Positions 1 through 64,000 of a DNA stretch of 64,000 bases are shown here, piece after piece. This stretch comes from Malacoraja senta. Lineage: Eukaryota. Positions within the stretch are counted from its first letter, which is position 1. Each line of letters starts with the position of its first letter. The notes beneath the pieces were generated by a model, which was not told the DNA's origin, did no database searches, and worked only from the letters and a program-made list of their open reading frames with translations. Position numbers and translations under genes: made by a program. Where the stretch lies: contig CM075988.1 in assembly GCA_038087875.1 (NCBI GenBank), forward strand, positions 25,484,001 to 25,548,000, in the 5' to 3' direction.

Positions 1-104
1 TGGGGATAAGCTGCCTTCACATTCATTAAAGCCGTACTGTGGTGGAAAGAAGAGGTTTCTGTGGATGATTTTGGGACTCGTGTTGTGGCCAAGGCATTCT
101 CGTT

Positions 105-335
105 CATTTCGAGGGGTAATTCTTTCCCCTCAGAGGGTGGTGGGTGTATGGAACGAGCTGCCGGAGGAGGTAGTTGAGGCAGGGACTATCACAACGTTCA
201 AGAGACATTTGGACTGGGCAGGTTTGGAGGGATATGGGCCAAGCGCAGGCAGGTGGGACTAGTGTAGCTGGGACATGTTGGCCGGTGTGGGCAAGTTGGG
301 CCGAAGGGCCTGTTTCCACACTGTGTCACTCTAAG
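105..335 (+). mobile_element. CR1-type LINE 3' fragment
   Basis: QRVVGVWNELPEEVVEAGTITTFKRHLD ORF2 C-terminus plus 3' UTR. Confidence 0.85.
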
Positions 336-626
336 ACCAATTGCGGATACAGCTCGCTATATTGCGAATAAAACTCACGTGTCGGTTCGGGGGGGATGGG
401 GGAGAGAGAGAAGGTAGGTCATATATAATGAACAGACTGGGTCTCAACAGCTGATGGGATTAATACAGCGCCCCCATAACACAAGCCTCCCTCCAACGTT
501 AGACATCCACTCTCAGAGAGGCGACGTTTAAATTGCAACGTAGCCGCTCCCACCGGCTCTGAAACTACCCGGGACTAACTCCCATCTCCCTGCGTGCAGG
601 CCAGAGTTCTGCTGTGGTTTTAATAT

Positions 627-629
<3 letters not shown>

Positions 630-671
<42 letters not shown>

Positions 672-675
672 GGGA

Positions 676-721
<46 letters not shown>

Positions 722-1483
722 GACCGTTGCTTTCTCAAACCCTTTCGTTTTTCATTTTTTTTTAATTAAAAAAAAAGATTACGAAAACGAGTGGGTGGGA
801 GGACAGCGACCGCAGAAACATTCCGCTGTTATTCCTCACCCGGCGTTTGGGAGCATTTTCTGCAATTTGAAGAAAAAAAAACAGCCTTTAAACCCCTAGG
901 CCGTGTGACAAGTCCCGGCAAAGGGATTGTAACAGAAATTAAATGTTGCATTAAATGTTATACACACACACACACACACACACACAGACACACACACACA
1001 CACGCACAGAGACACACACACACACACACACAGACACACACACACAGAGACACACACACACGCACATAGACACACACACACATAGACACACACACACACA
1101 CACACACACCACACACACACACATAGACACACACACACACACATAGACACACACACACACACAGACACACAGAGACACACACACAGAGACACACACACAC
1201 ACAGAGACACACACACACACAAACACAAGCACACACACACAGACACTCACACACACACACACACACACTCAGACACTCACACACAGACACTCACACACAG
1301 ACACTCACACACAGACACTCACACACAGACACTCACACACAGACACTCACACACAGACACTCACACACAGACACTCACACACAGACACTCACACACACAC
1401 ACTCACACACAGACACTCACACACAGACACTCACACACACACAGACACACACACACACACACAGACACACAGACACACACACA
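630..1483. repeat. (TG)n and (GA)n (630-718) and compound (CA)n/(acacagacactcac)n microsatellites (962-1483) in UBASH3B intron 1
   Basis: Direct inspection. Confidence 0.97.
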
Positions 1484-1609
1484 TATCGCCATTTGATACA
1501 GTAACAGAGTAACATTTGGATACAGTGGAGCGAATACCAAACAAAGACACAGCGATACACACAGAGAGAGAGAGAGAGAGAAATATATAGATAAACTCGT
1601 GTAACTTAC

Positions 1610-1737
1610 GCCCTGCCTTTTGGGAATCCCATTGATAAAAAGACATCGAGAGTTGACCCATGTTTGACGGTCACGGGGCGGTTCTGGCGATTCTTCCTGG
1701 GTATAACTTGACTGTACATTTCTTCTTTGGTAGCCAT
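1610..1737 (-). CDS. UBASH3B: UBASH3B (STS-1/TULA-2) first coding exon; remainder of gene lies beyond the left edge
   Basis: Minus strand caccATGGCT... translates MATKEEMYSQVIPRKNRQNRPVTVKHGSTLDVFLSMGFPKGR(A). This closely matches recalled human UBASH3B MAAREELYSKVTPRRNRQQRPGTIKHGSALDVLLSMGFPRARA, including the UBA-domain MGF loop. Good Kozak context; 128 nt ending in phase 2 at GC|GTAAGT. Confidence 0.93.
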
Positions 1738-1739
1738 GG

Positions 1740-2110
1740 TGTGTGCCGAGTGGGACTAAAGTGGCATTATATAGTGAGCAGGAGTGGCTGCACACGAGTG
1801 CAACACACACACACACACACACACAGCAAGCAGCTTCTCCTCACATCCACTGGCTGCCCTCGACCGTCGCTACTGGCAGTCCGGCCTGCAACAGATAGAT
1901 TTTTTCCATCCTGCAGGAGAGAGGGAGGAGCGCTGACAACGACAGCGTGTCATTCAAGCGGCCACACTCTTCAGTAAGTGGCTGATTTATGAATGAGTCG
2001 GAGTGGGGACGGCGCCGCACCCTCGCCCTTTTATGGAGCTGCCCACCTCGGCTCCATCCCCCCCGTCACACATTCCGTGCTCTCGGATTCTTTTATTGGA
2101 ATCCGGGCCC
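1740..2110 (-). promoter_or_regulatory. Probable UBASH3B 5'UTR/promoter (CpG-enriched unique sequence)
   Basis: CpG-containing non-repetitive block directly upstream of the UBASH3B ATG, bounded by CA microsatellites. The TSS cannot be determined from sequence. Confidence 0.5.
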
Positions 2111-2114
2111 ACCT

Positions 2115-3070
2115 ACACACTCATACACTCACTCTCACTCACACACTGTCACCCACTAACACTCACTCACACACACTCACGCTCTCACTCACACACATGC
2201 ACACACACACTCACACTCTCTCTCACACACACTCACACTCACACTCACACACACACTCACTCACACACTCACTCAAACTCACACACACTCACACATAAAC
2301 ACATTCTCACACACACTCACACACACACACACACACTCACACTCTCTCTCACACACACACTCACACACACACACTCACACTCTCACGCACACGCACACAC
2401 ACTCACACACACTCACTCTCACTCACACACATGCACACACACTCCCTCACACACACTCTCACACACACACTCTCACGCACACTCACGCTCTCACTCACAC
2501 ACATTCTCTCACACACACACTCGCACTCTCTCTCACACACACTCACTCTCACTCACACACACACTCACACTCACACACACACTCACACATAAACACATTG
2601 TCACACACACTCACACACACACTCTCACACACACTCACACTCACACACACTCACTCACACACACACACACTCACATTCACACACTCACTCACACACACTC
2701 TCACACACACTCACTCACACACACACACACTCTCACGCACACACACTCACACACACACTCACTCACACACACACACACACTCTCACACACTCACTCACAC
2801 ACATTCACTCACTCACACACACTCTCACGCACACACACTCACACTCACACACACACTCACTCACACACACACACACACACACTCACTCACACTCACTCAC
2901 ACACACACTCACACACACTCACTCACACACACTCTCACACACTCACACACACACTCACTCACACTCACACACACACACTCTCACACACATACACTCACAC
3001 ACACACACTCACACACTCACTCACACACACACTCACACACACACACACTCACTCACACACACACACACTC
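2115..3070. repeat. Compound (CA)/(CT) microsatellite
   Basis: Direct inspection; source of the spurious His/Thr-rich ORFs. Confidence 0.97.
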
Positions 3071-3170
3071 CGGGGCAGCTCTGAGCCATGGCTACACTGT
3101 GGGATCAGCAACTCACAGACCACAGGTTGACCTGGTAAATGAACAGTAACAAAGACGTCTATCACTGAGG

Positions 3171-3317
3171 CAGAGTGTAGCGTACCCCCTACAGAGTGTA
3201 GCGTACCCCCTACAGAGTGTAGCGTACCCCCTACAGAGTGTAGCGTACCCCCTACAGAGTGTAGCGTACCCCCTACAGAGTGTGGCGTACCCCCTACAGA
3301 GTGTAGCGTACCCCCTA
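3171..3317. repeat. 21-bp minisatellite, 7 copies
   Basis: cagagtgtagcgtacccccta repeated with one substitution. Confidence 0.97.
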
Positions 3318-6300
3318 CTGTCTGAACAAGGGTCTCCGCCCCAAACATCACCCATTCCGTCTGTACCACTCAGTTACTCCAGCATTTTGTGTCTATTTTT
3401 GCTTTAAACCAGCATCTGCAGTTCCTTCCTGCACAATATATCATTTTTAATTTGCTTTATTTTTTGTTGTTATTTAAAGGATCATTATTTTTGTAATGAT
3501 TCAGAGTAATATCAATAGCATTTAAATGTCCCTGGGTATTGGGATATTTAGGAGCTGTAAATAAATGCCACATTGGTTTCGGTAGAAATGAGGCTGTAAA
3601 TAAAATGGATGCGTTTATTTCTTATTCACGTGAAGCCATTTAAAGCTCCTCTACAGTGGTCACCTATTTCCTTCGCTCCATAGATGCTGCCTCACCAGCT
3701 GAGTTTCTCCAGCATTTTTGTCTACCTACAATGGCTGAGATCAGTTTGCTCAGTACAGATAACTAAACAAATGAGCAACCATCCTTAATACAATAGCTCA
3801 ATTGTGAACAGGTAGAGGGAGCAGGCCGCCTCTCATTTCATATTCAACAGCACCTTGAAGGTACTACCTGAGAAAAGAGTACCTTCTAAAACAGCTGTTT
3901 GAAACATGCAAGTTTCCCACTGACTGTTTGGAATTCCTGCCCCATAACTACTCAAAGTGAAGAAGGAGTGTTTGCCATGTCTGTGGAATTCTCTGCCTCA
4001 GAGGACGGTGGAGGCAGGTTCTCTGGATACTTTCATGAGAGAGCTAGATAGGGCTCTTAAAAATAGTGGAGTCAGGGGATATGGGGAGAAGGCAGGAACG
4101 GGGTACTGATTGGGGATGATCAGCCATGATCACATTGAATGGCGGTGCTGGCTCGAAGGGCCGAATGGCCTACTCCTGCACCTGTCTATTGTCTATTGTA
4201 TCAGGATCACATAGAAACCATGGGAAAATGACACCCACCCACCCTGACATGTACTGCCTAGCCTATATGTGAAGGAGTCTCGGGGTCACGTACTCACCCC
4301 ATCGGTCACCGCTAAACCCACAAAACTAGAGTGGAAGCAAGTCATCCCCAATTCCCAGTGATGACCTCAGAAGAAGACTTTTAATGGATCCCAGCGGTCT
4401 TTCCATCAGGACACTAAGTGCTGGGGTTATTCAGCGGGTCAGGCAGCATCTCTAGAGAACATGGATAGGTGACGTTTCGGGTCATGACCCAACTTCAGAC
4501 TTCAAACATCTCAACCCGAAACGTCACCTATCCACGTTCTTCAGAGATGATGCCTGGCCTGCCGAGTCACTCCAGCACTTTGTGTCCTTTTGTACATGAA
4601 CCAGCATCTGCAGCTCCTTGTCCAGCCATGATCACAATGAATGCCTCACCAGCTGAGTTTCTCCAGCATTTTTGTCTACCTACAATGGCTGAGATCAGTT
4701 TGCTTAGTACAAATAACTAAACAAATGAGCAACCATCCTTAATACAATAGCTCGATTGTGAACAGGTAGAGGGAGCAGGCCCTGGCTCGAAGGGCCGAAT
4801 GGCCTCCTCCTGCACCTATTTTCTATGTTTCTATGTTTCTAGCCTTTACGTCAGTGCTGCTTTGTGCTGTGTCATTGAGAGTTGGAATGGGACACGGGAT
4901 AAATGTCAGTCTTATTTATTTGTCTACTGTTCAGTCCAATGGCTCATGCAGCAGTGAAGTCCTTTAATACATTTACTTGTCAGCATTGGTGGATCAACAT
5001 TGCATTAATGATGGCGACTCTGACTCGGTGAGCTCTGCGGTGACTGAGACCAACGTGGGAGCTGCTGACTTTGCTTGGGACGAGGCAGGAAGATCCTCAT
5101 GGGAGGTTAGTGCGATCCTTCTGCCTTTATGGATCTGAGGCTTTGTTTGTTAAAACTTCCTTTTCAGACAGTTCATGTTATTAAGGGATAAGATGATGTG
5201 ATAAGAGCAAAATTAGGCCATTCGGCCCATCAAGTCTACTCCGCCATTCAATTATGGCTGATTTATCTCTCCCTCCTAGCCCCATACTCCTGCCTTCTCC
5301 CCATAATCCCTGACACCCATATAAGGGGAAGTAGCGCAAGGGGCCAAATAGTCGACTGTTTATCAATGACATTATATTCCATAAGCAATTGAAGCAATTG
5401 ACTACTTACTATCTACCTCATTGGTGACCTTCGGACTATCCTTGATCAGACTTTGCCTTGCACTAAACGTTATTTCCTTATCATGTACCTATACACTGTA
5501 AATGGGTCGATTGTAATCATGTATTGTCTTTCCTCTGACTGGATAGCACGCAACAAAAGCATTTCATGACAACAAGCTAAACTAATCTAAGCTGAGCTTC
5601 CCTCTTCCTGAAGCCATTGGGACTGGTGACACCAGACTTGGGATCCCAAAGGCCTTTTACAATTGAGTCACTGCTGCAATTGTGGCCACGTTTACCAGCT
5701 GGGAAAGTTGTCTAACTTGGTGCTAATGTGCTTTCTTTAACTGATCCAGAGTGGAAGCTGAATGCAAAGAGTCAAAAGGAAGTATTTGTCAAGTCGTGCT
5801 GGGGTGCAGAAGGTCAGTGATGTGGATGTTTCAAGAGTGGCGGGCGGCAGCTGTAACCTCCAGATGTAGTGTTTGTGCTCGCTCAGTGTAAATGGACCCA
5901 TTGTATGTGGGGATAACATCAGCTCTGGAGCCAGAGTCATGCCCAGCGCAGAGGAGATGAAGCACTGAAACACTGATATCATCGTATTATCGACAATCTG
6001 CTCTGATACGATACGATAGAACTTTGTCCCAGGAGGGAAATTGATCTCCCAACAGTCATAAAAACACAAAATACAAGAAACATGAAATTAAAGTGATGAG
6101 TGGAAAGGATTGGGGGATGTGCAAAGATTGGGGAGGTAGGGGGGTGGTGGGGGGGGGGGTGGTGGAGGGGGGTAGGGAGGAGAGTCAGTCAGTCTACCCC
6201 ACGACAGAAGGGGGAGGAGTTGTACAGTTTGATAGCCACAGGGAAGAAGGATCTCCTGTGGCGTTCTGTGCTGCATCTGTTGCTGAAGGGCCTTTGCGAT

Positions 6301-7116
6301 GGGATGAAGGGTGAAGGATGGGAGAAGGGATGGAGGGTCTTTGACGCGAAACATTAAGGCTCTTTCTCTTTCCACAGATGCTGCTTGACCCGCTGAGAAT
6401 CTCTGGCATTTTCTGCTTGTGTTTCAGGTTGTGAAGAGGCCCAGTCACCTTAATGTGGAAAGGGGAGCCCTCTGGAGGTGGCGTAGAGAAAGATGTGTAG
6501 AAACAGGAAATGGAGACACTAGAGACGACAGATGCTGGAATCTGGAGCAAAAATGTAATGTCAGGAGGAACTCAGTGGGTGGATCAGTGCTTGTGGATGG
6601 AAAACATTTGTGGACGTTTCACAAAATACCCAGTTCAATTTTTCAAGACATGGACACCCTTCACCGAATTCTTACAAGGATAGTATGGCACAACACAACT
6701 TTGGATTTAAATTCAACTATGGGTTGGGTGAGGTGGGTGGTGGTGGGGGGGGGGGGGGGGCGAGAGGCAGGTATATCTCCACTCTTTTTTTTCTTTTTTT
6801 TTCCTTTCTATTTTTTTTCCTTCTCCTCTCTGACATCTTTATTCACTCTATGGCTACACTACTTTAGTAGTCTAGAGGTCCTATCTTTGACCCTCTCACT
6901 TTTTCTCTCTCTTGTTTTTTCTCTTTTCTTTTTCCCTTTATTTTCAGGTTAAAAAGTTAAAATTGAAGCTGTACATTAACTATAATTTTATATGCCGACT
7001 GTTTTATTCTTGTACAATTGCTTCTAATAAAAATAAAACAAATTAAAAAAAATACCCAGTTCAGTTCACTAGCTTGCACAACTGACAGGCCTCGGTCTCA
7101 CCACTCCAGCATCTAT

Positions 7117-7435
7117 GGGCGGCACAGAGGAGTAGTAGAAGAGTTGCTGCCTTTACAGCGCCAGAGACCCGGGTTCGATCCTGACTACGGCAGCTGTCTG
7201 TATGGAGTTTGTACGTTCTTCCTGTGACCTGCGTGGGTTTTCTCCGGGTGCTCTGGTTTCCTCCCACACTCCAAAGACGAACAGGTTTTTAGATTAATTG
7301 GCTTTGGTAAAAATTGTAAATTGTCCCCAGTGTGTGTAGGATAATGTCAGTGTGCGTGGATCGCTGGTCGGCGCGGAGTCGGTGGGCAGAAGGGCCTGTT
7401 TCCGCTCTGTATCTCGAAACAAAACTAAACTAAAC
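7117..7435 (+). mobile_element. tRNA-derived V-SINE (HE1-like)
   Basis: tRNA-like head with B box gggttcgatcc, V-domain ggagtttgtacgttct...ggtttcctcccac, CR1-like tail ending (aaact)n. Confidence 0.85.
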
Positions 7436-9354
7436 TCAGCGAATTCTTCTCTTCTTTCAGCGGAAACAACGACTCAACCGACAATAGACACAAAAAGATG
7501 GAGTAACTCGCCGGGTCGGGCAGGCAGCAGGTCTGGAGAGAAGGAATAGGTGACGTTTCGGGTCGAGACCCATCTTCAGACCGGTACGTGTTATCCCAAC
7601 ACAAGGCCACCCACTGGAGGTGGGGAGGAGGCTGTTCTTGACTGGGCTGTGTGAGTATGTTGGCAGCGGGCAGAGACTGGGTGATGGTGCCCCTGTCCAC
7701 ACAGCAATGGCAGCTGGGGCTCTGCCTACATCAGGCCAGGTCAGCTAACAGCACTGCCCACTGCCTGCCTGCTGGCAAGGATGTGCTCCAGCAGCAGGGA
7801 AAGGCTGGAGCAGAAGCCCTGGACATCCCTGACCGGCCGAACAACTCATCATACACATGTAGACAAAAGTGCTGGAGAAACTCAGCGGATGTGGCAGCAT
7901 CTATGGAGCAAAGGAAATAGGCAACGTTTCGGGCCGAAACCCTTCTTCAGACTAATCATACACAGTCTGCCTCGTCATAATCCACCGGACACAAAGGACT
8001 GCAGATGCTGCTTAACACACAAAAGGACCAAATGCTGGAGTAATTCAGCGGGACAGGCAGCATCTGTATGGAAAAAGGATGGGTGATGTTTCGGGTCGGA
8101 ACCCTACTTCACCTACTCCTTTTCTCCAGCGATGTTGCCTGACCCGCTGAGTTACTCCAGCATTATGTCTCTATCTTCGGTATAATCCAGCATCTGCAAT
8201 TCCTTCGGACACACAAACTGCAGATGCTGGTTAATAGAATGAAGGACAGAGTGCTGGAGTAACTCAGCAGGTCAAGCAGCATCTCAGGTGACCATGGTGT
8301 GAGGAAGGGTCTCGACCTGAAACATCACCTATCAGGGGATATGGGGAGAAGGCAGGAACGGGGTACTGATTGTGGATGATCAGCCATGATCATATTGAAT
8401 GGTGGTGCTGGCTCAATGGGCCGAATGGCCTACTCCAGCACCTATTGTCTATTGTCCTCCAGAGATGCTGCCTGACCCGCTGCTTTACTCCAGTACTCTG
8501 TGTCCTGCTCGTCATAATCCTCTGGTTACAATTGGCTCTAGATTTTTATGATTCAAGAGAGTTTATTGTCATGTGTCCCTGATAGGACAATGAAATTCTT
8601 GCTTTGCTTCAGCACAACAGAACATAGTAGGTATTGACTACAGAACAGATCAGCGTGTCCATATACCATTATATAAATATATACACACATGGATAAATAA
8701 ACTGATAAAGTGCAAATAGCAGATAATGGGCTATTAATGTTCAGAGTTTTGTCCGAGCCAAGTTTAATAGCCTGATGGCTGTGGGGAAGTAGCTATTCCT
8801 GAACCTGATCGTTGCAGTCTTCAGGCTCCTGTACCTTCTACCTGAAGGTAGCAGGGAGATGAGTGTGTGCCCAGGATGGTGTGGGTCCTTTTTGAGGCCA
8901 CGTCACGAGCTCCAGCCAGAGCCCCCGACAATGTTTCTCTGTTCCTTTCCTCCTCTTTACTTCTGTCCCCACCCCAGCCTTCATGCGCCTCTTCAAACTG
9001 GATCACTTTGACAACCTCCCAATGTGAGCTGGCATCAAATGTTGTTTGTTCTTGTCCATGGGGAGCCCTTTATGATGATAAAGGTGCTGCTTAAATATGT
9101 TTTGATCGATTGTTTTCAGTGCCACATGTGTTCCTGTTCCTCCCCCTTTCCCTGGGGGTTTTCTTGGATTGTGTGGCATTTTAACACTGGATTTTGGTTT
9201 TTCAATAAAACATTTAAACTTCCAAAGGGAAAGAAATCTTACAAAACTGAAGCTCCATCTGCATCTCGCAGACGTTCAAAAGCACCTTACATCTAATCAC
9301 CTGTCAGTCTACTACCTGCCAGGCTGTATCCTGCCTCTCCTCTCTTCCAGCTTT

Positions 9355-9850
9355 ATAGACAATAGGTGCAGGAGTAGGCCATTCGGCCCTTCGAGTCAGC
9401 ACTGCCATCCACTGTGATCATGGCTGATCATCCCCAATCAGTACCCCGTTCCTGCCTTCTCACCATATCCCCTGACTTTAAGAGCTCTATCTAACTCTCT
9501 CTTGAAAGCATCCAGAGAATTGGCCTCCACCGCCCTCTGAGGCAGAGAATTCCACAGATTCACAACTCTCTGGGTGAAATTTTTTTTCCTCATCTCCGAT
9601 CTAAATGGCCTACCCCTTATTCTTAAACTGTGGCCCCTGGTTCTGGACTCCCCCAACATCGGGAACATGTTTCCTGCCTCTAGCGTGTCTAATCCCTTAA
9701 TAATCTTATATGTTTCAATAAGATGCCCTCTCATCCTTCTGAATTCCAAAGTGTACAAGCCCAGCTGTTCCATTCTATCAGCATATGACAGACCCACCAT
9801 CCTGAAAATGAACCTCGTGAACCTACGCTGCACTCCCTCAATAGCAACTC
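9355..9850 (-). mobile_element. CR1-type (HER1-like) LINE 3' fragment
   Basis: IEGVQRRFTR...RRMRGHLIETYKI...TRGHSLRI...QRVVNLWNSLP...FKRELD. Confidence 0.9.
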
Positions 9851-10454
9851 CCTTTCTTCCCTCCACCCCCCCCCCCCATACACACACACACAATCATTCT
9901 GAAGGGTCCCAACCCAAAATGTCACTGATCCATGTCTCTCCAGAGATACTGCCTGACCTGCTGAGTTACTCCAGCATCTTGTGTCTCTCTTTGGCAATTT
10001 ATCTAATTTGAAATATAGCATCTGCCCCTAGTCCTGGTGCAGGCAGTGTCAGAAGGGGTAACACGTTGCAGTCTCTGGAGTGAGATATCATGCCCACCAC
10101 ACAGAGAAATGGAAATAAACACAAAATGCTGGAGTAACTCAGCGGGACAAGCGGCATCTCTGGAGAGAAGGAATGGGTGATGTTTGGGGTTTGAGCTAAG
10201 TCTGAAGAAGGGTCTCGACCCGAAACATCACCCATTCCTTCTATCCAGAGATGCTGCCTGACTCGCTGAGTTACTACAAAAAATTATGAAGTAGGGTCTC
10301 AACCCAAAACCATCACCCATTCCTTTTATCCAGAAATCCTGCCTGTCCCCGCTGAGTTACTCCAACATTTTCTGTCTATCTTCAGAGTAAACCAGCATCT
10401 GCAGTTCTTTCCTGCACATCTGCAGTTCTTTCCTGCTCTATGACGACATTGACA

Positions 10455-10752
10455 CAGAGATACAGCCCAGAAACAGGCCCTTCAGCCCACCGAGTCCAAC
10501 CCGACCAGCAGTCCCCACACACTAACAGTATCCTCCACACACTAGCTACAATTTCCAATTTTACCAAACCAATTAGCCTATGGACCTGTACATATTTGGA
10601 GTGTGGAAGAAAACCAGAGCACCCGGAGAAAACCTACGCAGGTCACGGGGAGAATGTACAACCGCTATTCAGACTGCACCCGTAGTCAGGATCGAACCCG
10701 GGTCTCTGCCGCTGTGAGGCAGCAACTCTACCGCTGTGCCACCGTGCCGCCC
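10455..10752 (-). mobile_element. V-SINE (HE1-like)
   Basis: Reverse complement of the same SINE consensus. Confidence 0.85.
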
Positions 10753-13149
10753 TTGTACTGGTACTGAGGAGAGATGCTCCCTCCTAGCCCACCTGTGGAC
10801 ATACAATGACTTCAATCAGTCCCTTAACCTGCCTCTGGATTCTGAAAACACAGTGAATTAAACACAGTGAATGCTGGAGTAACTCAGTGGGAAAGGCAGC
10901 GAGAGAAGGAATGGGTGACGTTTCGGGTCCAGACCCTTCTTCAGACTGAACCCAATGATTGGAGAGGGAAATGTGAACTCTCACACAGAGGCAGGAAACA
11001 TGTTCCCGATGTTGGGGGAGTCCAGAACCAGGGGCCACAGTTTAAGAATAATGGGTCGGCCATTTAGAACTGAGATAAGGAAAAACCAAGAGAGTTGTGA
11101 ATTTGTGGAATTCTCTGCCTCAGAAGGCAGTGGAGGCCGATTCACTGGATGCATTCACTGGATGCATTCAAGAGAGTTAGATAGGGCTCTTGGGGCTAAC
11201 AGAATCAAGGGTTATGGGGAGAAGGCAGGAATGTGGATGATCAGCCATGATCTCATTGAATGGCGGTGCTGGCTCGAAGGGCCGAATGGCCTACTTCTGC
11301 ACCTATTGTCAAGGCATATATGTATGTATCTGACCTAATCCGTAGGTTCTTGCCCAATCACCGGCGTTTTCTATGTTATTTTTGGATTTCCAAGAAGAGT
11401 GGAACATTTTTTTCGCCTTCCATCACAATGAGGAATGTGGAGCAATCACTGTGGTGGATGTTCATGTTAAAATGTATTTTGTGCGTTCTGTTGCTTTTTA
11501 TTGGTATGACTGTATGGCAAATCAAATTCATCTTATGTGGCAAAACATACTTGGCGAATAAAGTGCGATTCTGATTCTGATTTCCAGCGTAATGTTCCCC
11601 GGTCTGCAATTCAATTAGACCTGCCCAGCAGATGGCAGTGAAGCTCGTTGGCAGAGGGCGACCACTGAAGCGGTGCGGGGGTGGATTCTTGTTTACAATG
11701 GGCAGATTCTTGCAATAAATAGATTGCTTTAAGACGCGGTGCCTTCAGTGACGAGGGGACAGCCGCCTGTTAGATCCTCAGAGGTAGGTAACTTTAACTT
11801 GACACGCGATCATTTTGACTTCCAAATAGCAGCGGTTTTTAAAAATTCTTCTAAAGAACAGAATGTGGTTGTTTTCTTGCTTCTCAAGGGAATGAATTGG
11901 AAAACAGAGACGTGTTAAACTTGTGATAGATACAAAATGCTGGAGTAACCCAGCGGGTCGGGCAGCATCTCTGGGGGGGAAGTGAATAGGTGAGGTTTCG
12001 GGTCGAGACCCTTCTTCAGTCTGAAGCAGTCCATTCCTTCCCTCCAGAGATGCTGCCTGCCTGACCCGCTGAGTTACTCCAGCATTGTGTGTCTATCTTT
12101 GCTGCCAGTCATTAGTTAGCCCACACGTGGATTGCAGACACGTTTGTGTACTGTGGACAGGTCCGCTCCGTTAGAGGGAGCGGCTGGCTGGACTTGCCCA
12201 CTGCTGTGGGCATCTTCTGCCGGGTGGGAACTCTGTTGGAGGCGATGCCTGGCTATTTGAGGTAGGAACTGCTTATTGTATGGCGACATGGATTACAGCA
12301 TGGATACAGAGCGAGCAAAGCAAACGTTGCAAGAATAGCCACCTTGAATGTTGCGGAGGATGTGTGGTGATTTAATCAAAGACGTGATTGTAGAACATGC
12401 TGAGACTTGTATTGGCGTGGGTTCTCAAACCTTAATGGGTGATGGTGGTTCTGACTCGTTAACTGAAGAACAGGTTGATGAAAGACACAACGTGTTGGAG
12501 TACCACAGCGGGCCAGGCAGGGTCTCTGGAGAAACGGAATAGGTGGCGTTTTTGGGTGGAGAACCAAAAGTCTTCAGTTCATCTTTTGTGTCCAACTTTG
12601 CTTTAAACCAGCATCTGCAGTTCCCTCCGATGCTGAATTGGGTGAATGGTTTTTGGAAACAAACTCCAACATGTGGTAACAGTTCAAGGTGCAACTTGTA
12701 TCCCAGCGCACATTTCAGGACTACACTGGGATGTTTGCAAGATATCTGAATAACGAATGGGAAAACAATGCCATTCTGTGACATGCATCGACTGTCCACT
12801 TTAACAAAGAGGTATTGATTCAGCTCTCCAGCATCTTCTGAGATAATTATAACATTTACATCAGACACAAAAAGCTGGAGTAACTCAGTGGGACAGGCAG
12901 CGTCTCTGGAGAAATGGAATAAGTGACATTTCGGGTCAAGTCCCTTCTTCAGACTGAGAGTCAGGGGAAAATAAAAAACACCATGCATTAGGATTAGGGT
13001 AGCCCGAACCCTAATTCTCCAGCTGCAGGTAAACTGCACTCTCATGCTAGTGTCGCTTTCTCCTGCCTTGTTGATGGGCAGTACTTATGCTCCTTGTCTT
13101 CTGATCACCGGATCTACTGTGCTTTCTTGTACCTTACTGTACCCAGCTC

Positions 13150-13360
13150 TGCTTTGAAAACTGCAAAACCTCCACCTCCCCATCCAGATCTGAGGATTGG
13201 GTTGGACTGCATCCAATGTGACCTCCTTTACATTGGTGAGACCTAGCGTAGACTCGGCGACTGTTTTACTAAACACTTGCGCTCACTCTGCCAAGACCTA
13301 CTGGATCTCCGAATTGCTAGTAATTTTAACTCCCTTTTACCCATTCCTCTACTGACCCAG
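13150..13360 (+). mobile_element. Degenerate Penelope-like GIY-YIG fragment
   Basis: ctcctttacattggtgagacctagcgtagactcggcgactgtttt is homologous to the GIY-YIG portion at 55520-55570. Confidence 0.7.
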
Positions 13361-14329
13361 GTTATTGAGGGATGCCGCCTGGAACGCTAAGTTACTCCAG
13401 CACTTTGTGTCTTTTTTTTGTGTCCTGCGGAATGGTCAGTGACCAGAAACATTGACTGGATTCTCTTTCCGCAGATGCTGGTTAACTGGTTGAGTTCTTC
13501 CGGCATTTCTGTTTTTTTAATTTTTAGCTCGGGATCAAAACCTAAGGCTAGAAATTCCACCTTCATTTGCTTCACGATTGCAGATAGCAGACTGTAATCA
13601 CAGACACTATTGGGCGGGTCTGTCCAAGTTCCTGTTTTGCATCCTCCATGTTATGCAATAATACACCTGGAAGCCATTATATGTACAGTCACACCTAGAT
13701 TATACACATCTTGGCATTGTGGTAGTCACAGAGCAGGGGCGGAAAACCCGGGGGGGGAGGGGGCAGAAGGGACAGGTCCCCTCCATGTTTTGATAGCGAG
13801 TTCCGCTCTTGTCACAAAGAGCTGGAGTAACTCAGCGGGTCAGGCAGCATCTCTGGAGGAAAGGAGTGGGTGATGTTTTGGGTCGGGACCCTTCTTCATA
13901 CCACAGATCAGTTTGTTTGGCATCATGAATCGTGTGAATATGACCTTGGGGCATGCTCACCAAATTATTAGAGGGCTAGGGCCTGAATCATCACTTTCAT
14001 TAAATGGAGCCCAAATTTATTGGGACAAAGTGCAATGTACCTGACCGTTCCCAGATAAGCTCTGACAAGAACTTTGTCTTCGTAATCACTGCTGACCAGT
14101 CTCTGGGACCTGTTTAAGAAGGAACTGCAGATGCTGGAAAAATCGAAGGTAGACAAAAATGTTGGAGAAACTCAGCGGGTGAGGCAGCATCTATGGAGCG
14201 AAGGAATAGGTGACCTTTTTCGGGCCGAGACCCTTCTTCGGTCTCTGGGACCCGATAAACCTCATAAAAAGAAGTGGCGAGTGTGATGACTGAGGGTTTA
14301 ATTTTCCAAGATTCCCTGGATTTAAAAGG

Positions 14330-15950
14330 TTCCATTAGATTGGTACATAGCAAATGTCCTTTCTTCGTTCGAACATGGAGGGGAGAGAGGAAGGATGCAT
14401 CTGCTAACCACTTAATCTGTCACAGGGACAGGTTAGGGGCTATTATTAATGACGTTGAAGCAGAGCGTGAAGAAAAAATTCCAGGCCATTGGGTTTTTTT
14501 GAGAAGGAAATCATGTCTGATCAGTGGTAATGTGTAAGCCTGGGAGGAATGGGCAACAGGAAATTAACAGCAGGTATAAATGGGTCTTTTTTCTAGTTGG
14601 TGAGATTCAGGTAGTAGTGTACCGCAGGGCATGTTGTTGTGACCACAATGCTGCACAATGCACGTAAGTGTCTTGACCACACGCACAAAAGGGACGTATG
14701 TTCAATTTGTTGATGGCACAAGGACAAGAAATAAAGTAGGTTGTGAGGGAGTTACAAGTGGATTTGGATAGATTAAGTGTGGGGGGGGGGGGGGGGGGAA
14801 GGATGGCAAATGGCATGTAATAATATGGAAAGATTACCATTTTGGCAAGAAAATGTGAAAAGGAAATATATTTTCTAAATGGTGAGAGGTTGTAGATGTC
14901 TGAGAGAGAGGAATATTTGGTGCAAAGGAAGAAAGGCCAGGGGCTGGTACAATAAGTAATTAGGAAATCTAATAGATTTTGTTGTTTACTTTGAGGGAAC
15001 TTGGAACAAAGTTAGGGAACATGCTTCAGTTATAGTGGGCATTGGTGAGACCATATCTGGAGGATTGTGTACTGTAGATAGATGCAAAATGCTGAAGTAA
15101 CTCAGCGGGACAGGCAGCATCTCTGGAGAGAAGGAATGGGTGACGTTTTGGGTCGAGACCCTTCTTCAGATTGTGTACTGTGTATTGATCTCTTTATTCA
15201 GGGAGTTATGTTATGGTACTGCCATCTGTCTGGGGAACATTTGCCAGACTAATATCTGGATTGGTTAGGTTGTCCTATGAAGTAAGGTTGGACAAGCACC
15301 TTGTCCATTGGAGAGTGAGAGGTGACTTGATTTACAGAGATGACATCCTGAGGAACTCTGCCAGGGTAGATGCGAAGAAGATGTTTCCGTTTGTGGGAGA
15401 ATCAATAACTAGGGATTGCTGCATAGAAAAGACATCAGTTGAATAGACAATAGACAATAGGTGCAGGAGTAGGCCATTCGGCCCTTCGAGCCAGCACCGC
15501 CATTCAATGTGATCATGGCTGATCATCCCCAATCAGTACCCCGTTCCTGCCTTCTCCCCATATCCCCTGACTCCGCAATTTTTAAGAGCCCAATCCAGCT
15601 CTCTCTTGAAAGTATCCAGAGAACCCGCCTCCACCACCCTCTGAGGCAGAGAATTCCACAGACTCACAACTCTCTGTGAGAAAAGGTGTTTCCTCGTCTC
15701 CGTTCTAAATGGCTTGCCCCTTATTCTTAAACTGTGGCCCCTGGTTCTGAAGACAGGGATGAGGCAACATTCATTTCTCAGTGGGCAGTAAGCCTTTGGA
15801 TTTCTGTTCCTAAAAGGAATCAGAATCTTTAAATATTTTTTTGGTATAGATACTTAGCTAGCAAAAGATCACCAGGTCCCATGGGAAGTGGAGCTGAGAT
15901 GGCGGTGGCAATCTTATTGAGGATTGAGGGGCCATGTGACCTATTTCTGA
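14330..15950 (+). mobile_element. Old degenerate CR1 RT region with nested younger inserts (Penelope-type unit 15076-15168; inverted CR1 3' end about 15440-15750)
   Basis: Decayed CR1 ORF2 motifs (ggcattggtgagaccatatctggag, gagaggtgacttgat) interrupted by the inserts. Confidence 0.7.
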
Positions 15951-17877
15951 TTCAAATCTGTGCGTTCATATGATTTTTTTTTTACCCTTTCTACTCTTTG
16001 CACGCACAACCCTCTCAGCTCCATGTCGCCTCCCCCACCATGACCCTCTATATCATCTCCTGCAATTCTCTAACCCCCATCCCCCATTTGAGCTCTATAA
16101 AGACATCTTTGTGTGGTTTTAAGGTACGTGGATAGGACAGGTTTGGAGGGGTATGGGACTAGTGTAGCTGGCACATGTTGGCCGGTGTGGGCAAGTTGGA
16201 TGGAGGGCCTGTTTCCATGCTGTATCACTCTGTAACTCTATGAGTGTGCAACGCCTAACAGAGTTTGTCCGTGTGTGGTGTAGAATATCACTTTTACCAA
16301 TCATGTACATTTGGGCAAAGTCATCGTCACTTCAGTAAGAATTGCAGGTTCGAGCTCCACCAATATCACTCGTAAATACTAGGCTGACATTGAAAGCACA
16401 TTTTCCAATTACAGAGGCAGCAAGTTCTTGCCTTCTCAGAGTTTGATGCCGTGCGTACTTTTGCTAGTTGTTTTGACTATTCAAACCATTTATTAAGACA
16501 ATTGTATACACAGTTCTCAATGTGTTGCTATTCCTGGCAAACACTGCAAGAGAATCTGTGGCTTGTGAATATAATAGCAGCTGTTCCTGTCGGGAATTTC
16601 AGGCTGACCCTAACTATTGCTTCAATACATCTAGAAATGTCTAGCTCCATGTTTCTGGGACCTGTGAGTCTCCAGTCTGTGTCTTTTTCCCTTTGGCTTT
16701 TCTGTTCTTTTACACCTTTACCATCAGAAGTTTATAAGTTCAGAAGTTTATGTGGAAGAGCATAAGAATGAAAGGAGCAGAATTAGGCCATTTGGCCCAT
16801 TGTCTACACCATTCAATCATGGCTGATCTATCTTCCCCCTTAACCCCATTCTCCTGCCTTCTCCCCATAACCCCTGACACCCGTACTAATCAAGAATCTA
16901 TCTATCTCCAAAGATATCCATTGACTTGTCCTCCACAGCCGTCTGTGGCTATGAATTCCACAGATTCACCACCCTCTGGCTAAAGAAATTCCTCCTCATC
17001 TCCTTCCTCACGTGCTTTAATTCTGAGGCTATGACCTCTGGTCCTAGGCTCACCCCACTAGTGGAAACATCCTCTCCACATCCACTCTATCCAGGAAGTT
17101 TGACTGGTCCGGCCGACAACATGGGCATCTCACCTGTTGCTATTGGTATCGGTTAATTGTTGACACTTGCACCGAGATACAATGAAAGACTTTGTTTTGC
17201 GTGTTCCAGAACCAGGGGCCACAGTTTAAGAATAAGGAGTAAGCCATTTAGAACGGAGACGAGGAAACACTTTTTCTCACAGAGATTGGTGAGTCTGTGG
17301 AATTCTCTGCCTCAGAGGGCGGTGGAGGCAGGTTCTCTGGATGCTTTCAAGAGAGAGCTAGATAGGGCTCTTAAAGATGGCGGAGTCAGGGGATATGGGG
17401 AGAAGGCAGGGTACTGATTGGGGATGATCAGCCATGATCACATTGAATGGCGGTGCTGGCTCGAAGGGCCGAATGGCCTACTCCTGCACCTATTGTCTAT
17501 TGTCTATTGTGTTGTCTTCCAATGTAACTTGGTCTACTCACTGTTATAATAATACCCTCAAGCATTGAGATTAGAGGATTGAAATATCACTCGAAGGTCG
17601 GCGAGGTCAAGGAATTAAATCTGTCAATCAAGTACTTAAAGAGAAGAGGTGGGGGGTTGGGGGGGGTCCATTGATTGAGAGATAGCGATCAAAGAGGAAG
17701 AAAGGTTAAAAAAAAGGCGACAAAAAACAAAATCTGACATTTTTAAAAGGCCACCAAAATATTAGTTCATTATATATGCAAAAAACAATTCGCACATACA
17801 ATTTAACTTTCTTCAAGAGATGTTTTTGAAAGTTAGGGATCTGGCATCAGTAGTGAGCCAGCATTTATTGAGTATTT

Positions 17878-18660
17878 TAGAATAGAATAGAATGCCTTTT
17901 ATTGTCATTCAAACAACTTGGTTTGAACGAAATTGCATTTTCTAGTTATTACATTACAAAAAAAAACCAAGACACACACTTAACACAGTTTACATAAACA
18001 TCCATCACAGTGAATCTCCAACACCTCCTCACTGTGATGGAAGGCAGAGTGTTATCTGTTCCCTTTGTTCTTCTCCCGCGGTCTAGCAGTCCAACTGCAG
18101 CGTCTAGGCGAACTGGGGCTCCGGTGTTAAAGCCCCCGGCGGGCGATGGTAAGTCCTGTGGCCATTAAAGCCGCGAGGGGCGATGTTAGGCCCCGCTCCG
18201 TGTCCTTTAAACCCCGCGATTCCAGCGGGAATAGTTGCCGTTGCGGGAGCTCCGAAAAGCGGTCTCCCACCAGGGACCTGCGAGCTCCCGATGTTCCTGT
18301 CCACCGGGCCTGCGGCCGGAGCCTCCAAAGCTCCAGAGTCGGGTCGCAGCCGTGCGCCACCACAGCTTTTCCCGCTCCGAAGCCGGCCAGCTCCGCGATG
18401 TCAGGTCTGCAGGCTCCGCGACTGGAGCCCCCAGGTTGGTTCCGGCCGGAGGCCACCGCCGGCTCCACGATGTTATGCCCAGACAGGGAAAAAGTCGAGG
18501 TCCCCGTACACGGAAGAGATTAACGGTTTCCCCACAGCCCCCACTTATACACAGCTAAAAAAATAATAAAAAACTAGGCTCAAGACATACATTTAACAAG
18601 ACAAAAATTAACAAAAAGACAGACGACTGTAGTCGAGCCGCTGCCGTTAGGCACCGCCAC
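17878..18660 (-). mobile_element. CpG-rich non-autonomous retroposon just upstream of the IL18 first coding exon
   Basis: Minus-strand end gaatgacaataaa...(attct)n, GC-rich core 18075-18540. The tail is shared with short copies at about 11400-11580 and 31065-31230. Confidence 0.7.
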
Positions 18661-18723
18661 ACATTTTCTGTTTTAATTGGGTAAATAAAATTAAGCCATG
18701 CTTAAACATATCCTTTCATAACC

Positions 18724-18817
18724 ATGTACTATTCTTCTGTCTTTTATCTTGCAAGAATCAGCAACAATGCAGAAAATGAGGCCAGTTGCGTTCATGGATG
18801 GTGTCTTGTGGTTGAAG
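18724..18817 (+). CDS. IL18: IL18-like first coding exon (propeptide); start codon and frame uncertain
   Basis: Polypyrimidine tract and AG at 18754-18755; strong donor AAG|GTAAGC at 18817/18818. ATG 18767 gives MQKMRPVAFMDGVLWLK (resembles IL-18 propeptide MKFIDNTLYF) but ends in phase 0. ATG 18724 gives MYYSSVFYLARISNNAENEASCVHGWCLVVE and ends in phase 1, as the downstream exons require. Confidence 0.6.
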
Positions 18818-19159
18818 GTAAGCTCAATATAATCATTCATAATTAGTTACTGGAGCCAGTGAACAGGTTTGTGGGTGAAAGTGTGGGAAGGTCACGCTCG
18901 ATCTGATTCAGCCTGAATGCCCATGTACATCAACGGCACTCTGGGCTGCACTAGGAAGTGAAGTGTCAAGAGTGTTTTATAGTCATATGTCCCAGATAGG
19001 ACAATGAAATTCTTGAAATGAAATGAGAGCAAAGATTCAGCCAAGGATTCAAGTCTTGATATCATTTCTGGGAGATTTTGGCAAATGGAGCATATTCCAA
19101 AGCATGAAAGCTCACTGAATACTTTTCAAGCATGGTTATTTTTCTTTTGGTGGAATCAC

Positions 19160-19425
19160 AACTGCAGAGGTAGAACTCCGGTTCGATCCTGACCTCGGGT
19201 GCTGTCTGTATAGAGTTTGCACATTCTCCTCGTGACCGCATAGGTTTTCTCTGGGAGCTCCGGTTTCCTCCCACATTCCAAAGACGTACAGGTTTGCAGG
19301 TTAATTGGCTTTGGTAATGAATTGTAAAATATCCCTATTGTGTAGGATAGTGCTAATGTACGGGATGATTGCTGGTCGGCATGGACACGATGGGCCTGTT
19401 TCCCCCATTGTATCACTAAACTACA
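19160..19425 (+). mobile_element. V-SINE (HE1-like), 5' truncated
   Basis: B box, V-domain and tail present. Confidence 0.8.
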
Positions 19426-19573
19426 CTAATAAACACCAGCATAACCATGTGGAGCAGCCTGTTTTTGTACCATATCTTAATGTGTTAGTCTGACATGTCC
19501 TAGTGAAGTGAACCACATTATTATCATGCTTATTATTACCAATTAATTTAATGATCAAACATTTCACGCAGTA

Positions 19574-19720
19574 TCCTCTTCTTCTTCTTGCGTATGGCGT
19601 GCACAGCCTAAAAGTTGCAGGACAACTTGTTCTATTTGATCTTATTTGATTGTGCACGCCAGGTTGATTGCATTCGTCGAAACAGGGCTGACCACGTGAA
19701 GGTTGCAATCTTCCCACACC
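19574..19720 (-). mobile_element. Short retroposon with (AAG)n tail, possibly Vingi/ingi-related
   Basis: Target duplication cacgcagta at 19565-19573 and 19721-19729; minus-strand end ccatacgcaagaagaagaag. Confidence 0.65.
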
Positions 19721-21066
19721 CACGCAGTACCTAATCACAGGCCTTTCGAAAATCTAAATGCACACATGCCATGGACGTTTTCAGAGTTGCAGTATTTCCA
19801 CATAACCTCGGCATGAACTGTGAACTTTCTGACTTGGAGCACAAGATCGTGGTTCGAAAGCCAAGTTGAGATATTTGCTAAAGTCAGGCAAGAAATCTGG
19901 TCTGAGCAATTAACTGAGCGTTATCTCAATGCAATGTTTGTTTTTTGAACGGAAGGATTTTGATTGCCTTTTTAAAAATTTACACAGGATGTGAACTTAA
20001 CTGGCTGACAAAGGGGAAACAATTCAAATTTTCTGTGGACTACACTGACTCCAAATAGGTTGATGTCAGATCAGTTGTTAAACGTGCACAGAGTACAGCC
20101 ACCCACAGATACAAACTGTTTCATGAGGTAGAGAGGGACAGAGAGGAGGAGCCGTTGGCATTGTATAGGTAGCTTCCTTTTATACCGATTCTCTAATTTA
20201 CCAATGTACTGTACCAACCTGGACACCACAGGAGATCCTTTTTCCTTGTGGCTATCAAACTGTACAACTCCTCCCCCCTTCTGTCGTGGGGTAGGCTGAC
20301 CCACCCCCAGCAGCAATCCCCAATCCTGGACTTTCCACTCGTCACTTTAATTTCCTGTATCTTGTTGTGTTTTATGACTGTTGGCAGACCAATTTCCCTC
20401 CTGGGATAAATAAAGTTCTATCCTATCGTTGTCTAGGTGAGGTGAAATTGGCTAAGATTCACAACCCAGAGAATCTCATCAGCTAGAGAGTGGTCCTGAC
20501 CTCCCATCTACCTCATTGAGACCTTTGAACTTCTTTGATTCGACTTTATGTTCAATGTTATATCTAGCAACAAATTGTCATACCCTTTATCCTTTATTTT
20601 TAGGTGTATTCATGAATAGTCTTTACTTTCACTGGATAGCTATTAAATGAAAGCTTTTCACTGTACCTCGGTACACATGACAAAAATAAACGAAACTGAA
20701 ATCGACTCTTTTTATAAGCTTATTCATATTAAGTAAATATTAAAACTAATATATTATGTGTAGTGCTTTCGATGACTAGATATTAGGAAACAATACTTCT
20801 ATAAATTTACTTCTATTTATTTTTTACTGCACACTGAAATGGACACACTGGTTGAGGAACGTTTTTTTTGTTTCCTCTGGGTATGCGAATACTCAGGAAA
20901 TGACAATAAAGATATACAATACAATACAATACAATACAATACAAACAACAACTATTGTGTGCTGACTTCACCTGTGTGCTATGATTTTGCACAACTTCAT
21001 TCTTAATCGTTTGGTTAATGTTTTGTTAATTCTTTCTCTCTCCTTTCCCTTACATCAAACATCTAG

Positions 21067-21078
21067 AAGTACCAGAAG
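21067..21078 (+). CDS. IL18: IL18-like 12-nt microexon, (E)VPE(D)
   Basis: tctttctctctcctttccct...ctag|AAGTACCAGAAG|gtaaga. 12 nt, phase 1-1, acidic; same size and position as the recalled mammalian IL18 12-nt exon. Confidence 0.8.
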
Positions 21079-21489
21079 GTAAGATATGAAATATTTCAGA
21101 TATTCAAATCTTAATGAGAATCTATTCATTAATCCATCCCATAACATTGCTCAGAAATATAATTTCCACATCCCTATTTAAAGTTTATTTTTAGTACTAT
21201 TTCACTGTCGTCGCTGAGCCTTTAAATTTATTCTAATTGTTTGGAAATAAATTCCATTTTTACATTGGTTTTACCTACCTTGAGATGTCTCAAATCTCTT
21301 CACATTAAACCTGAAGCAAAATTAGGGGTTAACATGGAGGAGGCACAGCAGCCAGATGGACCTCTGAGAGCTCCCGCAGACAACATTGTGGGTATAAATG
21401 GCCAGATACTCTTTGATAACATGTATCCAGGTCAGGTATAAATGTTGATCAAATAAAATGGACAGACATCTGGACGAAACAGAAGAAGA

Positions 21490-22018
21490 CACAGAGGGCT
21501 GGAGTAACTCAGCGGGTCAGGCAGCATCTGTGGAGAACATGGATAGGTGACGTTTCACAGAGTGCTGGAGTAACTCAGCGGGTCAGGCAGCATCTGTGGA
21601 GAACATGGATAGGTGACGTTTCACAGAGTGCTGGAGTAACTCAGCGGGTCAGAGCATTTGTAGAGAACATGGATAGGTGACGTTTCACAAAGTGCTGGAG
21701 TAACTCAGCGGGTCAGGCAGCATCTGTAGAGAACATGGATAGGTGACGTTTCACAAAGTGCTGGAGTAACTCAGCGGGTCAGGCAGCATCTGTGGAGAAC
21801 ATGATAGGTGACGTTTCACAGAGTGCTATCGGAGTAACTCAGCGGGTCAGGCAGCATCTGTGGAGAACATGCATAGGTAACGTTTCACAAAGTGCTGGAG
21901 TAACTCAGCGGGTCAGGCAGCATCTGTGGAGACTGGATAGGTGACGTTTCACAAAGTGCTGGAGTAACTCAGCGGGTCAGCAGCATTTGTTAGAGGACAT
22001 GGAAAGGCGATGTTTTGG
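21490..22018. repeat. 66-bp tandem array (about 8 copies) derived from the Penelope-type terminal repeat
   Basis: Unit gagtgctggagtaactcagcgggtcaggcagcatctgtggagaacatggataggtgacgtttcaca, head-to-tail with no spacers. Confidence 0.95.
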
Positions 22019-22767
22019 GAGGTGTGGGAGGTGGGGCTGGATGTAAAATATAACATGTTTCATATATGAAGTTCTGGAGAGATGTCCATGAAATACACTA
22101 TCTAAAACAATAAACAATTATCAATGGTTTCCATGATTGGAAGGTGAGAATAATGGAGAAATAATAAAATATTATTTTTAGTGCAGTTACTAGTTGATTT
22201 CGATGAACATTCGGAGAATGATGGGCAAATCCATTGTTTTGTTTGAGATAGAATACAACGGGACCTCTGTGACCTACAACTTAAAGCTTCTGTGAACTGA
22301 CGAGAATATCAGCAGGAAAGATGGAAAGACAAGAGGAGAGATATCTTTGGGAAACTGAGTTAGATTTGAAATAAGACAATTAGATGGTGGAGGATGAGGA
22401 TGGTGTAAGAGTTGGAGAGATGTCAAGCCACACGGTTTACAGTTGCTGAGGTAGCCAACTCTAGTTGGGCATATTCCCAGGGGTTTCATGGTGTGCCCTG
22501 CTGTCCTCTCCTCTTGATCCCATCATTGCCCTTTGGGCCTATTATCAGTCGATTGCTCTTCATACCTGACCTGATAATTGTCAGCTGGCAGTCATTTATT
22601 TTATTACTAAAACAAAATCTTCAATTACTTTAAAAACCCAACTCAGTTCTGTTTAATGCGCCTTGTTTTCCCGCTGTCCTGTGTGCCACTGCAGAGAAGT
22701 CCTATTGATCAATGTTTACTACCTAGAGATGCAAGTGCAATCAAGACGTTCAATGTGTCGCCTGTGG

Positions 22768-23077
22768 CGGGCGGCACGGTGTTGCGTCGGTAGAGTTGCT
22801 GCCTCACAGCGCCACAGCTACGGGTTCGATCCTGACTACGGGGGCTGTCTGTGCAGAGTTTGTAGGTTCTCCCCATGACCTGCTTGGGTTTTCCCCTGGT
22901 GCTCCGGTTTCCTCCCACAATCCAAAGACGTATAGTTTTGTAGGTTAATTGGCTCGGAATAAATACAAATTGTCCCTAGTGTGTGTGTAGGATAGTGCTA
23001 GTGTACGGGAACGCTGGTCGGCACGGACTCGTGGGCCGAAGGGCCTGCTACCCACTGAATCTCTAAACTAAACTAAA
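22768..23077 (+). mobile_element. V-SINE (HE1-like)
   Basis: gggcggcacggt...gggttcgatcctgactacggg...ctctaaactaaactaaa. Confidence 0.85.
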
Positions 23078-23511
23078 GTATGACTGAAATGACTCTTTGT
23101 CTGCTGTAAAAATGTTCAAACTCTATCGGGTCGACCAGAAGTCCAGCCGCTGGCCTATGAAGGGAAAGCCTTGGCTATCTCAGATTTATTCCAAATCTGG
23201 CCATTGCTGCATGAAGATTCTGCTTATTGTCTATGTGTAGCGGCACTTGTGAAGATGGCTAACTACCAGGCTCCTGATCTGCTGCAGTTCACGTGGTGAA
23301 GAAAATCTCATGAGGCAACGGCAGATGAATCTCCTGATCAACGTAGTAGTATATGACTTGGATGAGAGAGTGTTGTTCTGTCCACTTGAATCCTATGGGA
23401 TGGAGCTCGCAAGATTGGGTGAATTTCTGTTGAATGTTACAAGAGAGGTAGTTTGGAAAATTGCTGTCCGTGAAACGGTTTTCACTTGTGATGACGTTTA
23501 TTTCCGTTTAG

Positions 23512-23655
23512 ATTACACAGAAGACTGTTTGGAGTTTTCCCACAAGGACACTGTGATTTTGCGGGACAGGCAGCAATACGTGTTGGTTGTCCTGAATGAA
23601 GGAAAAACTAAAGTAGGCTGCTTCAAAGACATGAACAACAGACAATTAAAAGAAG
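23512..23655 (+). CDS. IL18: IL18-like exon containing the caspase site and first beta-strands
   Basis: tttag|ATTAC...AGAAG|gtatgg, 144 nt, phase 1-1. (D)YTEDCLEFSHKDTVILRDRQQYVLVVLNEGKTKVGCFKDMNNRQLKE aligns by eye to human [45 protein letters not shown]. Confidence 0.88.
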
Positions 23656-24104
23656 GTATGGCTTCTTATTTATTAAAACATGAATAAAAGGTGGGACTAC
23701 TCTGAGCGTTGCACTCATGGATCTATTTTAAATGTGATTTTTCATTCTTAAAGCAACACAAATATAGGAACGGACAACTGAAAAATCTCTGGCTTAGTGA
23801 AAACAAAATTTGAGAGGGTGGTGGGAATATGAACGAGCTGACAGAGGAGGTAGTTGAGGCAGATACCACAGCAGCATTTAAAAGACATTTGAACAGGTGC
23901 ATGGATTGGAAAGGTTTAGAGGGATACGGCCAAATGTGGGCAAATGTGACCAGCTCTGATGGGTCATCTTCGTCAGCGTAGATGAGTTGGGCTGAAGCGT
24001 GTGTTTCCTCACTGTTTGACTCTGTGATCCTATGACAAAGTATGCATGGATTTATCCTGAGGCTCAACATGTGATGTTGTATTCAGTTTCCTCAGTTAAC
24101 TTGT

Positions 24105-24465
24105 GTTAAGGGTTGGACAGGCTCGATGCAGGAAGATTGTTCCCGATGTTGGGGAAGTCCAGAAGAAAGGGGTCACAGTTTAAGGATAAGGGGGAAGTCT
24201 TTTAGGACCGAGATGAGAAAAACATTTTTCACACAGAGAGTGGTGAATCTGTGGAATTCTCTGCCACAGAAGGTAGTTGAGGCCAGTTCATTGGCTATAT
24301 TCAAGAGGGAGTTAGATGTGGCCCTTGTGGCTAAAGGGATCAGGGGGTATGGGAGAAGGCAGGTACTGGATACTGAGTTGGATGATCAGCCATGATCATA
24401 TTGAATGGCGGAGCAGGCTCGAAGGGCCGAATGGCCTACACTGCACCTATTTTCTATGTTTCTGT
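24105..24465 (+). mobile_element. CR1-type LINE 3' fragment (others at about 3975-4200, 10985-11310, 16760-17095, 17205-17510, 24840-25260, 27300-27765, 28175-28535, 33580-33825, 34105-34440, 35410-35990, 63795-64000)
   Basis: RGHSLRIRGKSFRTEMRKTFFTQRVVNLWNSLP...; 3' UTR gatcagccatgatc...gggccgaatggcct and (tctatgtt)n tail. Confidence 0.9.
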
Positions 24466-26796
24466 ATTACCATTCTATGTCATCCTAACCCTTAGGATAT
24501 GATCTATGCCTCAATCCTCCACCTTAAATATCGGGGTAGTCTAACTATATTTTAATTTACCCTCATGCTGATCTCAGTCATGAGAAACAAAATGCTTTCA
24601 ACATCATATTACACACAGTCAATTCATCCCTTCATCTCTTCTACTGTACTGAAAACAGCTCCAATTTCCCAGTCTTTCTTTGTATTTTGTCCAACCAGGC
24701 TGTTTCCTTGCAAATTAATATTTAACTGTAAAACATGATCAGAACCTCTGTTCATATTAACTAAGCTTTAAGCAGAGCAAGAATTTCCAGATCTGTGCCT
24801 GTGAATGTATGAGTTTCTTTGCTAATCGTCATTTTCATCAGTGATAGGAGAAGAATTAGGCCATTTGGCCCTTCGAGTCTACTCCGCCATTCAACCGCAG
24901 CTGATCTATCTTTCCCCTCAACTCCATTCACCTGCCTTCTCCCCATGACCCCTGACACCCGTACTAATCAATATTCTGTTAACCTCCTCCCTCAAGAATC
25001 TCTCAATCTCCACCTTAAAAATATTCATTGACTTGGCCTCCACAGCCGTCTGTGGCAATGAATTCCACAGATTCACCACCCTCTGACTAAGAAATTCCTC
25101 CTCATCTTCTTCCTAAAGGAAAATCCTTTTATTCTGAGACTAAGGCATCTAATTCTAAACTCTCCCACACTTGTGGAAACATCCTCTCCACATCCACTCT
25201 ATGCAGGCCTTTCACTATTCGGTAAGTTTCAATGAGGTGTCCCCTCATCCTTCTAAATGCATTGATACTTTATTGTCATATGTGTTTGATTGTGTTCACT
25301 CATAGGCAAAGTTGGGCTAATTCCTCCATCATATTTCCTTCTAAATATTGCGGCACAAATACGCATTTTTACAATTTAATTTTGGTAAAACATATTCTTT
25401 TGTGATTCTTAATTATGCACTGAATGTGTTTTTTTCTTTTCTTTCTGTCCAGCAAAGAGGACTGACAACTCAAAGAGTGTAAGATTTGAATTGTTTGTAT
25501 CTATATACGAGTTACAATTGGACAATCTGTGCTGGGTGATGAAGAGCGTTCTTCTAACATTTAAGGTGTTCCTTTCAACTGGGTAACTGATCTGTTTAAA
25601 ATCTGTAACTAATTATTTTGACAATCTTCCTCACTCTCCACAATTTCGCTAATTTTGGTCTCATCTGCAACAAACCAACCCACCCACATTTCTATCCAAC
25701 ACTTTCATATATAGTACACACAGCAAAGGTCCCAGCACAGATCCCTGTGGAACGCCTCTAGTCACAGACCTCTAGCCAAGATGGTGGCGTTGCACTACTC
25801 CCCTCTGTCATCTGAGGGTAAACCAGTTTGAAGTCAAACTATCGCATAATAATGCATATGAATCTTGTGGATCAGCCTATCAAAAGGGGCTTTATTAAGT
25901 TCCTTTACTAAAATGTATTTTACGGGGATCGCTAGTCGGGGCGAACCCGGTGGGCCGAAGGGCCTGTTTCCGCGCTGTATCTCTTAACTAAACTAAACAT
26001 CAAAGATCAAAGCAACGGTCAACTTTGTAGCCAGTAGGAACCACAAAGAAACATGGAAGCAGGCCAAAGCTATTTCATTTACAATCATAGATATTGTGGA
26101 TGGTCAGGGATGCAAGTCCATACACTCCATGATCTTTAACACCACAGGTTAATAAAATTCATCCTCCGATATATGAAGTTTGACCTTGTATCAGTTTCCA
26201 AATGTACTGCATACCTGTAGAAGTGGTTTCTAACTCCACACCAACAAGTTTATCCACTACAATCCTTTGTCCTGGCCTTATTAAGCAATGGCAATGGTTT
26301 CTACTACCTGCTGCATCATAGGTCTTTTATTCCGAAATTGGAGTTTTGGATTGCTGGAGTTGTAGGATTCCTATGACAACCTACTTAATGAAACGGGGGC
26401 ATGACAAAATATTGATAGTTATGTATGTTTGGCGAGGGGAATTATACCAGTGAACCCATGTCTGGAAGCAAAAAATTAAAAATGCAGATTTTTAAAATCT
26501 GAAATGAAATTCGAATGTACTCAGAATAGCCAGCAGGGGACACAGAACTAATGTATCAGGTTGAGGCCTTCAGATGAAATTGCATCTATTTCAAACACTG
26601 AATGTTTCTCTTTCTAAATGCTGCTGGTTAATTACAGCACAGTTAATAAAAGTTACCGGGCTACTCAGCTTGGGAGCCTCTGGCTTCTGCAAACGTTGAA
26701 GTCTACTCCAGGTCTACTTCAATGCCCATCACACCACATCCTGCAGACTTTTGAGAATTGACATAACTATTAAAATGACTGTGACTATGTTTACTT

Positions 26797-27045
26797 CTAG
26801 ACTTTAGAGATAAGGCCCACCGAGTCCATGCCGACCAGCGATTACACTGTCCATTAACACTATCCTACACACTAGGGACAATTTAACTTTTTTTTTACCG
26901 AAGCCAATCAACCTACAGACGTCTTTGGAATGTGGGAGGTATCCGGAGCACCCGGAGAAAACCCACAGGGTCACAGGGAGATGGTACAAACTCCGTACAG
27001 ATGGTACCTGTGGTCAGGATCGATATCTGGGTCTCTGCCGCCCAC
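26797..27045 (-). mobile_element. V-SINE (HE1-like)
   Basis: Reverse complement of the SINE V-domain and tail. Confidence 0.8.
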
Positions 27046-27863
27046 TAATAAAAACCAGAAGGAATAAACCCAGAAAATAACCTGTGGGTTGTTAAAGCTC
27101 CCTTTCAGTCTAAGTGGTTGGGGAAATCCCTCACGCTTGTTCGCAGGTGACCAGCTGTGTGATGTTCTGAGGTGGTGTTGACTGGAGCGTGATCCTAGAG
27201 TGAAACTAACATGACAGCATCATCTGCCTCAAATGCAATGTTCTGACAGATGATTTTTTGTACACATGCCATTGCTATCTCCAAAATGTCATCTGGTTAA
27301 TTCTCAGGGTGGCAGGACAGACATATGAGGAAAGAATGGGTCGACTGGGCCTGTATTCACTGGAATTTAAAAGGATGAAAGGGTTTCTTATAGAAACATA
27401 TAACATTCTTAAAGGATTGGACAGGCTAGATGTTGGAAAAATGTACCCCATGTTGGGGGAGTCCAAAACCAGGGGGTCACAGTTTAAGAATAAGGGGTAG
27501 GCCATTTAGGACTGAGATGAGGAAAAACTTTTTCAACAGAGAGTAGTGAATGTGTGGAATTCTCTGCCACAGAAGGCAGTGGAGGCCGATTCCTTGGAGT
27601 TAGAATTAGCTCTTAGGGCTAACGGAATCAAGGGATATGGGGAAAAAGCAGGAACGGGGTACTGATTTTGGATGATCAGCCATGATCATACTGAATGGCG
27701 GTGCTGTCTCAAAGGGCCGAATGGCCGACTCCTGCACCTATTTTCTATGTTTCTGTGTTTCTATGTGAGAATTTACAAGGTTGCCACACAGACCAGTTTG
27801 CACCCTCATGGGTGGCAGTGATTGGCACAATTTATTTCCCTTATTTACAAAGTGAAGGATCAT

Positions 27864-27956
27864 CTGAAGAAGGGTTTCGGCCCGAAACGTTACCTATTTC
27901 CTTCGCTCCATAGATGCTGCTGCACCCGCTGAGTTTCTCCAGCACTTTTGTGTACC
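27864..27956 (+). mobile_element. Penelope-type terminal-repeat mini-element with hammerhead-like core (representative of more than 25 copies or fragments)
   Basis: CTGAAGA-A-GGGTTTCGGCCC-GAAAC-GTT...; target duplication gaaggatcat at 27854-27863 and 27957-27966. Confidence 0.75.
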
Positions 27957-28567
27957 GAAGGATCATGCATGCTAGTTTTATAAACAATCTTATTATTTGT
28001 TCTAACAGCTTCAACGATTTAATTATATACACTTCCCTCACCCATAGCAATACCCCAATAAGTCCGTACCATGTAATTAGAATCTAAATTATACACAGTA
28101 GCTGACGCATCACTCACTTGTATTAAATCACCAAATAGTTGGCCTGTTTAAAGAATTTTCACACACCAACTTATAGCGGTGTATAAAATCATTGGAGGGA
28201 TAGATTGAGTAGATGCATAGAGTCTCTTGCCCAGAGTAGGTGAATCGAGGACGACAGGACATAAATTTATGGTGAAGGGGAAAAGATTTAATAGGAATCT
28301 GAGGGGTAATTTTTTCACACAAAGGGTGGTGGGTGTTTGGAACCAGCTGCCAGAGGAGGTTGTTGAGGCAGGGACTATCCCAACATTTACGAAAGTTAGG
28401 TACATGGATAGGACAGGTTTGGAGGGATATGGGCCTGACACGGGCAGGTGGGACTAGGGTAGCTGGGACATGTTGGCCAGTGTGGGCAAGTTGGGACGAG
28501 GGGCCTGTTTCCATGTTGTATCACTCTATGACTAATTAATGCCACACATTTCAATTCTTTTTTGTAG

Positions 28568-28719
28568 GTGTTATATTCGACCTCATTTCTTATCAGCCAA
28601 CTGACTGTGAAACTGATTGTATATACAACGATTGTCTGAGTCCAGTTAGTTTTGTTCTCCAAAGCAATTCGAAGAAGTATCAGATGTCATGCAGCAAGGC
28701 AAAGACTATCGAGTTTCTG
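28568..28719 (+). CDS. IL18: IL18-like penultimate exon
   Basis: ttctttttgtag|GTGTT...TTTCTG|gtgggt, 152 nt, phase 1-0. VIFDLISYQPTDCETDCIYNDCLSPVSFVLQSNSKKYQMSCSKAKTIEFL versus human TIFIISMY...[24 protein letters not shown]. Not in the ORF track. Confidence 0.85.
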
Positions 28720-30054
28720 GTGGGTGCACTCCCTCGCACACGTTCCGTTCAGTTTCATTTGACACTTTCTAAACTTTAATCTCACTATCAACTATGCTAC
28801 TGATCTGAAGAAGGGTCTCGACCCGAAACGTTGCCTATTTCCTTCGCTCCATAGATGCTGCCTCACCCGCTGAGTTTCCCCAGCAATTTTGTCTTCCACG
28901 AGGTCAAACTCGCTTTAACTGAAGATAAAGTTTATATTTTGGTTTATATCAACCTGCATCCCCTTCTCCCCACTCCCACCATTCTGCCAGTTATCATTTA
29001 TCTATGGTCCTGCAGTTGTTGATCTCCGTAACCTCTACAGTGCTAGGACTTCCTCTCTGTAGTGTTGCCAATAGCATTGTATTCAGACCTTCATCTGTGA
29101 CTTAGTAAAGTTTATTATCAATATTTCTGGTATGCCCTCTCTGCCTTTGTATGTTGTAGCTCACCCACATGCCACCTTGACCTATTTATCTGCCTGTATT
29201 GCTATCTTCATCCATCTCCTTTGCCTCAGTTCAATATCCTATTATAACCTTTGTTCCTCCTTACTTCCTAGAGCGTGTAATAGAGCTTGTTTTGTTTTAT
29301 TATTTATCTCGGCGACTGTTGGAGCGGGCAACAAGTATTCTTTATTGAACTTGGCATACTCCCAACAAACCACAATCAGTACAATCAGTTGTATAAAGTA
29401 CTGTACACTTGCGCATGAATACATTACAGTGGTAGCTTTCCAAATCTTTTTACATCCAAATTGTTCACCCAGGTCACCTAATGTAAAGTTCTCCAGTCTA
29501 TGGACTTGTGCTTATTTAAAGAGTGGGGATATCGGTCCATTTTTAACATCCTGTGAGTTACGATCTACACTTTGAAAGCCAAGTTGTTGCAATACGCTAT
29601 TATTTTCCCTCGCACTCACTCCGTTCAGTTTCATTTGTCACTTTCCAAACATTAATCTCACTATCAACTATGCTACTGATCTGAACAAGGGTCTCGATCC
29701 GAAACGTTGCCTATTTCCTTCGCTCCATAGATGCTGCCTCACCCGCTGAGTTTCTCCAGCATTTTTGTCTACCTTCGATTTTTTCCAGCATCTGCAGTTC
29801 CTTCTTGAACATGCTGCTGATCTTTATCATCTGCAAACTTTCTCAATGATGGCTCTTGCATTTACGTCAAAATCATTCATATATTAGGGACATGACCACT
29901 GCATAACATTTCCAGTCACCAACATATCCTTCGAGTATAAGACGTGGGTATTTCCAAGTGCTTCAATATCTTTCTATAATACAATGGGGTTCCTATAAAA
30001 TGTAACTTTACATTCCTGTTTACTATCCTTCAAATCTACCATAGCACTCTCCAT

Positions 30055-30477
30055 AGCACTCGCTAGAATTTAGAAGATTGAAGGGGGATCTTATAGAAAC
30101 GTACAAAATTCTTAAGGGGTTGGACAGGCTAGATTCAGGAAGATTGTTCCAGATGTTGGGGAAGTCCAGAACAAGGGGTCACAGTTTAAGGATAAGAGGG
30201 AAATCTTTTAGGACCGAGATGAGAAAAACACTTTTCACACAGAGAGTGGTGAATCTCTGGAATTCTCTGCCACAGAATGTAGTTGAGGCCAGTTCATTGG
30301 CTATATTTAAGAGGGAGTTAGATGTGGCCCTTGTGGCTAAAGGGATCAGGGGGTAAGGAGAGAAGGCAGGTACAGGATACTGAGTTGGATGATCAGCCAT
30401 GATCATATTGAATGGCGGTGCAGGCTCGAAGGGCCGAATGGCCTACTCCTGCACCTATTTTCTATGTTTCTATGTTT
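30055..30477 (+). mobile_element. CR1-type LINE 3' fragment in last IL18 intron
   Basis: KGDLIETYKILKGLDRLD...FKRELD plus 3' UTR. Confidence 0.9.
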
Positions 30478-30648
30478 CCATGGCCTTATTGACTGGCATT
30501 GTTGTGCTGGTAATTTAGGATTCTGTTCTCCTGGTTCCTTGGCTTTTCTATCCTACACACTCGCTCTGTGTAAGCATTTATTTTGTTAAAAAGCAGGATA
30601 GATTTTCATGGATGCTTTATGACAACTGTTGACATATTTTTAAATTAG

Positions 30649-30876
30649 GAGATGAAAACTTCAGAGGAAGATACCGTGGATGCGAAGCAATGCAACCTCA
30701 TATTCTACAAGAGAAGAATCAGCGACCAGTACTCAATGTTTGAATCTATGTTGGCACAGAATCACTACCTCTCCACAGTATTTGAAAGTGGACTCTTTAA
30801 ATTAGGGTTGAAGGAGGTCAAGACCAAAATCGATGAAACAGCACAGATAGAAGTGTCAGAGTGTGAGTCCAAATAG
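30649..30876 (+). CDS. IL18: IL18-like terminal coding exon
   Basis: ttttaaattag|GAG ATG...TAG, phase 0. EMKTSEEDTVDAKQCNLIFYKRRISDQYSMFESMLAQNHYLSTVFESGLFKLGLKEVKTKIDE matches human EMNPPDNIKDTKSDIIFFQRS...[28 protein letters not shown] and contains an IL-1-family FES...YL signature. It lies tail-to-tail with SDHD, as human IL18 does. Confidence 0.9.
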   Translation, partial: EMKTSEEDTVDAKQCNLIFYKRRISDQYSMFESMLAQNHYLSTVFESGLFKLGLKEVKTKIDETAQIEVSECESK

Positions 30877-33350
30877 TTTGGGGTATCTGGGGACAAACCT
30901 TCCAAAAGGCAATTGACAAATGTATTTCTAAACCTAGAACAAGAGACCAGATCCTCTCACACACATCGGAAAAGTCTCGACCAAAAACATAGACTCATTT
31001 CCCACACAAGATGCTGCCAGTCCTGCTGAGTTCCAACAGCAGTTCAATTTTTGGCTCAAGATTACAATACAATACAATATTTATTCAATGTCATTTGAAC
31101 CTCAATGAGGCTCAAACGAAACTCTGTTTCTACAGCCATACAAACAAAACAATTCCTACAAGACACACAAACAATTCAATTCACACAAACATCCATCACA
31201 GTGAATCTCCTACTCACTGTGATGGAAGGCAGATTCCAGCATCTGCCGTCCTTTGTGTCTCAATGAGAGAACGTGGATAGTTTTCCCGGCTTTTTGTAAC
31301 TTAAGCTTTAAGTGTACCTTGCAGTCCCTCATGCTATGATGAGAGAGAAACAAATTTGAAGAAAGCATTTGCTTTTAGTTTTTTTGTGTTGTGGGAGTAG
31401 ATGATGTGCATTGAGGAGCCCCTGCAGGTGACGGTGTTCCCATGCAGCAGCTGTCCTCCTTGGTGCTCAAGGTCCCAAGGTTTGGCCGTAGCCTGCATGA
31501 GGAACTACAGACTATTTATTGGACTTCAATGTTATATCTTTGCAATAAATGTTGTACCCTATCTCCTTTATATGTGCACTGTGTAGTCATTTCTCTATCC
31601 TCCATACCCTGCTCCTTGGTGAAAACAGCAAAGTATTAATTTAGTACCTGGTCTCCGTCCGCAGACTCCAGGCACAAGTTCCCTCCTTTATCATCAAGCA
31701 GTCCTACATTCTCCCTAGTTATTCTCTTGTTTTTAATATAGGTACTAAAAAGCTTTGGGATTTTCTTTAATTGACTCACCAAACCATTTTGTGGCTCCTT
31801 TTGGCCCTTGTAATCACCCGCTCGAGTTCTTTCCTCCATTTTCTTTATATTCATCAATGGCCCTGTCTGATTCCAACCTTTCAAATCTTGCATGCACTTC
31901 ATTTTCCTCGTTGATCAAATTTACAACCTCTTTGGTCATCGAAGGTTCCCTTTCTTTGCCATCCTTGTCCCTCCTCCTTACTGGAACTCATCCAGTCAAG
32001 GGCACAGTGTTCAATGCACTCCTGACTCACGCCTTGTAACTCTTTGAAATAGGCGTCAGACATCATAGGCACCCAACCAAGGTACCTTCTCCGTTAGTAA
32101 CCGTATTTATATGCCTGATCCACTTGAGATTTCGCTCTGCAGTGACCCTAGTATTTTCGAGTCTCAACCATGTAGTTATTACAATGGCAAGGGTAGGTGG
32201 AGCTCGTAGTTCCGCCTCGATGCAATGCTTGCTATATCTGTTCTCGCCGGTTATGCCGCAACTCTCAGGAAGAACTGGAGATTGATGGCATAGGCAGAAA
32301 ATGGCTCAGTCGCCCAAAGTATGAAGGACTCACATAAGATAACTTGAGCTGTCTTTGGAATGAATTAGCTGTGTCTGCCACAACGGCATTTGAAAATGGG
32401 TGATGAAACCACCCTAAAAACCCTAATTGCAGCATGGAATTAATAGAATGAAAATCACATAAATGAAAGAACATTTTACGCTTTCATTCTGTGATTTACT
32501 GAGGTTTCAAAGAGTTTTGTTTGAGTGGATTCTTTATATTAAAAAAACTTGACTTTGAGGGAAAAGTCCTTGTAATCTAGACCTTTTCTGTCCTCAGCAG
32601 TTTCTGAACAAGATAAAAGACGGGGTAGAAATGGTTTAATTTGCATCTGTTTACCATCTGTACTAAAGGTTAATTTTACAATAAGGTCCCGGTTGCAAAA
32701 TAAACCATTTTGAACAGTAAGGTAGACAAAAAATGCTGGAGAAACTCAGCGGGTGAGGCAGCATCTATGGAGCGAAGGAATAGGTGACGTTTCGGGTCGA
32801 GACCCTTCTGAAGAATCCTTCACAGCACTGTTCCCTTTTACCCCACCCCCCCTTATTTAGTCCTCTACTCCCCTTTTCCCACCAGATTCCATTTTCGGCA
32901 GCCCTGTTTACCTCCAGTTATTACATCCAAGCCTGTGCTATCCGCACCACTCTCCTTTCCTGACTCCATTTATTAATTCACCTCTCCTAAATTCTGTAAT
33001 TATTAGTTACCATCTTCAAATTACTAGCCCCAATTATGCTCTTCAATAAAACTTTTCCATGTTCACCTTTGCATTATCAGAATTTCTCTCAAACACCAAT
33101 AGTTGATCTTCATGTAACATTTGTAATGCTGTAAAATATTCCAGAACTTCACAGAAATATTTTCAACCAAAATCAAACAAGCTGCATTCGATGGTTAGAG
33201 TAGTGGTCAGCTGACGGAGGATGCGGTATTGAGCCAGGGAGGTTTGACGGGAAACATCAGGGCTTATGGTCTGAATGACTGAAGATAAGCTGTGTGGTTG
33301 AATCATGAAAGTCAGGGACATTCCAAAGTCCAGATTTGGTTAAAGCACTC

Positions 33351-33425
33351 GGTTTGTGAAATCTGTAAGCTGTAGGTTTGTGAAATCTGTAAGCTGTAGG
33401 TTTGTGAAATCTGTAAGCTGTAGGT
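33351..33425. repeat. 24-bp tandem repeat, 3 copies
   Basis: ggtttgtgaaatctgtaagctgta. Confidence 0.95.
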
Positions 33426-34669
33426 TCAATTTCATATCAAGAAATGCAGAGGCAGCAGTATTAACCACACCCGAGTCGAGCATCTACCGTTGTGGTTAGA
33501 TTGTCAGCTTTGTTTCTCATCCCATCAACTTGACTCGTTCCCAGAGTACAGCATTCCTCTTTCACAAATACCATGTTAGAGTCACAGTCATAAAGGGATA
33601 GAGTGTGGAAACAGGCCCTTCTTGCCTACAGCCCAACTTGCCTACACCGGCCAATATGTCCCAGCTTCACTCGTCCCACCTGCCTGCGCTTGGTCCATAT
33701 TCCTCCAAACCTGTCCTATCCATATACCTGTCTAACTGCTTCTTAAATGTTGGGATAGTCCCTGCCTCAACAACCTTCTCTGGCAGCTTGTTCCATACAT
33801 CCACCACCCTTTATGTGAAAAAAACATGTTCTTAGACCATGCGTTGTTTAAGAAGGAACTGCAGATGCTGGAAAATCAGTCTGAAGAAGGGTTTCAACCC
33901 GAAATTTTACCTATTACCTTCGGTCCACAGATGCTGCCTCACCCGCTGAGTTTCTCCAGCATTTTTGTCTAGCTTCTTAGACCATGAAATCACTTTGAAT
34001 CTCCATACTCTCTGATTAATGAGGACAGAATTTCTACGCTTTCCAATTTCTACATGATTTTAAATTCAATATCTTCAGCTTTCTCTGCTTTGAGGAGGAT
34101 TACCTGGCCTGGATAGAGAGGATGTCTCCACTAGTGGGAGAGTCTAGGATCAGAGGTGATAGTCTCAAAATAAAACTAAGTTCCTTCAGGAAGGAGATGA
34201 GGAGGAATTTCTTTAGTCAGAGGGTGATGAATCTCTTGAATTCATTGCCACAGAAGGCTACGAAAACCAAGTCGATTGATATTTTTAAGGCAGAGAGATA
34301 GATTATTGATTAGTACGGGTGTCAGGGGTTATGGGGAGAATGGGGTTAATAGGGGAAGATAGACCAGGCACGATTGAATAGCGGAGTAGACATGATGGGC
34401 CAAATGGCCTAATTCTGCTCCTATCACTGATAAACTTATCTTCACGAGACCATCCATCCCTTTCTTTGGACCAATTGAATCAATCTAGCTGAACTTTTAC
34501 CTCATTCTCCCCGAAGCCCCAAAATTGGATACAATACACCAGGTCTTTAGTTGCTGCAAAAACTTTCCAAATATATTGAAATCGAATTGTGGATGCCAAC
34601 TGGTGCAACACCTGGTGAAGAATAATGCATTTTCAATTACATGTTATTTTAGCTTTTCACTGTTTGCTT

Positions 34670-35040
34670 ACCCACCACACCACCTCCAGGTCCCTCAGAT
34701 CGGCCGACTTGGGGTTACTGAACATCCCACGGTCTAGGCATAAGCTCAGGGGCGACCGCGCCTTTGTGGTTGCAGCTCCTAGACTGTGGAACAGCATCCC
34801 TCTTCCCATCAGAACTGCCCCCTCCATCGACTCTTTTAAGTCGAGACTTAATACTCATCTTTACTCTCAAGCCTTTCTTGACGTCCTCCGAGGGAGGGCT
34901 ATATGTATGTATTTATGTATGTACTTAATCTATGAACCAATGTTGTATAACGTTAATACCTCCACCAATGTAAAGCACTTTGGCCAACGAGAGTTGTTTT
35001 TTAAATGTGCTATAGAAATAAAAGTGACTTGACTTGACTT
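34670..35040 (+). mobile_element. L2-type LINE 3' end
   Basis: RSLRSAD..LL.IPR....GDRAF.VAAPRLWNS.P..IR.APSIDSFKSRL.THLY; ends aataaaagt(gactt)n. Confidence 0.85.
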
Positions 35041-38000
35041 TTGTTGCCTTTTGTTTTAAACATGTAGTTCTGGTCTTGTTAATATTGTACAATTGCTTGT
35101 GATCAAAGGAGAAACTGCAAATATTGATTCAATGGGTATGTCTCTATTTGGAGTGATCAATGAGTCCATGATATTACTTTGACTTTAAACAGAAGGGCAA
35201 GGCTGAGTTCAGAGACACAGATCTCCAAGGAATAAAGTCCTGCACTCCAAGGAATAGAGTCCTAGCCAGCTCAAAACACAATGATACAACTTACATACAA
35301 CTAACCTGATCCCACCCAAGGATAAGAGGAAGCTTGGATTCCCTGTCCTTGATCAAAAAATTCCTACTCTGCTGGTTAAAACTTAAAATATTTAAACAAA
35401 GTTATTCTTAGTCATTGTCATACTTCATGGAAACTGACGCTTCAGCCCAACTTGCCCACGCCGACCAACATGTTCCATCTTCACTAGTCCCACCTCCCTG
35501 CGTTTGGCCCATATCACTCGAAACCTATCCTATCCATGTACCTTCTAAATGTTTCTTAAACGTTGCAATAGTACCTACCTCAACGGCAGCTTGTTCCATA
35601 CTCACCACCCTTTGTGAAAAAGTTACCCCTCAGGTTCCTATTAAATCATTCCCCCTTCATCTTAAATCTATGTCCTCAGGTTCCCAATTCCCCCAAACTG
35701 GGCAAGAGACTGTATGTGTCCACTCCTATTCCTCTCATGATTTTGTACACCTCCAAGATCACCCCCATCCTCCTGTGCTCCAAGAAACAGAGTTCTAGCC
35801 TGCTCAACATCTCCCTACAGCCGAGGCCCTAGAGTCCGTGCAACATCCTCGTAAATCTTCCCTGCACCATTTCCAGCTTGTCAACATCTTTCCTTTCACA
35901 TGGTGCCCAGAACTGAATACAATGCTCTAAATGCAGTCTCACCAACATCTTTTATAACTGCAACGTGACCTCCCAATTTCAATACTCCCAAGTTGTATAC
36001 CACCATTCTTGTATGGTAATTGACTCCACAATCTCCACTGAGATTTGAGTAAAGATCTGCTCTAAAGCAAAGTAGTTGATACGGAGGGATAAATGTCTTT
36101 TAAATTGTGCATATAGTTTTATTTTCACTTGCTCTCAACTGCTACTGCAGCATAATGTAATAATGTTCATGTTGTCTGTACAACGCAACAGATTCTGGTA
36201 ATAACTGTCACACATTTGACATAATCCTTCCATTTTTCAGCATCCATGATTGCTAATGTTACAGTTACTGAAAATAAGTGTCAAGGTTTTGGACCTCATG
36301 TATTTACATTGATCACTATTCATTAATAAACTGCACAGCACATGAATGTTTTTTTTTGCTCCTCACACCTACAATCATGGCAATTAATCTAAACCTGACC
36401 AATGTTCCTTGATGTCTGAAATAAATACATGTGTGGAAGTGACAATTATAACAGAAATATTTAACTAAAGGATGATTATTGCTATTTCACTGCCTGCCAC
36501 AATATAGGCACTACTGCACTGCAAGACTATTTGTGATTCAATCCAGTCTGTACTTTTATTAACTTCAAACAGTTTAATTATTATTTTCAATACAGATGGA
36601 CGGGTGCTGTGCCATTGGCCTAAGTAAAAGTTTACAGTACTGCTGTGCCATATTAGGGGCTTACATAATTTGACATAATCCTGAAATAATCTGCACATTT
36701 TCAAACCAATAGCCACAGTAAGCATCTAGTTGTATTTAACAACCTATTTACAAGCACCACAGTCTTGTAGTCGTACATATGACGTGGCCTGCACAAGGAT
36801 TTGCAGCAGCATATTGGAGTGAACATTAATTCTCATAAAACTCTTTGTCTAACATACTGAGAATGGCAGAGCAAGATTCCTTCAAAATAAAGTATTCAAA
36901 TTGTATGCAAATAGTCCCTTTATGAACAGATTCAGTGGCAATAAACAGTGTGTTTTTCTTCCTGCACAGAGGGAGAGAATATAACTCCTGAAAGCTTTGC
37001 ACATACGACCCTTATGCTAAGACACACTACGTATGTGTGTGTGTGTGTGTGTACACTATTGGGTACCATTAGTAAGTAAAGTACGTAAACAAATGAACAA
37101 GCTTCTTTTTGTTGAAAATATTTTGTGCTTAAGAATGGGGGTAATCATCATGTCAAGTACATTAAGTCTATCTATTCCTGATGCCCACTTAGAATGAAGC
37201 ACTCCCGCAACTGCAATGAGCTCCCGTTATGGCTAAGATTCCCTTTATTATCCAACAAAGTTTGTCCCCAAACTCAGTACCTCCTATTCCAGAAGGCACA
37301 ATTTTATCTCTCACTAGGTGCATTGTAAATCTTTCCATGGCATATATTAATAGTTCATTAAGCCATCCAGGAATCATAAAGCTAATTGTTTTAACAGTAC
37401 TGAGTTACAGTCAACTTTGTAATACAGCTCCATCTAAAATCATATCACATTGGATCACTGCAGAACATGGAAGATGTTCTCCGTCAGAATTTAATTTGGA
37501 GCCCGTTTCTCAAAGGAAAAGACCATATGCTGATTTTACATATCCCCGTCTTATAAAGAACATCTTTAATTATAATGGGAAATAGGAGTTTTCAATTGAA
37601 AGAGCAAGTCAGGGATCAATATGAGCACACAGCCTTCACGGCAGTCAGACTCCGCTGTTTTGCAATTAATAATAACAAAAGTAATTTGAGGGTTTTATTC
37701 TTCAATAATGAGTAGACTACATAGAGTTCAGAAGAAAAGGCAGGTCTCCATGGTTTAAAAAAAAAAACAGGAAAGTAAAATAAAATAAACACAGCTAAAC
37801 CCAATAATTACATAACTTTTATTACTCAGAGAATGACGAGACTGAATTTCATTGTGCATGGTGCAATTATGATGATTAGTTCTGATCCATTTAAGAAGAG
37901 AAACTAATGAGGAGGAATAAAAGAATATGCTAAACCAGGTGAGATAAAGTAAGACGAGGTTCTGGACAAGCAGAAACAGACACAAAAACTGTTGAATAAA

Positions 38001-38377
38001 ATGGCCCGTTACTCCGCTGTAGAAAATGTAAAGCACAAACTATATAATAATTTATGTGTAGTTTTGTACATGGTTTCAGATTTTGACCACTGTGTAAAGC
38101 AAGCCCCATCTCTGGTCATGACAAATATAAATATGTGCATGGTGGGAAGAGGAAAAAAGTAAACCACGTGTATCATTCGAAAGACTGATGTTATGACTGG
38201 ATGGCATAAGGCAACAGCTATGATCAATGTAAACATGGCTACAAAATTACATTCCAAAATAAGTGTCCCTTTTGTCAGAGCTTTCTAAAGAAATCATTGT
38301 TGTGATTTATTTATTTTTCTTATTAAATGAGAGCAACCCCAGAAGTTGTTTAGTGGAACGGACAATGGCATTATTAA

Positions 38378-38543
38378 TCAGAGGCTCCAAAGCATTGCCA
38401 CAGCTTTGCAAATCCCCACATCATGATAATTGAAGTAGCATAGACCGGCGAAAGTGACAGCTGACAATATCTGGAGGCCTATCCTGGCCAGCTTCACTTT
38501 TGCCTCTCCGTGTACGTAATCTGTGACTATTTGCCCAAGGCCC
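38378..38543 (-). CDS. SDHD: SDHD exon 4
   Basis: tttcag|G GGC CTT GGG CAA...; [54 protein letters not shown]; 166 nt. Confidence 0.97.
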
Positions 38544-39161
38544 CTGAAAGGAAACAGACAGATTAAAAAAAAAAAAATAGGTTAACCACCATGGGATATA
38601 AGCAGACATTGAGGTTAGACACAAAATACTGGAGTAACTCAGTGGGACAGACTGCATCTCTGGATAGAAGGAATGGTTGACGTTTCGGGTCGGGACCCTT
38701 CTTCAGAGCTTGCACAGTGTTCAAATCAATGGTGAGTGCAGATATTTTTCTGTGGTATGTGAACCAGCCTGTTTTCCCAAACTTTATTTTAGGATATTGA
38801 AATAATGGGTCATAGTTCCAGTCTATTGTGGTGTCGATACTGTGATGTTAGAATCAGATTATTTTCAACCAGTAAGTTAATTAGAGAATATTTTGAGAAT
38901 CTTCATACTATTTGGTAAGCCAGAAATAAAAATCAAAAGAGTACAGGAGCAACAGTTTAGTAACATGTTTGGAAAGATTTTGGGTTCTGAATAAAACGCA
39001 GACCAGAAAGAACAAGCACAATATTAAAAGGATGATCAGGGGTGTAATAATTATGGAAGACTTGAACCTTTGTGTATATTGGGAGATCAAATTGGGATGA
39101 ATAGCCACAAAAAACAAATTCACAGAGTGCATTAAAGTACAAGATTCAAAAAAGGCCTTAC

Positions 39162-39306
39162 CAGTGACCATGGAGAGTGATTGCTGCAGCCAGTGAGTAA
39201 TCCATGACAGATCCTGGGTAGATGTAGGCTGCAGGGAAAAGGCCAAGTAAGGCGACACTGACTATCCGTTCACTAGTCCAGTGTGCAGAAGCAGCTTTTG
39301 AACCAG
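39162..39306 (-). CDS. SDHD: SDHD exon 3
   Basis: cttag|CT GGT TCA...CAC TG|gtaagg; [49 protein letters not shown]; 145 nt; includes the heme-ligand HGHW motif. Confidence 0.97.
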
Positions 39307-39721
39307 CTAAGAGAGAAGACAAGACAAAACAAGGTTCTCTAATTTCAATAACAATCATCACATAATTAAACCGGGCCACATCTCAATGAATGCCAGTGCC
39401 CTTGGGAGTGTGATTAAACAGCGAGACCGTGGAAGGGGTACATGATCCATGAAAGTGATGACACAGGTAGGTAGAGGAAGGCAGCAACTTGTTATTCTTA
39501 TGTTATTCCCTTTATCCTGTATCTGTACACTGAGGGCGGCTTGATTGTAATCGTGTATAGTCTTTCCGCCGACTGGATACTGTGCAGCAATAAAGCTTTT
39601 CACTGTACCTTTGTAACTGTGACAATAAGTTAAACTAAACTATTAAGAAACAGAAGGGCCTTCATGGACAAGTCCAAGGATCCGAGAAGGTGGCGAGAAA
39701 GACAAATTAGATACTTGCCCT

Positions 39722-40519
39722 GTGGGAAACTAGGGGGCGCCGTCCTGTGTGGTATGGCTGCCCAGCTTGCAGCTGTCCGTTTTCATCTTTTTTGAAATTT
39801 TTAGTTAGTTAGTTGTTTTGTTTTTTAGGAGTTCTATTCTTTTTTATGTGGGGGGTGGGGGGGGAAGGGGGAAACTACTTTCTAGGGTCCCTACCTGGTC
39901 GGAGAGGCAGCTTTTCTCCGGGCTGCACTTTCGACCCGTCCTCGCGGCCTACCAGCGGGCCTGGAGCGGCGTTTCCTGAGGGGACTGCCCAGGACCTCGG
40001 CTTCAGCACAGCACTGGAGCGCTATCGCGGAGCGGGCGATGCCTTGCCCGGGTCGCCACGCTGGAACTCCGGTGAGCTGGGACCGCCGGTGAACATCGCG
40101 GAGCTGCAGGTCTGTGGAGCGGCCAGCGGCGCTGAACATTACATCGGGAGCCTGGGATCTCTCGCCGAGATCGCCAGTGGTGGAGCTCCATCCAGTTGGC
40201 TTAGGAAGCCGCGGCCGTTTAAGGTGTCCCAAGCCGCTGAGAGGGTTCTCCTGACGCCGGAGCACCATCACCCGGCGAAGAAGGGCCTGTAACATCGGCC
40301 CCCATAGTGGCGACTGTGGAGGCCTATATAGGCCCGACTATGGGTGGACATGGGGATAGGGACTGGACTTTGTGCCTTCCCCCACAGTGGGAACCATTGT
40401 GGGGGGATGTTTTTATGTTTTATGTTAAATTTCTTTAATGTTGTGTCTATTTGTGCTGCATGGCAAGACAAATTTCACTACACCATTTGGTGTATGTGAC
40501 AATAAATGTCCTTTGTCCT
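39722..40519 (+). mobile_element. CpG-rich non-autonomous retroposon inserted into a CR1 fragment in SDHD intron 2
   Basis: Target duplication ttgccct at 39715-39721 and 40520-40526; 3' end gtatgtgacaataaa(tgtcctt)n; the host CR1 sequence resumes after the insert. Confidence 0.75.
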
Positions 40520-41607
40520 TTGCCCTCATTAGCCTAGGCATAGAATGCAAGACCAGGGAGGTTATGGTAAAACTTTAAAATACATTTGTTTAGCCACAAG
40601 TGGAATAATATTGGGTTTGGTTCCAGTTATCACTCTATAAGAAGGATATAATTACACCGGAGAGAGTGTAGAGGAAAGTCATCAGGATGTTGTTTAAGTT
40701 GGAGCATTTAATTTATGTGGAAAGACTGTTTGTTTTCATAAGATCATAAGTGATAGGAGCACAATTAAGCCATTCGGCCCATCGAGTATATTCCACCATT
40801 GAATCGTGGCTGATCTATCTCTCCCTCGTAACCCCATTCTCATGCCTTCACCCCATAAGCTCTGACACCCTTACTAATCAAGAATCTATCAATCTCTGCC
40901 TTAAAAATATCCAATGACGGCCTCCACAACCTTCTGTGGCAAAGAATTCCAGTCACCTCCCTGAAATTCCTCATCTGTTTCCTAAAAGAACCTCCTTTAA
41001 TTCTGAGGCTATGACCTCTAATCATAGACTCTCCCACAAGTGGAAACTTAGCTATGACCTCTAGTCCTAGACTCTCCCACTAGTTGGGCCAATGAATTCC
41101 CTCTTAAATGTTATCTATTTTTGCTTTCCATGTGGTATCTAGATTACCTGATCTTCTGCATTTTTGGTATGGAATACATTGCAGCAATGTAGAACTATAC
41201 CAAGTTCAGCCTTTGCTGCAATCTATTTGCAGCACATTTTATTGAAATTACTCAAGCTGGAAATCTGCACAGAACAAGCTAGATTTTCATGTAGAATAGA
41301 CTGTTGCACATACTTTGTGATGCCTTGGAGATGGTTTCTCTATAATATAAATGGAAGAGTTTTCATAGCAAAACAAGAGAACTGATTTACACAGAACAAA
41401 ATTCAAAATTGGTTCAGATATTTGGTTCATATTTTTCTCTGTCGTTTCCATCTTTTATTTTAAATTTCTAATTTCCAGTAAGGATGTACCTGCATTGTCA
41501 GTGGTAGCAAGGAAAAATACTAAGATATGTTTATATCACCAGTTTGGAATCCACTAATTGAAGGAAATACTTTGTACACCCCTCATGCTTCACATAACCC
41601 AAGGCCA

Positions 41608-41878
41608 GCAGGGTGGCGCAGCAATAGAGTTGCTGCCTTCCAGCGCTAGCAGCCTGGGTTCGATCTGGGTGCCGTCTGTACGGAGTTTGTACATTCTCCC
41701 CATGATTGCGTGGGTTTTTGCCAAGATCTTCCCACACTCCAAAGATGTACAGGTTTGTAGGTTAATTGGCTTGGTGTAGGTGTAAATTGTCCCTAGTGTG
41801 TGTAGGATAGCGTTAATGTGCAGGGATCGCTGGTCGGTGCGGACTCGGTGTGCCGAAGCTGTATCTCTAAACTAAACA
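41608..41878 (+). mobile_element. V-SINE (HE1-like) in SDHD intron 2
   Basis: tRNA-like head, V-domain, (aaact) tail. Confidence 0.8.
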
Positions 41879-41960
41879 AAATAACTCTCTCCTAAGCACC
41901 CCACAGAAACAAATCTTGGCCTTGCCATCAATAAAAAAAATCCCACACTACGACACTTAC

Positions 41961-42071
41961 CAAAATGGCAAGGAGATGTGTGAATCCGAGATAAGAGTAG
42001 CCCATGTGATTCCTGGGTCTTTCTTGAAGCAATAAGAGGCCCAGCCACCAATGACTTGCATAAGAATGGTG
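41961..42071 (-). CDS. SDHD: SDHD exon 2 (transit peptide)
   Basis: tttctag|CA CCA...TTT G|gtaagt; SPFLCKSLVAGPLIASRKTQESHGLLLSRIHTSPCHF; 111 nt, phase 1-1, in frame with exons 1 and 3. Confidence 0.9.
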
Positions 42072-43094
42072 CTAGAAACAAGGAAGAAAAAGGCATTAAA
42101 CTTGTTTGTCAATCTGAGAGCAAACCACAAGACACTCTCAAGACGGACTTACTCTGTTACTGATTGTCTATAAATAAAACCTATAACAAAGATGTTTGGA
42201 AAACCTTTGTTCATGCAATGTAGAAATTGGAATGGGTGCTACAGGATCAAATGTAAGCTCGACAAAAAACTGCCCATCTTTCATTTGGCCAGGTCACAAC
42301 TTTCCAGAATAAACATCAGATTCTGTAACTTTATGTAATAAACCCTTTGCTGGACACACCACAGTATACAAGAACAACATCAGCAAGAAATTGCACAGCC
42401 AGAACTTATAACACTTTAGTCGTTGGACAGTCTCATCTTCATTTCTCTCCAGTAACCCTTCATGGCTTTTGAGCACTCCTACAAAATCACATCTCAATCT
42501 CTTCCACCTCACAGTAACTGCTAAATGCCTTGTGCCGAGTCAAGACTTAAATCCATTTAAGATGATTACACTCTATACTGAGATTTAAACTCGTTAATAC
42601 TGATTATATGCTACACCGAGTCTGAGGAAGTGTGAAAGGTCGCCTGCAAAACTTCCCCTCCACAGATGGAGCCTGACCCACAGAGTTACTCCAGCACTTT
42701 CTGTTTTACAAACAACAATTGCACGCTGTACTAAGATTTAGACTCAGGAACAGCGATCATAATGGTGCACCCAGGCAGGGTGACGGCGTTGCCACAGCAA
42801 CCATGGCACAGCCAGAGTCGCCTTCCCACGGTGGGCTCGCCTTCCCACTGCTCTCTGACAGTGGGTTGTAGTTAACTGTGCAGGAAGGAACTGCAGATGC
42901 TGGTTTACACCGAAGACTGACAAAAAAACTGGAGTAACTCAGTGGGTCAAGGCCGCATCTCTGGAGAAAAGAATGGGTGACGTTTCAGGGTCGTTCAGAC
43001 CCTTCTTAGTTTAATTTATTGCCACGTGTACCGAGGTACAGTGAATAGCTTTTGTTGCGTGCTAACCAGTCAGCAGAAAGATTATACAAAGATT

Positions 43095-43753
43095 ATACTG
43101 GACAAGCTAGATGCAGGAAAAATGTTCCTAATGTTGGGTGAGTATAGAACCACGGGCCACAGTCTTAGAATAAAGGGGAGGCCATTTAAGACTGAGGTGA
43201 GAAAAAACTTTTTTGTGAATTTGTGGAATTCCCTGGCACAGAGGGCAGTGGAGGCCAAATCACTGGATGGATTTAAGAGAGAGTTAGATAGAGCTCTAGG
43301 GGCTAGTGGAGTCAAGGGATATGGGGAGAAGGCAGGCACGGGTTATTAGAAACATAGAAACATAGAAATTAGGTGCAGGAGTAGGCCATTCGGCCCTTCG
43401 AGCCTGCACCGCCATTCAATATGATCATGGCTGATCATCCAACTCAGTATCCCGTACCTGCCTTCTCTCCATACCCTCTGATCCCTTTAGCCACAAGGGC
43501 CACATCTAACTCCCTCTTAAATATAGCCAATGAACTGGCCTCGACTACCCTCTGTGGCAGAGAGTTCCAGAGATTCACCACTCTCTGTGTGAAAAAAGTT
43601 CTTCTCATCTCGGTTTTAAAGGTTTCCCCCCTTATCCTTAAGCTGTGACCCATTGATTGGGGACGATCAGCCATGATCACAATGAATGGCGGTGCTGGCT
43701 CGAAGGGCAGAATGGCCTCCTCCTGCACCTATTTTCTATGTTTCTATGTTTCT
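43095..43753. mobile_element. Nested CR1 3' fragments: minus-strand copy (about 43348-43651) inserted into a plus-strand copy
   Basis: The outer copy breaks at gggttatt and resumes at attgattggggacgatcagcc; the inner copy is reverse-oriented with an (agaaacat)n tail. Confidence 0.85.
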
Positions 43754-44103
43754 AATAACATGATGACAATCGGGCCGTCCACAGCGTACAGATATACACG
43801 ATAAAAAATAAAGCACGTTTAGTCAACTCTATAAAGACACAGAAAAGCCGGAGTAACTCGGCGGGACGGGCAGCATCTGTGGAGAGAAGGAACGGGCCAG
43901 ACTGAAGAAGGGTGTCAGCCTGACCCAGAAGCATCCTCCTCCACAGATGCTGCCCGGCCCGCTGAGTTACTCCGGCTATTCTTCAGAATGAGAGTCTGTC
44001 GCCGCGCTCCGACAGACGACAGCGGGCGGACTCTGATGGCAATCCGATGAAGTACCCTCCACCCGCCACCTTGTCCCACAGATGGGAAGGAACGGACACT
44101 TAC

Positions 44104-44152
44104 ACTGAAGGCCGCGCCTGCACAGCGCGCTCAGCCTGACGACCGCCGCCAT
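44104..44152 (-). CDS. SDHD: SDHD exon 1
   Basis: aacATGGCG...CAG T|gtaagt; MAAVVRLSALCRRGLQ. The four exons sum to 471 nt, i.e. 156 aa plus stop. Confidence 0.93.
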
Positions 44153-44270
44153 GTTGGCATCACCCACCAAGGTCACCCCGCCGGAAGTAGTTGTCGGGCC
44201 ACGCCCTGCGCATGCGCCGAGCCGCGGAGGTTTCTGGGTCTTGTAGTTTAGAACACCGTGACCTTTTGGT
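44145..44270 (-). promoter_or_regulatory. SDHD proximal promoter with YY1, ERR, ETS/GABP and NRF1 motifs
   Basis: GCCGCCATGTTG (YY1-like, overlapping the ATG) 44145-44156; CAAGGTCA 44168-44175; CCGGAAGT 44181-44188; TGCGCATGCGC 44207-44217; a second GTGACCTTT near 44258. Confidence 0.75.
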
Positions 44271-45139
44271 TTTAATAATAATAATAATAATAATAATAAG
44301 TTCAAGTTCAAGTTTATTCGTGAAATGAAAAGTGGCAATGCTCGCGGGCTTTGTGCAAAAAAACAAACAAACAAACTACAAACAGAATGGAACAGAATCA
44401 CATATTATTTTACAATAAATACACTTAATGTAGCCACCAAATGAGTACAGGTGCGCTACACACCAAAGGGACTGTGAAATAGACAGAAGAATGTGGGTTT
44501 TTTTTCATGTTATTTATTTTAGTTGTTTATCTTAGACTTTTGCTCTAAGAAAATGTGTGACTGGTGCACTGACTGGTTGGCATTTCTAATTCCGTTGTAC
44601 ATGTTTACATGTTATAATGACAATAAAGTATTCATTCATTCATTCATATTACATATTGTGGGAGGAAGGAAAAAGAAGGAAAAAAAAAGGATAAATATAT
44701 AAATAAATAATAATATCTTTTATTGTCATTGCACATAGGTGCAACGAGACTTGGTATGCAGCTTCCATCCGATGTCATAACTGAAACTACTAATAAAATT
44801 TAGATACCCCGAGAAACATGATTTATAAAAAAGGACAGTGAAACAGTAAAACAGTTTAAAGTGCAAACAGTTTTAAAGTCTCATTCTTTTTTTCTCGTCG
44901 CCTGTACTTCCATTTTTTTGTTTTCCCCTCTCCCCACTTTTCCGAATGCAACAGCCATGTGGCTGCAAAGTGAGTTTCTTGAGGAAACTAAATTTTCCAA
45001 GATTTAGCAAACAATTCTCAGAGGGAAAACTTGTCCAAGGTGAAATCAGTTTATTTTTGGTTTATTGTCAAGAGTCAAGAATGTTTTATTGTCATGTGTC
45101 CCAGATAGAACAATGGAATTCTTACTTGCTGCATTAAAG

Positions 45140-45460
45140 GGAGTTGAGGGCAACCTTGGGCCGGGGGCTCAAGCATCATTCTGACCAATGTACAATCATT
45201 GGAGCACAAGATAGAAGATCTAAGAGCAAGACTGCTGTGTCAGAGGAACATGAGTGACTGCTGCTTACTCTGTTTCACAGAGACCTGGCTCATCCCGAAC
45301 TCACCAGACTTCGTGCTCCTGCCTGAGGGTTTCTCCATCCACAGTGATGTAAGGAGAAGAAAGAAGTGGCGGCATCTGCTTCATGTTAAACTTGTGTTAC
45401 TTGGACTTAGCGATCTTGACCCATTCCTGCTTCCCCGACCTGGACCAAATGACATTTAAG
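45140..45460 (+). mobile_element. LINE apurinic-endonuclease fragment (Rex1/Babar-like)
   Basis: NVQSLEHKIEDLRARL...DCCLLCFTETWL motif. Confidence 0.7.
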
Positions 45461-45494
45461 TGCCAATCACTCTCTTATTGAAGGAGCTCTCTGC

Positions 45495-46392
45495 ACACAC
45501 ATACATATATATATATGTGTGTGTGTGTGCAGAGAGCTCCTTCACACATACATATATACACACACATATATATGTACATATATACACATACAGATATATA
45601 TACATATATATACACATATAACTAACACATATATATACGCACACACGTGTATATACGCACACACGTGTATATACGCACACACGTGTATATACGCACACAC
45701 GTGTATATACGCACACACGTATATATACGCACACACGTATATATACGCACACACGTATATATACGCACACACGTATATATACGCACACACGTATATATAC
45801 GCACACACGTATATATACGCACACACGTATATATACGCACACACGTATATATACGCACACACGTATATATACGCACACACGTATATATACGCACACACGT
45901 ATACACACACACACGTATACACACACACACGTATATACACACACACGTATATACACACACACGTATATACACACACATGTATATACACACATACGTATAT
46001 ATACACACATACGTATATATACACACATACGTATATATACACACACATACATATATATACACACACATACATATATATACACACACATACATATATATAC
46101 ACACACATACATATATATACACACACATACATATATATACACACACATACATATATATACACACACATACATATATATACACACATACATATATATACAC
46201 ACATACATATATATACACACATACATATATATACACACATACATATATATACACACATACATATATATACACACACATATATATACACACACACATACAT
46301 ATACACACATACATATACACATATATATATATACACATATATATACACATATATATATATACACACACATATATACACACACATATAGATAT

Positions 46393-46431
<39 letters not shown>

Positions 46432-46516
46432 TATACACATATATACACACACATATATACACACACATATATACACACACATATATACACACACATATAT
46501 ATATACATATATATAT

Positions 46517-46615
<99 letters not shown>

Positions 46616-46618
46616 TAT
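45495..46618. repeat. Compound (TA)/(CA) satellite with 18-20 bp higher-order units
   Basis: For example (gtatatatacgcacacac)n and (acatatatatacacacacat)n, then (TA)n. Confidence 0.97.
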
Positions 46619-47169
46619 GCAGTTTCAAGTACAGGCAGGGCAGCAGGCCAAACAACTCATGCCATTGTCATTTCATTTCATTTCATTTCATTTCATTTCC
46701 AATTAAGCATTGCACTTTCAAGCACAGGCAGGGCAGCAGGCCAAACAACTCATGGCATTGTCATTAAGGGCCAACAAATCATTTATTGCAAGTACATTGC
46801 AGACTCACAGTTCAGTTGATTCACAGCTTAGAATGACAGTCGTAGCCTTTCCCTCGCAATCTTGCAGATTGACTGACTCACATCCAGGCATCCGGTGTTT
46901 TATAGTCCTGCCCCCCCCCCCCCTCCCACTCCGGAATGGGCGTTACCTTCATCGCGGTGATTGACAGGCAAGAGGACCAATCATCTGATCTCAAGGTTTT
47001 TTAAACACTTATAACATTTTTATTTTTCATCGATGGGAAAAATCCTCGGGGCTGGCTCAGCGGAGGAGGACTGTAGTAAGATGGCCAAAAATCACAGCTA
47101 TGCAGGGTAGCCTTTTTTCTAAAATCAATATACAGCACAGACAGGAAGTGGTCAAGATGAGACTTTTAA

Positions 47170-49532
<2,363 letters not shown>

Positions 49533-49534
49533 AG

Positions 49535-49719
49535 TCAGTGAGTGGGAATGTGGCGCTGCCCTCTGACCCGGCGGGGTGCGCGCTTCCGCTTGGAGACGTG
49601 GCCGCCGCCGCTGCCATATTCCGGGCGCTGAGTGATTACCTGCCGTCTCTCCCTCTACTCTCCCCCACCGCCACACCACCTTCGGCCATCCCGAGAAGAG
49701 GCTCGCAGACGTCGCGGAG
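49535..49719 (+). promoter_or_regulatory. ARCN1 CpG-rich promoter/5'UTR
   Basis: CpG-rich block with an ETS-like CTTCCG (about 49583) and a YY1-like GCCATATT (about 49613), immediately upstream of the ATG-only exon. Confidence 0.7.
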
Positions 49720-49722
49720 ATG
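49720..49722 (+). CDS. ARCN1: ARCN1 exon 1 coding part (ATG only)
   Basis: cggagATG|gtaagc in a CpG island; joins in phase 0 to [10 protein letters not shown]. Human ARCN1 likewise has an ATG-only first coding exon (recalled). Confidence 0.85.
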
Positions 49723-52700
49723 GTAAGCGGGCCGTTTTTACTGTGTGTGTGTGTGAGTGTGTTGAGCGCTGGAGGGAGGGAGGGAGGGATGGATGGGTGG
49801 ATGGGCCCGGCGCCGAGTGTCACTAGGCCGCAGTATATTTGGTCTCCACAAAGAGTTGGAAGCTGCTCTCACTTCACCCTCACACTTCCCCATCGCCGCT
49901 CCTGCTGCCCGGAAAAAAACCTTCCAACACCAGCTTTAATTTAATTTAAGGCTTTTCAGCTCAGCTTTTTTTTTTAAATTTTATCATGCTCGTTGGAGTT
50001 TCAATAGTGGATGGGAGAGGACTGAGAAAATGTGTGTCAAATATGGAACCGAACCTCGGCTGGGGTTTTTTTTCGAGAAAGGAGGCCCCTTGTGTTTTGT
50101 TTCCACCACGAAACGTCACCTATTCCTTTTCTCCAGAGATGCTGCCTGTCTGGCTGAGTTACTCCAGCTTTTTTGTGTCTTCGGTGCAAACCAGCATCCT
50201 TCCCCTTCAGCTGAATTGCTTTGAAATACTCTTTGACATATCCTTAAGTGGACCTGAACGCTTCGCTTCTAAAGCCAGTCCTCTTTAAGGGTTATGTTGA
50301 ATAAGGCTTTCACTTCTTAATCATGTATTTCTTTAGCATTCTCTTGGTACTGAGAAGAAATTACTGAAATATTGCAATACAAATATATTTTTTCTTTAAG
50401 CAGGTTGCTTAATCCAAAGTGATTGCTTAACTTGACAGAAGTTAAGGATTCTGAAATATTTGCAACAAATGCTGTATTTAAGTATTGGTTTCTGTATTAG
50501 ATGTTTGTGCCTTTTGAGTCTCAACACACTCCTTTACACTCCTTTCAGCATCGAGTAAGTGACAAGAGGACTTGCATTTTTTTTCCTGTGTGGTGTAGAT
50601 GTGACACATCATCATACAGTGCATTGCGAAAAAGCAGATCTAGTCATGGTTCATTTTTTGTTAATTCACTTGTGTTAGTATTGACAATCTATATAACCTA
50701 AAGTATAATTATTGAAGTCTTTAATTTTTCATGTTGGCTTTGTCACTTTTTTTGAGTAACAAGTTGATGTTGGGGAGAAGTGCATCAGGGTGATTAAATT
50801 CCACCATTTGTCATCTGAAATAGTGTGTGTAGTAGTGATGCAGTAAATCCTGCTTGTTAAATACATTCCAGATATTGGGATTTATGTCTAGATTGGGGAA
50901 AAACAAACATTTGTTAAAATGTGGATTAAGATTTTCATCTTTAAATTTAAGGGAACAAAATGTTTTACTTGGAATTCAAAATAGCAACTGGTTTTAAACA
51001 TATGGCCATGTACAGCAGGTGTAAATTAAGTATACGTTGAGGTCGGCATTTATCCAACTCCAATTGTCCCATTTCCCCCTTCCCTTGCCTCCCTCAATAT
51101 CCTAGGATATATTAAATCAGACCCTGGGCACTTGTCCTCTTCAACATTTTTCAAGACACTCCAACACTTCCTTAATATCAACATGCCCTAAAATATCAAC
51201 ATTTCATTGTCATCCATCCTTTTCCTTGGTGAATACAGATACAAAGGTAATGAGTATTGTTCACTTCCTCTGGCCCCATCTATAAATTCCCTCCTCTACC
51301 CTTGAGTGGATCTACCAGCTTTCTCCGCATGCATGTACAAATTGTCTTGGGATTCTCTTTAATCTTACTTGCTGAGGATATGACATGTCCCCTTTAAGCT
51401 TTCCTAATTCCTTCTTTCCTGTTTCCTTTATCCTAAGGGCCTTGTCCGATTTTAGTTTCCTAAACTTTGCACAAGTTTCTTTTTGACTAAACTTGGAATA
51501 TCTCTTGTCATTTGAGATTTTCGAACCATACCATTCTCACCTTTCATCTCACAGGAACATTTTGGTCTTTAAAAGACTCCCACTTATCAAATGTTGATTT
51601 ACAACCAAACAATTATTCCAAATGTATTTTTTCCTGTTCCTTTCCCCAATATAGCCCTTTCACTTTAGGACCAGTTTCATCCTTATCTGTAACTATCTTA
51701 AAACTTATGGAGTTCTGATCCCTGTTCCAAAAATGTTCCATCACTGAAATTTAGATCACCTGATCACTTGTTCCACAGTACAATGTCCAATATGACCCCT
51801 TTCGGAGTTGGATTATCTTCATATTGTTTAAGCAATTCTCCCAAAGAAGTCTGCCCCTTCTAAACACCTGGCACTAAGAGAACCCCAGAAGCAAGAATTG
51901 TGGTATTTCAAAAAAGAGAAGAATATGACGATGAGAATGTAGTTTTCCTTATTTTGTGTCATTAGGAAAATGTTTGGTTGTTAATCTTAATGATGGAGCT
52001 CTGGTGAATATTGGCGCTTTTGGATATGGGCACAGAGCAGCCTGTTGCTTATTGGCCAGTCTTGACTGTTGTGGAATATTTAGGTCAGGTTTGAGGGACA
52101 AAGTGACTCACAAATTATTTATCTATTTTCATGCCACAAGTTCAGGAAGACATGTCAAATAATATTGTTAAGTAAGAGCCTGTGATATGATTTGTATCTT
52201 GGTGTCTTACTAACTTGAGCTTTGTGGGAAGCTATCTGGGTTTTACATATTTTGCTTTGCATATTTTAGTTAATGCATGTTTAAAGACCGTGACAGTCTG
52301 ACTGAATTTGGCTGGCGGTGCTAATTAACTTTGACAAAGCTACATATTTAAGCAAACAGTAGCAAAGTGAGCCACCAGTTGTGCAGACGGGTGTCTGTAA
52401 TGCAGGTGACCCCTGCATCATGATGGGGTTGTGTTCCTAGAAAATGATCTCTCACATATTCCTTAACCAAAAGTGCATCATCTGCACATCTGTCAAAAAA
52501 TGAATTAGAAAAAATATATATTTGTTTACTTTTTGACAGATTTTGTAAGAGCAATTATTTTAATTCTGTTTCCCAGATTTTTGGTTGAATTTGTAAATTC
52601 TATATGGAAAGTTTCCATATGGGATCTGCTGTAATGCGGGGTCACCTGTGCTTTGCTTGCTGTGTTTGACTGATCAGAGCTATTGAATTGTTTCAGAAGT

Positions 52701-54739
52701 TTTAAAAGACTGAATAGGTTGAAACCTTTCATAAAGATAAATCTGATTATTTTTTGGGGGGGGCGGGGGTTGGTTTGCCAAGTTGATGGTAGTCTTTAAT
52801 GTAATGAGGGTAGATGTGGAGAATATCTTCACTTATGGGGGATAAATAACTGGAGGTCAATGCAGAAATATATAATACCCATCACCTACCCACCTGCTGA
52901 AAAGGGAAGTCTGATTTGTTGACGTCAAATGTGGTCATTCTGGCACACCATAGTACACCGTTCTTAAAGAATTGACGTATTGAATTCTCTGGATTTACCA
53001 ATTTAAGATTTTGTACCTAGGTGCAGACTGCAATTGAAACTCGTACTCTACCAGGCGACGGGGATAGTGTTTTGCATTGGGAATTGACATTGCAATGCAT
53101 TTCACTGTTAAATATTTCATTGTTAACTGTCATGACTGGTAGATTTTTAAAATCGCATGTGTCTTGATAAAATTATGGCTATGGTATACAGTATCTAATC
53201 TTTTGACAACCCATTTTCATTTCTTCTGGGGGAATAGAGGCCAAGCTAGGCTAGCTAGTAAAGAGGGATTGGTTTAGGTGGGTTTAGAAGTATCCTTTGT
53301 GCCCCTCGATACAAAGTAGCTGCAACCCTTCTGTGTACGTAGTTTTTGGATGAGCCATATGAAAGACACAGATTGAATGGAACTTATCCACATGTGTAAG
53401 GAAGTAGTGATACATTTTGTAGTATTTGCTCTGCAGCTAGAATGCAGAGATTGTGATTAAATAGCAAAGTATGCACAAACTTGTCCCCATATGAAAGAAA
53501 TTATCTAAAAGGGTATTAGTTGAAGGATAAATGTTGAGTGGAGGTTAAATTAAATGAATGGTGATTTTCTCGTTTGAGAGCTGGACTGTGACTTGATCCC
53601 CTAAACGCTTGGCTTCATGTATGCAGTCACTGCGATGTAGAGATAGTGCTTTGAAATGATGCACTTTGTATTCTTTAAACATTGAAACAAAATCTTTAAT
53701 TTTATATCACAGGCCGTCTCCAGGTTCCACTCCTGAGAACTGTTTGTAAGTTGGAAATGAACTGATTTAATGAATGAAGGATCATTCATCGCTCAGCTGT
53801 TGTATAATCACATTCGGTCACATCTGATGTAAATATACCATTGCTTGATCTTTTTGTTTCGTTTGGTGAAGGATAAAGAAATCTTCTCAAACTACATTTT
53901 GGGTTGACCCACAGCCTAAATAGTGTTTTTCTAGGGAGAGTTCTAGAATTGTATTGCTTTTATGTCATCGTGTTGAAGTGCTTTTTCTGACATTATCTCT
54001 GAATGAATGATTACAAAATTCATAAATAACCACCCAAAATAATTGAGATACAGAAAAAAATAAATCAAATTTTTTCAACTTGTGTCTTGATACAGGCACA
54101 GATGACTTGGTTTTGCATTCTAGAAATTTCCAACATAGACCATTTTCTAGGAATGCGACATTCCAGTTCCTTGTGGACTTGAGTGTACGGGACAAATGTA
54201 ATAGTAGTGATGTGTGTGACTAGGCAAGTCTTAAATTAATTAAGGGTTGGTTGTGTCATCACATGTTCTTCTGCCTAAACAATAGCACTCCCCAGGCATG
54301 GGAGAAGTTGAATTCTACACGTGATCTGATCATGAACCTAAATATTCTGAAAGAGCCAATGATATTTCATCTTCAAAAATGATATCCATGATATTTAACA
54401 CAGAAAACTTTTCATTGTTAACTAATTTTTCTCCAATATAATTGATTTTGTAACAGTTGGACGTTAACTCTGTTATAGTTATGTAACATCTGATGCTTGA
54501 TAAATTGACTTCATATTTGTGGAAGTGAAAATATCACTGTCAATATCCCTCCTAATCCAACTTGAATTACAATACCTGATATTGTTTTTCTGGAAGGAGT
54601 TTGACTTTTCTATACTTGTCTATCGGGGGAGGGGAAAATTGAACGTAGTCGGTGTGATTGAGTGGTGCCCAATTTGGCAATTAAACATTGCCCTCATTAT
54701 TCTGTTGGGTGGAGTGTGGTGAAAGCAGCATGGCAGTCA

Positions 54740-55760
54740 TACCGCCTCAACTTCTCCACTCCCCTTTCTCACTCTACCCTCTCCCCCCCTGAACGTACAG
54801 CCCTTCACTCGCTCTGCAACAACCCAGACTAGGTGATCAAACCTGCTGACAAGGGACATGCCGTGGTAGTCTGGCGAGCTGATCTCTACAAGGCCGAGGC
54901 CACGCGCCAACTCTCAGACACCTCCTCCTACTTATCCTTGGACCATGACCCCACAGACGAGCACCAGGCCACTATCTCTAGCACCATCACTGACTTCATC
55001 ACTTCCAGCTCCCTGCCCTCCCAAGCCTCCAACCTCATCGTTCCCCAGCCCCGCACGGCCCGATTTTACCTTCTCCCCAAAATCCACAAACCAGACTGTC
55101 CTGGCAGACCCATTGTTTCTGCCTGTTCGTGTCCTACCGAACTTATTTCCACATACCTCGACTCCATCCTATCCCCCCTGGTTAAATCTCTCCCTACCTA
55201 TGTTCAAGACACCTCACACGCTCTTCGTCTACTCCATGACTTCCGTTTTCCAGGCCCCCATTCCCTTATCTTCACCATGGACGTCCAGTCACTACACCTC
55301 CATCCCCCACCAGGAGGGTCTTAAAGCCCTTTGTTTCTTCCTCGACCGCAGAACAAACCAATCCCCGTCTACTGATACACTCCTCCGCTGGTCCTTACCC
55401 GTAACAACTTTTCGTTTGACTCCATTCAAGGACCCAAGCAGTCTTTCCAGGTGCGGCAGAGGTTCACCTGCACCGCCCCCAACCTCATCTATTGCATCCG
55501 CTGCTCTAGGTGTCAGCTGCTCTGTATCGGTGAGACCAAGCATAGGCTTGGCGATCGCTTCGCTCAGTTCGCAATAACTAACCTGATCTCCCGGTGGCTC
55601 AGCACTTCAACCCCCCCTCCCATTCCGAATCCGACCTTTCTGTCCTGGGCCTCCATGGCCAGAGTGAGGCCCACAGCAAATTGGAGGAGCAGCACCTCAT
55701 ATTTCGCCTGGGCAGTTTACACCCCAGCGGTATGAACATTGACTTCTTTAATTTCAGTTA
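54740..55760 (+). mobile_element. Penelope-like retroelement fragment (RT plus GIY-YIG), internally deleted and frameshifted
   Basis: IKPADKG..VVVW, LPKIHK..PGRPIVS and TMDVQSL RT motifs, then a jump near 55420 to RFTCT..NLIYCIRCSRC..LCIGETK.RLGDRF (GIY-YIG with Cys motif). Confidence 0.9.
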
Positions 55761-56245
55761 GTCCCGGCTTTCTCCTCCCCTTCCCAGCTCTCCCTCAGGT
55801 CCAATACGCTTCATCAGATCTGAGCCTCAATTATACATTTTCTGTTTACCTACTTTACTATTAAGGGCACAGGTGTTTTGCTGTTAATGTATAATTGCTG
55901 GATTTACAAAGTCATAGATGAATCCAAGAGAAGGGAATGGGAAGATATGGTCCATGGTTTGCGAAATTTGGAGTATAAATTTATTTATGGTATATGCAGG
56001 GTAAAAATGTATCCTTGCAATCAAATTGGCTAGGATTCACAATCATTGTTACATTATAGTCGTTGTATTGAGTGAGAATTGGGTTGCCGGTATATGATGC
56101 TATTGTGCAGACTCCATGCAGAATAGCTAGTTTAATCATGATGCTGTAAACAGCAAGGTCTGGGAAATTATTCTCTTTTTTTGTGGGATTTTATTTATAA
56201 CTACAGCTCTTGTTTATTATGTCAATTTCTTTGAGCCAGTTCTAA

Positions 56246-56809
56246 AGGCCCTGTCCCACGGGCAGGCGGTTCCAGGCGGTAAGCATGGCGTCGCCGGAAG
56301 TGGGGACCGCGCGGCTGCCGCGCGGATGCCGAGTGATCACCATACGGCTGGTCCCACGAGCATGCGAATGCATGCGGCAAGCGCCACCTTACCGGAAGCG
56401 GTTGCCGCGCGGATGCCGGGTGATCACCGCACGGCCTGTCCCATGCGCATGCGAATGCATGCGGCGATCGCGAACTTACCGGAAGCCGTTGAGGTCTCGG
56501 ATCTCGCGCGGTTTTAATGTGATCGGGTAAAAGGCGGGCCGACTGCGAATGGACGTCGCGCGGCGTCGGGTGATGACGTCAGCGCGCAAAGCAACGTGCT
56601 AGCCTACTCCATCGAGACGGCTCGCGGCGTCCAGGCGGTGCTTGCGGCGTCGAGGCGGCAGGCCGTTGCCGCATGGGATTTTTGGACAGTGTCAGTTTTT
56701 CTGAGCCCCGCGCGGTGTCGGGACCAACTACATATGGCTCCGGCGATCTGCGTGGGACCTGCTAAGCCGCGCTTACCGCCTGGAACCGCCTGCCCGTGGG
56801 ACAGGGCCT
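56246..56809. mobile_element. Non-autonomous PIF/Harbinger-type DNA transposon (MITE)
   Basis: Perfect 39-bp TIRs aggccctgtcccacgggcaggcggttccaggcggtaagc (56246-56284 and 56771-56809); TAA target duplication at 56243-56245 and 56810-56812; no transposase. Confidence 0.9.
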
Positions 56810-57815
56810 TAAAAGTGCCTTGCCTGTGAAATTTTCAATCAGGAACTTTTTTTACAACAAATATATCTGGATATTTGCTTTATTGTACATTTTCAAACTG
56901 CTGCAATGCAAACGTTTCTGTTTACTTGTGTACACTTTCAGTTACTGGTTATATGCCAGAATATCCCTTGGGCGAGTGAAAGTGCTTCTACAATAGCACA
57001 GAAGACCATGGCTGGAGATGGTCTCTCTTGCTGTTAGTTTGCTGAGGATTGGAAATTCTATGTTCAAGAAGGATCTGCAGATGCTGGAAAATCGAAGGTA
57101 GACAAAATTGCTGGAGAAACTCAGCGGGTGCAGCAGCATCTATGGAGTGAAGGAAATAGGTAACGTTTCGGGCCGAAACGTTGCCTATTTCCTTCGCTCC
57201 ATAGATGCTGCTGCACCCGCTGAGTTTCTCCAGCAATTCTGTCCACATTGGAAATTCTATATTCTTTCTCTTGACCAATTAATGCATTTAACATTGTCTT
57301 ATTAATATTAAATGGTTTTAAAACAACTTTGGGAATAGAACTGCTGAATATTCTTTTTTTTTAAAATCCAGAATTTGTTAGTTTGGTATCGGTGTGGATT
57401 TTACAAGCACCTTATCCTGTTTCTCTTGAATAGATATAACCTGGAAACTTAATCCGAGATTTAAGATTGTGTGGTGGCAACTTTGATACTTTAACATTAT
57501 AGAATAGTTATGTTCATTATTGTACACCAGGATATCTTGCAAAAATACAGCACCACATTAGTGTTAAAGAACAAATGAAATTGACAATCCACAGTGAACT
57601 CCTTGTTCCAAGGGAAAAAAGTATTTATCGCATCTGTTGCGAGGAATTTTAGGTTATAATGCTTCCACCAGTCATGTCCCAGCCTTCCTCTTTTCCCTTG
57701 ATGTATTTTGTATCCTATATCTGAGTTGCAGAATTATTTTTTTTTAAATACCACTGTACTGAGTTTACTCTGTAAATTTGCCCCTATTGTGTTTTTGCTT
57801 GCCCCCACACTCTAG

Positions 57816-58079
57816 GTGCTGTTGGCTACAGCTGTCTGCACCAAGGCCGGGAAGGCAATTGTCTCACGCCAGTTTGTAGAAATGACACGGACTCGTATTG
57901 AAGGCTTGCTGGCAGCATTCCCTAAACTCATGAACACTGGGAAACAGCACACATTTGTGGAGACGGAGAGTGTGCGGTACGTCTACCAGCCACTGGAAAA
58001 ACTCTACATGGTGTTGATCACAACTAAAAATAGCAACATCCTAGAAGATTTGGAAACACTCCGCCTATTCTCTCGAGTG
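57816..58079 (+). CDS. ARCN1: ARCN1 (coatomer delta) exon 2
   Basis: ctag|GTG CTG...CGA GTG|gtaaga; [88 protein letters not shown]; 264 nt. Confidence 0.98.
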
Positions 58080-59692
58080 GTAAGACCAATAAACAAGCTA
58101 TTAGTGTGCGCAAAGTGAAATGCACTGGATTGAATTTTAGAATATGCATTTCTATCAATTTCCCTCCTGGGATAAATAAAGTTTATTGATACAAATTAAT
58201 TTGTAAAAAAATCCTCTCGGACACCAGCAATTCCATTATCCTTGTTACCTTTGTATTTGTACTTCATATATGATAGGTTCAAATGTTTTTATAGACTGAT
58301 CCTGTAATATCAGGAAGTTATTTGATGTTATAAAACTCTCTCTAACTTGTGAAAAATGGAAGATAGATTTGTGCTGCTGGATCTACCATTTGAGATGGGG
58401 ACAAGCAGGTGTTTTTTTAAGATAAATATAATGTGGAGAGAGGGAATATTAAAATTCAAAAACAATTATTTAGTAGTTTTAAGCATGGCTGTCCTGTTGG
58501 TATGTGTGTATTTTGAGATTTAGGTTAACTTTGCTCACTCTTCACAATCAGCTGTTTGTGAGATTCTGACCACATCATATATCCAATCTGTATTGCTAGC
58601 TATAGCCAGTAATATCGTAAACTAGCTTAGCTTAGAAGGTGTTGTACCTTAATAGTGGCAGCAAAGAAAAATAAAAGTAGTCTATGTTTGCTTTCCCTTG
58701 CCATCCATCCATTTTTTGCGGCGCAAAATTTGTATGGTGTTTTGTTACAATACAGGGATTTGTCATGACAACTTTTTTTTGCTACATCAAAAATCTGGTG
58801 TGATTCTGTCTCATTTTGTGCAGGCATTTTAACATCAGGAAATGTTTTCTCTTGGCATATTTCTCAAACAATACCTTTTAAAAATGCAATATTATTATGT
58901 ATATGTCTTGTCCTGTTCCTGATTGCTTATAAAATATTCACTTGTGAATTTCCCACTGAAGTATTCACTACATTACACTGTAGAACTCATTTCATTTTAC
59001 TCTAGTTCCCAATTAATTTCCTTTCTTGATTGAAGAATTGCGTCGGTGATGTCAGCATGCAATTTAAAAAAAATCAAATCAACTAAAAAGATCTGAAAAT
59101 TGGGTCATTTGAAGTTATTTCTCTAGAGTAGTTTAGTAGCCAAAACTAAACTACTAGAGATCGGTCTCGAGGTATAAGGAGACATGAGAGTGGGATTTGG
59201 AGCCGTTTTAAATAACATTATGCATAGTATATTAGATATAATCTTTAATATTAGAAAGTTTATTTGGGTTAATATAGTTTAGGTGAATGCGTTGCACAAC
59301 TCTATTTTTGCCTGATTTATTGGAAAATTGGAGAATGCTTGCGCTAAGCAAATTTAGTTTTAGAAATGGTTTACCTTGTGTTTAGAAACCCCTTGCTGAT
59401 TTTGTCATGTTGGTGATTTTGGATACAAGCCCTGAATGGAGGTATACATATAATGGAGCCCCTTCTGATCTGAATCAGTTTATGATACTGTACCCAGTTA
59501 ACACCTGATACGACCAAAGGAGTTACTTTCTATTTCTCTTTATAATATTTATTTCCAAAGTCTAACTGATTTAAATTCCTAGTAAAAAGTTCACAAACCA
59601 CAGGCATGGTAATATTCTGACTAAACCCCATTAGAATTGATTATTTTTGTCTGCCTTACAGGCGTTTGGATCAACTGCTTTTTGTTTTGTAG

Positions 59693-59872
59693 ATTCCAGA
59701 GTATTGCAGAGTGCTGGAAGAGAGTGAGATATCAGAACATTGTTTTGACCTAATATTTGCCTTTGATGAGATTGTGGCATTGGGCTACCGTGAAAATGTC
59801 AATCTTGCCCAGATCAGAACATTCACAGAAATGGATTCCCACGAAGAAAAAGTTTTCCGTGCTGTTCGAGAG
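59693..59872 (+). CDS. ARCN1: ARCN1 exon 3
   Basis: tttgtag|ATT CCA GAG...CGA GAG|gtaacc; IPEYCRVLEESEISEHCFDLIFAFDEIVALGYRENVNLAQIRTFTEMDSHEEKVFRAVRE; 180 nt. Confidence 0.98.
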
Positions 59873-59961
59873 GTAACCAAGATAAAAAGAATCCTGATGG
59901 TTCAGTCTAACTTTTAAAACTGAGTAGGAGGAGATTAGATATCAAACTCTTCTGAATCAAA

Positions 59962-60680
59962 GATAGGCATAAAATGTTAGAGTAACTCAGCGGGTCAGGC
60001 AGCATCCCTGGAGAACATCGATAGGTGAAGTTCTGGGTTGGAATATTTCTTCAGGCTGATTGTAGGAGGGGGTGGGAAAGAAAGAATAGAGAGGAGGGGT
60101 TGGACAGAGCCCAACCGGTAATAGTTGAACACAGGCGAGGGGGTTATTTGATCGGCAGATTGTTGGAAAATGGCAGCGATGTAGAGGTGTGAGGCTGAAA
60201 AAATAAAGAGTTGTGAATTGGGTATCCATTCTAAATGACACAAGAGGAGGAGGGAAGGGGGGGGGGGGAGGAGAGAAAGGGGAGGAAGAAGAAGACTATT
60301 GTGGGTTAGTTAAAATCAGAAAGTTCAATGTTCATACTGTTAGGTTGTAAGCTACCAAAGTTGAATACAAGGTGTTGTTGGTCCAGTTTGTATGTGGCCT
60401 CACGCTAGCTATGGAGGAGGCCCAGGACAGAAAGGTCAGTGTGGGAATGGGAATTAAAATGCTTAGCAACCAAGAGTTCCAGTAGGCCGGGTGCAAGTGT
60501 TTGGCAAAGCGGTCACCAAGTTTATCAGCCTCGTTGATATACAGGAGCCCACAACGGGAACACTGGTTGCAGTAGGTGAGGTTAGAGGAGGTGCACGTGA
60601 ATCTCTGTGTCACCTGGAAGGGCTGCTGGGGTCCCTGATTGGAGGTGAGGGAGAGGGTATAGGGACAGGTGTTACATCTC
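59962..60680 (-). mobile_element. Penelope-like 3' fragment: GIY-YIG endonuclease, UTR and terminal repeat
   Basis: Minus-strand RCNTCPY...QRFTCTSSNLTYC.QCSRCGLLYI.E, followed downstream by a degenerate ctgaagaa...acccagaacttcacctat...gatgctgcctgacccgctgagttactc unit. Confidence 0.85.
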
Positions 60681-61054
60681 AAAGTCTCTTGCCCCAAAGT
60701 CGTGTCACATCCTGACTGAAATGTGTCACAAACCTTTAACGTCACTGGGTCTAAATGCTGGGGATTTTCTTGCCACGCCTCTGTGTGTTTGTACTCGAGT
60801 CAGAAGAAATGGTTCAAGAAACCATTAGCCATCATCCTGAGTTAGTGTAGGAATGGGCAATAAAGGCAGACCTTGCCAGTGTTGCATGGATCCCCAAAAT
60901 ACCAGGACATTTTTCAACTCCAAAATAATCCACTTGTTGCCTTCTGGACACAATATTCAAAAATGAAAGCCATATTTACGATCCATAATTCTATGTAGTA
61001 TATGCAAACCTTTCAAGTCTGGGCTATGTAAATTTATTTGCATTTCCTTTTAAG

Positions 61055-61260
61055 ACACAAGAACGTGAAGCAAAAGCGGAGATGCGCCGAAAGGCCAAGG
61101 AATTGCAACAGGCTCGCAGAGACGCAGAAAGACAAGGCAAGAAGACTTCTGGGTTTGGAGGCTTTGGTAGTGGAGGAATCTCCAGCAACTCTGCAGCCTC
61201 CATGATAACAGACACCATCATTGAACCAGAGAAACCAAAGATGACACCGACAGTGATGAG
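61055..61260 (+). CDS. ARCN1: ARCN1 exon 4
   Basis: ttttaag|ACA CAA...ATG AG|gtgggt; TQEREAKAEMRRKAKELQQARRDAERQGKKTSGFGGFGS...; 206 nt. Confidence 0.97.
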
Positions 61261-63091
61261 GTGGGTGACCACTTACTGGTGCTCCATGTGGTCTAATTAA
61301 TACAGGAAACTATCTTCCCACAAATAAGCTGATTGCACCTTAAGAATATCTGTCATAAGTCTGTTGCGTGAGTGTGACTGATTCTTGTGGGATTTTTGGT
61401 ATCAGTCCTGTGTGAGGTTGGTCACACCATCAGTGGTGTATGCTTTTATACTTCTGCCATGCATTATGCACTTTTTATTAATTGCCCTTATTTTCAATTT
61501 CAGTGACAAGAATAGTGATCACTGATTTTATAATAAATATATATTAAATATATCTGCTGCTCCAAGATAAATCAAAATATTGGAGAACTGTGCTCAGTTT
61601 TGCGCTTCAAGAAACCTGTTGGAGTGACAGAAGTCTCGAAGGATAGGAGTTCCATTTTCATTAAACTGCATGGTGGTGACTTGGAAGACAACTCAGATTG
61701 TGTTAATTTCAAAGTGAGAATTTGGAATGGAAATGGCCCAGTGAGGTGGACATTTGGACTTTTGAGAGGAATTGTTAGAACATTTTGACCACACTACCCT
61801 GAAACTGCGCATAAGTGGCTATACAGTAAAGGCTGTATGTCTTCAGGTTTATCAATGTTCTGGCTTCCTGAATTTGACATAAAACAGTTGTTACTATTAC
61901 CATATTGTAATTGCTATTGAAGAAAGCAGTGTCATTTATTTTTTTTGTTTAAGTCTTGTCTGCAAAGTCAACTTCTATTCCACTATTCCCTTCCTGGGTT
62001 TACAGCTAATTGACATTCTTGGAGATGACCTGCGTTTTGATTTTTAGAGGGATGTGCGTTTTGTTTCTCTGGTATGTTTGTGAGAATACTGACAGTTACT
62101 GTTAGAGATTTGCTGCTTTCAGTGCGAGCTTTATCTTCTGAATTCTACATTTTAGAGATGAGTTATATAGGTTTCAATATATAACAATATTGGCATGCAA
62201 TGATCTCCCATGATGTGTACATCATCAGCTTGAGGAACATTTTACAAAGAACCCTGATATCCTTCCTGTTTCATTCTTTTGACTTTCAAATTTAAGTTTG
62301 AGTTATTTTTGAGCTGATGTTCAAGAACATCCAAATCCAGCAAATATATCTTTGAAGTCTGGTCCATGGGACAGATTGGCAACAGTGGCTTTTAAAAACA
62401 AAATATTTTAAAGAATTAGACGTTGAATGTGTCTGAAATCACTTGAGTAAAGAGATAATGGTGTTTTTGCCTCTGCAGCTTTCCTTACCAGCCGGCTGAG
62501 ACGCTTACATTTCGTATTGTAGGGTAGAGTTAATTATTCCTTGGCCTGTTTCAGTTTGTAAAACAAAAAATGTTAGTTGTTGTATATTATGGATCAAACC
62601 TGTGCCATTTTAAACCCATTATCACTTGTGTTCTCTTGTGGATTAAGGGCTGATGCAGCAGGTCTTGCGTGTGAAGCTGGTTTATATATAATCAGGTACG
62701 GTGTGCTTCAATTGCTCTCAGTAATGCATGGGAAGGGGGCCCTTCCTGCAACACCCAGTACACAGTAGCCTATTGAGTTGAAGGCCCTTTTTGTTTTCTT
62801 CTGCTTATCTTGGCTTGATTGTGGTGTCACTGTGTGCATAGTAGACTTAAAAAATGTTTACAGATATACATTGGTATAATTCGTGTACTGTACCAAGCAC
62901 ATTTGTGGGAAAAGTGCTGCAATGTCACAACAGTCAAAAGTTAACATCTATTGTTTGGGAAAACCGGTAGAATTACATAGGTAAATATGAAAATATTGGC
63001 ATGTCAAATGGTAAGCTAATTGAGTTCATTGTTAAACCTAGGGTTTAATTCTCCAACTCTAACATAAAAACATTTCCATTTGTTTCCTCAG

Positions 63092-63250
63092 ACCTTCTGG
63101 TCCAAGCAAAGCCTTAAAACTTGGAGCAAAAGGAAAAGATGTGGAGAATTTCGTAGATAAACTGAAACTAGAAGGAGAACAAATCAGTTCCTCGACAAAG
63201 CGTTTGTCAGAAGCAGCTAAAGTGCTGTCACCTCCCATTAACGTAGAAAG
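63092..63250 (+). CDS. ARCN1: ARCN1 exon 5; gene continues past the right edge
   Basis: cctcag|A CCT TCT...GAA AG|gtgggt; RPSGPSKALKLGAKGKDVENFVDKLKLEGEQISSSTKRLSEAAKVLSPPINVE; 159 nt, phase 2-2. Confidence 0.95.
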
Positions 63251-64000
63251 GTGGGTTTTGTTTCTCTGTACAGTATCCAAATATATATTTTTCCGCAGGT
63301 GATGTATTTTCGTCTTGTACAGTTTCTTGTCACTGTTAAGCCATGCTTATCAACCATACATCCACTGTCTCGTCACCCACAACTAGAAAACCACGTTATT
63401 CCCAGGGTGCCTCAGCTACTTTAATCGCAAACGTTTTAAAGAATAGATACCAGCCCGACTGTAATAGCAGAATGGTTTCTCTGCTGACTGCTACGCGTGT
63501 ATGTTGCCAAACCAGTGGCTAATGAGCTGGTCCCTGAATCGCAGTTTGGATTCTGCCATTTGGTGGATATGCCCCTCATGGAACTAATCCAAGAAAAATG
63601 AAAGAAGTAGCACCTTCATAGCGTTTTTATTACTTTTATCCATCAGTGAAAGACCATCCTTAAATTTGGCTCCATTTTCCGCTTGCACCACGATGCAATG
63701 AATTAACCAGCAGACGTGCAACACAGTTCTATCTTGTAAACACAGGAAGTGCCTGAGAAGGTGATTCTGATAAGTTTCACCAGTGAGATACCAGGATTAG
63801 AGTCATGGAGTGATACAGTGTGGAAGCAGGCCTTTCGGCCCAACTCGCCCACACCGGCCAACAATATCCCAGCTACACTAGTCCCACTTGCCTGCGCTTG
63901 GTCCATAACCCTCCAAACCCGTTCTATCCATGTACCTGTCCAACTGTTTATTAAACGATGGGATAGTCCCAGCCTCAACTACCTCCTCTGGCAGCTTGTT

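What the first reader, a model, noticed from the sequence alone, without database searches (positions are those of the whole stretch)
7549..7582. Hammerhead-ribozyme-like core in the most abundant short repeat of the window
Seen: minus strand GGT-CTGAAGA-T-GGGTCTCGACCC-GAAAC-GTC-ACC. This gives CUGANGA, one extra nucleotide, stem II (GGGT/ACCC), GAAA, a palindromic ACGT in place of stem III, a GUC triplet and a 3-bp stem I (GGT/ACC). Near-intact cores also occur at 10202(+), 27864(+), 28805(+) and about 7920-7950, 10915-10945, 11990-12020 and 38676-38706(-). Stem II differs between subfamilies (gggtctcgaccc versus gggtttcggccc) while staying paired. Established: Penelope-like elements carry minimal type-I hammerheads with a vestigial palindromic stem III thought to cleave as dimers, and an extra residue after A9 is tolerated in a natural viroid hammerhead. 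Inference: this genome is densely seeded with ribozyme-derived motifs, several sense-oriented in introns (IL18 27864, 28805; SDHD about 38690). Stem I is poor in most copies, so activity is unproven.
Basis: partly seen in the sequence, partly recalled or inferred. Interest (0 to 1): 0.75.

Follow-up and report, generated by a model that had tools for sequence, protein, structure and literature searches.

The report
Penelope retroelement stubs with hammerhead cores
The motif is real and matches the known minimal hammerhead ribozyme of Penelope-like retrotransposons; it starts a roughly 100-base repeat covering 7% of this fish-like DNA, most copies likely broken leftovers of insertion rather than working ribozymes.

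Summary
The motif at 7549-7582(-) is there as described and is not chance (15 matches vs 1.3 expected). It is the 5' end of a ~95-bp repeat (~130 with an optional tail): 51 copies, 6.9% of the window.

The repeat has Penelope-like (PLE) insertion hallmarks: 10-14-bp target-site duplications, 7 head-to-head pairs, and a ~33-bp tail that is sometimes inverted. One copy starts ~250 bp after a PLE endonuclease fragment; a second fragment codes an RT 72-79% identical to shark and ray proteins. The core fits the 2014 PLE minimal-hammerhead consensus.

Against active host ribozymes: only 6 of 24 scorable copies keep core, stem II and ACGT; the family stem I is 2 bp; the focal 3-bp stem I is a minority form; CpG decay hits G12; stem II does not covary (U-A to U-G only).

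One odd feature: copies begin sharply 0-4 nt before core C3, not at the cleavage site, here and in four public runs.

Verdict: new member of a known kind; cleavage untested.

The parts
7549..7582 (-). Minimal type-I hammerhead motif; predicted cleavage between 7552 and 7551
   Evidence: matches the published PLE consensus
7474..7581 (-). Whole focal copy of the ~95-bp repeat (hammerhead plus ~65 bp downstream), no tail, no clear TSD
7851..7952 (-). Second-subfamily copy (UUCG loop, U-G in stem II, GUU triplet) with a 14-bp TSD (1 mismatch) ending at C3
8000..8333 (.). Two head-to-head inverted pairs (8111-/8093+ joined inside stem II; 8291-/8297+), with tails
10109..10420 (.). Inverted pair 10191-/10200+ followed by a direct tandem copy 10286+ with tail
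15070..15170 (-). Solo copy with a 13-bp exact TSD ending at C3; the copy used for laying public contigs
21478..22019 (-). 8-unit, 66-bp tandem array of the repeat that starts at G12 and lacks CUGANGA and stem II
27863..27965 (+). Solo copy with a 10-bp exact TSD ending just before C3; upstream of an IL-1/18-family exon
29679..29811 (+). Copy with 3' tail and a 13-bp TSD (1 mismatch); 28803+ is a local duplicate sharing its upstream flank
33829..33986 (+). Copy with its ~33-bp tail inverted at the 5' end, the whole unit inside a 13-bp exact TSD
38605..38707 (-). Copy in sense orientation between two SDHD (CybS) exons
54698..55800 (+). Decayed, internally deleted PLE ORF: RT part (to ~55423) fused to the GIY-YIG endonuclease part (55412-55746) and the start of the 3' UTR; no hammerhead copy follows
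57048..57260 (.). Head-to-head pair joined through the stem II palindrome, one arm with tail, inside a 14-bp exact TSD
59951..60679 (-). Decayed PLE 3' end: CxxC linker remnant and endonuclease (60679-60309), pyrimidine-rich spacer ending in CAG, then a decayed repeat copy (60056-59951)
13202..13522 (+). Short endonuclease remnant (13202-13333) followed on the same strand by a core-less repeat piece (13354-13421) and an older-type copy (13425-13522)

Best explanation
The motif is the first 34 bases of a ~95-bp repeat that is likely the 5'-truncated terminal repeat (solo pLTR) of a Penelope-like retrotransposon, probably Neptune-type, and it likely inherits that element's minimal hammerhead while most copies would no longer cleave. 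Mechanism: the element's GIY-YIG endonuclease would nick both strands 10-14 bp apart (TSDs shown). Reverse transcription would start at one of two sites ~65 or ~100 nt 3' of C17 (tail-less and tailed ends shown; initiation inferred from the anole element). It would stop just after the hammerhead core and attach by 1-3 nt of microhomology (boundary shown; cause inferred). Fold-back or two-ended priming would give the head-to-head pairs. In source elements the hammerhead would work only as a dimer through the ACGU palindrome, probably with protein help (inferred from literature). Inserted copies then decay neutrally (CpG loss shown).
For: Same-strand order endonuclease, spacer, repeat at 60679-59951(-), and in deleted form at 13202-13421(+): 2 of 3 endonuclease fragments. 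The RT fragment's five best hits are shark and ray proteins at 71-79% identity, and RVT_1 is common among the 120 listed. 17 of 17 long relatives with a YxGxT motif carry a CX4CxxC linker, and the window fragment keeps the CxxC; Craig 2021 (PMC8557442, passages) ties such a linker to Neptune. TSD score >=10 in 5 of 25 copies against 0.5% of 600 mismatched controls, plus 13- and 14-bp TSDs round two complex insertions. 7 head-to-head pairs. Of 15 tail hits, 10 are at 3' ends and 2 inverted at 5' ends. These are the hallmarks in PMC3846280 and PMC8557442 (passages). In metagenome loci found with the core pattern, 18 of 127 matches have a same-strand PLE ORF hit upstream, 16 of them reaching the C-terminus 76-690 nt before the core, and 0 have one downstream. 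There stem I covaries (11 of 17 arm types pair >=3 bp against 2.0 shuffled; 0 of 500 shuffles reach the covariation score). Decay: G12 kept in 26 of 36 and G16.2 in 22 of 36 copies; 6 of 24 intact.
Against: No intact PLE with this repeat at both ends is in the window, and no genome was held. The third ORF fragment (55746+) is not followed by the repeat. The best link (60056) is a decayed copy, and a same-strand copy within 300 bp would occur by chance at roughly 0.1 per fragment (my estimate from copy density). The metagenome loci belong to other families: the window profile hits only 3 of 121, over the core only. Only 1 of 7 inverted pairs has a clear TSD. Two sharp ends fit a separately transcribed unit as well as truncation. 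Short stem I does not exclude activity: 2-bp stems occur in published Culex and Drosophila PLE hammerheads. No tree was built for the Neptune label.
Confidence: 0.8

Rival explanations
1. The ~95/130-nt unit is a non-autonomous SINE-like or retrozyme-like element with its own RNA, whose 5' end is set by transcription or splicing just before the core, and which the PLE protein mobilises in trans. It is PLE-derived but no longer a by-product of truncation.
For: Shared sequence ends at -3/-4 from C3 in the window, whereas invertebrate-type loci stay alike 15-30 nt further. Loose ends in four public runs share only four letters there. In the two longer copies the core follows a pyrimidine tract and CAG, like a splice acceptor, and the D. 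virilis PLE intron ends at helix I (PMC4209133, results). Subfamilies with diagnostic columns exist.
Against: No shared upstream exon or promoter is seen. Many copies keep the AG itself (A at -3 in 14 of 25, G at -2 in 15 of 25), so they are not spliced products. The only long tandem array lacks the core, unlike retrozymes as defined in the 2026 preprint.
Confidence: 0.12
2. Many dispersed copies are working ribozymes that cut host pre-mRNA (monomer, or dimer between neighbouring copies) and are kept for that effect.
For: 6 of 24 copies have core, stem II and ACGU; the focal copy adds a 3-bp stem I. One copy is sense in an SDHD intron. Same-strand neighbours 370 bp apart exist (7579, 7950). 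The core is somewhat better kept than the downstream part.
Against: In context the focal core strand is predicted to pair with the downstream pyrimidine block (probability 0.84; stem II 0.05). The hammerhead-compatible fold costs 4.7-15.7 kcal/mol in the six best copies against a median of 5.0 in 115 metagenome matches. G12 decays at CpG rates. No strand skew. Published monomers are inactive and dimers weak (PMC4209133); 1 of 9 Xenopus dimers cleaved (2026 preprint, part 3).
Confidence: 0.06
3. The hammerhead likeness is a coincidence amplified with an unrelated repeat.
For: One ancestral motif explains all copies, so 15 against 1.3 shows repetition, not function. No Rfam hit; no fold signal; no two-sided change in stem II between the two main subfamilies.
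Against: All 11 core positions, the extra base after A9, G10.1-C11.1, the palindrome and the NUH triplet match the published PLE consensus. The motif sits where PLE hammerheads sit, after the endonuclease.
Confidence: 0.02

Closest known systems
Minimal type-I hammerheads (min-HHR) in pLTRs of metazoan Penelope-like elements (Cervera and De la Pena 2014, PMC4209133; main text parts 1-2 and supplement 2 part 2 read)
   Same: CUGANGA plus one extra base, G10.1-C11.1, GAAA-C-G-U-H with no loop III, short stem I, U-rich upstream, mostly solo copies, some close pairs on opposite strands.
   Different: No cartilaginous fish among the rows I saw, nor in a term search of 2 supplement files (file 1 and figures not seen). 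Stem II is 4 bp and the family stem I is 2 bp, at the short end. Density here (51 copies in 64 kb) is far above the ~4,000-9,000 per genome reported for coelacanth and Xenopus.
Anole Poseidon element PAc (Frangieh 2024, PMC11167929; parts 1-2 read)
   Same: Two RT start sites bracketing a tail about 110-120 nt after the start of stem II; both strands nicked and extended; hammerhead inactive without protein.
   Different: The ORF relatives here carry a Neptune-type linker. No match of the repeat's translation to PLE N-termini. I saw no report there of 5' ends fixed at the core.
Non-LTR retrozymes (bioRxiv 10.64898/2026.07.22.740005; parts 1 and 3 and passages read)
   Same: PLE-pLTR-derived, non-coding, hammerhead-bearing; reported in the one chondrichthyan sampled.
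   Different: Defined as tandem units each with a full hammerhead (mean 363 bp in that fish). Here copies are ~95-bp monomers or inverted pairs, and the tandem array has lost the 5' half of the core.
Adineta vaga Penelope solo and inverted pLTRs (PMC3846280; passages read)
   Same: 8-10-bp TSDs, head-to-head pLTRs with palindromes at the junction, optional 31-bp tail, solo pLTRs.
   Different: pLTRs there are about 200 bp and rare.

Membership tests
PLE minimal hammerhead | Core CUGANGA / GAAA / NUH intact | tested here: met
   Focal copy and family majority; 6 of 24 scorable copies fully intact
PLE minimal hammerhead | One base between A9 and G10.1; G10.1-C11.1 pair | tested here: met
PLE minimal hammerhead | Palindromic 15.1-16.1 with no or minimal helix III | tested here: met
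   ACGU in 11 of 24 copies, the rest mostly CpG-decayed
PLE minimal hammerhead | Helix I closing the core | tested here: inconclusive
   3 bp in the focal copy and 4 others, 2 or fewer in 19 of 24; 2-bp cases are published
PLE minimal hammerhead | Covariation of helices among families | tested here: inconclusive
   Strong for stem I in unrelated metagenome families; only one-sided change in the window's main subfamilies; my pattern fixed three stem II pairs
PLE minimal hammerhead | Self-cleavage at C17, as a dimer | not testable with these tools
   No assay; no raw RNA reads listed
Penelope-like element pLTR | Lies 3' of an RT plus GIY-YIG ORF on the same strand | tested here: met
   2 of 3 endonuclease fragments in the window; all decayed
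Penelope-like element pLTR | Also flanks the ORF at its 5' side (partial tandem) | tested here: inconclusive
   No full-length element in the window; no genome held
Penelope-like element pLTR | Optional 30-40-bp tail, inverted 5'-truncated partner, short TSD | tested here: met
Neptune clade | CX2-5CxxC linker before the endonuclease | tested here: met
   17 of 17 long relatives with the endonuclease motif (5 of 22 lacked the motif and were set aside); CxxC remnant in the window
Neptune clade | RT phylogeny | not tested
   No labelled reference sequences at hand
Non-LTR retrozyme | Tandem units each with a complete hammerhead | tested here: not met
   The 8-unit array lacks CUGANGA; in the one direct pair 10200/10286 both cores are damaged
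Rfam hammerhead families | Reaches a family score | tested here: not met
   0 hits at gathering score; no hammerhead among 16 weak hits in 7000-13500

The most novel reading that the evidence does not exclude
The hammerhead, or a splice acceptor abutting it, sets where reverse transcription ends. In sharks and rays this turns a Penelope terminal repeat into a precise ~95-base mobile unit, perhaps the commonest repeat in these genomes, and gives PLE hammerheads a role in insertion that needs no self-cleavage.
Probability: 0.25. Interest if true: 0.62.

Novelty: new member of a known kind. Interest (0 to 1): 0.32.

Why it matters
PLE hammerheads are known since 2014, so the motif is not a surprise. 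What the role of these hammerheads is remains open (PMC8557442 says it is unclear; PMC11167929 found cleavage dispensable for insertion in vitro). This family offers a very large natural set of junctions: 176,146 to 221,160 contigs lay on one copy in three public runs (contigs, not copies). The fixed 5' boundary just before C3 can be tested genome-wide and in the existing anole assay. It would also mean a sizeable share of intronic DNA in these fishes is ribozyme-derived.

Tried and rejected
Rfam: nothing relevant.

No whole genome held. The core pattern gave 0 hits in viral contigs and a family-specific pattern 0 in prokaryote genomes. The metagenome scan read 31 of 64 parts and returned other families only.

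No RNA holder listed and no raw reads, so expression and cleavage ends were not examined; run X18 is probably DNA.

Hypothesis that self-cleavage sets the 5' end: rejected, since at most 2 of 43 non-array copies start at the cleavage site and 23 start at or before C3.

Hypothesis that the repeat encodes the PLE N-terminus as in the anole: no match among 120 relatives.

My first label 'Poseidon' (notebook, first look-up) was dropped after the linker test.

A 13-bp match round the 8111/8093 pair is tail sequence, not a TSD, and was not counted.

Pfam missed the PLE fragments and found no gene near the focal copy (146 ORFs given, mostly from 422-22790, out of 512 listed); a PDB search with the ORF at 23256 found nothing.

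Earlier scan notes: nothing by sequence or words.

Literature searches 'Penelope+shark+repeat+hammerhead', 'hammerhead ribozyme+skate' and 'Penelope+elasmobranch+genome+transposable' listed no paper on this family by title or abstract; Repbase and Dfam could not be searched and may well hold it. Lunse et al. 2017 on PLE hammerhead dimers was not held (seen only as a citation in PMC6765202). Supplement file 1 of PMC4209133 and the preprint's supplements were not seen and may list a chondrichthyan family.

Full report
Observation. The 34 bases at 7549-7582(-) read as described. That excess shows a repeat, not a function. Rfam finds no hammerhead and the 34-mer folds no better than shuffles (z +0.76), as expected for a motif without helix III.

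The repeat. An iterated profile finds 51 copies (23 plus, 28 minus), 8 of them in one 66-bp tandem array, covering 4,400 bp or 6.9% of the window. The hammerhead is its 5' end. About 65 bp follow C17, and some copies add a ~33-bp tail: of 15 tail hits, 10 are at 3' ends, 2 are inverted at the 5' end of a copy and 3 are unassigned. Seven pairs are head to head; in five one arm starts at the core, and two are joined inside the stem II palindrome. Five of 25 scorable copies have TSD scores of 10 or more against 0.5% of 600 mismatched controls. Two complex insertions sit inside exact 13- and 14-bp duplications; six of the seven pairs show none.

Link to a Penelope-like element. The window holds three decayed ORF fragments. 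The RT part at 54836-55288(+) has 2,727 relatives; the five best are shark and ray proteins at 71-79% identity, and many of the 120 listed carry RVT_1, some also GIY-YIG. The host is therefore probably a cartilaginous fish (inference). The endonuclease fragment at 60679-60309(-) runs through a pyrimidine-rich spacer into a decayed copy at 60056. The remnant at 13202-13333(+) is followed by a core-less piece. The third fragment ends in its 3' UTR with no copy. A CX4CxxC linker precedes the endonuclease in 17 of 17 long relatives with that motif (5 of 22 set aside), and a CxxC remains in the window, which points to the Neptune clade by Craig 2021 (PMC8557442, passages). No tree was built.

Is the motif a hammerhead? 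It matches each feature of the published PLE consensus, including the extra base after A9, G10.1-C11.1, the palindrome and GUC or GUU (PMC4209133). An outside test came from a metagenome scan with the core pattern: 127 matches in 121 loci, none of the window's family. In these, 83 of 123 scorable matches with sequence left free by the pattern form 3-5 bp of stem I and 2 more form 6 bp; 11 of 17 arm types pair at 3 bp or more against 2.0 when shuffled. On 19 chosen rows (15 of 34 locus types plus 4 window copies) 84% of cells pair and no shuffle of 500 reaches the covariation score; the rows were picked by me, and three stem II pairs were fixed by the pattern. Twenty of 121 loci have a PLE ORF hit; 18 matches have it upstream on the same strand and none downstream. 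So this architecture is a PLE hammerhead in its usual place.

Are the copies active? Probably few. Six of 24 scorable copies keep core, stem II and ACGU, and only the focal one of these has a 3-bp stem I; the family majority pairs 2 bp and then mismatches. G12 survives in 26 of 36 copies and G16.2 in 22 of 36, both CpG sites; laid contigs list differences at these CpG sites and none at C3-A9 or A13-A15.1, though the tool did not count everything. Non-CpG core columns change less than downstream ones (11 of 264 against 143 of 1583, p=0.008), which fits selection on source elements but is inflated by end trimming; the excess of subfamily-diagnostic columns downstream is not significant (1 of 10 against 18 of 57, p=0.26). 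With its 3' neighbour the focal core is predicted to pair with the downstream pyrimidine block (0.84), and the hammerhead-compatible fold costs 10 kcal/mol; the six best copies cost 4.7-15.7 against a median 5.0 in 115 metagenome matches. Against this reading, 2-bp stems I are published and the anole hammerhead needs protein (PMC11167929), so source elements may well cleave.

The odd feature. 23 of 43 non-array copies start at or before C3 and at most 2 at the cleavage site; shared sequence falls to background by -4, whereas three metagenome families stay alike for 15-30 nt upstream. All five clear TSDs end at C3+0 to +2, within a 13-position search range. In four public runs of four organisms, the largest 5' loose-end class (477 to 3,193 records) shares four letters and then has 33-38% agreement, and the best-supported joints to the opposite strand start there (the copy's own homology also ends there, so only the loose-end consensus is informative). 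Candidate causes, none tested: the hammerhead fold, a splice acceptor (pyrimidine tract and CAG in the longer copies; the D. virilis intron ends at helix I), or the near-palindrome spanning this boundary in the cDNA.

Abundance and host genes. 176,146, 192,952 and 221,160 contigs lay on one 95-bp copy in three runs; these are contigs and not copy numbers, and X1 may be the source sample. One copy is sense in an SDHD intron. Three lie on the strand of, and upstream of, an IL-1/18-family exon; their intronic status is read from splice-like signals only. Strand counts are even.

Novelty. The kind is known (PMC4209133; reviews PMC6155905 and PMC6765202, passages; PMC8969392, passages). A 2026 preprint reports tandem retrozymes in one chondrichthyan. 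Three searches listed no paper on this family, but repeat databases were not available. Verdict: new member of a known kind, interest 0.32; the fixed 5' boundary is the part worth following.

Noticed in passing
window 21478-22019(-): 8-unit 66-bp minisatellite made from the repeat, each unit starting at G12 and ending at the usual 3' end; it lacks the 5' half of the core.
   Followed up: partly
window 4500, 8111, 10286: Several copies share U in place of A9 (4 of 31 at that column), a core-breaking change that looks like a subfamily, so some source copies may have spread without a working core.
   Followed up: no
window 13425-13522(+), 6332-6425(+), 6620-6562(-), 30968-31046(+): Older, divergent relatives; 13425 has a different 3-bp stem I and a changed but paired stem II, hinting at covariation between old and young families.
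   Followed up: partly
window 28730-28897 and 29606-29825: Local duplication of a copy together with about 70 bp of upstream flank.
   Followed up: no
window 29669-29815(+) and other tailed copies: The tail carries a 9-nt inverted match to the middle of the repeat, able to close a long stem over the 3' half; a possible protein-binding or RT-start signal. Whole-copy folds are not better than shuffles.
   Followed up: partly
window 54698-55746(+): PLE ORF with a large internal deletion joining the RT directly to the endonuclease.
   Followed up: partly
window 7117-7435, 10456-10755, 22769-23080; 9355-9814, 15442-15749, 27295-27768: Two other repeat families (5-17 overlapping hits); they look like an elasmobranch SINE and a CR1/L2-type LINE 3' end (labels recalled, not tested).
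   Followed up: no
window 60989-61297(+): Exon-like frame resembling coatomer delta (ARCN1; recalled, no Pfam hit); the PLE remnant at 59951-60679 would be antisense in its intron.
   Followed up: no
window 900-3130, 45450-46770, 47200-49600: Very long CA and TA-rich microsatellite tracts.
   Followed up: no
window 56245-56810: GC-rich element with about 53-bp terminal inverted repeats, MITE-like.
   Followed up: no
L008, L021, L052, L064, L102: Metagenome loci with two hammerhead matches on opposite strands, the same inverted arrangement in unrelated PLE families.
   Followed up: partly
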